A DNA stretch of 39,336 nt, taken from a virus (taxonomy: Duplodnaviria > Caudoviricetes). Below the pieces are notes generated by a model. The model was not told the origin of the DNA. It did not search any database and saw nothing but the letters and a program-made list of their open reading frames with translations. How positions within the stretch are numbered: position 1 is the first letter of the stretch; every line of letters begins with the position of its first letter. The translations under genes and the position numbers were made by a program. Shown here piece after piece: positions 1-39,336 of the stretch. The stretch covers positions 1-39,336 of the IMG/VR virus record IMGVR_UViG_3300032321_000391; one strand, given 5' to 3'.

Positions 1-50
1 CCTAGTAGAGTCCATAGTTGGTCAACCATATCTTTCATTATTTTCTTCAT
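1..50 (-). CDS. 5' fragment of a small, probably membrane, protein (MKKIMKDMVDQLWTLL...), truncated by the window edge
   Basis: ATG at 50 overlaps the TGA of the 452-aa gene (ATGA coupling); frame is open to position 1. Confidence 0.6.
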   Translation of the reverse strand, partial: MKKIMKDMVDQLWTLL

Positions 51-1405
51 GGTTTTCTCCTATAGGCTGCTGCTCCTGCCATGCCTGCTGCATTAACTGC
101 AGCCTGCCCAGCAATAACTGATGCGATGATAATTTTTTCTGACTCTGCTCTTTCTTCAACTGACATGTCAGCACCGATACTTGCAATAGCAAGGAGTGCT
201 TGTGCTGGGTCAGTAAAGAGTGCAGCAACAAGGGCTGCTGGGTTTTCTAATACAACCAGCGCTGCTGCTACTTCTGCTGTGATAACAACTTCGTTACCGT
301 TCTCATCTTGACGAACTTCAACTGGTGTATCGGGTGGTAAATCTTCATAGGTTAAACCTGCATCTTGGATAGCCTGTGCCGTGACTGGCTCACCATGTGC
401 TGCTTCAATCAGTGCGTCTGCCACCACTGCTCGTTCTTCTGGTGTAGAATCTTCTGTAGCCACAACAGGTGGCTCAGGTGCTACAGCAGGAGGTTCAGAT
501 GGAGCAGGTTCAGGAATTGAAGGACCAGGAACTTCCTCTGGAGGAGCAGGAACTGGGTCAGGCTGAGGCTCTGGTTGAGGCTGAGGTTCAGGCTCTACTG
601 GGGCAGGCTCGGGTTCAACTGCAGTCTCTGGAGGCGCAGGTTCGGGTTCTGGCTGCACTTCTGGTGCAGGCTCAGGTTGCGGTTCAGGAATTGGTTGAGG
701 GTCTGCTGCAGGAGGAGGAGTTGACTCAGGTTGAGGAGGCTCAGGAACTGGTGGTGTCTGTATTTCCACTGGCTCAGGCACAACCACAGGCGGTGGGCTT
801 GGAACAGGCACTGGGTCGGGAACTGGTTGAGGTTGAGGATTTACAGGCTCTACCACTACTGTCATTGTATCAACCAAAGTAGTTGAAGTTTCAACAATAG
901 AAGTAGGAGTATCAGATGGACTTGGTAATGGACTTGGGGTCGGGCTGGATGATTGGGTTGATTCTGGGGATGGTGACGGGGATGGTGGTGTCACTGGTTC
1001 TGTTGAAGGACTCGGGGAACTTGTGGCTGTGGGAGTCTCGGAAGGTTGAACGACTGGAGAAGGAGTTGGCTCAGGCGAAGGAGAAGTTGCGGGAGCAGCA
1101 CTTGGCTCTGGGCTGGGATTTACAGTAGGCGCAATGCCATTGTAATACCATGTGCTTTCAGGCGCAGTTGTGCTTACGAAAGTAGTCCAACCACCTGATG
1201 CTATCTGACAAAAGAGTGCAGCAATGTTACCTTTACCTTCAAAGAAGCCAGTTGTATTATCCCAACCAACTCTAAAGTCTTTAGATACGCCAGCATCATT
1301 GGCGCAGACAACAGTTATTTGACCTGTTTGTTCTGCATGTGCTGGTGAAAAGAAAGAAGTTCCGAAGATAACGAATAAGACTGCAAGTAAACGGGGAAGT
1401 TTCAC
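47..1405 (-). CDS. Secreted/membrane-anchored Pro-rich protein
   Basis: Sec-type signal peptide (MKLPRLLAVLFVIFG...AHA), long PS/PE/PQ low-complexity linker, hydrophobic Ala-rich C-terminus ending in basic RRKP. Confidence 0.8.
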   Translation of the reverse strand: MKLPRLLAVLFVIFGTSFFSPAHAEQTGQITVVCANDAGVSKDFRVGWDNTTGFFEGKGNIAALFCQIASGGWTTFVSTTAPESTWYYNGIAPTVNPSPEPSAAPATSPSPEPTPSPVVQPSETPTATSSPSPSTEPVTPPSPSPSPESTQSSSPTPSPLPSPSDTPTSIVETSTTLVDTMTVVVEPVNPQPQPVPDPVPVPSPPPVVVPEPVEIQTPPVPEPPQPESTPPPAADPQPIPEPQPEPAPEVQPEPEPAPPETAVEPEPAPVEPEPQPQPEPQPDPVPAPPEEVPGPSIPEPAPSEPPAVAPEPPVVATEDSTPEERAVVADALIEAAHGEPVTAQAIQDAGLTYEDLPPDTPVEVRQDENGNEVVITAEVAAALVVLENPAALVAALFTDPAQALLAIASIGADMSVEERAESEKIIIASVIAGQAAVNAAGMAGAAAYRRKP

Positions 1406-1422
1406 TTGTACCTTTCGGTTAG

Positions 1423-1623
1423 TTATTTAGTTTGTTTACATAAAATTTCATAGATGCGGTCAACGCGTTCCTCTAATCTGTCAACGGAATCGCGGAGGCT
1501 TGAGCCACTGTTCGGTCTTAATTCAGAAAGATAATGTTTGACTAACCAACGCACTGCACCAGTAAAGCCAGCGGTCAAAGTCATAAGGGCTATGGATATA
1601 CCAAGCCAGTCAGTAGGTGTCAT
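1423..1623 (-). CDS. Small single-TM protein with coiled-coil tail (lysis-region membrane protein)
   Basis: N-terminal TM helix followed by LRPNSGSSLRDSVDRLE, a motif typical of small actinophage membrane proteins. Confidence 0.7.
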   Translation of the reverse strand: MTPTDWLGISIALMTLTAGFTGAVRWLVKHYLSELRPNSGSSLRDSVDRLEERVDRIYEILCKQTK

Positions 1624-3653
1624 TAGACTACCGTTCTGGCAATGACTTGGATGATACCGCCAAAGCCTGTGTAGTTGCGGTTGGATGGAGTGGAGCGAGT
1701 AAAGGTTACTTGGTCAATGATTACTTCAAATGGGTCACCGCCTGCGTTAAAGTCTTGGAGAATAACAGTCTCTCCCATTGCTTCAATAGTTTCTAGCGCA
1801 AGCAAGCGTTCCTTTGCATAGCCTTCATAGCCAATAATGTTGCCAGTTCTATCTGTTTCTTTGTCATAACAGAACAGCGGAATCTGGATGATGCGTGCAC
1901 GAGTAGGTGTAGGCAAAGCCTTAACTGCAACGCCAACAACTACAGGACCAGTGGTTGCATCAGTTGAATTGCGGTTCATAACAATTTTAAATGAAGCATC
2001 TGGCGATGCATCTGCATATTCATTGGTCAAGTTAATATCTGCAGTGGTGCCAGTACCTTCATACAATGTGGTAATAATAGTGTCAGCAGTTGGACCAATC
2101 TTGTACACTTCAATGTCACCATTGGCTGTGTCATCAGTGGTACGAATACGGATACGCTTCCATGCTTTGTTCTCCATAGTATCGTAACGGATACGACCAC
2201 CTCGGAGTTGTCCTGTTGGAACTAAATCTGTTGGGTGCTGTAACCAGACACCAGAACCTGAGATTGCAAATGCAACTTGATTTAAAGTACCAAGGATGCG
2301 AACACCCTTAACTGCACCAGTAACGCTATCTGCAAATGCATCTGTTGCACGAGCATAGACACCAGTAGAGATAGGTTGAGCGTACCCGATAAGGGTCAAT
2401 GGCTGACCAAGGTTCATACGCATGGTGCCTGAGTTGCTGTTTACGCCTTGAGTATGACCAGCCCAAATATAAGAGTCACGACCTTCAAAGTCATAAACAC
2501 CGTTCTCATTGTGAAATACCAACGGTCCATAATTCATGTCACCGTTCTGGTCTAGGGTTGCAATGCGTGCACCTTTGCTTGTGCCAACCATAAGGTATGT
2601 ACCAAGGTAGGTATAGAGCGACCTAATAACTTCACCTCGTGGCATAACGGCTGCAGTAATAATAGTACCTAATGCGCCAGTTGCATCAACTGCTAGTTTA
2701 AAAATACTAGAGTGGTCGCCAGCATACCCACCTAGATAAATGGCATTAGAACCTTCTGCCACTGCAGTCCATGTCCACAACACTGGCATATTTGTTGAAC
2801 CATTGATAAGTGTTCCGTGGGTTGATGCCATAGATGGTTTAATATCTGATGCAGCACCAGAACCTTTATCTGGAAAAGTTAATTGGTAGGCTGCGTATGT
2901 TCCATTGGTAAACTTAAGTCCTGCAATTACACGGCTCTTAACATACTTAAGGGCTACATGTTCTAATGTTAATCCATTGTAAGTATATTGCTTATGTGTT
3001 GTACCGTCAGATAACTTAACATCGTACATACCAGCAGTGGTAGCCACATACATGTATGTACCATCAGAGGTTGTACCGAGGATTGTTTCATTGCTGATAG
3101 ATGAGTAATTAACTAAGGCTGTAGATGTACCAGAACTTGTAATCTTATACAAGGCTGTAGTTTGTGTAGTGCGTGGAGCCAAGTCAGTGGCAATAAGAAA
3201 AGCAACACCAGAAGTATCAGCGCCTGTATCAATCTTGCAGTCACCAGTAAAAGCCTGAACAAGTGTAGACTTTTTAAGAAGGTTAATCTGTCCTGGAGTC
3301 CATGGGTCTATGCCATAGGAATCTCTGTAACGAAAGCGAACCTCGTTATCGTTACCTTCCATTGGCTCAGTAAATTGGATGCCTTCACCGTAGTGCCATG
3401 ATGACTGTGAGCGAGTCCAATAACCTGAACCAGCCAGTGTGTGCTCACCAGGGTCACGCATCTGGTCCACACGCTGAGCACGAAACTCTGCAGTCTGTCG
3501 CTTGTATGGTGTGTTGTCAGTGATAGCCATGATAAATGGCAAGCCACCAAGAGCCACATCAAAAGCATTAGCGTTGAGGTCATAGTATGTAGATAGGCGA
3601 CCTGATAAATCAATTATCGTGCGTTCGGTAATATCTGGACTGCGTGATACCAC
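1623..3653 (-). CDS. Tail structural protein (putative nozzle/tail tubular B-like, beta-rich)
   Basis: 676-aa beta-rich ORF in the tail module, AAGGAG RBS; function inferred from size and position. Confidence 0.6.
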   Translation of the reverse strand: MVSRSPDITERTIIDLSGRLSTYYDLNANAFDVALGGLPFIMAITDNTPYKRQTAEFRAQRVDQMRDPGEHTLAGSGYWTRSQSSWHYGEGIQFTEPMEGNDNEVRFRYRDSYGIDPWTPGQINLLKKSTLVQAFTGDCKIDTGADTSGVAFLIATDLAPRTTQTTALYKITSSGTSTALVNYSSISNETILGTTSDGTYMYVATTAGMYDVKLSDGTTHKQYTYNGLTLEHVALKYVKSRVIAGLKFTNGTYAAYQLTFPDKGSGAASDIKPSMASTHGTLINGSTNMPVLWTWTAVAEGSNAIYLGGYAGDHSSIFKLAVDATGALGTIITAAVMPRGEVIRSLYTYLGTYLMVGTSKGARIATLDQNGDMNYGPLVFHNENGVYDFEGRDSYIWAGHTQGVNSNSGTMRMNLGQPLTLIGYAQPISTGVYARATDAFADSVTGAVKGVRILGTLNQVAFAISGSGVWLQHPTDLVPTGQLRGGRIRYDTMENKAWKRIRIRTTDDTANGDIEVYKIGPTADTIITTLYEGTGTTADINLTNEYADASPDASFKIVMNRNSTDATTGPVVVGVAVKALPTPTRARIIQIPLFCYDKETDRTGNIIGYEGYAKERLLALETIEAMGETVILQDFNAGGDPFEVIIDQVTFTRSTPSNRNYTGFGGIIQVIARTVV

Positions 3654-3679
3654 TATGACTCCTTATGTATTAAGACAAA

Positions 3680-3913
3680 TTAAAGAACAATTGTTGCTGC
3701 TTCTGCTTCTGTAAGCGGTGTGCCTGCTACTAACTTAGCCTTAGCAGATGCTTTAAGCGCAGCAAGTGCTGTTGCTGCTGCTTCGCGTTCAGCATTTAGT
3801 GCAGCCATTTCTTCACGCATTGTTTTTAAATCAGCAATTTCTGCATCAGTGAGTTCGCGTGTAACAGTTTCTCCTGTTTCACAGTTGTGTTCTATTGTTG
3901 TTGGTCGTGTCAT
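3680..3913 (-). CDS. Small tail-fibre-associated protein (possible chaperone)
   Basis: 77 aa, AAGGAG RBS, follows the three fibre-like paralogues. Confidence 0.55.
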   Translation of the reverse strand: MTRPTTIEHNCETGETVTRELTDAEIADLKTMREEMAALNAEREAAATALAALKASAKAKLVAGTPLTEAEAATIVL

Positions 3914-3923
3914 TTGTTTCTCC

Positions 3924-4451
3924 TTATGATGTTAAGCCGTATAAGTATGCAGTAGAATACTGATACCAAGTTGTTGCTACTTCTGGAATTATAGATATTT
4001 GAGTAATTGCAGAAGTTCCAGACCATTTTCCACCTGCAATTTGCATATATGTAGTTGATGCATTGTTGTCATTACCGCCATTAGTAGAAAATACTTTTTC
4101 AACACTGCTAGTGTAATTTGGAATTGTAATATAATTACTTCCGTGAGAACCAGCAGTTGCTAAATCAGCACCAGAAATACCTGCACCACCATAAGAAGCA
4201 CCGTTATCAGAACTTGTATTATTTCCACTACCACCAGCATTAATCATACGAATAAATGTATAATTTCCCGAAGTATTATCGCCATTAAATCTAATAAAAG
4301 TTCCGTCTGATTGCAAGGTGCTTCTATTTACGCGCCCAGACCACAAAATAACTAAGTGGGTATAACTTTGAGAAATAGAAGAAAATGTCATAGCAGATTG
4401 CCCACCTGAACCAACATTTACGCTTCCAAGAAATGTCATATTAGTTGCCAT
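3924..4451 (-). CDS. Tail fibre/receptor-binding-like protein, paralogue 3
   Basis: Shares FxSI/VxxxY/FTHL...NYx...G...AIT.I...LYG motifs with the two upstream ORFs. Confidence 0.65.
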   Translation of the reverse strand: MATNMTFLGSVNVGSGGQSAMTFSSISQSYTHLVILWSGRVNRSTLQSDGTFIRFNGDNTSGNYTFIRMINAGGSGNNTSSDNGASYGGAGISGADLATAGSHGSNYITIPNYTSSVEKVFSTNGGNDNNASTTYMQIAGGKWSGTSAITQISIIPEVATTWYQYSTAYLYGLTS

Positions 4452-4987
4452 TATGATGCTGCCTTAATCCCATAAAGGGTTACAATTGAACCTGATGCAA
4501 TGTTATTGCTTGAGCCATTACCACCAATTGTAATTGTATCTACAGTAGCGGTGTTGTTCCACATGCCAGCATATCTTTCAGTTCCTTTTCCAGCACCTGT
4601 TGTTAAAGTATTCTGCGCAACAAAAGCCGTCTTTTGATTAGCGTTTGTATATCCTAATAGATTTATTTCGTAAGCACCCCACTCATCACTTGAATAACCA
4701 GATGCTCTGTTTAATGATAATGATGTACCAGAGTTTATTCTTTCAGAGTTTGCTCCACTGCCAGTTCCATACATAGTCAATTGAGAATAGTTTGAACCAG
4801 AGTCTGCGCTTCCTCCATTTCCTACTCGCATATAGATAGATGCGTAATTAGTACTTGTTCCTTTAAGAGTGGCAGTCATAATTAAATGCGTAAAAGTAGA
4901 AGGAACGCTTGTAAATGTATACGAAGCAGAACTACTGTTAGGAAAAGTATAACTAGCAATTTTTTCATAAGTATTATATTTTGGCAT
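4451..4987 (-). CDS. Tail fibre/receptor-binding-like protein, paralogue 2
   Basis: FTSVPSTFTHL...DSGSNYS...TLYGIKAA. Confidence 0.65.
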   Translation of the reverse strand: MPKYNTYEKIASYTFPNSSSASYTFTSVPSTFTHLIMTATLKGTSTNYASIYMRVGNGGSADSGSNYSQLTMYGTGSGANSERINSGTSLSLNRASGYSSDEWGAYEINLLGYTNANQKTAFVAQNTLTTGAGKGTERYAGMWNNTATVDTITIGGNGSSNNIASGSIVTLYGIKAAS

Positions 4988-4989
4988 TA

Positions 4990-5574
4990 TTACGCACCCT
5001 TAATTCCGTATAAAGAAATTTCACTATATGCAGCAAGTGCAGTTGAATTGTTATTAAAGAACTTAATGTTTGTAATTGCACTACCGCTATACCAGTTACC
5101 AGTTATCTGCGCATAGGTTGGTGTATAACTTGCGCTATACATGCTTTTACCTTCGTTAATTAACGCAGTTTTATTTTTGTTTGCGTTTTTGTAATCTAAA
5201 AGATTAATAATAAAAGAACCAAATGTGCTTGCAGTTGTTCCGCTATAAGGTAATTGAGCAGCAAAAATTGAACTAGTTGATGAAGCATAAGCGCTGTTTA
5301 GTGAAGCAGCGCCTTCACCATACATTAAGTGCCAAGAATAATTAGCACCAGTGTCAATACTTCCGTTACCTAATTGCATATACAAATCAGCATCACCAGT
5401 ATTACTTCTTACCATACCGCGTATTTGTAAATGCGTATAGTCTTGGGGAATACTAGTGAACGCAATAGAAGTTTCTCCACCAGCCAGAATTTGAGTTGCA
5501 ATAGCATCATAGGTTCCAGTGGTAAATGCACTTGGCTTTGAAGAAGCAACTACACCTTTTAATATAGGACTCAT
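4990..5574 (-). CDS. Tail fibre/receptor-binding-like protein, paralogue 1
   Basis: FTSIPQDYTHLQIR...DTGANYS...SLYGIKGA. Confidence 0.65.
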   Translation of the reverse strand: MSPILKGVVASSKPSAFTTGTYDAIATQILAGGETSIAFTSIPQDYTHLQIRGMVRSNTGDADLYMQLGNGSIDTGANYSWHLMYGEGAASLNSAYASSTSSIFAAQLPYSGTTASTFGSFIINLLDYKNANKNKTALINEGKSMYSASYTPTYAQITGNWYSGSAITNIKFFNNNSTALAAYSEISLYGIKGA

Positions 5575-6041
5575 TAGGCAATATCTCCCACGATTGTAAC
5601 CGTAGGTGAAGCGCCTCCTGTTTTATAGTAAACGGTAGCACCTGCGTAGGCTGCACGAATCTTAGGTGCTGCAGTTGCTGCACCAGTTGAAACGATTGTG
5701 ACACCTGAGCCAGCAGCAAAGGTAACTTGACCTGCTGCATCTTGAAGGATTGTAATGTTATCTCCTGCAGCAAATACGCTGGCTGGAACTGTAACTGTTA
5801 CACCTGTTGCATTGGTTGTTGTAACAATGTTGTTAGCATCAGCCAAGGCTAATGTGTAAGTTGTACCAGATGTTGTACCAGTGGTTGCACGCTGTTTAGA
5901 TAGAGGAACTCCACCTGCTGTTGAACCATCGTGTACTACTACTGTGTTTTTTGTGGTATCAACTGTCAGTTCACCAGCAAGCCCTGTAAAGGAAGTGTGA
6001 GCAGAAGTTGTACCTCGTCTGCGTTGAAATGCAAATGCCAT
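5574..6041 (-). CDS. Tail fibre protein with Mtd N-terminal-like domain
   Basis: QRRRGTTSAHTSFTGLAGELTVDTTKNTVVVHDGSTAGGVPL closely resembles the N-terminus of Bordetella phage BPP-1 Mtd; ATG 6041 is coupled to the upstream TAA. Confidence 0.75.
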   Translation of the reverse strand: MAFAFQRRRGTTSAHTSFTGLAGELTVDTTKNTVVVHDGSTAGGVPLSKQRATTGTTSGTTYTLALADANNIVTTTNATGVTVTVPASVFAAGDNITILQDAAGQVTFAAGSGVTIVSTGAATAAPKIRAAYAGATVYYKTGGASPTVTIVGDIA

Positions 6042-7594
6042 TATACTGTTCCCCAATCGGATAGGCTTGCCCAGGAAGCGGTTGTACCATTGTTAGTTAG
6101 GAAGTAGCCATTTACTCCTGCAGTAATGGCTGGGATATATCCTGCTGCAGCGGTTGCGCTGGCAGCAGCGGATGTAGCAGAAGTTGCTGCAGCCGTTGCC
6201 GATGCTGCTGCGGATGTAGCCGAAGTAGCAGCGGATGTTGCTGATGTTGCTGCCGATGTTGCACTAGTGGCAGCAGCGGTTTGAGATGTTAAAGCAGATG
6301 ATGCGCTAGTAGAAGCAGATGATGCGCTTGTTGCTGCTGCACTCTGACTTGTTAATGCACTACTTGCGCTAGTAGATGCAGATGAAGCAGATGTTGCTGC
6401 ACTGGTAGCACTTGTTGCAGCGCTTGTAGCGCTTGTTGCTGCACTGGTTGCAGATGTTCCAGCACTTGATGCTGCACTTGCGCTTGCTGCAGCGCTGGTT
6501 GCGCTAGTTGCTGCTGATGTTGCAGAAGTTGCAGCACTACTAGCAGAAGTTGCAGCCGATGATGCGCTGGTTGCTGCAGATGAGGCAGATGTATTAGCGC
6601 TTGCTGCTACTGTAGCAATGTTGATATATGTAGTTGAAGTAGTATCTGTATCACCAATAGAACCCATATCACGAACAAGACCAGCACCAGTTGTATCTGT
6701 AATTTGTACATAAGAAGCAGCAGCACTTGAAGCACTTGTTGATGCTGCAGTAGCACTGTTAGCAGCGCTGGTTGCTGATGTAGCAGCAGAGGTAGCCGAT
6801 GTTGCAGCAGCCGTGGCTGAGTTAGCAGCAGATGTGGCACTTGTTGCAGCAGATGATGCATAACTTGCAATACTTGCTACAGAAGCAGCAGCAGCGCTTG
6901 CGCTATTAGCAGCAGAAGTAGCGCTAGTGGCTGCACTTGTAGCGCTAGTTGCTGCAGCAGTTGCATAACTAGAATTAGTTGTAATCAAACCATCTACATA
7001 ACCTTTGGTTGCAGCCTGACCACTTGTACTTGGTGATGAAAGACCAGTTACAGTAGAGCCTGTGATGGTACCGCCAGAGATGGTACCGCTGGACATATCA
7101 ACAGTAGAGGCAATAGTTGTGCCAGTACCAAGAGTCTTGCGTGTAAGAGTTACAGCCTGGGTAGAACCAACTATTGAACCATCGCCAGATACAAGTCCGT
7201 GAACATGCGAGTCCACATTTGCAAGGATGCCTGAGTCAGCATCAAAGCCACGGGCTGCAATGTGTGTCTGCAATTCTTTAAACTCACGAGCAGATACGCC
7301 GTGTCTTACAGAAGAACCAGCAGCATGTGATACCGCTACGGTATTATCTTGTCCTCGTTTAATAGTAAGTGTAGTAGATGCAATAGCAGTTACTGTGACT
7401 ACTTCTTCTCTTGATGTATCTGGTTCAAGGATTAAAGTAAACGGTACTGTACCTGGAAAACCGCTGGCAGATACAATGGCAACGGATGTAGTAGTGTCAT
7501 CTGTTGCTGCCGATGTAATAGAACTGACCAGCGTTGTTTGAATCGCTGTTGCGGAGTAGTTCCGCTTTCTGGTACCTGGGTCGCCTGCTGCCAT
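6041..7594 (-). CDS. Long tail fibre with Ala/Ser/Thr heptad repeats
   Basis: N-terminal attachment-like region, AATKGYVD fibre motif, tens of SAATSAT-type repeats. Confidence 0.75.
   Translation of the reverse strand: MAAGDPGTRKRNYSATAIQTTLVSSITSAATDDTTTSVAIVSASGFPGTVPFTLILEPDTSREEVVTVTAIASTTLTIKRGQDNTVAVSHAAGSSVRHGVSAREFKELQTHIAARGFDADSGILANVDSHVHGLVSGDGSIVGSTQAVTLTRKTLGTGTTIASTVDMSSGTISGGTITGSTVTGLSSPSTSGQAATKGYVDGLITTNSSYATAAATSATSAATSATSAANSASAAAASVASIASYASSAATSATSAANSATAAATSATSAATSATSAANSATAASTSASSAAASYVQITDTTGAGLVRDMGSIGDTDTTSTTYINIATVAASANTSASSAATSASSAATSASSAATSATSAATSATSAAASASAASSAGTSATSAATSATSAATSATSAATSASSASTSASSALTSQSAAATSASSASTSASSALTSQTAAATSATSAATSATSAATSATSAAASATAAATSATSAAASATAAAGYIPAITAGVNGYFLTNNGTTASWASLSDWGTV
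6143..6965 (-). repeat. Degenerate 21-nt coding repeats (SAATSAT heptads) in two blocks
   Basis: Repeated peptide with synonymous variation, interrupted by a unique segment at ~6610-6715. Confidence 0.8.
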
Positions 7595-7603
7595 GTGGGT
7601 GCC

Positions 7604-8518
7604 TTATCTCTGATAGTGTGAACGAATAGGGAACTGACGGCGTTGGTTCTCCGCCACTTCGTTAAGACGAGTTGAATAGATATTGAACAAGAAGCGTGAT
7701 GCGTTCTCACCACTTCGTGCTCCACGCTGATTGTCAAGCACATCTGCTTCTGCAGATAGAGCGCCAAGGCGTGATGGGTCTAGGAAAGAAATCATACGAA
7801 AGGCTGCGCCATAAAGAACTACATCTTCTGAATAGTCAGGCATGCCAGTTACTGTTGAGTATTCTTGACTTGTTGCTGTTGTTAAATCAAACAGCGTTGG
7901 GCGCTTTGAATAAGCCACATTGACTGCTCGCCCTGGTACTACGGGGGAATAGATACCAAGTGAGTGACCAAAGTTTGTACCATCGCCAAAGGCTGTTGGG
8001 TTAGCAACGCGGTCTAGTTGCCACGCACGAACTGGAAGCCACTCTTTAGATGGTCCAATTACTGAGTGTGTTACTGATAAAACATTTTGCACGGCATCAG
8101 GGATGTCATAGGTTGTGCGTGCTGCAATATAGTTAAACTGATATTGACCAATAGCAAATATCTGTGGGTACATAGCGTTGAGTGTGTCATTGATGGCACG
8201 CTTAATCTCATAGCGTGGGAACAATGGAGATACCATTACTCGGTCTAGGTTATCGTGTGCTACCGCTGGTGTTCCGCGTTGTCCACGACCCCATGGCGCA
8301 AGGGTCAATACATTGTCAATGTTGTTAGTTGAGTTAACATACATAATCTCATCGCCAACTTGTACAAATCCACGACTTACAACATTAGCATCATTGACAG
8401 ATATAGTTGTTGCACCTGATGTTATAGCAGAAGTAAGCCATGTGGTTGATTCCATATTAAGGCTGTAGCCGTGAAGGAGCGTATCCACACGGTCAGTAAG
8501 TTGTTCAAGTGTACTCAT
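7604..8518 (-). CDS. Head-tail adaptor/tail tubular A-like protein
   Basis: 304 aa between capsid accessory genes and fibres; function inferred from position. Confidence 0.55.
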   Translation of the reverse strand: MSTLEQLTDRVDTLLHGYSLNMESTTWLTSAITSGATTISVNDANVVSRGFVQVGDEIMYVNSTNNIDNVLTLAPWGRGQRGTPAVAHDNLDRVMVSPLFPRYEIKRAINDTLNAMYPQIFAIGQYQFNYIAARTTYDIPDAVQNVLSVTHSVIGPSKEWLPVRAWQLDRVANPTAFGDGTNFGHSLGIYSPVVPGRAVNVAYSKRPTLFDLTTATSQEYSTVTGMPDYSEDVVLYGAAFRMISFLDPSRLGALSAEADVLDNQRGARSGENASRFLFNIYSTRLNEVAENQRRQFPIRSHYQR

Positions 8519-8790
8519 AGGTTAATGCTCCGTAGCGCTGATACCGCTGACTTGTTGGTAGTTGAAGCAAGTTCATTGCATACTGCATTAAGACCTGTAA
8601 ATGTCTTTGGGTCTGTACGACCTGCCTTAATGTTTAAAGCATGTACAGTTTCATAGGTGCGTGAAAGACCAGCCCACGCGCAGGCTGCTGCTGCTTCCTC
8701 AAGAAATTCTGTGCGTGCTGGGTAGGTGCCAGAGTTGGCAAGCCGATTTAATTCAGCAACTAGCGTTGAGCCTTCATAACCTGTAGCCAT
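8515..8790 (-). CDS. Hypothetical virion-module protein
   Basis: ATG 8790 coupled to upstream TAA; stop overlaps next ATG. Confidence 0.65.
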   Translation of the reverse strand: MATGYEGSTLVAELNRLANSGTYPARTEFLEEAAAACAWAGLSRTYETVHALNIKAGRTDPKTFTGLNAVCNELASTTNKSAVSALRSINL

Positions 8791-9047
8791 TACCATTTCA
8801 CCTTGTCTGCCCAATATGCTGCACTCATTTTGCCTTTGGCAATGTTTGTAGCATGACGAGCCTTGAACGATTTTTGTCTTGCTGTTGGAGTCTTATCTCC
8901 AGTGACACCCTGTTGACCAAAGCGAATAGTTTTAACCTCATCACCAGACTTAGCCACAACTACATGTGACTTTGTTGGGTGGCTTGGTGTGCGCTTTGGT
9001 TTATTAAAACCAGCCACTCCTGCTCGCTTTAGCCTTGGGTCTGTCAT
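8790..9047 (-). CDS. Small basic conserved phage protein
   Basis: KPKRTPSHPTKSHVVVAK...IRFGQQG...FKARH...SAAYWADKVKW; AAGGA RBS. Confidence 0.7.
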   Translation of the reverse strand: MTDPRLKRAGVAGFNKPKRTPSHPTKSHVVVAKSGDEVKTIRFGQQGVTGDKTPTARQKSFKARHATNIAKGKMSAAYWADKVKW

Positions 9048-9057
9048 TTACTTTCCT

Positions 9058-9180
9058 TTACTTATTGCCAAGAGTAGTTGGCTTATTAACTTCGGGAGCA
9101 GGGATACCGTAAGGGTTAACTGTTCCATAATTGTCATCTGAGTTGACTGTCTTTGTTCCGCATCCACATGTTGTGCACAT
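9058..9180 (-). CDS. 40-aa peptide with N-terminal MCTTCGCG metal-binding motif (not in ORF track)
   Basis: Translated by hand: MCTTCGCGTKTVNSDDNYGTVNPYGIPAPEVNKPTTLGNK*; fills the gap between two genes almost exactly. Confidence 0.7.
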   Translation of the reverse strand: MCTTCGCGTKTVNSDDNYGTVNPYGIPAPEVNKPTTLGNK

Positions 9181-9182
9181 GA

Positions 9183-9893
9183 TTACTTGCCCTTCTTCTT
9201 CATCATTGCCATACCTTTGGCAACTTCCTTCTTAACCTGAGCCTTTGATTCGCCCTTTTTAAGTTCAATTTTTTTCTGCTTCTTTGGCTCTGTCTTTTCA
9301 AACATTGCGTATGCTGCTTTCTTTGTAGCCATTGTGTTCCCCTTTTGTGTGATTACTTTGACATCCCCACCAACACCAATACAGTAATCGGCGGAAATCT
9401 TAATTGCCCTGCGTGCAGCAAACTCTGCTGCCTTCATTGAGTTCTTACTGAACCCAGTGGCTAGTGCGCCAAGTGCTAATGAACCACCGCTACCTACTGC
9501 GTAAAGTCCACGGTCATCTCGTGACCATAGGTACTGCTCATCAATTTCAAAGATAACCCCATTGATACAGATGAGTGCATCAAATCCAGCGTTCGGGTCT
9601 TTGATTGCATCAGGTTCGTAGCCATGTTCTTTCATAGCATCTCGCAAAGAAGGAAGCACTTTTGTCTGCATAAATGCATCAAGTGGCATTGTCTTAATAA
9701 TCTTGGGTGGTGCCCATAGAAATTCTGCTATGTTGCCAGAGATGGCATCACCTGCAAAGGCAAACACATAGTCACCCTTGCGTACTACTTTGTCCATACC
9801 TTTGGCATAGTATGGTTTGTCGTCATAGGTAGTCATGGAATCTGCTGCTATTACTGCCCAGCCTTTTCCCTGAATACCTACAATGGCAGTCAT
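9183..9893 (-). CDS. Ntn-hydrolase, proteasome-beta/HslV-like peptidase with Lys-rich C-terminal extension
   Basis: N-terminal Thr (MTAIVG), AADS, K in DKVV, AVGSGG: the conserved elements of the fold. Confidence 0.8.
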   Translation of the reverse strand: MTAIVGIQGKGWAVIAADSMTTYDDKPYYAKGMDKVVRKGDYVFAFAGDAISGNIAEFLWAPPKIIKTMPLDAFMQTKVLPSLRDAMKEHGYEPDAIKDPNAGFDALICINGVIFEIDEQYLWSRDDRGLYAVGSGGSLALGALATGFSKNSMKAAEFAARRAIKISADYCIGVGGDVKVITQKGNTMATKKAAYAMFEKTEPKKQKKIELKKGESKAQVKKEVAKGMAMMKKKGK

Positions 9894-10330
9894 GGTTTAA
9901 ACCCACCAGTGTTTGCATCGTAGGCTTTGCCTACTTTGTTTGAGGCATCTATTGCTTTTTGTACTAGTTTGGTAGATGTTCCATCTGGTTGTATGCCTTG
10001 GTCACGAGCAGTTTTGTAGAGGTTTAACTCTGCGTTCCACTTCTTCTGTGACATACCGTTCTTGTTACTTGCTGCATCTCCTGGGTTTAACTGGAGTGAG
10101 CGAGCCTTGCACCCAAAGCATGGGCAATCTTCTGAATCAATGTGGTCTGGATTGGAATCTACTACGCCCCAGTCTGACCATGGTTCTGGTGAGGTGGCAT
10201 CGCACTCAGTGCAGCCAAACAACTCAACCTTAAATATCATTTGTCCGTCTACTAAATCGTAGCCGTCTTTAACTACTTTGCCTTTATGCCCTTTAACGGA
10301 GCAATCATATTGCTGTGATGTAGTCTCCAT
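9890..10330 (-). CDS. Hypothetical Cys-motif protein
   Basis: CxxC pairs; C-terminal KKWNAELNLYKTARDQGIQP; start uncertain. Confidence 0.6.
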   Translation of the reverse strand: METTSQQYDCSVKGHKGKVVKDGYDLVDGQMIFKVELFGCTECDATSPEPWSDWGVVDSNPDHIDSEDCPCFGCKARSLQLNPGDAASNKNGMSQKKWNAELNLYKTARDQGIQPDGTSTKLVQKAIDASNKVGKAYDANTGGFKP

Positions 10331-10577
10331 AAGTTCCCCCGATTGATGCATCTGTTAAACGATTCTTGGTTGCTTCGTCAATGATGTATGTATGTCCACC
10401 AAGGTAATGCTCGGTAGATGCTGCAATGTCTGTCTGGGCGGGGAAACGGTATGAAGAATAAACTCCATCAACCATTAGTACAGATATGCCACGGTCTAAT
10501 CCATAGCGAATAAACAATCTATCCCACGCTATCGGTGTTTCTTTAACCGATGGTGTAACGAATTGATACTGCGCCAT
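10305..10577 (-). CDS. Hypothetical protein downstream of capsid
   Basis: 90 aa, strong AAGGAGG RBS. Confidence 0.7.
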   Translation of the reverse strand: MAQYQFVTPSVKETPIAWDRLFIRYGLDRGISVLMVDGVYSSYRFPAQTDIAASTEHYLGGHTYIIDEATKNRLTDASIGGTYGDYITAI

Positions 10578-10597
10578 GGTTCCTCCTTATTGTTATA

Positions 10598-10625
10598 GAG
10601 AGAGGGCGGGCGAACCCGCCCCCTC
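10598..10625 (-). terminator. GC-rich UUCG hairpin after the capsid gene (terminator/stabiliser)
   Basis: GGCGGG-TTCG-CCCGCC followed by a pyrimidine run; weak U tract, so probably leaky. Confidence 0.6.
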
Positions 10626-10638
10626 AACTACATATTGA

Positions 10639-11820
10639 CTAGTTCTGGATTGAAGATGAAGATTCAATACGGTACATAGCAGCCTCACGATAGCGAGAGA
10701 AGCCAAGTACGCCGTACCACCCGATTGGGCGGAAACGCATCAAACGGTCAACGACTGGTCCAATAACAACATTTGGCTCCTGTGCAACAGCCTCAGCCAA
10801 AGCCTGCTTACCAGCAACGATTGTGCGGTAGACGGCTGTGATTGGAGTAACTGTTACAACAGTAGTTGCTGTGACTGCAGCAGTATGTGCTGTGTCTACA
10901 GTGATTGTTGTTGTTGTTGAGGCTGTTGAAATTGCAGTAATCTTTGCACCTGATGCAATGCCTGTACCAGAAATCTTGTCACCAACTTCTGCTGATGTAG
11001 CGATAACTGATGTTGAAGCAACACCAAGTGTGTATGCTGCTGATGCTCCAGCAACTGTTACTGCTGTTGTAGCGAGTGTTGACTGGTCTGCACCGTCTAC
11101 GCCACGGTACATACGAGGAGTTTCAACGAAGAAGGCTCCTTCAAATGTTCCGATTGAGCCAGCCCAGAATTGTCCTGTGCCTGTCTCTGCGTACTTGTGC
11201 ATGTCGTTCCATCCGCCAACGCCTGTCTCAGCGCGGAGGTCGTGTGAAACTTCTGGGTGGATACCACACCAGTAGAGTGAGCCTTCGCGTGGAACAGCCT
11301 TGTTAGAACGCAACTTAGCAACTGTCTTACGGATGTCTGCTGCCTTGATTGTATCAGTAGCAGTAACTGTAACTGTTGATGTGCGTGCTGTAGATGATGC
11401 TGAGTAAACAACATTTGTACCCTGGCGTAGAACATCCATTGCAATCTTGTCAATAGAGTCAGCCATGTTGTAAGCGATGATGTCTGCAACTGCAGGGTCA
11501 ACATCTGAGAGTGAGAACAACTGTAGTTTACGAGTAACGAGTGAAGCGTTGCCGTATTCAGCAAGTGTTACTGAAACAGTTGTTACATCTGATAGTGCTA
11601 CTGCATCTGGGTCAGTTGTTTCTGACGATAGTGCAGCAGTTGCTGGTGCCAAGTCGTTGTAAAGTGAGAATACAACGCTTGAACCTGGCATTGCTTGCTG
11701 AGCAGGGCGCTTGTCTGCTACTGAACGAATCAGTGGCTGAGCACGAAGCGCGAACTCAACATAGCGGTCATAAGCAGTTTTAATCAGACCTGCGAGGGCT
11801 GAGGAATCTGTATATGCCAT
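10639..11820 (-). CDS. Major capsid protein (N4-gp56-like family)
   Basis: 393 aa after scaffold, AGGAGG RBS; motifs VTLAEYGN, GIHPEVSHDLR, GPVVDRLMRFRPIGWYG; Thr/Ala-rich insertion. Confidence 0.85.
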   Translation of the reverse strand: MAYTDSSALAGLIKTAYDRYVEFALRAQPLIRSVADKRPAQQAMPGSSVVFSLYNDLAPATAALSSETTDPDAVALSDVTTVSVTLAEYGNASLVTRKLQLFSLSDVDPAVADIIAYNMADSIDKIAMDVLRQGTNVVYSASSTARTSTVTVTATDTIKAADIRKTVAKLRSNKAVPREGSLYWCGIHPEVSHDLRAETGVGGWNDMHKYAETGTGQFWAGSIGTFEGAFFVETPRMYRGVDGADQSTLATTAVTVAGASAAYTLGVASTSVIATSAEVGDKISGTGIASGAKITAISTASTTTTITVDTAHTAAVTATTVVTVTPITAVYRTIVAGKQALAEAVAQEPNVVIGPVVDRLMRFRPIGWYGVLGFSRYREAAMYRIESSSSIQN

Positions 11821-11852
11821 GTGTTCACCTCCTGGTGATTGGTAGTTGTGTG

Positions 11853-12326
11853 TTAGTTATAGTGCTGAACACCCATGATGGCGCTGAGTTCTTGTGCGCT
11901 CTTTGCGTTGGCGATTTTTGATGCAACATCTTCGTCAAAGGCTGGTGCCTGAGAACTAGATACAACATCATTGATTCGCTTCTGTGCTGCGAGTGCTGGG
12001 TTGACAGAGGCAGGAGCATTGTCCTGTTCACCATCTGTCTTAATACCAAATACATCGCCATATTCGTTAAGCCAGTTGTTTACGGCTTCCTCGGTGGCAT
12101 CTAAGTCCTGAGGTATAAACGCTGCGATTTTTGGGTTGACACCCTTAGAAGTCAGTACATCCTTTACGGTGCGCTGACGAGTTTGCGACTTAAGGCTATG
12201 CGCTTCTTGTTCAAGTTCCTTGAGGCGCTTTTCAAGCGTGCGGTTTACCTTGCGTAGTTGCTTAACGACATCTTGAGGTCCATCCTCAAAATCAATATCG
12301 TCATCTTCGTCATAATTGGTAGCCAT
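11853..12326 (-). CDS. Capsid scaffolding protein
   Basis: Acidic N-terminus, coiled coil, immediately upstream of MCP. Confidence 0.7.
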   Translation of the reverse strand: MATNYDEDDDIDFEDGPQDVVKQLRKVNRTLEKRLKELEQEAHSLKSQTRQRTVKDVLTSKGVNPKIAAFIPQDLDATEEAVNNWLNEYGDVFGIKTDGEQDNAPASVNPALAAQKRINDVVSSSQAPAFDEDVASKIANAKSAQELSAIMGVQHYN

Positions 12327-12446
12327 CTACCTATCTCCCTTTGTTAGTTGTATTCGCAATCCACAAACGAGGTTCGGGGAAACCAAGTTGGCTATTGCTA
12401 CCAGTCTTTTACACTCCTCAGGGCTGGTGGGTCTGAGTGAGGATTC

Positions 12447-13946
12447 TTATATTCCTACTTGATTGGCACGAAGTGATTGTGCCGATAACCCAGAACTGCC
12501 ACCGAAGCGTGCTGCTTCTCGCGCTGCTCTGCGTTGTGATTGTAGTAATTCTTGTGTGTCTTGACCGATTATTGCTGTAACAGCATTGAGGTCTTTGTAA
12601 GTCTTGTCGCCTTCAATAGCAGCAAGGTTGCCTTGTGTATTAGCCAAGTTACGAGCCTTACCAAATTCTGCCTTAAGTGACATAAGGTCTTGTGTGCCAG
12701 AAGCATTAACAAATGATTCAGCCACACCAACATTAGCCTTGCCAGCAAATTCTCCAAAGCCTGCAGCGGTAGCAGCAGCGCCAATCTCAGCAGCACGGGC
12801 TTCTTTCTTTACAATGTCCATACCCAATTCAGGGTTAAGAAGGAAGGCGATAGCACCACCCTTTGTGACACCGTAGTAATCTTGAAGGGCTGCTGTGACA
12901 TCTGTATTCTTGTCAACTCTATCTTTGGCAATCTGTACACGCTGTTCAAATTCAACGGGTGATACTTCTGCACCAATGTACTTGCCTAATTCAGTACGAG
13001 AACCAAAGGTTGCAGTATCTACGCCATAGGCACGCAACACCTGCTCGTATCCACGCTCCATTGAAATGTATGTAGCCTCATTAACTGCGCGACCTTTAGA
13101 GGCAAGTGTTTTCATAGCGGGAAAACGAGCAATGTAAGCATCTGAACTAACTAAGTTAATTTTAATTTGTGCAGCAGTCATGTCTTGTTTAATGTAACCA
13201 TCAATGGTATCTACCAATGCATCAAGTCCTGCTAATTTAAGGCTTGCACGGAAATCATCAAGGGCTGTAGAAACATTAGCCTGGTTAGCAGCCTTTTGGT
13301 CTGCTTGAAATTGAGTAAGCGCTCCAGCAACAGCAGCCTTAATTTGTGCATCTACTTCTGCTTGGCTAAGTCCAGCCTGTGCAAGAACCCAACCAGCATT
13401 ATTATCCCAAGTGTAATTATTGCTATCTGGCTTTGGTGGCTGTACCCAATTAGTACCGTTCCAAATCCATGCTCTACCTGGTGAACCAGTTGGTGTGCTA
13501 CTGGAATCTGCTACAGGTATAGAACCATCTGCCGCCTTACCATTGGCATCAACATCTACTGGACCATTTTTAGTCTGTACGGTGCCAGCCTTTTTCCATG
13601 TTGTTGTTGCATTTGGGTCAGCAGATGCAACAGTTGTTGTATATCCAGTAGATGTTCGTGTTGTGCCTACTGGGATAGGACCAACAAATGAAGTTGATGG
13701 TGTTGTTGGATATGTAATAGTCGGAGTAAAGTTTGGCACTACACCTGATGCTGCAGCAACACCAGCAGCCGTTGTTGTGTTTACGGTTGGAGTAGTTGCT
13801 TTAGCAGCAGGAAGTGTAATTACCTGCCCAGGTTTAATAAGATTAGGGTTGGTAATTTGTGGGTTGGCAGCAACAATCTTTGCTACTGTCGTATTGTTGG
13901 CTGCAGCAATAGCGCTGAGCGTGTCACCTGCTTTTACAACTGGCAT
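12447..13946 (-). CDS. LysM-domain virion/ejection protein
   Basis: N-terminal LysM (VKAGDTLSAIAAANNTTVAKIVAANPQITNPNLIKPGQVITLP), Thr/Pro linker, helical C-terminus. Confidence 0.75.
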   Translation of the reverse strand: MPVVKAGDTLSAIAAANNTTVAKIVAANPQITNPNLIKPGQVITLPAAKATTPTVNTTTAAGVAAASGVVPNFTPTITYPTTPSTSFVGPIPVGTTRTSTGYTTTVASADPNATTTWKKAGTVQTKNGPVDVDANGKAADGSIPVADSSSTPTGSPGRAWIWNGTNWVQPPKPDSNNYTWDNNAGWVLAQAGLSQAEVDAQIKAAVAGALTQFQADQKAANQANVSTALDDFRASLKLAGLDALVDTIDGYIKQDMTAAQIKINLVSSDAYIARFPAMKTLASKGRAVNEATYISMERGYEQVLRAYGVDTATFGSRTELGKYIGAEVSPVEFEQRVQIAKDRVDKNTDVTAALQDYYGVTKGGAIAFLLNPELGMDIVKKEARAAEIGAAATAAGFGEFAGKANVGVAESFVNASGTQDLMSLKAEFGKARNLANTQGNLAAIEGDKTYKDLNAVTAIIGQDTQELLQSQRRAAREAARFGGSSGLSAQSLRANQVGI

Positions 13947-15406
13947 TATCCTATAAATCCAAACTGCTTCATCAAATCAAGCGCCGTATTTGAGTAGGTT
14001 TCTTTTGCGTTCTTTGTGCGTTGCCATAATGGGTCTGACTTAACTTGTTTTGTAAAGTCTGCAAAAGTATATGCAACACCTTTGTCTTTGTTCATAACCT
14101 TAGACATGAGGTCGTTCCATGTAATGTTAGTTGGGTCAATCTCAAGTAGGTCAGCCATCTGCTTGCGGTATGCACCAGTCACATCGTAAAGAGTGCGACC
14201 TTCTTTAAGTGATGCAGCAAAGGCAGGGTTAGCATCAATAGAACGCTGCTTGATATTGTTGAGATACCATTGCGCATCTTTGCCATCTGTAGGATTAAGC
14301 AAGTCATGGTTAATAGTATCTAATTCATTTTTGTCTAACGCCAAACCATAGTTAAGAGCCTGTCGTTTAATCTGGTCAACATAAGAACCAAGGGTTCCAC
14401 CACCAGTAAAGATAATTTCCGACTTAGTAGCAAGGTGCTGTGAAAGTTGATTATCATCCCAACCATTTTGCATAGCCTGAGCAGCAATGCCTTTAATAAT
14501 TTCTGTATTGTTAACTACTTTGCCAGTTACTGGGTCAATGTCATTGACTTTAATACCAAGTAAATCCATCTTTGCTTGGATAGTGTCAATCTTGTTAAGC
14601 ATTGTTTGTGCAAATGTTGCAGCCTGGCGTGGGTCATGTGAGTCAATAAAGAATTGACGAAGGGTAGGGAAAGTCTGTTGCCACCAAGCAGTGTTCTTCA
14701 TGGCTTCCATAAAAGTGGCTTCGTTCCACTTTTCAGTTTTAGCCTTAGTAATCAAATCATCAATTTGTTTCTTTTGCTTAGGGTCATCAATGCCCGTAGC
14801 AAATGTCTGCTTAAGAGCAGAAATCCAAATACCTTTAGGGTCAGAACCTGCGCCCATGGCTGGAAATTTTGCAGTGCCAGTTCCAGTAGAAGAAGTAACG
14901 GCAGATGAAGTAACAGATTTTGTAGTTACAACTGGTGTAGTAACTACTTTTGGTTTGATTGTTGAGCCAGAGGTATACTCAGTAGAACCAGGAACCAGGC
15001 TTTCACCGTTTGGTCCGTAACGAACTTCTTTAACAACTTCTGGGTTCTTACCATCAAAAGAATTAAGAGCATCTTGTGCTTTTTTAACAGTATCAGGAGT
15101 TCCATAATCTTTGGCACGCTGTAATGCATCAACAAGTTTTACGCGGTCTGCTGCTTTTTTCTTATTTGTTTCTGTATCTTTTGCAGTCTTTTGTTTGTTT
15201 GTTATTTCATCTACTTGTTTTTGTGCAGCATCTAGTTGTGCTAAAACTTCTTTATACTTTTTGCTTCCTGGTTTGTTGCCACTAAGTGTTTGTTTAAGTG
15301 TATAAATCTGCATTTGTAATTGAGCAGCAGTAGCAGCATCACCAGTTAAACCATAGAAACTATTGCCTTGTGCGCCACCAGCCCGTGGGTTAATAATATC
15401 TGCCAT
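13946..15406 (-). CDS. Putative internal virion protein
   Basis: 486-aa helical protein, translationally coupled within the ejection-protein cluster. Confidence 0.6.
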   Translation of the reverse strand: MADIINPRAGGAQGNSFYGLTGDAATAAQLQMQIYTLKQTLSGNKPGSKKYKEVLAQLDAAQKQVDEITNKQKTAKDTETNKKKAADRVKLVDALQRAKDYGTPDTVKKAQDALNSFDGKNPEVVKEVRYGPNGESLVPGSTEYTSGSTIKPKVVTTPVVTTKSVTSSAVTSSTGTGTAKFPAMGAGSDPKGIWISALKQTFATGIDDPKQKKQIDDLITKAKTEKWNEATFMEAMKNTAWWQQTFPTLRQFFIDSHDPRQAATFAQTMLNKIDTIQAKMDLLGIKVNDIDPVTGKVVNNTEIIKGIAAQAMQNGWDDNQLSQHLATKSEIIFTGGGTLGSYVDQIKRQALNYGLALDKNELDTINHDLLNPTDGKDAQWYLNNIKQRSIDANPAFAASLKEGRTLYDVTGAYRKQMADLLEIDPTNITWNDLMSKVMNKDKGVAYTFADFTKQVKSDPLWQRTKNAKETYSNTALDLMKQFGFIG

Positions 15407-15786
15407 TATTGACGGACCTTTCTTACATCGGCAGCCACTGCGTTATACATGGCATCTAGGTATTTATTATCTTCACGAGCCTGATACTCTGGAAGATTCT
15501 GTACAAAATTTGCTACAGCCTGTGAGCGACCAGTTGTGCTGGTATCTTGTGACTGACCCATGGCAATAGCCAATGCTTTAGCATAATCATTACCTGCAGC
15601 GTTGCGACCTAATAACTGTTGAAATACATTTTGAACAGTTGAGTCGCCCTCTTGCTTTGTGTATACAGCAGCGGTTCCACCAGTAACAGATGGTGCCATT
15701 GCCAATAAAGCCTTAAGGTCAACGGTTGAGTTGCTGGCTTTGCTCTTGGTTGAACTACTTGTTGTAGTTGTTGGCTTAGTTGTCAT
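15406..15786 (-). CDS. Hypothetical (putative internal virion) protein
   Basis: 126 aa, TAATG-coupled on both sides. Confidence 0.6.
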   Translation of the reverse strand: MTTKPTTTTSSSTKSKASNSTVDLKALLAMAPSVTGGTAAVYTKQEGDSTVQNVFQQLLGRNAAGNDYAKALAIAMGQSQDTSTTGRSQAVANFVQNLPEYQAREDNKYLDAMYNAVAADVRKVRQ

Positions 15787-18700
15787 TAAATTACCACCGT
15801 ATCATTTGCAAAGTAACGATTGAGAAAACTCTCAGTCTCTGGGGAACCGACAATTAACTGTGTTTTGTATTTGTCTAACACCCAAACAAGGTCTGAGTTT
15901 GAATTAGCGGTCATGCTGCGTGAACCACCTGCTGCTTTGCGTTCATCAAGTATAGCCTGCATTTGTTTGCGAGCATCAAGATAAAGCGCCATGTTCTTTA
16001 CAACTGTGCGGTTACCGTTTTGTGCCATCCATTTTTTGTCAGCAAGTGCTGATTCAAGAACTTCGGTACGGCGGGCATACTTGGCACGGTCAGGAGATGC
16101 ATACTCTGAATACCAGTCAAGGTTATCCTTAGCCATCTGCTGTAGCCATACTGACTTTGCTGCTTGAACTTGGTTCATGCGTGGGTCGCTATCGGTTTCA
16201 ATACCGTTCTGAATCTTGTAAGCATTGATTTGATTCATAAGGCTTTGGAACTGAGTCCAACCTTTTTTAACATTGGCTTCAATTTGTAGTTCTCCAGGGG
16301 TACGGCTTTGACGATAGTTAGAACCTGCACCTGGGGCTGAACCGTGGCTGTATTGCCACTTGTATGCAGCCTGACTAAATGTGTACTTGCCATCGCCATC
16401 ATCGGCAAGGAATCCCATAAGTTCTGGAACACTGCTAGATGTAGCCTGAGCCATAAGGTTATTAAACTTCTTAAGGTTCTGGACAGTACCAACGCTTGCT
16501 TCTAATCCGCCTTCGTTCTTTGAAAGGCTAACTGTTGCCTCAAAGAAATCAGGATACATGCGAAGGAACTCAGCCTCTGCCTTGCCAAATACACGCTTCA
16601 TCTCACCAGTCTTTGGGTCTGGTTCTTTGTAGTCAGCGTACTTAACTTGCATCTGGCGGAAAGACTGTTGGTAGAAATCTAGCGTTGGTGTGATAGCAAA
16701 TGGTGCAGAGATGCTAGTCAATGCACGAAGGAAATAAAACTTGTTTGTTCTTGATGTGACTTCATCAACCGTAGGCGCATCTGTGCGTTCGCCTTGGTTG
16801 TAGCGGTATGTCTCATAGTTAAGCATCTGGTTAAAGGTACGAACATATAGTTCATCCTTACGCCAAACTGTACCAAGTCGGCGCAAAGCAGACGGTGTAA
16901 ACAAATCCATTGCGTTAGATGGCATGCCTGCTGGGAAGAAACTCTTAAGAGCATCTTCCAGAGAAGGCTGTTGCTTAAGAACTAAATAGGCTGGAAGTAC
17001 AGCAAATGGACCAAAGCCTGGGTTGCCAACATTTCCTTGAGTAACTACATCAAGGCTTGACAATGGGATGTTAATTGTCTTAAATGAATCTTCAACAATT
17101 CCACGCCATGACTTAGGTAGTGAATCAATGAAACCTTGTGGCACCTTAACAATAAGGTTGCTTGTGCGGTCAATCTTTGTAGCATCAGTAATCTGATTAC
17201 CATTTTGGTCTACAACCATTTGACCATGTACAACCTGAGCCACTGTACGACCCGCTGCAGCAATGATACTTGGGTCCTCGGCAATCATGCCTGACCAACG
17301 CTTTGCTGTATTTTCAAACGCTGCGTAGAACGGGAACAGCAACTTCATTGTTTGTGAAGATGAAGCACCTGTACGGCGAACGATTGTAAAGAGTGTTTGT
17401 TCTACTTCTTGGCGAGCAGCCTCACGAGCAGCCTTGACTGCACGGTTAGTCTCGTCAATAGTTAGACCATCTTTGCCAGCAAATTCTGACATAGCAGCAA
17501 TGTTATCGCGCAAGCGCTTTTCATAAACTGCATTAACCAACGGATGGCGAGCAAAAATATCTTCTGGCATTGAGCCAAGAAAACGCATAACACGGCGGTT
17601 AATAGTGTCAATGAGGCGCTCTTGGTCCTTGTACTCTTTTGAGGTAGTAACAAGTAAACCATTAAGAGGTGTCAGATTTTCTGGTTGCTTACCAAAACGG
17701 TCAACAAGAAACTTCTGGACATCTCCACCTGTGAGTGGCTTGCCATTGTCTTTCATTGTCATAAGCATGTCAGCAGTCTCAGCATCTGGTATGTATGCAC
17801 GGACAGCGCCACGGGTTGTCTGAATCTTGTCAAGCAAATGCTCGTCAAGTTCTCCACCCTTAATCTTTGTAAAGCCGTAACCTTCGCCTACACGAGTGTA
17901 AGTGTTGTTAGCGTAAAGGCTGCCTTCATGTGTCTTAAACCATGAAAGAATCTTCTCGTTACTTTTGTTAGCAAGAATCTGCTCAACTACTGGGTCCATT
18001 AGTCCAGACTCAGGGTTACGGAAATGCATGTTAAGGATGTTAGCCCAGCCTTGGAAATACTGTGGGTCATTAGGTTGCACTAGACGAACTGTGCGTGAAC
18101 CAATGCCAGTAGTAAATGCCATCTCCTGTGAAGCAACCATGGCGTTCCATGTTTGCTCAGCAGATGTACGACCAAGGAACCATGAAGCATTTTCAAATGC
18201 TTTGGGCAATTCATATTTAATACCATTGGCTTCAATTTCATTATTAGACTTGCGAACCTTGTTGCCTTTAGCATCAAGTGTAATTGTTCCATAACCCAAG
18301 CGCTGCTTAACAGCATTTGATTCAGCAATATCAACACGAGAGCCAATACGAGTAGCCATGTCATCAAGATGAGCATGTGCTGTTGAATACATACGAGCAA
18401 GATTTTCAGCAGCATCTTCAACGCCATTGTTAATCATTGCCTGTACATTGTCCTTAGTGTAATAAGGAGATACAGCCAAGTCATTTCTTCCTGAACGCTC
18501 ACGCTTTATGTCAGCACGCTTTGCCATACGGCGGTCGCTACGACTTGTAAACTTAGGTTCTTCTGTAATAAATGGTCGGGGTTGCGCCATCATTGCTTTA
18601 AGAGAACGGTCAACTTCTGCAGTACGACCATCTGCTCCAACAGCCTCAGGTAATGCGATGTGTGATACTCCGCCAGCCTTACGGTCATCAAGAACTACAG

Positions 18701-21554
18701 CACGACCATAACCATTTTCACGCATGTGAGCAAGCACAGGGTCATTTGGATTGCTCCAACCCTTGCCCTTAATCCAGTTGCGCCACTCTGCTTGTCCACC
18801 TGGAAATGCAGAATCACGAAGTTCAAGAGGAATCTCGCTCCACTTAGTCATATACAAAGGCTTGCCATATACACGATAAGGCTCAACTTTACCCGCACTA
18901 GCGTTCACGCGGAACACTGGGCGGTTAGACCAATCTTTAAATAAAACTGTTTCAACTTCATCAGTCTCAAGTGCAAGTACAAGAGTCTTGTAATCAATCT
19001 TCTTGACTTCACGCCAACGACCAGTTGAATCTTTAATCTCAACTTTGCGACCAGCATTAACTGCATCAATCATATCTGACTGCAATTTAATTGTAGCCTC
19101 GTTCAGAACATCTGCACGCTTTTCAGTTGTAGCACCTTTGCCTAAACGACCAGGGCGACCTGTTGGTGTTGGGATGTACTGTTCGGTTGAGTGGATAGTT
19201 CCACCCTCTGCATAACGGCGAGCAACGCCAGGTGATGCAGATGTAGCAAGTGCTTTAGTTGAATCAAGCGCCATAGGTCCAGTAGACCCGTGGTATAAAG
19301 TTACAGATTCTAAATCAGCAAGAACACCTTTAAGTGTGCGAACTTCATCCGCTGGTGTAAGTGGACCTGCTCCGTTAGTAAGAGTTTTAGTTACATTGAA
19401 ACGGTCATTTTCAATTTCACGAATACGCTCTGCTACAGCCTTAGCCAACTGTTGGCGTGACTGGTCAATAGAACGCAACTTGTCTGCTTCGTGAGCAAAC
19501 TCAGATTGCAATACCTTGATGTCATCAACCCGACCAGTCATAACATTTACATGGTCTGAAAGGCGTGAGAATCCAACCTTGCGGTTTGTAAGGAAACGAC
19601 TAAGCGCTTCTTTACCACCTGAGGCAACAACTGCTGGCATAGCAAAGCCTTTAGCCAACATAGATAGTTGCGCTTCTGTAAGGTTACGAACTGTGTAACC
19701 AAGGCGCATAAGCACAGAAGTTTTAAAGATGTCGTTTACTGTATCAAGTACAGCAGCACCCTTGACTCCACGAAGTGCACCAGCCTCAACATCAATACCT
19801 GAAAGAAGGCTTGGAAGAACTTTGCTGTGTGCATCAATGCCGTACTTTAACTTACGAAGGTCAGCAATAATAACTGTGTTAGCAGATTCAGAGCGAAGTA
19901 CAGGTAGGCTTACCGCATGCTGTAATTGGTCGCCATCAAAGTAGGAAATAAATCCTTGGTTGTTGTGCTTCTCAATAGCGGTAGCACGGCGAGCATCATA
20001 AATTTGGTAAATCTTTTTAAGTTCATCATCAGTGTAATTAGGAAACAGATGCTCAATAGCCTTGGCTTCTGCCTGCTTGATAACGCTAAGGCGTTCACCT
20101 TCTGTAGCAGCGTTAAGGTATGAGTCTGCAAATCCTTTTGCTTCTGCACCAAATGTACCTTTAGAAAGGTCATTGGCTTCACGAAGAAATACATTGAACT
20201 CACGGTATGAGTTGCCATCGTTTACATTGAAGATACCACTTGGGCGTTCTTCTTTGAAGTAATTAAGAACTTTAATGGCTGGATGTAAACTTGTCTTTTG
20301 GACAATGAAAGATTCTCCCTCGCCAAATGTACGAGCAGCCTCTTTCTTTCCAGCCTTGATTGAAGCGCCTTTGGCAAGACCTTTTTCAAATCCATAACGG
20401 AACTCAGTTCCACCAGTAGCAACTTGGTCAAGAGCATTACGATAGCGTGTATCTGTAGCAGCAAGATTCTTAACATAAGATGTCATTGATTCTGCGTATG
20501 TTGGCGATACAAGAATATCTCCATCAAGTTTGCCATTGAGCATCTCAAGATGTGCGTGAGATTGTGGGTTCAACGCATCTAAAACAAGTGCAGCCTCAGG
20601 GTCTTTGGTTGCAATCTCAGACATAGCCTTGGCATCATTACCAAGCACAGCCTTAAATGTAGCAGCAACTTCTTCTGGTGTATTAGCACGACCAAAAAGG
20701 TATGCCATTGCATCAGGGTTAGTTACTTTCTTTTTAGCCCAGTATCCAGCCTGACCAGCAGCATCTGTATCTGCAAGAAATTTAATATCCTCAGCAGCAC
20801 GGGCTGTACCGCGTTCTCCATTAGAAGTAATGTACTCAAGACCTTGTTCAAGGTCCTTAGTCATTGTTGCATTGCTTGCAGCAAACTTACCAAAAACGGC
20901 GCGAGATAACTTACCGTTGATGTTCTCGTAACGCAGACCCTTACTTGCAATTACTGCGCCTTTACCTAAGAAACCAGTAACAGACAGTGGGTCAATAAAA
21001 GTAGATGCAACTAAATCTTCTGCACCTGAAACAAACTTGCCTAGAGCCTGGTCTTTAAACGCAGCCTGGCGGTCCTCTGGGTTGAATATATCAAAACCCG
21101 ATGACATGAAGCGTAGGTTGTTGTCAGTCCAGTCAGCAAACCAACCGTTGTTATCTCCTGAGTTCTTTCCAGGACTTAAGACAGAAAGAGTAGCCTGACC
21201 AAGAGAAATCTGGTCTTTGTTTTCAGCCACTCGTTGGCGGTAAGCATCGTATGATTCGCCTGCGTTCTTGTATTTGTTATACATAAACGGGGTATCAAGG
21301 ATGCCTGTTTCAATCTTCTGGCGTGCCCATCCACCTGCTTCATAGGACTTTTCTCCTACATAAAATAAACCTTTAACGGCACCACGCACTGGAGTAGTAC
21401 CAATTTGTGCTACATCTTTAACTACATTAAGCGCATCCACATACCATGGGTCGCTATTTGAAAGTGATGTAGATACATCGTGTATAAGTCCTGATACACC
21501 AGTAAAATCGGCAATGCCTTTAGCCATCTTGCCTAAGGAGTCAGTCCAAGTCAT
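15786..21554 (-). CDS. Very large internal virion/DNA ejection protein (~1,920 aa)
   Basis: Size and position after portal; ATG 21554 overlaps upstream TGA; central ART-like insert. Confidence 0.7.
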   Translation of the reverse strand: MTWTDSLGKMAKGIADFTGVSGLIHDVSTSLSNSDPWYVDALNVVKDVAQIGTTPVRGAVKGLFYVGEKSYEAGGWARQKIETGILDTPFMYNKYKNAGESYDAYRQRVAENKDQISLGQATLSVLSPGKNSGDNNGWFADWTDNNLRFMSSGFDIFNPEDRQAAFKDQALGKFVSGAEDLVASTFIDPLSVTGFLGKGAVIASKGLRYENINGKLSRAVFGKFAASNATMTKDLEQGLEYITSNGERGTARAAEDIKFLADTDAAGQAGYWAKKKVTNPDAMAYLFGRANTPEEVAATFKAVLGNDAKAMSEIATKDPEAALVLDALNPQSHAHLEMLNGKLDGDILVSPTYAESMTSYVKNLAATDTRYRNALDQVATGGTEFRYGFEKGLAKGASIKAGKKEAARTFGEGESFIVQKTSLHPAIKVLNYFKEERPSGIFNVNDGNSYREFNVFLREANDLSKGTFGAEAKGFADSYLNAATEGERLSVIKQAEAKAIEHLFPNYTDDELKKIYQIYDARRATAIEKHNNQGFISYFDGDQLQHAVSLPVLRSESANTVIIADLRKLKYGIDAHSKVLPSLLSGIDVEAGALRGVKGAAVLDTVNDIFKTSVLMRLGYTVRNLTEAQLSMLAKGFAMPAVVASGGKEALSRFLTNRKVGFSRLSDHVNVMTGRVDDIKVLQSEFAHEADKLRSIDQSRQQLAKAVAERIREIENDRFNVTKTLTNGAGPLTPADEVRTLKGVLADLESVTLYHGSTGPMALDSTKALATSASPGVARRYAEGGTIHSTEQYIPTPTGRPGRLGKGATTEKRADVLNEATIKLQSDMIDAVNAGRKVEIKDSTGRWREVKKIDYKTLVLALETDEVETVLFKDWSNRPVFRVNASAGKVEPYRVYGKPLYMTKWSEIPLELRDSAFPGGQAEWRNWIKGKGWSNPNDPVLAHMRENGYGRAVVLDDRKAGGVSHIALPEAVGADGRTAEVDRSLKAMMAQPRPFITEEPKFTSRSDRRMAKRADIKRERSGRNDLAVSPYYTKDNVQAMINNGVEDAAENLARMYSTAHAHLDDMATRIGSRVDIAESNAVKQRLGYGTITLDAKGNKVRKSNNEIEANGIKYELPKAFENASWFLGRTSAEQTWNAMVASQEMAFTTGIGSRTVRLVQPNDPQYFQGWANILNMHFRNPESGLMDPVVEQILANKSNEKILSWFKTHEGSLYANNTYTRVGEGYGFTKIKGGELDEHLLDKIQTTRGAVRAYIPDAETADMLMTMKDNGKPLTGGDVQKFLVDRFGKQPENLTPLNGLLVTTSKEYKDQERLIDTINRRVMRFLGSMPEDIFARHPLVNAVYEKRLRDNIAAMSEFAGKDGLTIDETNRAVKAAREAARQEVEQTLFTIVRRTGASSSQTMKLLFPFYAAFENTAKRWSGMIAEDPSIIAAAGRTVAQVVHGQMVVDQNGNQITDATKIDRTSNLIVKVPQGFIDSLPKSWRGIVEDSFKTINIPLSSLDVVTQGNVGNPGFGPFAVLPAYLVLKQQPSLEDALKSFFPAGMPSNAMDLFTPSALRRLGTVWRKDELYVRTFNQMLNYETYRYNQGERTDAPTVDEVTSRTNKFYFLRALTSISAPFAITPTLDFYQQSFRQMQVKYADYKEPDPKTGEMKRVFGKAEAEFLRMYPDFFEATVSLSKNEGGLEASVGTVQNLKKFNNLMAQATSSSVPELMGFLADDGDGKYTFSQAAYKWQYSHGSAPGAGSNYRQSRTPGELQIEANVKKGWTQFQSLMNQINAYKIQNGIETDSDPRMNQVQAAKSVWLQQMAKDNLDWYSEYASPDRAKYARRTEVLESALADKKWMAQNGNRTVVKNMALYLDARKQMQAILDERKAAGGSRSMTANSNSDLVWVLDKYKTQLIVGSPETESFLNRYFANDTVVI

Positions 21555-22018
21555 CCTTGTTCGGTTCCCGCTTGGGTAACTTGTGACTGTAACCAACGCA
21601 CATAATTTCGTGTGGCATTAGATGCGTTGGGTGATTCTGCAATTTGCTGATAAACAGGAAGGAGAGCAGCCAACCTAGCAGTATCTTCGTTGTTCTGGGC
21701 AGCAAGCATCATTGTTGATTGCAATGCTTCATTTCCTGCGCCATCACCAAACTGTGCACCAGTAGATACTGGTTCATTTGGTCTACGAGTTGGAGCATCA
21801 AGTCGGATAACATCTTCACCTTGTGGTACAGATGCTCCGCCTCCACGACCTACAGGAATATCAACGCCAGACTTATTCATCTTGGCTGCTGTCTGTAGTT
21901 CCATGTTTTCTTTACCTTCGCCGTAGGCTCCACCAGACATGTACTGCGCTGGTTGTCCTGCTGACCCTGCACCGCCGTTAGCGGATACTGTGAAGTTTGA
22001 TGCTGCTGGTTCTGCCAT
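21551..22018 (-). CDS. Hypothetical virion-module protein
   Basis: AAGGA RBS before ATG 22018; Gly-rich; APTRRPNEPVSTG motif. Confidence 0.65.
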   Translation of the reverse strand: MAEPAASNFTVSANGGAGSAGQPAQYMSGGAYGEGKENMELQTAAKMNKSGVDIPVGRGGGASVPQGEDVIRLDAPTRRPNEPVSTGAQFGDGAGNEALQSTMMLAAQNNEDTARLAALLPVYQQIAESPNASNATRNYVRWLQSQVTQAGTEQG

Positions 22019-22127
22019 GTTTTTATCCTTCGCTATAAGAGCGTTAATGTTGGTGAGTAGTTTCACTCATACTCAGGAGGGTTCGCCACTTGTTTATAGT
22101 TGCTGTACGGTGGCAACTGCGCGAAAC

Positions 22128-22316
22128 TTACTTTGTACCGCGTGTACCTGATGGTTGCTTTGAGAACATTGTGATTGTTGCGCCAGGCTTTGCAGCCTTT
22201 GGTACGCCACCTGTTCGTGGTGCTTGTACATTTACCTTACCTGCGGAACCCTGATTAGCAGGCTTTGATGCCTTGCCAGGTTGGTTCTTTGGCTTTACTG
22301 GATTTCCAAATGCCAT
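22128..22316 (-). CDS. Small basic Gly/Lys/Pro-rich protein
   Basis: 62 aa, AAGGAGG RBS after portal. Confidence 0.65.
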   Translation of the reverse strand: MAFGNPVKPKNQPGKASKPANQGSAGKVNVQAPRTGGVPKAAKPGATITMFSKQPSGTRGTK

Positions 22317-22335
22317 GTTGGTTTACCCTCCTTCC

Positions 22336-24156
22336 CTAGATAGGTAGTCGTCTAGCGACTGACGATTGCAGAGACGGCTCGCCTCTTGAGTTAAGTGATG
22401 CGAGCAAAGACTGTACATCTGGGCGACCGCCTGGTGCTATCTGCCCTGGGGCAACACCTTGCATACGACCTGTTTCTGATAAGCCCATAGGCAAACCTTC
22501 CGCGCCACCTGCTGCAGCCTCTCCTGGCATGCCTGCAGGACTTACTGTCGCAGGGGCATTAGCAGCAGGGGCGGGAACCTCTGGTGTAAACGCCTTCTGG
22601 ATTGCTGCCTCTATTGCAGTTCCCTTTTGGCGTTCACTAATTACCATAGAAAGTTTGCGTAGGATGTCGGATGGGTCCTGTCCTTGGCTTGCAAGGGCTG
22701 GAATTGCTTGTGCGTATGAGGCAATAGCCTGTTTCATAGCATCGCGGAGTTCTTCTGTCTCAACCTTTTGTTCTTCACTAGTTGCATTAAAGGAAAAAGG
22801 CATCTGTCGGCGTAGGAAATCACGGGAAATCAACTTATCGCCTCGTGCTTGTAGTCCAAATACGAGTGCACGGTTGGGGTCTAGCCCAGCCATCAGCCCA
22901 TATTGGACATCTACGGTGTAATCGCCGTCAATATCACGACTTGGCTTGTACTTAATGTCATAAGGGGTACCGTTGTAGATACCTTTGAGTTCTTTCTCTT
23001 GAAAACCAAAGATTTTTTCATCAACTTTGAGTGCAAGAGCAAGCAATTCAGTGAATCCACGGGCAAACATGGAGTGTGCGGTCTTAATCTGGGTATCAAA
23101 TCCACCCATAAGAGCCTTAACACCCTGACCTGTAACGATAGAAGCATCGGAATTACCTGTACGGACCTCTGGAAAACGAGAACCTAGACGGAGTTCGCTT
23201 TCAAGAATTTGTGACTGTGCGAACACATTAGCAGGTAGGTCAAGCGGTACTCTACGAATCTTATCAGGGGCTGAGGAACGCATAATAGCATCTGGTCCAA
23301 AGGCTAACTCATTACTATCCTGAGGCACTGCAATAGGTGCCTGAACGGATTTAGTCGCAGCCTCAAGTGCAAGTAACGCATAGCGTGCCTTTGCTACTTG
23401 GATTGCAAGAACATCATCAAACTGACCGCGTGACTGGTCATCAAGAGATGGGCGCTGGACAATACGAATCATTACTTCGCCTATTAAATTCTGGGCGCGT
23501 TCTAAGACAAGGTTGCTTCTGTTTGGCATAAACAAGATGTCTTGGTCTTTATCGTGGAAACGAACAATCTCAGACATGGATGAAGCGGTGTTCTTGTCGT
23601 AAATGAGGTGAGCAATCTCAGGGTAGCGAGCCATTAGTTCTTCTGTTGGCTTGAGCATACGCTGGAAAAACATTGTTACACGACCATAGCGGTCAATAAC
23701 TGGGTAAGAACCAATAGAATCTAAGAACTTAATACGAGGCATGTTGGCATCAGAGTCAACTTCAACCTGTGCTGGAACGAATCCGTAGGTTACATAACGG
23801 TCAGCAGCGGTAAACATCTGTGACTGTAGGTCAGAGAAGTTAACAATTCCATTAACAATATCCCCACGCTTGTCAGCCTTCTTACGGGCAACATCTGACA
23901 CCATTGATGTAGATGTGCAAGAGAAAGATGGCAATGGAGCAATAACTTCTGCTAGGTCACGGGCTGCAATATCAACCATGTTTGCCACGATAGGGTTCTC
24001 AAAAGGACCATCGGGGAAAAGGTCTGGGTAGACATCGCGCATCTTTCCTTGGCGAACCTGTAATACCTGACCCATGCGTTGGTCGCGGTCGTCAAACATC
24101 TTGCGATAGCGGTCGTAGGTATTCTTAACTTCATCTATGGAAAGCGGCATATCCAC
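22336..24156 (-). CDS. Portal protein
   Basis: 606 aa immediately downstream of terminase, helical, disordered C-tail. Confidence 0.8.
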   Translation of the reverse strand: MDMPLSIDEVKNTYDRYRKMFDDRDQRMGQVLQVRQGKMRDVYPDLFPDGPFENPIVANMVDIAARDLAEVIAPLPSFSCTSTSMVSDVARKKADKRGDIVNGIVNFSDLQSQMFTAADRYVTYGFVPAQVEVDSDANMPRIKFLDSIGSYPVIDRYGRVTMFFQRMLKPTEELMARYPEIAHLIYDKNTASSMSEIVRFHDKDQDILFMPNRSNLVLERAQNLIGEVMIRIVQRPSLDDQSRGQFDDVLAIQVAKARYALLALEAATKSVQAPIAVPQDSNELAFGPDAIMRSSAPDKIRRVPLDLPANVFAQSQILESELRLGSRFPEVRTGNSDASIVTGQGVKALMGGFDTQIKTAHSMFARGFTELLALALKVDEKIFGFQEKELKGIYNGTPYDIKYKPSRDIDGDYTVDVQYGLMAGLDPNRALVFGLQARGDKLISRDFLRRQMPFSFNATSEEQKVETEELRDAMKQAIASYAQAIPALASQGQDPSDILRKLSMVISERQKGTAIEAAIQKAFTPEVPAPAANAPATVSPAGMPGEAAAGGAEGLPMGLSETGRMQGVAPGQIAPGGRPDVQSLLASLNSRGEPSLQSSVARRLPI

Positions 24157-24164
24157 CTCCGTTC

Positions 24165-26027
24165 TTAGTTGTATGAATAGTCGGACAAGTTAACAGTTAC
24201 CTGTCGTGACTTATCGTACCTAGTATGGAACATGCTCTGTTGTGCATGAGTTCGTGCGAAATAAGTTGCGTTAGCGATTCTGTCTCTGGCTGCAAGTTCT
24301 GCAAACCAGAAAGCCATAACACAGTCCGTCTTTTGGCTTCGTGGTGCATCTGGATACCAAGTAACCAGTTGCTCAATAAGAGCCTTTAATCCTTCTGACA
24401 TGTGGGTAGATGGGAACTCAATCAAGTTAGAGCCATCCTCATAACCATGGAACAATGTAGTAAGAGATGCCACACCGAAGTCTGTATCCCATTTATTGTT
24501 TCCAGTATGGTGTTCTTTGAGTGTGGCACCTCTCGCTGATAGGTATTCCCGTACCTCACGGTCCTGGGTAAGCATTGCTTGAAATGCATTTTTTTCAACA
24601 CGCCACTCAGAAATCGCGTACTTGTCTGTCCAACTCTTAATCAGTTCTCTGATTGCATCTGGCTTCATGCCAGCGACATTGGATACATCAAGTAAATATC
24701 TTTTTTGATTAGCAATATCAATAGCCAAACAAACAGAAGCGGTATAGCCTGCCATTGCTGGGTCAAGTCCTGCTACAACAATCAAACCATCCATACCATC
24801 ATGGCGGTTACCAGCCTTACCTTTGGGTATGATGCCGATATTACGGGCACCATTGATAACGCCTTTGACAGCATCTCCAGGAAAGGCAGCATCTTCATGC
24901 ACCTGTTGCTGTTGATAGACCATTGCCCAAAGATTGGGAGACATACGGCTTCTCTTTTTATTGAGAGCATGTCCATCCCATTTGGTATAAAGTCCATCTG
25001 CATCTGGAATACCTTTGCCTGAAACTGGAGGCATATTGGTTTTAGCCCAAAGCGTTGACCAGTCAGCAGGGTCGTCTTGAAATTCTAAGACCGCAGGTTG
25101 TGCAAAGTATGTCCATGGTGAAGTCTCGTCTGGGTAGCGCATAGGGTCGCGCAATTCAGAGTACAAGTCTTTAGGGCGCAGTCGGGTTCCAACCACAAGA
25201 AGTTTTCCGCCATCGTAGTCAATACGAGACATAACTTCTGATTGAATCCAGTCAATCTGCTTTTCATATTCATGAGCGTTGGTATGGTCAACACAGTCAT
25301 CCATGATGATGAGGTCAGCACGAGCACCGTAGATATGTCCACGGATACCGATAGCCTGAACCGTTGGGTCTTTCTCACCAGAGTTACGAGCCTCTGACGA
25401 TAGGTAAATTAGGTCCTGCTTCCATGAATCAGAATTCTTTTCAAATCCGCCTGGAGGTCCAAAGGCGAGGTGTAAATCCTGATAACGAGGATGGGTGAGT
25501 CTGTTCTTAATGGAGAGCAGGAACTTTTGCGCCATAGCCTGTGTCTTAGACACAATCAGGATTCTGATGTTTGGGTTTTGGCAAATCTGGTACACGGCAT
25601 AGTTGACTGTGATGGTCGTTGACTTGGCGTGTTCTGGTGGCGTATTGACAATCAGTAGGTCAGGGTCGCCAGGTTCATAGGTAATGCTAGGGTGCACATC
25701 GGAGGGGGGTGTACCCTCCAATAAGTCAATCCAATGTTTCTGATGGGCAAAGACATCTACCCCTAGGTACTTGGATGAAAACTCTGGGAACGGAGGCAGA
25801 GGTATTGTACCTGTCTGCAGTTCCCCTCTTGAGGTCATAGACCGAACTTTGTCTATCTGGGTGGCGAAGTCGGGGTCTGTCTTACGGTAGTATTCGTAAC
25901 TCTTGACCGACCGACCAACTGAGTCCATAGCCTTCTGGACTGACATGCCTTCCATTAAAAATTCTATAATCTGCTTCTTTATGGCATCCGACTTATGGGA
26001 TGCAGCAGTAGTTCTTTTTCTTTCCAT
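24165..26027 (-). CDS. terL: Terminase large subunit with N-terminal HTH-like extension
   Basis: Walker A variant PPEHAKST, GARADLIIMDD Walker B, VVGTR coupling motif, RNaseH-like GLDPA and TDCVMA. Confidence 0.88.
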   Translation of the reverse strand: MERKRTTAASHKSDAIKKQIIEFLMEGMSVQKAMDSVGRSVKSYEYYRKTDPDFATQIDKVRSMTSRGELQTGTIPLPPFPEFSSKYLGVDVFAHQKHWIDLLEGTPPSDVHPSITYEPGDPDLLIVNTPPEHAKSTTITVNYAVYQICQNPNIRILIVSKTQAMAQKFLLSIKNRLTHPRYQDLHLAFGPPGGFEKNSDSWKQDLIYLSSEARNSGEKDPTVQAIGIRGHIYGARADLIIMDDCVDHTNAHEYEKQIDWIQSEVMSRIDYDGGKLLVVGTRLRPKDLYSELRDPMRYPDETSPWTYFAQPAVLEFQDDPADWSTLWAKTNMPPVSGKGIPDADGLYTKWDGHALNKKRSRMSPNLWAMVYQQQQVHEDAAFPGDAVKGVINGARNIGIIPKGKAGNRHDGMDGLIVVAGLDPAMAGYTASVCLAIDIANQKRYLLDVSNVAGMKPDAIRELIKSWTDKYAISEWRVEKNAFQAMLTQDREVREYLSARGATLKEHHTGNNKWDTDFGVASLTTLFHGYEDGSNLIEFPSTHMSEGLKALIEQLVTWYPDAPRSQKTDCVMAFWFAELAARDRIANATYFARTHAQQSMFHTRYDKSRQVTVNLSDYSYN

Positions 26028-26573
26028 AGGCGTAGTAAGCAGCGCGACAAGATATAGAGCGCTGCAGTATCCTTTCTAACCGAAGCCGTAGCCCCAAGGC
26101 GAAGGCGAAGGTTAGGGCATACTATAGGGAGCAACCTAGACGGTTGCCTTAGCAGTAGTGGAGGGGCGAATATAGCGTTGCCCCTCACTATACTATTAGG
26201 TGTCCGAAGGACACTAATTGGACATCTTTTTTGAATATATTTTTTGTTACCTATGCCACTGTCTATAAGTGCTGGTCAGCACCCACTTCCCCAGGATTAT
26301 CAAACTTATACGGGTAGAGACACATACACACATACGCACGCATATTTAAAACCCTGGGGTCATCAGACCCTGCAATCTCTCCTCAAGATGCACACTTTTT
26401 GCGTGCCCCGCTTTCTTGTGTCTTAAGAATTAGCAGGTGAGAGCGCTAGACCTTGCAGAGACGACAACTCTCACCCCTCCTCCTTGTATCGCGGGGGGGG
26501 CGCATCGCTTGGCTTGGCTTGGCTCGTGTGCCAATCTCACAATGTGAGACGGCTAAGGGCTTGAGCGTGTGGA

Positions 26574-26644
26574 TGTGAGATGCATCACATTTGAAAGAAA
26601 TCTGCCAAATATCCTTGACACCGCATAAACGGCGGGTGTATAAA
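26574..26644 (+). promoter_or_regulatory. Early promoter 1 with CRP-type box
   Basis: TGTGAgatgcaTCACA 26574-26589; TTGACA 26615-26620, 18 nt, TATAAA 26639-26644. Confidence 0.75.
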
Positions 26645-26686
26645 TCTCCTAACGAGTTCAAATCGGACTCAAGACAGGAGAAAAAA

Positions 26687-27349
26687 ATGTCACAAGAAAT
26701 GCACGCAGAATCTAACAAGGTGATTGCCCGCGTTATCGCCAAGCAAAACAAGGCGGAGGCACTCTCAACTCTCACCAAGGCACTAGAACAGGCTCACGAA
26801 CTCATCAAGGCAGAAACAGGCGCACCCCGTGCGACTCTCCTCGTGACTCGTGACCTCAAGGGTCGCCGAGGACATTTCACCCCTTATACCCCTTGGCGCA
26901 CCGAGGATGAGGTTTTCAACGAGATTGCTTTCAACCTTGAGACTTTCTCAAGCGCCGAGGATTTATTCTCAACACTTTTGCACGAGGTGGCGCACTCACT
27001 CAATCACATGAACGGAATTGAGGATTGCTCATCCAACCAATATCACAATGCAAAATTCAAGACACAAGCCGAGGCGTTAGGTCTTAAGACCGAAAAAACC
27101 AAAAAGGGTTACTCATCCACAAGCCTCACCGATTTTGGCGCTAAGCGATGGGCTAAGGCGCTCAAGATTGTTGCAACCGCCTATGACCTCACCGCCCTTG
27201 GCGGAGAATCTGCCAAGCCAAAAGGCAGAAACACCAACCTAATTAAAGCCGAGTGCACCGATTGCGGAAATGTAATCCGCCTAAGTCGCTCAGTGATTGA
27301 GAGCGGTGTGATGTGCATGCCATGTGAGACACAATTCACCGAGGCTTAA
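26687..27349 (+). CDS. SprT-like zinc metalloprotease with C-terminal Zn ribbon
   Basis: TLLHEVAH (HExxH), YHNAKFK, CxxC...CxxC; ATG 26687 after AGACAGGAGA RBS. Confidence 0.8.
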   Translation: MSQEMHAESNKVIARVIAKQNKAEALSTLTKALEQAHELIKAETGAPRATLLVTRDLKGRRGHFTPYTPWRTEDEVFNEIAFNLETFSSAEDLFSTLLHEVAHSLNHMNGIEDCSSNQYHNAKFKTQAEALGLKTEKTKKGYSSTSLTDFGAKRWAKALKIVATAYDLTALGGESAKPKGRNTNLIKAECTDCGNVIRLSRSVIESGVMCMPCETQFTEA

Positions 27350-27433
27350 GACACAAAAGCCCCCGCCCGATAAGTCGGCACAGGTTCACGACCTACGGGG
27401 GCACGAACTCTCAACCTAAAGTTGAGGGTTAGG

Positions 27434-27489
27434 TGTGATGGACATCACATCTAAAATGCTTGACACGCTCAGGCTATGGATGAGAAGGT
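27434..27489 (+). promoter_or_regulatory. Early promoter 2 with CRP-type box
   Basis: TGTGAtggacaTCACA 27434-27449; AAATGC-TTGACA (27460-27465), 18 nt, TGn-GAAGGT. Confidence 0.7.
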
Positions 27490-27552
27490 TACACCAAGCA
27501 AGACCACAACAGGCACCGTGCAGGTTGTGGCTTAAGACGGGAGATAAAAAAG

Positions 27553-27921
27553 ATGGCAACAAGAAGCGCAATCGGTATTAAGTCAGAAGATGGAACAATT
27601 AAGGCGAGTTACTGTCACTGGGATGGATACCCCGAAGGGGTAGGGGCTGGACTCGTTCAGTTCTACAACAGCAAGGCACAAGCCGAGGAACTAATCTCCC
27701 TTGGCGGGTTCTCAGCACTTCACGACACCCTAGAAGAAACCAAAGCGGGAGCCTATGGCACACCAAGCGACAGCGCCCGCACTTTTACAGGTGAAAAAGA
27801 TTTTTTTGAGAACTTCAACGCTGGCGAGGAGTATTTCTATCTATACACCGAGGGCACAGGATGGCGCTACTCACAAGGTGGCAACTGGGCATGTCTTAAT
27901 ACAGAAAAAGAGGTGGCATAA
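27553..27921 (+). CDS. Conserved phage early hypothetical protein
   Basis: MATRSAIG...YCHWDGYP...EYFYLY motif pattern common in phage early regions. Confidence 0.75.
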   Translation: MATRSAIGIKSEDGTIKASYCHWDGYPEGVGAGLVQFYNSKAQAEELISLGGFSALHDTLEETKAGAYGTPSDSARTFTGEKDFFENFNAGEEYFYLYTEGTGWRYSQGGNWACLNTEKEVA

Positions 27922-28086
27922 ATGGATGCACGATACGCAATGGCGGATGCATACAAGGCGCTACGCCGTGCACACATGGAGGTTGCAGAGTTTGAGGCAG
28001 AGATAAACAACTGCACAGATTCAGAGCATGCATATCGCATCGCCCTCAAGTGGCAAGCGATTGCAAATAAGAAAGTTGTGGCTTAA
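27922..28086 (+). CDS. 54-aa hypothetical protein (not in ORF track)
   Basis: MDARYAMADAYKAL...KKVVA*; GAGG RBS, abuts upstream stop. Confidence 0.65.
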   Translation: MDARYAMADAYKALRRAHMEVAEFEAEINNCTDSEHAYRIALKWQAIANKKVVA

Positions 28087-28089
28087 GAC

Positions 28090-28272
28090 ATGAACTCAAC
28101 ATGTGAGGATTGCAACAGCCCAACCCGCATCACCCTCGCCCCTTATGGGATGAGATTCATGGCAGAGATTGCATGTCCTAAATGTGGCGTGTCTTACGAC
28201 ACAAACATTGACGACACCGACATTGAAGCCATCAAGAAATCATTACTTAAGACAGAGGAGGTGACAGCATGA
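28090..28272 (+). CDS. Small zinc-ribbon protein
   Basis: CEDC...CPKC. Confidence 0.65.
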   Translation: MNSTCEDCNSPTRITLAPYGMRFMAEIACPKCGVSYDTNIDDTDIEAIKKSLLKTEEVTA

Positions 28273-28406
28273 AGATTAACTTTAACCTTTACGGGTCTAG
28301 TGGATACATCTCTAACAACACACTAGACGAGATTGAATTTGAAAGATTCCGCACCATCGCGGAGAGTTTCAAACAGGTGATTAAGATTGAGAAAGTTGAG
28401 TCTTAA
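28269..28406 (+). CDS. 45-aa hypothetical protein (not in ORF track)
   Basis: MKINFNLYGSSG...EKVES*; GGAGG RBS, ATGA overlap. Confidence 0.65.
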   Translation: MKINFNLYGSSGYISNNTLDEIEFERFRTIAESFKQVIKIEKVES

Positions 28407-28420
28407 GACAGAAGAATAAA

Positions 28421-28477
28421 TGTGATGCAAATCACAGCCCTAAATGCTTGACGAGCACGAGGTGAGCAAGGCACCAT
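28421..28477 (+). promoter_or_regulatory. Early promoter 3 with CRP-type box
   Basis: TGTGAtgcaaaTCACA 28421-28436; AAATGC-TTGACG (28448-28453), 18 nt, CACCAT. Confidence 0.7.
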
Positions 28478-28542
28478 TAGGGCACAAGATAAAGCAGGGA
28501 TAGCCCCCGCATTATCGGCACCACATACGACAGGAGAAGCAA

Positions 28543-29106
28543 GTGAAGAAAGCAGAACTGAAAGCGGGCGTTGCTTACTATGCAACCTCTCAGAATAACC
28601 ACATGAACACCTATCAAGATGCAATCTACAAGACACACAAGCAACACGAACGCAACCGTTTTTATGTAATCTTTGATACAGACGGACAGCCTAAGACTTC
28701 ATACAGAAGCGCGAGTGTGATTTACATGACCAACTGCCCGACCTATGGGCATGATTGCTTAAGACACAAGAAAGAAGATAGCAATTTAATTAACTGCTAC
28801 CGCAACGAGTTCCGACTCATGGACATCCGCGATGAATACTGGGCGGTAATCAAGCGCATGCATGAACAGCGCAAAGCACAACCAACCAAGGACATCAGAG
28901 CCGAACGCCTACGCCGTATCGCCAAGCGCAATCAAACAAAACAAGAAGAACCAATCAAGGCAGAATTCTATTCTGTCTTAAGTCAGGTTACTGGAGACTA
29001 CTGCTCATCATGGCACACACTAGGTGGGTTCAGTGTTGAGGAGATGGCAAAGATTACCAAGGCACTCAAGGCAAGCATGCCATCAGTGATGGCGGTGGCA
29101 TCGTGA
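28543..29106 (+). CDS. Hypothetical early protein
   Basis: 187 aa, GACAGGAGA RBS before GTG. Confidence 0.7.
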   Translation: MKKAELKAGVAYYATSQNNHMNTYQDAIYKTHKQHERNRFYVIFDTDGQPKTSYRSASVIYMTNCPTYGHDCLRHKKEDSNLINCYRNEFRLMDIRDEYWAVIKRMHEQRKAQPTKDIRAERLRRIAKRNQTKQEEPIKAEFYSVLSQVTGDYCSSWHTLGGFSVEEMAKITKALKASMPSVMAVAS

Positions 29107-29240
29107 CCGAGACAATCTGCGGAGACTGCCTTATCCCCCTATCCACATGCCAACATGCAAAAGATTATGTCTTAAGTAATAACGACAAAAAGATTTTGCG
29201 TTTGATTGCATCAAGCCTTGCAACGAAAGGATTGAAATGA
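29103..29240 (+). CDS. 45-aa Cys-containing peptide (not in ORF track)
   Basis: MTETICGDCLIPLSTCQH...; GTGA and ATGA overlaps at its ends. Confidence 0.55.
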   Translation: MTETICGDCLIPLSTCQHAKDYVLSNNDKKILRLIASSLATKGLK

Positions 29241-29398
29241 AACTTAACAAGCGAGGCAAGCGAGTGCGTTCTGTCTTAATACTTATCATCATAATCGGTG
29301 GCGTTTGGTTCACATCAACACACCACAAAGTCTATGGCAACTGCCACACCACAGTAGATGGCAGGGTCTGCGACCTAATCAGATGGGAGAAAAACTAA
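29237..29398 (+). CDS. 53-aa single-TM protein (not in ORF track)
   Basis: MKLNKRGKRVRSVLILIIIIGGVWF...; basic N-terminus plus TM helix, AAGGA RBS. Confidence 0.7.
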   Translation: MKLNKRGKRVRSVLILIIIIGGVWFTSTHHKVYGNCHTTVDGRVCDLIRWEKN

Positions 29399-29637
29399 TG
29401 AGCAGACAACATCACTATGCGATTATGTTTGACGAAGAAACAAATCGTTGGAGCATAGACATAGACACAGAAGAAAAAGTTTTTTACGAAGGCTCTATCT
29501 ACAACACAGCAACTCGCAAGTGGGAGTATGGGTATGCAGGTGACGGCAACTTCATCGGCAGAGAACAAGAACTTACCGAAGCGATAAGCAAATTCCTAGA
29601 TAAACAAAATGAATTGTTACTTAAGACAGAGATGTGA
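29398..29637 (+). CDS. Hypothetical early protein
   Basis: ATG 29398 (TAATG coupling, GGAG RBS). Confidence 0.65.
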   Translation: MSRQHHYAIMFDEETNRWSIDIDTEEKVFYEGSIYNTATRKWEYGYAGDGNFIGREQELTEAISKFLDKQNELLLKTEM

Positions 29638-29688
29638 CCAACATCACACCACAAATGCTTGACTTACTATGCCAACGAGTGGCAAAGT
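29633..29688 (+). promoter_or_regulatory. Early promoter 4 with CRP-type box
   Basis: TGTGAccaacaTCACA 29633-29648; AAATGC-TTGACT (29659-29664), 18 nt, TGn-CAAAGT. Confidence 0.7.
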
Positions 29689-29717
29689 AATCACTACCAA
29701 CTAGACAGGAGAACAAG

Positions 29718-30086
29718 ATGAGCAATACAACAGGGCACACAGATGCCAACGGACAGGGCACCATCGTTATACCCGTGGAGTTAGACCGCAAGGAACTATG
29801 GGGTGCGGTGATGGGTTCAGCCTTTGAATCTTTCGGTGACCACTGGCAAGAGATTGAATACCTAAGCGGTAATTGGGATGACCCAACCAGCAAGGTGCGG
29901 ATGGTATGTCACAATGATAAGTACGAAAATGTAGAAAAGATAATCACGATTGACGACATAGCCTTGGCACTACCTATCGCAAACAAGAAAGTTTACATGG
30001 ACTTGTTTGACTTTGACCAATACGATGCAATCTGCGGTGATGCTGTCTTACAGGTGGCTGTCATTGGCGATGTGATATTCGGTTAG
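29718..30086 (+). CDS. Hypothetical acidic early protein
   Basis: 122 aa, AGACAGGAGA RBS; ends DAICGDAVLQVAVIGDVIFG. Confidence 0.7.
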   Translation: MSNTTGHTDANGQGTIVIPVELDRKELWGAVMGSAFESFGDHWQEIEYLSGNWDDPTSKVRMVCHNDKYENVEKIITIDDIALALPIANKKVYMDLFDFDQYDAICGDAVLQVAVIGDVIFG

Positions 30087-30096
30087 GACTTAAGAC

Positions 30097-30243
30097 ATGA
30101 ACTCACTAGAGATGAAAGCCACACGCACCCTTGCTAAGCGAGCAAGAGAGCAACGAAACGCCAGCACAAATGACAAAGACTTTGATTACTGGCATGCGAT
30201 AATGGAACAGTACGAAAACAAACTACAGACAGGAGATAAGTAA
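30097..30243 (+). CDS. 48-aa hypothetical protein (not in ORF track)
   Basis: MNSLEMKATRTLAKRAREQR...; fills the gap between two genes. Confidence 0.6.
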   Translation: MNSLEMKATRTLAKRAREQRNASTNDKDFDYWHAIMEQYENKLQTGDK

Positions 30244-30244
30244 C

Positions 30245-30526
30245 ATGGCAATACATGAAGTAGAACTAAAAGGAATACAGGTCGGAGCATTACTTAAGAC
30301 AGAAACTGCATACGACAAAGACATGAACCTCACCTTTGATGGCAAAGAGATACGAGTTATCCTGCATTGGGATGACCACGATGGCTTTGATATTCAATGG
30401 CTTGACCTTGAAGGTAGATGGATTCAACAGCCAGCATGGGCAGATAGGATTGAGGAAGAAGGCACCATGAGTGTTGGGTATTACCTTGATTCATTGGAGG
30501 CACACACCAAGAAGGAGATGCCATGA
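30245..30526 (+). CDS. Hypothetical acidic early protein
   Basis: 93 aa, AGACAGGAGA RBS. Confidence 0.7.
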   Translation: MAIHEVELKGIQVGALLKTETAYDKDMNLTFDGKEIRVILHWDDHDGFDIQWLDLEGRWIQQPAWADRIEEEGTMSVGYYLDSLEAHTKKEMP

Positions 30527-30699
30527 CTATCCTCATGCAATGCTTAGGTTGTGGCACAGTAGTGACCAACCCCAAGGTAATGAACTACATGTATGAGAAG
30601 TGCGATTACTGCACAGATAAGCAGAAAGAGATGGAAGAAAAAGCAATAGATAGTTTCTTGCATGCCGAAGCCGAGAGAAAGTTGGACAGTAATGCGTAA
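30523..30699 (+). CDS. 58-aa zinc-finger peptide (not in ORF track)
   Basis: MTILMQCLGCG...CDYC...; AAGGAG RBS, ATGA overlap. Confidence 0.65.
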   Translation: MTILMQCLGCGTVVTNPKVMNYMYEKCDYCTDKQKEMEEKAIDSFLHAEAERKLDSNA

Positions 30700-31132
30700 T
30701 GACTTAAGACAGATACACCCACATGCCCGACTGTGGATAGCAACAGTAATTATCTTAGGACTAATCTTAGTTCTTAAGCCAGCATCAAAGTTCATGGCAC
30801 CACCACATGGCAAGGTGATTGCTTACTATCAGAACGATTACCAACGCTATGCCTTAGACAAACTGATAGAGCGCAACCAACTAGAACAATACCCCTGCCT
30901 CTATGAATTGTGGATTAAGGAATCCAACTGGCGACCGCAAGCACTAAACAAATCAAGCAAGGCATCAGGTATCGCACAACTAAAGCCAAGCACATGGCGC
31001 AACATCAACACCATCCCCACGCAAGACGGTTACAAGCAGGTAGATGCTGGACTCAAGTACATAGATAGACACTATGGCAAGAACAGTATCTGCAAGGCAT
31101 ACGCTCACCATCTTGCGATGGGGTGGTACTGA
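30692..31132 (+). CDS. Membrane-anchored lytic transglycosylase (SLT-like)
   Basis: TM helix then CLYELWIKESNW (catalytic Glu), ASGIAQ, GLKYIDRHYG, GWY. Confidence 0.8.
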   Translation: MRNDLRQIHPHARLWIATVIILGLILVLKPASKFMAPPHGKVIAYYQNDYQRYALDKLIERNQLEQYPCLYELWIKESNWRPQALNKSSKASGIAQLKPSTWRNINTIPTQDGYKQVDAGLKYIDRHYGKNSICKAYAHHLAMGWY

Positions 31133-31476
31133 TGTTTAAGATTAAATTCTTTCGTGTATTAAGTCAGACTAACCCACGCTATAAAGGTTCAGATACTGTC
31201 AGTTATCAGTTGAAGTATGACCCTGAGAAGTGGAAGGGTGCATCGTGTGCTGGTATAGATACGGAGTTCTTCTATCCACAACAGGATAAGTTTGAGGCAG
31301 GTGAGGCTGAGTTACTCAAGCGTATCTGTGTGGACTGCCCCGTTATGGAGGCGTGCCTTGAGTGGGGCATAGCCATGGAAAGGTATGGAGTATGGGGTGC
31401 AACGACACCCTTTGAACGGTTTGCTATCCGTAAGCGACACAACATCATGGTCAATGAGCCTAAGCAAAACCCGTGA
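31132..31476 (+). CDS. whiB: WhiB-family transcription factor
   Basis: C...FFYP...CVDCPVMEAC...GVWG: four-Cys Fe-S signature with GVWG turn. Confidence 0.9.
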   Translation: MFKIKFFRVLSQTNPRYKGSDTVSYQLKYDPEKWKGASCAGIDTEFFYPQQDKFEAGEAELLKRICVDCPVMEACLEWGIAMERYGVWGATTPFERFAIRKRHNIMVNEPKQNP

Positions 31477-31488
31477 TATAGTTCCAAG

Positions 31489-31577
31489 GTTCACCAGCCC
31501 CTACGAAGGGGAAGCGTGGAGGTTGGTGAACATAGAAAAGCCCATCAGATTCTCTCCTGTCTCTGGTGGGTTTCTCT
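31489..31577 (+). ncRNA. Candidate small RNA: two hairpins, the second a terminator with an anti-RBS loop
   Basis: TGaTATAGT at 31474-31482; stems 31489-31499/31521-31531 and 31539-31549/31562-31572 use G-U pairs only on the + strand; loop TTCTCTCCTGTC. Confidence 0.6.
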
Positions 31578-32115
31578 ATGTATTAAGACCCAACTCTTTA
31601 GCCAACATAAATACTTCATCACTTAAATCTTCTAATGTTCCATCGTTATAGATAACATGACTAAACATATAGTTATCCATTGCATGTTCAGATGGATGAT
31701 GATTAACTGCGGTGTTATTCCTGCGGTTGATACGCCACACAGTACCGCCTAACTTCTTGATTGCATCAGCCTCATTAGGAAAGCGCACATCACTGATAAC
31801 AACACGGTCATCCTGTCTTAAGTCAGACAGTGACATTTTAATCCACACATCATCGCCTAACATCTTGCGCCCAAAGTCAGTGCCCAGTACCTGTAATAGA
31901 CGGCGAACTTCTGGATTCTTCTTAGCAATATCCCAGCCATAGTCATCTACATAATCGGAGACACGAGTGATGCTATCTAATCGTGGGTTAATAATCTGTA
32001 ACGCATGGCGCATCGGGTCAGCAAATGCTCGCCGTTTGTAATCGTAATTAAGACACAACAATTCTGCCGTTGCATCTTTGCCTGACTGTGCGTATCCACT
32101 CAATCCGATTATCAT
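31576..32115 (-). CDS. Deoxynucleoside monophosphate kinase
   Basis: IIGLSGYAQSGKD P-loop, FADP, RRLLQVLGT, VISDVRFPNE, HPSE. Confidence 0.88.
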   Translation of the reverse strand: MIIGLSGYAQSGKDATAELLCLNYDYKRRAFADPMRHALQIINPRLDSITRVSDYVDDYGWDIAKKNPEVRRLLQVLGTDFGRKMLGDDVWIKMSLSDLRQDDRVVISDVRFPNEADAIKKLGGTVWRINRRNNTAVNHHPSEHAMDNYMFSHVIYNDGTLEDLSDEVFMLAKELGLNT

Positions 32116-32762
32116 TGTTCTTCCTTATCTGGTCTGCGATACCTACGGTTATTCCATTGTGGTTGCTCACCACCTAGTCTCTCTTGCAACTTAGTAAGCG
32201 CACGAGATACACGCTTACGGATAGCCTCATCACTAACTGAATACTCAAGGGCTAGTGCATCTATATCCATGCCACCATCTGCGAACCTACGATTCAACAG
32301 CAGGTTGTCCTGCTCATTTAGTTTCTTAAGACCGAACGCCACATCAGATAGCATAGCCTCACGATTCATGCCCTCACTAGGTTTACTAGATGTAGAGATG
32401 AACTCATCTCGTGGTGTAGATGATGCAGACCATGACTCATACGCCCACACATCCTTGAGTAACTCTTGTAGTATCTCATGTGTGTAATAGAAAGCATCCG
32501 ATGGCATTGACTTAGCCCGATGTGCTCTTTCTTTAGCAGCAAACTTCTGTGCCTCATTGTTAAAGGTACGCTTGAGTTTAAAGATGAGTGAGTCTTGCCC
32601 TTCCCACTCCTCAATCTTATGCCAATGTTCTAGTGCCCATAGGTTAAGGTGTTGGAACACATCATCAGCAGTGACTAGGTTGCGATGGATACGGGTGCAT
32701 CTAGTAGCCGAGGCACGAGCACACCGATAGACAACTTCCCATAGTGCATCCTTCTCAGTCAT
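32112..32762 (-). CDS. Sigma-factor-like protein (region-4 HTH)
   Basis: ADDVFQ region-2-like segment and C-terminal LALEYSVSDEAIRKRVSRALTKL HTH. Confidence 0.7.
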   Translation of the reverse strand: MTEKDALWEVVYRCARASATRCTRIHRNLVTADDVFQHLNLWALEHWHKIEEWEGQDSLIFKLKRTFNNEAQKFAAKERAHRAKSMPSDAFYYTHEILQELLKDVWAYESWSASSTPRDEFISTSSKPSEGMNREAMLSDVAFGLKKLNEQDNLLLNRRFADGGMDIDALALEYSVSDEAIRKRVSRALTKLQERLGGEQPQWNNRRYRRPDKEEQ

Positions 32763-33141
32763 CCTTTAGTTTCCTCGTTGCCTCTAGTAAATCATCAACT
32801 GTAATGAGATAACCCTTGCTTCTATTCGGGGGAATCTCACAAGTAATCTCTCTACCACCATGTCTTAAGGCATAGTGTACATGAGAACGAGGAACCATGA
32901 CCACACCATGCTCTAATACAAACGCCCAATAGTCTGCCTCACTTGTCATTAAACCTGATGGCTCCCATGACTGCGACCTCTGATACCAACACTCAACTTC
33001 TACATAAAGATTGTTAGTCATGTGCCACTTGCGGTCACGCTTTACTTCTACTGTCTTACCTTGGGTGAGCAGTTCTTCTACTAAGTTCTCGCCACCTTTA
33101 CCGTAGCCAAAATCTAAATCAAAGGAGGATAGGTTAGCCAC
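32755..33141 (-). CDS. Putative PD-(D/E)XK-fold protein
   Basis: VEVKRD...NLYVE...SGLMTSEADYW. Confidence 0.55.
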   Translation of the reverse strand: MANLSSFDLDFGYGKGGENLVEELLTQGKTVEVKRDRKWHMTNNLYVEVECWYQRSQSWEPSGLMTSEADYWAFVLEHGVVMVPRSHVHYALRHGGREITCEIPPNRSKGYLITVDDLLEATRKLKDD

Positions 33142-33760
33142 CTATGCCTGCTCGTTTATGTAATCCTTCTGCACCTTCGGCAAGATACACATCATTAACA
33201 TCCTGACCTTCGGGCATAAAGACAGGGAACACATTGTCTAGTTCACGACTAAGGTTCTTAGCCATCTCACGACCAGCGTTGTCACCATCACATAGTAGGA
33301 TTACTTTATCCCAGTCAGCCAACACACGGGCATAAAAAGATTTCCAGTTGTTGGCACCAGGTAATCCAATGGCAGTGAACCCAGCCTGTGTTGCAATGAC
33401 TGTATCTAATTCACCTTCACATACAACCAACGATGTTGTATCATCATTGAGTGCGTTGATATTAAAGATGTGAGTCGTAGCCCCTGGGCGAGACATGTAC
33501 TTCGGTCCACTTGCATCCTGACTTAAGGCACGAAAGCGTATGTCAATACAACCTGATGGTGTTAGGTATGGGATAGATAACTTACCAGCGTATGGCTCGT
33601 GTCCAATCTCAGGATTGTTTACGAAGCCGAGGCGAAACATACGAGCCGTTGCTTCCGTTATACCGCGACTCCCCAGATACGGAAGAATCTCCCCTATGTT
33701 TTGAGCGTAGTTCTCCGTTGCTCTCTCCAGTAATTCTCTCTGCGATTTGCTTAGCCTCAT
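33134..33760 (-). CDS. DNA primase, Toprim domain
   Basis: VCEGELD, GLPGA, DGDNAG, DVND. Confidence 0.85.
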   Translation of the reverse strand: MRLSKSQRELLERATENYAQNIGEILPYLGSRGITEATARMFRLGFVNNPEIGHEPYAGKLSIPYLTPSGCIDIRFRALSQDASGPKYMSRPGATTHIFNINALNDDTTSLVVCEGELDTVIATQAGFTAIGLPGANNWKSFYARVLADWDKVILLCDGDNAGREMAKNLSRELDNVFPVFMPEGQDVNDVYLAEGAEGLHKRAGIGG

Positions 33761-33989
33761 TGAAAGTCACTCCTTCTTTCTTCATAATGATTGAGTACAC
33801 ATCGCCAGCCATGTCGCAGCCGAAACATCTGAACCCACCGTTTTCTGTATTAAGACGGGCAGATTTTACTCTGTCTCCGTGAAAGGCGCAACGAACTGTT
33901 ATCCAGCCACGCTTGCCTTGAGGTATATCAAATCCATAGTGTTTTAATACTTTGGCAAGGTCATGCTTAGAGTTTTGCAATAGCATCAC
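33609..33989 (-). CDS. DNA primase zinc-binding (CHC2) domain, separate ORF
   Basis: CAFHGD...SA...FRCFGC...GD. Confidence 0.8.
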   Translation of the reverse strand: MMLLQNSKHDLAKVLKHYGFDIPQGKRGWITVRCAFHGDRVKSARLNTENGGFRCFGCDMAGDVYSIIMKKEGVTFNEAKQIAERITGESNGELRSKHRGDSSVSGESRYNGSNGSYVSPRLRKQS

Positions 33990-34332
33990 TGAGCCTTTGT
34001 ACTACATAGGACTCCTCAATGCCTTTGTTAGAAGCCTTGATGATAACCAATGGCGTTGGTGCTACCTTTAATTTCTTAGCGATGCGATAGTTCTCTGCCT
34101 CTACCTGCGCTTCACGAATCCAGCCAGATAAATCTACCTTGCCATCACGCCGTGGTGCTTTGGCTTCAATAACATACGCATCATTTACTGTCTTAAGAAA
34201 GACATCACCTATGTCATTGCGACCAGCACGAGGTAAGCGTTGCGCCTCATACTCCTCGTCAATAAACCAATCAGCAAGGTCAATCTCAAATGCTGCACCT
34301 CTACGCTTGTTACTCTTTTGTGGTGTCGTCAT
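33967..34332 (-). CDS. Holliday junction resolvase (Hjc-like PD-(D/E)XK)
   Basis: KRRGAAFE...DIGD...IEAK; ATG 34332. Confidence 0.75.
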   Translation of the reverse strand: MTTPQKSNKRRGAAFEIDLADWFIDEEYEAQRLPRAGRNDIGDVFLKTVNDAYVIEAKAPRRDGKVDLSGWIREAQVEAENYRIAKKLKVAPTPLVIIKASNKGIEESYVVQRLSDAIAKL

Positions 34333-35056
34333 TAGCCTTCTCCTGTTGTGCTCGTTGAGATGCTTCTGCTGCTGACCAATACAATGAGTAATAAGATTCA
34401 TCATAAGCAAAGCGCTTCATGTGTTTAACTCGTGCACCTGTGTGTGCATGCACCTTGACACCTGCTGCTTTTAGTTTACGGAAGAACACAATGTCCTCAC
34501 CAATAAACTTTTCACCAAGGTTCTCAACCTCAGCAAACATTGACTGGTCTGGAAACTTCTGTCTTAAGTGAGGAACTACACTGCGATGCATGAGCGTAAG
34601 CCCAAGCCCTGCATTATCTACCTCAATGATTTCATTGGCTGGTAGTGGATGGATGTAACGGATATTAAACTCATTACCTGTCTCATTAAATAGCGCAGGC
34701 ATAGGTTGCATCAGTGATGACTCCATCTGCTTAGAGATAAAGTAAACACCCGATACCACTGGTCGCGTTGCTTTGTCTGCTGTTTTCCATAGCATCTCAA
34801 GCACATCAAGGGTAAGCACAATGTCTGAGTCAACCCATAACAACCAATCAGTCTTTACATTGTCATACCACATATCAAGTAGCGCTTGTCGCTGTCTGCC
34901 AATCTGATTACCTTGTACTCGGATGGCATTATGCACACCCAACTTACGGGTAGGTGCTGTGATGGTGGTGTACATCAAACCTTCTGCAAACTTGCCATCC
35001 ACCATACCGTTATCGCACCAACCGATAGATAAAGTTTCATTAGAACTGTGTGCCAT
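34310..35056 (-). CDS. GT-A fold glycosyltransferase-like protein
   Basis: WLLWVDSD (DxD), AGLGLTLMHR, GEDIVFF, VKHMK. Confidence 0.75.
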   Translation of the reverse strand: MAHSSNETLSIGWCDNGMVDGKFAEGLMYTTITAPTRKLGVHNAIRVQGNQIGRQRQALLDMWYDNVKTDWLLWVDSDIVLTLDVLEMLWKTADKATRPVVSGVYFISKQMESSLMQPMPALFNETGNEFNIRYIHPLPANEIIEVDNAGLGLTLMHRSVVPHLRQKFPDQSMFAEVENLGEKFIGEDIVFFRKLKAAGVKVHAHTGARVKHMKRFAYDESYYSLYWSAAEASQRAQQEKANDDTTKE

Positions 35057-35399
35057 TGGTATCCTCTGTCTCGTCTAGTACCTTAAGTGCGCCTTCGCCC
35101 ATAACTTTAAATGAACTGGACATATTCATTAACTGTTCTGCAATATCCTCAACACACTCTCTGCCATGGTCCTCAGTGAGATGCTTGCCTAATTGCTCAA
35201 CATAATCTGCAAACTGAATAGCCTCTAGCCAAATAGTATTAGGGTCATATACTTGTTTAGTTGCTTCATCTATCTGCTCTATAACATTGGGTAACTCAGA
35301 GAGTATTACTTCCTGAATCTCCGTTGGTACCTTCATCTTTTTTAACATCTTGCTCACTGCCTCTGGTGAAAGAGACGATTCCCCCACTGATATATGCAT
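35040..35399 (-). CDS. Hypothetical acidic helical protein
   Basis: Open frame; start uncertain, overlaps the upstream gene. Confidence 0.55.
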   Translation of the reverse strand: MHISVGESSLSPEAVSKMLKKMKVPTEIQEVILSELPNVIEQIDEATKQVYDPNTIWLEAIQFADYVEQLGKHLTEDHGRECVEDIAEQLMNMSSSFKVMGEGALKVLDETEDTNGTQF

Positions 35400-35646
35400 C
35401 GTATTCTTCTTCGGTGAGGTCCAAGAACGCACCGCTTTCTTTATTCTGCCAAACAAGTGCTCTCCATCCCACGGTATATGAAAGTGTGCGAGGTACAACC
35501 ATAAGTTGTGCCTTAATATCTGTAAGTAATGTCTTAGTTGCTACCACTACATCATCTTTAACTTCTTTAGCGGGGATTTCTCCTGCGTTTTCTACTACCT
35601 TTAAAGTCCAAGGACTGTCCAACTTCTCCATGTATAACTCGCCCAT
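35296..35646 (-). CDS. Hypothetical protein
   Basis: AAGGAG RBS before ATG 35646. Confidence 0.65.
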   Translation of the reverse strand: MGELYMEKLDSPWTLKVVENAGEIPAKEVKDDVVVATKTLLTDIKAQLMVVPRTLSYTVGWRALVWQNKESGAFLDLTEEEYDAYISGGIVSFTRGSEQDVKKDEGTNGDSGSNTL

Positions 35647-35655
35647 CTTATCTCC

Positions 35656-36453
35656 TTAAAATAGTTTTGTTGCTTCGTAAGACACAACATCTAATATCTG
35701 CATACTTGCTGGCTCATACGATAACCAGACTGGCGTGCCACCAGTTGCATCGGCTGGACCATAACGATTCTTTACCGCACACACACCCATTGTTGACTGC
35801 TGGTTATGTACCGTAAGGATTAGTGATGGAGTTTGTGCGACCTTACCGTGAAGGGATTTCTGTGGTGGACATGGATTACCAGGCACTGCTTCGCTGGTGT
35901 GGTGACACACAACTACTGCTGCTCCCGTTTCTCTAGCCCACCATTTAAGTTCCTTCATCAAGGTACGCAACCCACCCCACTCGTCTTGAGAATCCATGCT
36001 TACATCTACTGCGTTGTCTAACACAATCAACTGCACATCTGCACCTAAGCGTTCACGAGTAGCAAGAACTGCATCCTCAATATCCTTAAGCGTTGGTGAT
36101 GAATCAAACTCCCAATAAATGTGGTCAGCAGGCTTGAGCATTTGTGCAGCCCAGTCTCTGTCAATCTCCATCATTGGTTCTACTTCTTGCTGTGCCTTAC
36201 CAGTTAGTAAAGCAAGCAAGCGTAGGCTCATCGTGTGTGAGTGTGTATCCGCAGAAATGTAAAGGGTAGGTACCTTTGCACGGACTGCCAAGGACAGAGC
36301 AAGCGTTGACTTGCCTGCCCCTGGCGGTCCAGCAATCATACTTACCTCGCCGTAACGGACTGCTATTTGATTGGCAGCAAAGGATTGCCACACTGTTGGA
36401 AGTGTCGCACCCCCTCGTGATTCTGTCTTAATAGCACGGCTAAGTAGGCGCAT
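35656..36453 (-). CDS. DnaB/RecA-family replicative helicase (ATPase domain only)
   Basis: GPPGAGKST, LIVLDN, VVCHH, VKNRYG. Confidence 0.85.
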   Translation of the reverse strand: MRLLSRAIKTESRGGATLPTVWQSFAANQIAVRYGEVSMIAGPPGAGKSTLALSLAVRAKVPTLYISADTHSHTMSLRLLALLTGKAQQEVEPMMEIDRDWAAQMLKPADHIYWEFDSSPTLKDIEDAVLATRERLGADVQLIVLDNAVDVSMDSQDEWGGLRTLMKELKWWARETGAAVVVCHHTSEAVPGNPCPPQKSLHGKVAQTPSLILTVHNQQSTMGVCAVKNRYGPADATGGTPVWLSYEPASMQILDVVSYEATKLF

Positions 36454-36456
36454 GAG

Positions 36457-36891
36457 TTATGCAGGAACCTTGTTCTGGCATGCTGCACCTTGTGGCTTAG
36501 GACATGCATAGAACGCCTTGTATGGGCGACCTGTTGACTTAGCGATACCTGCTGGTACATGGCGCATTGCTCCACCACCGCATGTGCACTCAGGAACTGG
36601 TCGTGATGGTGAGTAACCTGCTGGTGCAGCCTGTGGTGTTGGTGCTGCTGTCCAGTTAGGTGCTTCTACAACTGTTGCACCTGGGAAGGCAGCAGCAATA
36701 ACTAGTGCTGGTGCTTGTGGTGCAGCCATTGTTTCTGTTGTTTGCTCAAGGTCAATGAGTGCAGCAAGGCGCTGTGTCAATGCATCAATGAGTGTGTCTA
36801 GTTCAAAGCCATCGTTAGCACGAAGGTTAATCAACATGCCGTCACGCTTTGTCTTGAAGTTAATCTGAATTGCTGCTGATTCGTTAGCCAT
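36457..36891 (-). CDS. Hypothetical protein with C-terminal Cys-rich domain
   Basis: Ala/Pro linker then CTCG...GRPYKAFYACP...C; sits between exonuclease and helicase. Confidence 0.65.
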   Translation of the reverse strand: MANESAAIQINFKTKRDGMLINLRANDGFELDTLIDALTQRLAALIDLEQTTETMAAPQAPALVIAAAFPGATVVEAPNWTAAPTPQAAPAGYSPSRPVPECTCGGGAMRHVPAGIAKSTGRPYKAFYACPKPQGAACQNKVPA

Positions 36892-36892
36892 T

Positions 36893-37720
36893 TTATTCTC
36901 CTATGTTTACTTCGGGATAGAGGTGTGAGTCTTTGCCACCCACTGCATAACATGATGAGTTTACTGAGCAAGTGCCACACATAAACCCAGGTGCTGGTAT
37001 GAAGATGTTGTTAATTACTGCTAGTTCAAAGCCCTTAACCTGATTGCCGAGCCGAGACTCAGTATAACGGTCAAGGCTGACAGGCGTTGTTAGTTCTCCT
37101 GTGCGTGCCATGAAATAACTGCCAAGTTCAGGGCGAATACCAAAGGTTTTCTCCACGAGCACGGCATAGATACCAAGTTGTGCTTGAGACTTTGGCTCAG
37201 CACCTGTCTTAATATCTACAATTACTAACTCTCCTGATGGTGCAACCATAACGCGGTCTAAGAACGCCTTAATGTTTACACCTTTAACTGTTTGATTCAT
37301 TTCAGTTTCAATAGCAGGGATGCCAGCGGGAGTATCCCAAATCTTCCATCCACTTTCTTGTCTGAATTGAATCCAGTAGTCAACCATCTTTGGACCATTG
37401 GCTAACCACCAAGAGGCATCCTCTTTGTTTGGATACGCTTTGGTTGCACGACCACCAGCACGCCAAGGCATGCCGTTATCCACCATCTTGTAGTTGTGTT
37501 CCCAGCGTTCGTTGAACACGGCTACTGGGTCAAACCCTTCTGGCTTAATGTCGTAGTATTCTGTACACTCGTGCACTGCCTTGCCTCCAGCCAACCAATA
37601 GGATGGCGCTTCGGCTACATGCTGTACACGAGATAGGTAATACTGCCATCCGCACCCAAGCCATGTTGACATGGCGGAGTGAGAGACATAGTTCTTACCT
37701 GTTACTAGTTCAAGTGTCAT
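36893..37720 (-). CDS. Cas4/RecB-like PD-(D/E)XK exonuclease
   Basis: SHS...C, GKAVH, LDRV...VDIKTG, QLGIY, terminal CxxC...C. Confidence 0.85.
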   Translation of the reverse strand: MTLELVTGKNYVSHSAMSTWLGCGWQYYLSRVQHVAEAPSYWLAGGKAVHECTEYYDIKPEGFDPVAVFNERWEHNYKMVDNGMPWRAGGRATKAYPNKEDASWWLANGPKMVDYWIQFRQESGWKIWDTPAGIPAIETEMNQTVKGVNIKAFLDRVMVAPSGELVIVDIKTGAEPKSQAQLGIYAVLVEKTFGIRPELGSYFMARTGELTTPVSLDRYTESRLGNQVKGFELAVINNIFIPAPGFMCGTCSVNSSCYAVGGKDSHLYPEVNIGE

Positions 37721-37808
37721 TGTTTCTCCTTCAATAGAGGAGACTACTACACAATCTCTGCTCTATTATCCGACACGCCGAGACGAATTACATCAATGTA
37801 GTTCTTTT

Positions 37809-38057
37809 ATGTATACACTGCTGTTCGTGTTGAACAGATTAAGTAGAGGACTAGCGAGGTTCCTGAACCGAGCAGGTGTTACCGCACCCATAGGTGCAGA
37901 TTTGCGTAGCCTTGGTCCTGTCCATGCATGTATGTGTGGCTCACTGCTTTTTAAGGTGGGTTGCATGTTTGAAGATGGCGATATAAGTATGTGGTTTGTT
38001 GATGCAGAGTGTGCTCTATGTGGAGCCTTAGTGAAAGTGCCAACACCAGTTGATTAA
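37809..38057 (+). CDS. Small zinc-binding protein
   Basis: DLRSLGPVHACMCG...CALCG...PTPVD. Confidence 0.65.
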   Translation: MYTLLFVLNRLSRGLARFLNRAGVTAPIGADLRSLGPVHACMCGSLLFKVGCMFEDGDISMWFVDAECALCGALVKVPTPVD

Positions 38058-38196
38058 AATAATTTATGCATTAAGTTTTATTGTGAGTAACATCACAACT
38101 TTTTTTTGGTCTTATCAGTTAGGTATTAAGACAGAGCAACGAGCACGCCTTCGGAGGCTAAACACATTGAAGCGATTACTTAATGGCAAAGTATGA
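38050..38196 (+). CDS. 48-aa putative membrane peptide (not in ORF track)
   Basis: TTG start, MIKIIYALSFIVSNITTFFWSYQLGIKTEQRARLRR...; overlaps both neighbours. Confidence 0.45.
   Translation: MIKIIYALSFIVSNITTFFWSYQLGIKTEQRARLRRLNTLKRLLNGKV
38082..38097. promoter_or_regulatory. Fifth perfect CRP-type box
   Basis: TGTGAgtaacaTCACA; no TTGAC follows; may lie inside a small ORF. Confidence 0.5.
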
Positions 38197-38350
38197 TTTT
38201 AAATGCAATGTATGCGGTGGGGTACAAGAGATAGATAAACCAATGGGTAGCGACTGGGTACCAGTGTGCTGCAATGAATCCATGTCTCAAGTTTATAGTC
38301 CAATACCAGTCAAGTTCAATGCTTCTGGTTTCTATTCAACAGGTGGTTAA
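38183..38350 (+). CDS. FmdB-family zinc-ribbon protein (not in ORF track)
   Basis: MAKYDFKCNVCG...CC...FNASGFYSTGG. Confidence 0.8.
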   Translation: MAKYDFKCNVCGGVQEIDKPMGSDWVPVCCNESMSQVYSPIPVKFNASGFYSTGG

Positions 38351-38929
38351 ATGGAATATCCAAATTGGTTTGAAAGCACAGGCGCTATCAATAACTTTGA
38401 GCGCCACCTTCGCCAGCATGCAGGCAAGCCTGTTGATTTCCTACAGATAGGTGCATACACAGGCGATGCATCTGAGTGGATGTTGAGAGAAATCTTGAGC
38501 CACCCCGACTCAACTTTGACCGATGTGGATACATGGGAAGGCAGTGATGAGGCATCTCACCATGATATGGACTTTGATGATGTCTTTAAAACATACGAAA
38601 AGAAGGTTGGCAAGTACCATAACTTGACCTATTGCCAGCAAACAAGCAATGAGTTCTTTCTTAATAACAAAAAGTTATATGACTTTATCTACATAGATGG
38701 TGACCACACAGCCTTTGGCGTGATGCGTGATGTGATGAACGCCTATGGTGCACTTAAAGCAGGTGGAATTATTGCTTGCGATGACTACCAATGGTCAGAA
38801 GGTAAGGGTAATTACTATGACCCACGCCCTGCGATTGATGCTTTCTTTAACATAACCCGTGACAGATTTACTGTCATTGAAATCGGTTGGCAAGTCTGGT
38901 TTAAACATGCAGCACAGGCTACTACTTAA
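38351..38929 (+). CDS. Class I SAM-dependent methyltransferase (Methyltransf_24-like)
   Basis: LQIGAYTG, VDTW, DFIYIDGDH, LKAGGIIACDDY. Confidence 0.85.
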   Translation: MEYPNWFESTGAINNFERHLRQHAGKPVDFLQIGAYTGDASEWMLREILSHPDSTLTDVDTWEGSDEASHHDMDFDDVFKTYEKKVGKYHNLTYCQQTSNEFFLNNKKLYDFIYIDGDHTAFGVMRDVMNAYGALKAGGIIACDDYQWSEGKGNYYDPRPAIDAFFNITRDRFTVIEIGWQVWFKHAAQATT

Positions 38930-39239
38930 GAACCCAACCACTCGCTTTGGTATCTGCGCCGTGTGTGGACCAACGAGGTTGAAAAAGAAACAACGGGGTT
39001 ACTATTCCTGTCGCACAAAGTCTAATCAAAACCGTGTCAAGTTACTTAAACATAAGAAAGAACAATGCGAAGTGTGTGGCTTTGTGGCTGTGCACCGTAG
39101 TCAGTTAGACATTGACCACATAGATGGCGACCATAGTAACAATTCGTTATCAAACTTACAGACCCTATGTGCCAACTGCCACCGTCTTAAGACACAAGAT
39201 AATAAAGATTGGCAAAACAAAAAAGCCCCCCGCAATTAA
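38907..39239 (+). CDS. HNH endonuclease
   Basis: CEVCG...LDIDHIDGDHSNNSLSNLQTLCANCHRLKT. Confidence 0.88.
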   Translation: MQHRLLLKNPTTRFGICAVCGPTRLKKKQRGYYSCRTKSNQNRVKLLKHKKEQCEVCGFVAVHRSQLDIDHIDGDHSNNSLSNLQTLCANCHRLKTQDNKDWQNKKAPRN

Positions 39240-39249
39240 GCGAGGGGCT
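39219..39249 (-). terminator. Intrinsic terminator at the convergence of the HNH and holin-like genes
   Basis: AGCCCC-c-CGC aattaa GCG-a-GGGGCT hairpin with a T6 tract on the - strand. Confidence 0.75.
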
Positions 39250-39281
39250 AATCTGTTTAGGTTACAAAAGGTTCCTAAAGG

Positions 39282-39336
39282 TTACTTCTTAAGACCGAAC
39301 TCTGGTGCTGACTTGTCAAGTGCCTTGAGCACTGGA
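39282..39336 (-). CDS. 3' end of a probable holin
   Basis: Reads ...PVLKALDKSAPEFGLKK*, resembling the C-termini of actinophage holin-like proteins; truncated by the window. Confidence 0.5.
   Translation of the reverse strand, partial: PVLKALDKSAPEFGLKK

What the first reader, a model, noticed from the sequence alone, without database searches (positions are those of the whole stretch)
26419..39295. About 29 copies of a palindrome (consensus CTGTCTTAAGACAG) saturate the early/replication third of the genome
Seen (manual count of loci with TTAAGAC on either strand): 26420, 27081, 27345, 27531, 27893, 28082, 28246, 28400, 28758, 28975, 29169, 29273, 29620, 30089, 30293, 30703, 31583, 31815, 32048, 32325, 32862, 33850, 34190, 34561, 36425, 37206, 38126, 39184, 39288, plus near-misses (27576, 28191, 31157, 33520). 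That is 29 in 12.9 kb against ~1.6 expected at equal base frequencies, and only ~8 weaker ones in the 26-kb structural arm (best at 3666 and 12035). Flanks extend the dyad (CTGTCTTAAGTCAG, CCGTCTTAAGACAC, CTGTATTAAGACGG). Copies lie inside genes in different frames (LKT, LRH/LRQ, VLS, CLN), so selection is on the DNA. Phages usually avoid palindromes. Inference: binding array for a dimeric protein, for example stoperator-like silencing, parS/nucleoid-like coating of first-injected DNA, or a decoy for a host regulator or defence protein. It matches no operator I recognise.
Basis: partly seen in the sequence, partly recalled or inferred. Interest (0 to 1): 0.82.

Follow-up and report, generated by a model that had tools for sequence, protein, structure and literature searches.

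The report
Zinc-ribbon phage repressor operator array
This phage writes one short near-palindromic DNA word about 30-40 times over its early and replication genes, and across many unrelated phages the word changes together with one small phage gene, so the words are likely binding sites for that gene's protein, predicted to be an unrecognised type of repressor and possibly the missing one of some cultured soil phages.

Summary
The array is real: 29 TTAAGAC loci in 12.9 kb, against 1.5-4 expected; synonymous-codon null 4.3 versus 22 seen. Relatives carry mutually exclusive spellings (TTAAGAC, GTTTAAAC, GTCTAAAC), re-spelled synonymously at the same codons. The spelling follows the first early gene (26687-27349), a SprT-like protein with a C-terminal zinc ribbon. 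Of type-A loci, 114/121 are enriched for the TTAAGAC word and 0/121 for GT[TG]TAAAC; type-B loci give 0/80 and 65/80. Eight of eight cultured phages with the KQ[TG]TR form carry arrays, often inside promoters, including the gene's own. Five phages without the gene, and two whose recognition arm is changed, do not. The ribbon is modelled as a homodimer (0.63, best control 0.02). Best reading: operator and roadblock sites for a phage-encoded repressor, working like Cluster A stoperators but not a member, and a candidate for the unidentified repressor of temperate AZ/EH phages. Binding and repression are untested. The scan found this system earlier on other DNA.

The parts
26420..39295 (.). Array of 29 TTAAGAC loci (40 at PWM score >=8). 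10-bp cores start at 26420, 27081, 27343, 27529, 27893, 28080, 28244, 28400, 28756, 28975, 29169, 29273, 29618, 30087, 30291, 30701, 31580, 31815, 32045, 32323, 32862, 33847, 34190, 34561, 36425, 37206, 38123, 39184, 39286
26687..27349 (+). First early gene, 220 aa: SprT-like zincin domain (HEVAH intact) plus C-terminal C4 zinc ribbon; inferred cognate site-binding protein (type A)
   Evidence: Pfam PF10263 29.6 bits, cut-off 25.6; AF2 model pLDDT 84; co-variation with the word
27200..27346 (+). Zinc-ribbon module (aa 172-220): basic KPKGRNTN arm, invariant C190, R198, S200, C210, C213; predicted homodimer
26666..26675 (+). Degenerate site GACTCAAGAC in the leader of the SprT-zinc-ribbon gene, running into its ribosome-binding site (putative autoregulatory operator); its left half is also the 3' arm of a short leader hairpin
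   Evidence: PWM 14.6; 41 of 45 unique type-A leaders carry a site; hairpin
26574..26646 (+). Putative first early promoter: TGTGA-N6-TCACA box (26574-26589), TTGACA at 26615, TATAAA -10-like element
   Evidence: the CRP-type label is recalled, function inferred
27434..29670 (+). Three more TGTGA-N6-TCACA boxes (27434, 28421, 29633), each 10-11 bases before TTGAC. Array sites abut two of them (28400, 29618); one lies in a leader (27529)
26687..31476 (+). Early module of small genes ending in SLT and WhiB genes; densest part of the array
31576..37720 (-). Replication/middle operon (dNMP kinase, sigma factor, primase, resolvase, glycosyltransferase, helicase, exonuclease) with intragenic sites at codons re-spelled in other dialects, e.g. 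32045 and 33847
26028..26573 (.). Inferred position of the physical genome end, between terL and the first early promoter
   Evidence: inference from the gene order of Streptomyces phage WRightOn; not shown by reads

Best explanation
The 29-40 copies of an imperfect 10-bp palindrome are likely operator and roadblock sites for the phage's own first early protein (26687-27349), a SprT-like protein whose C-terminal zinc ribbon is predicted to dimerise and read the site and would act as a repressor. Model: host RNA polymerase transcribes the first early gene. Its product binds a site at its own ribosome-binding site (negative feedback) and sites flanking the other early promoters. It then loads along early genes (4 sites/kb) and replication genes (2/kb) and largely spares late genes (0.2-0.3/kb). 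The likely result is shut-off of early expression and, at high level, a silent carrier state with immunity against kin that use the same spelling. Spellings would be immunity groups: type A reads a 10-bp GTC-TTAA-GAC-like site, type B an 8-bp GT-[T/G/C]TAA-AC site. SHOWN: array, gradient, synonymous re-spelling, word-protein co-variation, sites at promoters. INFERRED: binding and dimer. UNTESTED: repression, immunity, role of the protease domain. Odds: the cognate protein is this one, about 0.88; it acts as a repressor, about 0.65 overall.
For: (1) 43 of 43 TerL-selected relatives with >=2.6 kb upstream carry exactly one array: 17 TTAAGAC, 25 GTTTAAAC, 1 GTCTAAAC (37 of the 80 loci were too short). 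The spelling changes at least 3-4 times on the TerL tree. (2) In 17 whole genomes no near-universal gene sorts by spelling, but the first early gene does: type A in 7/7 TTAAGAC genomes (window included), type B in 10/10 others. A and B are homologous end to end (hhalign 98.6%, E 7e-16). (3) Double dissociation: type A loci 114/121 enriched for [AC]TTAAGAC and 0/121 for GT[TG]TAAAC; type B loci 65/80 and 0/80 the other way, 33/43 after clustering B at 70% identity. (4) Same amino acids, own word: the primase Zn-domain RLN is CGT TTA AAC in 9/9 P genomes, CGT CTT AAT in 5/7 T, CGT CTA AAC in the Q genome. The dNMP-kinase CLN is spelled as the T word in 7/7 T, the P word in 4/9 P and the Q word in Q. 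Ten shared genes: T genomes 58 T-sites and 0 P-sites, P genomes 78 P and 2 T. (5) Cultured phages with the KQ[TG]TR form: Cen1621 28, GardenState 16, MaGuCo 15, Liebe 17, Lizalica 24, Emotion 17, Crosby 38 GTGTAAAC; R26L (alphaproteobacterial host) 11 GTTTAAAC; expected 0.2-1.6 where computed. Without the gene: BaileyBlu 0, SpecialK 0, HaugeAnator 0 (same host strain as Crosby), WRightOn 1, ct2KA10 no early array. With the arm changed to KSRSGR: Katzastrophic 0 and FlameThrower 0, same host strain as Cen1621. (6) 35 of 166 sites in those 8 phages lie in or next to a sigmaA-like promoter, against 0.3-0.8% of random positions. These include the gene's own promoter in Cen1621, MaGuCo, Crosby and Emotion and in many lake P and Q phages. 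41/45 type-A leaders carry a site, against 102/370 random early and 5/340 structural windows. (7) Lake type B lacks HEXXH, and two loci (L071, L080) match only over the zinc ribbon, yet arrays persist. (8) Zinc-ribbon homodimer model: score 0.63, best of 3 controls 0.02; the mark was reached by 20 of 30 solved homodimers and 1 of 23 single chains; runs agree in >=93% of contacts, pLDDT >=79. Invariant R198 pairs with itself on the dyad and the basic arm is not in the named interface (own alignment, Zn riding along, so the counts hold roughly). (9) AZ phage Powerpuff forms immune lysogens with no identified repressor (PMC8758107, passages). The AZ SprT-like gene is named a candidate, and its mutant Liebe makes clear plaques (bioRxiv 10.1101/2025.05.26.655371, Lysogeny section).
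Against: No binding or repression was measured. In this dialect, sites avoid the core promoter: 2 between -30 and +59 of TTGAC over 93 promoters, against 62 at -50..-31 and 40 at +60..+79. 24 of 29 window sites are inside ORFs. Orientation follows transcription in the early module (117:21, 9 both ways) but not in replication genes (37:31). R26L has 0 of 11 and Crosby 2 of 38 sites at such promoters, with even spacing along the genome. The window has no integrase or partition gene, and all 31 metagenome contigs are <=40.7 kb with no prophage seen. Type-A-like homologues in phiAsp2 and two actinobacterial plasmids show no array (0 of 3). 15 of 80 B loci and 7 of 121 A loci are not significant; L307 and L308 are weak. 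Loci include near-duplicates and were mostly selected through the protein itself. Two other genes are also confined to the P/Q module (10/10). The clear-plaque Liebe mutation hits the N-terminal part, which its authors read as a need for the protease domain.
Confidence: 0.65

Rival explanations
1. Same protein, different job: the zinc ribbon tethers a SprT/Wss1-like protease to phage DNA to strip or occlude host proteins there (Lsr2-type silencers, defence complexes, crosslinked proteins). The promoter sites are only autoregulation.
For: HEXXH is intact in the window and in the distant type-B loci. The weak fold match is human SPRTN (6mdx, probability 0.90, E 0.18). Sites are mostly intragenic and evenly spaced in Crosby and R26L. 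Density is highest at the end inferred to enter first.
Against: Lake type B has lost HEXXH, and two loci keep only the ribbon, yet these phages have dense arrays. 10 of 28 Cen1621 and 7 of 17 Emotion sites sit in or next to promoters, most of them of other genes.
Confidence: 0.17
2. Same protein, structural role: parS- or matS-like coating that organises, localises or maintains the phage DNA as an episome, without transcriptional silencing.
For: Genome-wide, orientation-free, mostly intragenic palindromes; integrase-free carriers such as this phage and Emotion.
Against: No ParA/ParB among 58 ORFs; precise placement in -35/-10 spacers or at +1; late genes are spared.
Confidence: 0.08
3. The word is read by a host factor (Chi-, HIP1- or uptake-sequence-like self mark, or decoy), and spellings reflect different hosts.
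For: Gradient towards the inferred first-entering end. TGTGA-N6-TCACA boxes go with the T spelling in the TerL-selected set. Host genomes could not be examined.
Against: Same host strain, opposite state: Crosby 38 against HaugeAnator 0; Cen1621 28 against Katzastrophic 0. GTTTAAAC is shared by lake phages of actinobacterial type and a Dinoroseobacter phage. T and P phages share capsid proteins up to 96.7% identical and a 3.2-kb block at 91%. Many second-genus loci have the array without the boxes.
Confidence: 0.06
4. By-product of codon use, stop codons, ribosome-binding sites or composition.
For: Three sites overlap a TAA stop, and AGACAG also begins the common AGACAGGAGA ribosome-binding motif.
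Against: Codon null 4.3 against 22; Markov null at most 9 against 29; synonymous re-spelling.
Confidence: 0.01

Closest known systems
Operator/stoperator system of Cluster A mycobacteriophages (L5 gp71, TipsytheTRex; PMC9283540 abstract, introduction and first results part; PMC6550527 passages)
   Same: 20-30+ sites for one phage protein over the genome; some in promoters, most not; a site upstream of the protein's own gene; site and protein diverge together into distinct specificities.
   Different: There: 13-14-bp asymmetric sites oriented with transcription, in short intergenic gaps, read by a monomer with HTH and Stoperator domains, in temperate phages. Here: 8-10-bp (near-)palindromes, mostly inside genes, a SprT plus zinc-ribbon protein modelled as a dimer, and no integrase in the window.
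'SprT-like protease' of Arthrobacter AZ and Microbacterium EH/EB phages (e.g. Lizalica gp46; bioRxiv 10.1101/2025.05.26.655371)
   Same: [quoted passage not shown]
   Different: The passages read name no binding site and predict a SPRTN-like function. The GTGTAAAC arrays and promoter operators shown here are not mentioned ('TAAAC', 'palindrom' and 'stoperator' occur 0 times in its main text).
SprT/SPRTN/Wss1 DNA-dependent zinc metalloproteases (PF10263)
   Same: Zincin domain with HEXXH followed by a zinc-binding module.
   Different: No sequence-specific binding known to me (recalled); here the protease motif is dispensable for the array in one branch.
HIP1, Chi and other iterated host words (recalled, not read)
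   Same: Short word iterated inside genes, in all frames.
   Different: Those are properties of host chromosomes; this word follows a phage gene and differs between phages of one host.

Membership tests
Cluster A operator/stoperator system | 20-30 sites for one protein across the genome | tested here: met
   29 loci in the arm, 39 in the window; 44 at PWM >=12
Cluster A operator/stoperator system | 13-14-bp asymmetric site without dyad symmetry | tested here: not met
   Imperfect 10-bp palindrome here; strict 8-bp palindrome in P relatives
Cluster A operator/stoperator system | Sites oriented with transcription | tested here: inconclusive
   117:21 in early modules, 37:31 in replication genes of 7 genomes
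Cluster A operator/stoperator system | Sites in promoters and short intergenic gaps | tested here: not met
   24 of 29 inside ORFs; promoter sites are a minority, 35 of 166 in cultured phages
Cluster A operator/stoperator system | Monomeric HTH + Stoperator-domain repressor | tested here: not met
   Candidate is SprT + C4 zinc ribbon, modelled as a dimer
Cluster A operator/stoperator system | Site upstream of the repressor gene; site and repressor co-diverge | tested here: met
Cluster A operator/stoperator system | Blocks transcription initiation and elongation; confers immunity | not testable with these tools
   needs reporter and immunity assays
SprT-like family PF10263 | Profile score above cut-off; HEXXH motif | tested here: met
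   29.6 bits against 25.6; HEVAH, with H99, E100, H103 nearly invariant
SprT-like family PF10263 | Fold like SPRTN | tested here: inconclusive
   Foldseek 6mdx E 0.18, probability 0.90, rmsd 4.1 over 101 columns; nothing at E<=0.001
SprT-like family PF10263 | Protease activity | not testable with these tools
   -
parABS partition system | ParA and ParB genes | tested here: not met
   none among 58 ORFs in PHROGs or Pfam
Chi / HIP1-type host word | Word fixed by host, not by phage gene content | tested here: not met
   same-host pairs differ, 38 against 0 and 28 against 0
Chi / HIP1-type host word | Enriched in the host chromosome | not tested
   no host genome was reached

The most novel reading that the evidence does not exclude
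SprT-zinc-ribbon proteins are a widespread, undescribed class of sequence-specific phage repressors that silence the genome through dozens of intragenic palindromes. Their recognition arm sets heteroimmunity groups (8-bp or 10-bp words) and their protease domain is a built-in switch. They are the missing immunity repressor of AZ/EH actinophages and let integrase-free freshwater podoviruses, filed as lytic, sit dormant in their hosts.
Probability: 0.35. Interest if true: 0.88.

Novelty: new variant of a known kind. Interest (0 to 1): 0.75.

Why it matters
It names a protein and a binding site for a published open question: AZ and EH phages give immune lysogens or turbid plaques with no identified repressor (PMC8758107, PMC7302621, passages). 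It can be tested at once in cultured, non-pathogenic hosts. It would add a non-HTH, protease-fused class of phage repressors with a readable arm-to-word code. It shows a whole arm of a genome re-spelled at synonymous codons after one gene is exchanged. It suggests that uncultured freshwater phages without integrase may have a controlled dormant state, and the word can serve as a sequence marker of immunity group.

Tried and rejected
Host genomes: the one genome-contig scan (WhiB query) gave only an unrelated Terriglobales hit, so host-chromosome enrichment is untested; the host (freshwater Actinobacteria) is inferred from WhiB, TerL and GC. Prophage search: 31 metagenome loci, all on contigs <=40.7 kb; 19 checked for gene content showed phage genes or were too short to tell. 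Sequencing runs: no RNA holder listed; three studies labelled freshwater, lake or aquatic hold 0.24-0.27 of the words; none was laid. Structure: no solved relative by profile; no Foldseek match at E<=0.001 for the protein or the ribbon; VIA best Z 3.0 (TFIIE-alpha zinc finger, rmsd 4.7, 45 aligned), generic zinc ribbons only; Atlas hits all below 0.9. The generic promoter scan found none of the four early promoters. Rival cognate gene 30523-30699 (T-only zinc finger, 7/7) rejected: absent from 24 of 24 more distant loci, most of which have the array. MerR-type activation considered and rejected: the spacers holding a site, read by eye in Cen1621 and lake P promoters, are of standard length. 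TGTGA-N6-TCACA boxes rejected as part of the site: separable in L413-L434. Literature searches listed no paper describing these words or a SprT operator (listings and abstract starts only; the library lacks most subscription papers). Supplements were not seen: bioRxiv Fig. S3 and the 'repeat sequences (data not shown)' of the AZ paper, and S10 Fig of PMC7302621, may bear on novelty.


Full report
Context. The window is one 39.3-kb virus record, 97% complete, 45% GC. It encodes WhiB, a sigma factor, primase, helicase and a T7-like virion set, and no integrase or ParAB among 58 ORFs scanned. TerL is 49% identical to Streptomyces Beephvirinae. In those phages terL lies at the left end and leftward genes at the right end, so the physical end is inferred to fall between 26027 and about 26570, and the + strand block from 26687 is inferred to be the early module. 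A freshwater actinobacterial host is inferred, not shown.

Observation. All 29 positions are confirmed. Nulls: Markov 1.5-4.0, maximum 9; synonymous codons 4.3+-1.9 against 22. Density falls from 4.0/kb (early) to 2.2 (replication) to 0.17-0.28 (late). 24 of 29 sites are in ORFs.

Dialects. Of 80 TerL-selected loci (the best 80 of 596 matches), 43 had >=2.6 kb upstream. All 43 carry one array: 17 TTAAGAC (T), 25 GTTTAAAC (P), 1 GTCTAAAC (Q). Seventeen whole genomes, window included, show the density rising towards the end upstream of terL. On a TerL tree of 55 rows (26 short loci left out), T needs 4 changes, at least 3 forced by well-supported branches, and none of 200 bootstrap trees makes it one group. 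The early module is therefore exchanged between lineages. T and P phages share capsids up to 96.7% identical and a 3.2-kb block at 91%.

Selection on DNA. In ten shared replication genes, T genomes hold 58 T-sites and 0 P-sites; P genomes hold 78 P-sites and 2 T-sites. At homologous codons the same peptide is spelled to give each genome's word. RLN in the primase Zn domain is CGT TTA AAC (9/9 P), CGT CTT AAT (5/7 T) or CGT CTA AAC (Q). CLN in dNMP kinase is spelled as the T word in 7/7 T, the P word in 4/9 P and the Q word in Q. This also indicates that the three words are one family: GT-[T/G/C]TAA-AC (8 bp) and GTC-TTAA-GAC with variants (10 bp). That alignment is my reading.

Cognate gene. 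Earlier scan notes pointed to a SprT-like zinc-ribbon gene, and I tested this. No near-universal gene sorts by dialect, but the first early gene does: type A in 7/7 T genomes, type B in 10/10 P and Q genomes. The types are homologous. Lake type B lacks HEXXH, and in L071 and L080 only the zinc ribbon matches, yet arrays remain. All 58 type-A loci with >=1.5 kb downstream, of 65, have the T array, as do nearly all loci of a second genus with TerL about 45% identical. Pooled: type A 114/121 enriched for [AC]TTAAGAC (2569 against 171.5 expected) and 0/121 for GT[TG]TAAAC; distant type B 65/80 (572 against 35) and 0/80, 33/43 after clustering. These sets contain near-duplicates and were selected through the protein. 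A T-only zinc-finger gene is absent from 24/24 more distant loci. Two P/Q-only genes (amidoligase- and amidotransferase-like by recalled motifs) are not among the annotations of the cultured carriers.

Cultured phages. With the KQ[TG]TR form: Cen1621 28, GardenState 16, MaGuCo 15, Liebe 17, Lizalica 24, Emotion 17, Crosby 38 (49.9 of 54 kb read) GTGTAAAC, and R26L 11 GTTTAAAC (40.5 of 79.5 kb read). Without the gene (tblastn and HMM): BaileyBlu 0, SpecialK 0, HaugeAnator 0, WRightOn 1. ct2KA10 has 11 scattered TTAAGAC loci (CTTAAGAC 9 against 1.9 expected), none in the early module; this mild enrichment without the gene is unexplained. Katzastrophic and FlameThrower keep the gene, but with KSRSGR in place of the arm, and have 0 sites. 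Same-host pairs differ (Crosby and HaugeAnator; Cen1621 and Katzastrophic), which argues against a host reader. Against generality: phiAsp2 (40.7 of 58.6 kb read) and two plasmids with type-A-like genes have no array.

Operator geometry. In Cen1621 the word fills the -35/-10 spacer of leaderless promoters; in MaGuCo and Emotion it follows the -10 element directly. In Cen1621, MaGuCo, Emotion and Crosby, and in many lake P and Q phages, it lies in the gene's own promoter. In all, 35 of 166 sites are at such promoters, against 0.3-0.8% of random positions; Crosby has only 2/38 and R26L 0/11. For T, 41/45 leaders of the gene carry a site (backgrounds 102/370 and 5/340; the matrix shares AGACAG with the ribosome-binding motif, which may inflate this). 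Around 93 box-plus-TTGAC promoters, 62 sites fall at -50..-31, 40 at +60..+79 and only 2 between (the promoters are homologous, not independent). So in this dialect the protein would act beside an activator box and as a roadblock rather than on the core promoter. That step is inferred.

Structure. AF2 gives a zincin domain and a separate C4 ribbon, with only weak matches to SPRTN and generic ribbons. The ribbon is modelled as a symmetric dimer: 0.63 against a best control of 0.02; mark reached by 20 of 30 solved homodimers and 1 of 23 single chains; >=93% contact agreement; pLDDT >=79. R198 lies on the dyad and the basic arm is outside the named interface. This supports a dimer that could read a palindrome; it does not show one.

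Literature. PMC8758107 (passages): Powerpuff lysogens are immune, and AZ/EH repressors are unidentified. bioRxiv 10.1101/2025.05.26.655371 (passages; Lysogeny section): the SprT-like gene is a candidate; Liebe, with a one-base insertion in it and three other changes, makes clear plaques against turbid ones for Maureen; integrase-free Emotion makes turbid plaques. PMC7302621 (12 of 21 passages): no repressor and no repeat described for EH in those passages. Stoperator features come from PMC9283540 (abstract, introduction, first results part) and PMC6550527 (passages). Searches listed nothing on these words. Supplements were not seen.

Verdict. This is a real, selected array that most likely serves a phage-encoded SprT-zinc-ribbon protein (about 0.88), probably as a repressor (0.65). 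It works like the Cluster A system but fails its membership tests on site symmetry, location and protein fold. The scan noted the system before on other genomes. What I tested here beyond those short notes: synonymous re-spelling, same-host and gene-loss controls, promoter operators in cultured phages, and the dimer model. Interest 0.75.

Noticed in passing
window 26574, 27434, 28421, 29633, 38082: Five perfect TGTGA-N6-TCACA boxes (CRP/GlxR-type by recalled consensus), four upstream of TTGAC, three of them with weak -10 elements. Present in T relatives, nearly absent in P; may tie early transcription to host nutrient state.
   Followed up: partly
window 26654-26670: Short hairpin in the leader of the SprT gene (48-nt region folded: -9.6 kcal/mol, z -2.05). 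Relatives keep a hairpin with changed arms, often made of two site-like halves.
   Followed up: partly
L442: Variant spelling G(T/A)C-[G/A]-TAAGAC (9 TAAGACA copies) beside a 45%-identical type-A protein: a possible fourth dialect.
   Followed up: partly
L189 15400-25200 (phiAsp2): Repeated promoter-like element beginning TTGACACTTCAC (9 copies listed), one just upstream of its SprT-like gene pas43.
   Followed up: no
G002 vs G009; G001 vs G003/G005/G006: Mosaic late arms: a T phage keeps GTTTAAAC relics and a P phage keeps T sites in virion genes, implying recombination between dialect groups.
   Followed up: partly
window 26419-39295: 48 of 64 six-base palindromes are absent, against 37 of 64 in the 26-kb late arm: strong restriction-site avoidance.
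   Followed up: no
window 33134-33989 (-): Primase split into overlapping Zn-binding and Toprim ORFs, as in Streptomyces phages WRightOn and HaugeAnator; possible programmed frameshift.
   Followed up: no
L230, L449 (MaGuCo, Liebe): A second iterated word, CCCGCAGG, 38-39 copies against 4-5 expected.
   Followed up: no
L445 (Katzastrophic): SprT gene with altered arm and no GTGTAAAC; top words CTCGGTGA (18/3.2) and GCGATCGC (13/1.5) could be a new target or unrelated.
   Followed up: no
L194 46188-46913 (Crosby gp76): A promoter with the site in its spacer lies inside the annotated 5' end (46223), so the true start is probably about 46302.
   Followed up: no
early modules of P and Q genomes: Two genes directly after the type-B gene in 10/10 genomes (about 250 and 270 aa; amidoligase- and glutamine-amidotransferase-like by recalled motifs), absent from T genomes.
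   Followed up: no
window 26677-26686, 29704-29717, 30230-30244: Extended ribosome-binding motif AGACAGGAGA, common in this family even in ct2KA10, which lacks the gene; shares AGACAG with the site.
   Followed up: no
window 9183-9893, 15786-21596, 34310-35056, 38351-38929: HslV-like peptidase, a 1936-aa probable internal virion protein, a glycosyltransferase and a Methyltransf_24 gene of unknown target.
   Followed up: no

Follow-up and report, generated by a model that had tools for sequence, protein, structure and literature searches.

A predicted phage RNA whose hairpin loop complements a tag on early-gene ribosome-binding sites

Comparative sequence analysis makes it probable that this freshwater actinophage encodes a trans-acting RNA that blocks the translation of its early genes through barcoded ribosome-binding sites (RBSs). 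The predicted RNA is about 90 nt long and is likely transcribed from a promoter of its own, which overlaps the end of the whiB gene. In one of the RNA's hairpins, the loop would display a sequence complementary to the tag on the phage's early-gene RBSs. The loop likely pairs with the tagged sites in trans and would thereby block translation in the cell. The loop and the tag vary in step from lineage to lineage, which makes it likely that a single RNA silences a whole set of early genes.

The DNA that we analyzed ("the window") is the whole stretch of 39,336 nt, a virus record of 39.3 kb with 97% completeness. Its gene products include terminase, portal, primase, helicase, a sigma-like protein, a dNMP kinase, and WhiB. 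The host is likely 'Ca. Nanopelagicales', because one relative of the kinase is named from the freshwater phage uvFW-CGR-AMD-COM-C440 and about 30 of the window's open reading frames have counterparts in the cultured Planktophila phages E7 and F5 (the terminase is 46% identical and the capsid 68%). A search of genome contigs found no relative of the window's sigma gene, and no DNA match to the window was found among cultured phage records. Short + strand genes at 26.6-31.5 kb converge on - strand replication genes at the candidate RNA (Table 1). We call the + strand block "early" on the basis of its layout, its TTGAC promoters, and its gene content.

Table 1. Coordinates in the window of the candidate RNA, the tags, and the flanking genes
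Feature	Position	Strand	Basis or remark
Tag AGACAGGAGA before SprT-like gene 26687-27349, first early unit	26672..26681	+	
Tag AGACGGGAGA, one G-U, before gene 27553-27921	27535..27544	+	
Tag GACAGGAGA before gene 28543-29106	28529..28537	+	
Tag AGACAGGAGA before gene 29718-30086	29703..29712	+	
Tag AGACAGGAGA before internal gene 30245-30526	30227..30236	+	
whiB-like gene, last of early strand	31132..31476	+	PHROGs and Pfam
Extended -10 promoter-like element TGA-TATAGT, TGATATAGT	31474..31482	+	sequence, conservation; activity inferred
Predicted small RNA, about 90 nt	31489..31581	+	fold, covariation; ends predicted from promoter and U-rich tail
Hairpin 1, optional; loop AAGGGGAAG at 31506-31514	31489..31531	+	alignment, covariation
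Hairpin 2, terminator-like long stem presenting seed loop	31530..31581, core 31539-31572	+	z -7.4, covariation
Seed CUCUCCUGUC	31552..31561	+	invariant in 33/33 A-type hairpins; 9 nt pair with tag
dNMP kinase gene, convergent; stop overlaps outer stem of hairpin 2	31576..32115	-	
Partial tag ACAGGAGA before RusA-like gene (start 34332; PHROGs)	34339..34346	-	8-bp match, -13.2 kcal/mol

All of the coordinates that the initial annotation gave for the elements of the candidate RNA and for the tags hold in the sequence. The predicted folding energy of a 101-nt region is -49.1 kcal/mol (z -6.4; 0/200 shuffles were as good), compared with -37.9 kcal/mol for its - strand. The proposed two-hairpin design is present in the window, but the first hairpin is dispensable: it is missing in many relatives, whose predicted RNA is about 45-55 nt. 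In hairpin 2, the arms 31539-31549 and 31562-31572 enclose the loop TTCTCTCCTGTC (31550-31561), which is the unusually large 12-nt loop that had been described. This hairpin does resemble a terminator, but its stem runs further out than had been noted (ACATAG/CTATGT, 31530-31581), through the U-rich tail. Of the features of an intrinsic terminator, the stem and the U-rich tail are present; the loop has 12 nt, and the stem through the tail covaries (pair 80-127). The seed is mostly unpaired, with an opening cost of 2.2 kcal/mol. None of the covariance models for 4227 Rfam families, C4 included, matched near 31474-31581 at E<=1. We also considered a conserved small ORF over the element, which is unlikely because the lengths of the elements vary out of frame.

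Upstream, an extended -10 element had been said to overlap the end of whiB, and the TGA of TGATATAGT is indeed the whiB stop codon. Among the relatives described below, 131 distinct promoter regions have a TAnnnT hexamer whose distance to the first stem is fixed; a script picked the best hexamer, and it is the fixed distance that is the evidence. Eighty-seven of these regions have the TG, 32 match TTGACA at 5/6 positions or more, and 26 have neither; several regions that lack the TG extension have a perfect TTGACA. The hexamer lies 25-36 nt from the seed where there is no hairpin 1 and 57-82 nt from it where there is a 5' hairpin. A scan with consensus promoters found fewer sites than in shuffled sequence and did not list the one at the whiB stop, so the case for the promoter rests on conservation. 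To judge by its sequence, the promoter looks like a sigma-A promoter of the host. As in base-pairing small RNAs, sequence and conservation thus point to an intergenic unit with its own promoter and a terminator-like 3' end.

The match between loop and RBSs had been presented as an exact reverse complement. The 10-nt tag AGACAGGAGA does occur exactly at 26672, 29703, and 30227 and reversed at 31553-31562, but only nine of the ten complementary nucleotides are in the loop; the tenth (31562) is the first base of the stem. The near-exact tags were also found, as AGACAGGAGA with one mismatch at 27535 and 28528. With up to one mismatch, AGACAGGAGA has 10 matches in the window versus 2.2 expected (0/100 shuffles). 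Among 48 start regions hand-chosen across the window, the five that form the strongest duplexes with the loop (-14.7 to -15.7 kcal/mol, 9 bp) are those of the five tagged early genes. The start of the RusA-like gene ranks 6/48, which makes it a possible, weaker sixth target. The tag is not confined to the lead genes of transcripts, as had been thought: the copy at 30227 precedes an internal gene, and A-type relatives have 3-13 tags, many of them internal.

To compare the loop with RBSs more widely, we scanned viral and metagenome contigs and obtained 475 sequences, including the window. In 336 of these, a kinase or sigma gene converges on whiB, and 166 are distinct at this junction. A seed motif can be recognized in all 166 distinct loci, at most about 100 nt from the stop codon of whiB, although these loci are related and so the counts are not independent events. 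We classified their loops into 57 of type A (CTCCTGTC), 89 of type B (CCAGTC), 15 with two seeds (type BD, CCTTTCGTC plus CCAGTC), and 5 others. The A and B seeds differ by one complementary change at the center of the seed. Seeds were at least 70% unpaired in 33/34 distinct A hairpins and in 33/36 distinct B hairpins. The two-seed RNAs, which lie after whiB (L078, L344, L370, L440, and L450), form three-way junctions that carry two small loops, each matching one tag type; the D seed is partly paired in 10/12 predicted folds. The rarer loops include a C type (CTCCTTTC twice, close to a mimic of the 16S tail; L074 and L428, 2 loci) and an E type (CTAGTCC; L171 and L276, 2 loci). Phages with these loops are predicted from sequence to carry the tags GAAAGGAG (C type) and GGACTAG (E type). 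More distant phages that share just the kinase had no such element near the kinase. A scan for the hairpin-1 pattern also gave many matches in unrelated contigs, which we put down to chance.

Early regions of at least 3.5 kb were available for 104 of the 166 loci, and we scored loops against tags in these; the C-type, E-type, and D-only loci have early regions of just 3-2644 nt and were left out. A comparison of the loop with early RBSs in related phages had been suggested as a check, and the two covary across three types. All 40 loci with loop A have 3-13 GAC(A/G)GGAG tags at the start position, and any B tag was found in just 3 of them. All 58 loci with loop B have GACTGG(A/G), with two or more copies in 55, and any A tag was found in 5. 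The D tag, GACG(A/G)AAGG, is at starts in 6/6 two-seed loci and in 0/98 A and B loci, and all six two-seed loci also retain a B tag. The change can be seen within orthologous genes, named here by the N-termini of their products: the MARH gene has a D tag in L440, which has two seeds, and a B tag in L374 and L427, which have one; the MARQ gene has a D tag in L344 and a B tag in L438; and the MYLG gene has a D tag in L344 and a B tag in L342. The MCGI gene has a B tag throughout, which is still matched by the retained seed.

Predicted pairing gave the same picture. A loops form strong duplexes at 154/353 early starts versus 3/233 starts on the replication strand, and when the same 353 early starts were paired with the wrong type of loop, there were 2 strong duplexes. 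The selectivity of B loops is weaker (68/493 early starts versus 16/412 replication starts). The motifs are also placed like RBSs: 264/269 copies of the A motif are at start positions, mostly with a spacing of 5-9 nt, and B tags occur in two registers, 0-8 nt and mostly 5-10 nt before the start. On a tree of the kinase and the sigma protein, the loop and tag labels agree on 59/61 tips (11 unscorable tips were dropped), and on a tree of the transglycosylase and WhiB they agree on 80/82 (10 dropped). The trees imply 8-9 changes each, and the two exceptions are truncated contigs.

Many of the changes on the trees are probably due to recombination, and types A and B may go back to a single ancient divergence of entire early modules, whose palindromic repeats differ as well. 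L244 had appeared to be an independent origin of type A, but both its early region and its element match A loci best, so we rejected it. There are few independent origins and three solid independent observations: A versus B, B versus BD, and the relocated copy in E7 and F5 (see below). Within a type, no covariation was detected at the flanks of the loop (p 0.16 for A and 0.26 for B), and wobble-type variants of the tag are explained equally well by pairing with 16S rRNA. On the evidence of sequence comparison, the element is real and conserved, and its complementarity to the tags is selected.

The early modules contain other repeats. A TTAAGAC repeat overlaps 145/259 A tags, and from its sequence it could itself fix part of the A tag. 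CTTAAG is dense in the early module (16 of the window's 36 copies are in 26400-31900; the A-type median is 15 per 5.3 kb), and the palindrome GTTTAAAC has a median of 19-22 copies in B and BD early regions but is absent in L044 and L047. Perfect TGTGA-N6-TCACA boxes, which we take to be CRP-type, lie upstream of four early TTGAC promoters (at 26574, 27434, 28421, and 29633); a fifth, at 38082, is inside a small + strand island (37809-39239, with methyltransferase-like and HNH genes) that breaks up the - strand genes. Such boxes occur in the early regions of 31/32 A-type, 10/53 B-type, and 0/6 BD loci, and in E7 and F5 too. Judging from their sequences, the palindromic repeats are likely a separate DNA-binding or decoy system.

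We then asked which strand carries the selected element. Across 58 distinct elements with both hairpins, 98.2% of cells are paired, versus 31-56% in slid controls; the test used the structure from the window's fold, which favors that structure. Both sides change in 18/25 pairs (11/12 in hairpin 1 and 7/13 in hairpin 2). The initial annotation had assigned the element to the + strand from its G-U pairs, and the relatives bear this out: G-U pairs outnumber A-C pairs 120 to 13, so + is the selected strand. The energy of the whole hairpin favors + in just 51/87 hairpins. The kinase match is more than 200 nt from whiB in 43/164 loci, and there the seed still adjoins whiB; in L033 and L035, a separate tetraloop terminator adjoins the kinase. 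Because the seed stays by whiB and a separate terminator can lie next to the kinase, the unit belongs with the + strand promoter and not with the end of the kinase transcript. In L033 and L035, the region between whiB and the kinase also holds an inserted + strand gene, which has its own tagged RBS and tetraloop terminator and lies 3' of the RNA.

These results bear on whether the tag and the hairpin might instead be a protein-binding motif, either as a DNA site or as a - strand decoy loop (AGACAGGAGAGAA) that titrates a repressor of early RBSs. A protein site would give covariation as well, A tags often overlap a palindromic repeat, and the hairpin also folds on the - strand (z -5.1), at a convergent junction. 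However, the excess of G-U pairs and the promoter are on the + side, the hairpin stays with whiB where genes and a second terminator lie between it and the kinase, and in the two-seed clade the specificity of one protein would need to have shifted or doubled. We consider this reading very unlikely.

The cultured Planktophila phages LanE43AprE7 and F5 (OX376640/1) belong to the same phage family as the window. A model built from 33 A-type hairpins has a single match in each genome (E 0.004 and 0.04, which are rough values), and this hairpin is not mentioned in the available sections of PMC10202952. Its long stem has the loop UAC(U/C)CUCCUGUC and the same outer stem as in the window (ACAUAG/CUAUGU). 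The tag is also the same, and it precedes six early-strand starts in F5 and seven in E7, plus two replication-strand starts in each, of the exonuclease gene and one more gene. The hairpin's site differs: it is on the replication strand, 3' of an AT-rich promoter-like region and just 5' of the tagged exonuclease gene. Thus, E7 and F5 retain this loop and this tag even though the hairpin is located elsewhere in the genome.

The hairpin in E7 and F5 lacks a U-tract, which is hard to reconcile with an ordinary bidirectional terminator whose loop matches the tag by chance or descent. The window's hairpin does have the convergent position of such a terminator, with U-rich tails on both strands. However, the 8-mer would arise by chance in a 12-nt loop with a probability of about 7e-5, and the hairpin 2 loop holds the sole + strand copy of CTCCTGTC in the window. 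Also, conservation is higher in the loop than in the stem, and there are three matched states of loop and tag. Covariation largely refutes this explanation, and we give it hardly any credence.

If the RNA does pair with the tags, would it repress or activate? In established small-RNA systems, a duplex over an RBS blocks the loading of 30S subunits. We infer repression because the GGAG or AAGGA that the 30S subunit needs to recognize would lie within the duplex. The 16S tail is GGATCACCTCCTTTCT in three genomes from the family of a Nanopelagicus MAG, and the A tag is the complement of this tail with one change, from A to C. Because just one base differs, the A tag still serves as a Shine-Dalgarno sequence yet is distinctive. 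By differing in one base from the 16S-complementary AGAAAGGAG, the tag would let the RNA tell early phage messages from late phage messages or host messages. Genomes of the host group contain few copies of the tag (0-6 each): GACAGGAG-N5-10-ATG occurs 0, 6, 4, 1, and 4 times in five of them, compared to 0-3 times for the reversed control. In each register, the B tags keep a Shine-Dalgarno sequence at a normal distance that the duplex would cover.

Alternatively, the RNA might pair with the tags and activate or stabilize the messages, as an adaptor or by blocking a nuclease. The loop of hairpin 1, AAGGGGAAG, is nearly invariant across types A, B, and E where it is present, is Shine-Dalgarno-like, and resembles the complement of the host group's 16S tail CACCTCCTTTCT, as an adaptor might; its own complement was sought at the start regions in the window and was not found. 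However, hairpin 1 is absent from many lineages, the tags keep a usable Shine-Dalgarno sequence that the duplex would cover, and B tags are in two registers whereas an adaptor needs a single spacing. Activation therefore seems quite unlikely to us.

Under the repression that we favor, a stable RNA would accumulate and damp the first wave of gene expression, as delayed negative feedback. The sigma-A-like promoter suggests early synthesis and build-up, and therefore delayed feedback rather than a switch driven by a late promoter. The early-to-late switch that had been proposed is a hypothesis, and in E7 and F5 the tag also precedes replication-strand genes. The exclusion of superinfecting phages would be a compatible second use of the RNA. 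It is unlikely, though worth considering, that exclusion by the same RNA and pairing is instead the main purpose: RNA made by a resident phage would silence the early genes of a later arrival that shares its tag, and tags would diverge to escape. Tags do differ between lineages that exchange genes, and a pure timer need not diversify; also, c4 RNA underlies the heteroimmunity of phages P1 and P7 (PMC12197685). However, both seeds of the two-seed RNAs match the phage's own genes, and the A tag is shared with the distant E7 and F5 (46% identity in terminase), which is slow for an arms race. Neither exclusion nor repression of the phage's own genes excludes the other.

Among known systems, c4 RNA is the closest in mechanism and the start-associated sequence (SAS) of cluster K mycobacteriophages is the closest in anatomy. 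As described in PMC12197685, loop complements in c4 pair around the RBS of the phage's own mRNA and block its translation, and c4 is tied to immunity type. The candidate RNA is like c4 in having a loop-borne seed that is complementary to RBSs in its own phage's mRNA. However, c4 acts on one antirepressor operon of a temperate phage, while the candidate RNA would act on 5-13 genes in several transcripts through a shared tag. Its candidate targets are SprT-like and other early genes of unknown function, not an antirepressor operon, and scans of 32 and 26 of the window's ORFs found no match to an integrase, repressor, or antirepressor.

In cluster K mycobacteriophages and in Microbacterium phages of cluster EF (PMC3203893, PMC7302621, PMC11373665), SAS is an over-conserved RBS motif of non-structural genes, with one reverse copy that is not associated with a gene start. 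Pope 2011 reported one reverse copy in four genomes and left its function open; Freeman 2024 still called the function of SAS unknown and placed the start of late transcription in Adephagia between genes 92 and 93. The available sections of these three papers do not connect the reverse copy with any antisense RNA. In Adephagia, we found the reverse copy (L484:2183-2195) in the gap between genes 92 and 93, in a 10-nt hairpin loop (z -6.5 for the region). In Anaya, the reverse copy (L475:47871-47883) is also in a hairpin loop (z -2.9 for the 54-nt hairpin); a longer fold was not significant (z -0.7). Like our tag, which differs from the 16S complement at the C, SAS is an asymmetric motif before non-structural starts that extends beyond 16S pairing, with a single reverse copy (for our tag, in the window). 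However, the cluster K consensus GGGATAGGAGCCC is unrelated to AGACAGGAGA, as are the phages, and the A-type hairpin model has no match in Anaya. The likeness is one of analogy, not homology.

In bacteria, trans-acting RNAs such as RsaE and RNAIII of Staphylococcus use C/U-rich loop seeds to occlude the Shine-Dalgarno sequences of several mRNAs. These are host regulators with scattered targets, whereas the candidate RNA would act on the phage's own genes through a co-evolved tag. In a search of mainly open literature and of Rfam, we found no published description of a phage RNA directed against a shared early-RBS tag, and six supplement files of Fremin 2023 contained no match.

We see about an even chance that actinophages use a general tag-and-antitag code, in which a private RBS barcode allows a class of genes to be silenced by one hairpin RNA. 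The shut-off of early phage genes is usually credited to proteins and promoters, and to our knowledge, the host phylum generally lacks Hfq. If the code exists, it would be both an RNA-only developmental timer and an identity system, and it would explain the SAS of cluster K. It would offer a testable answer to the role of SAS, a question that was open in 2011 and still so in 2024; two cultured members of the family carry the system, and RNA-seq data for Adephagia are public as GSE271014. The pairing of RNA and tag also suggests a compact, re-codable tool for switching sets of genes. If the mechanism is as we propose, it would be a new layer of control in the phages of one of the most abundant groups of freshwater bacteria.
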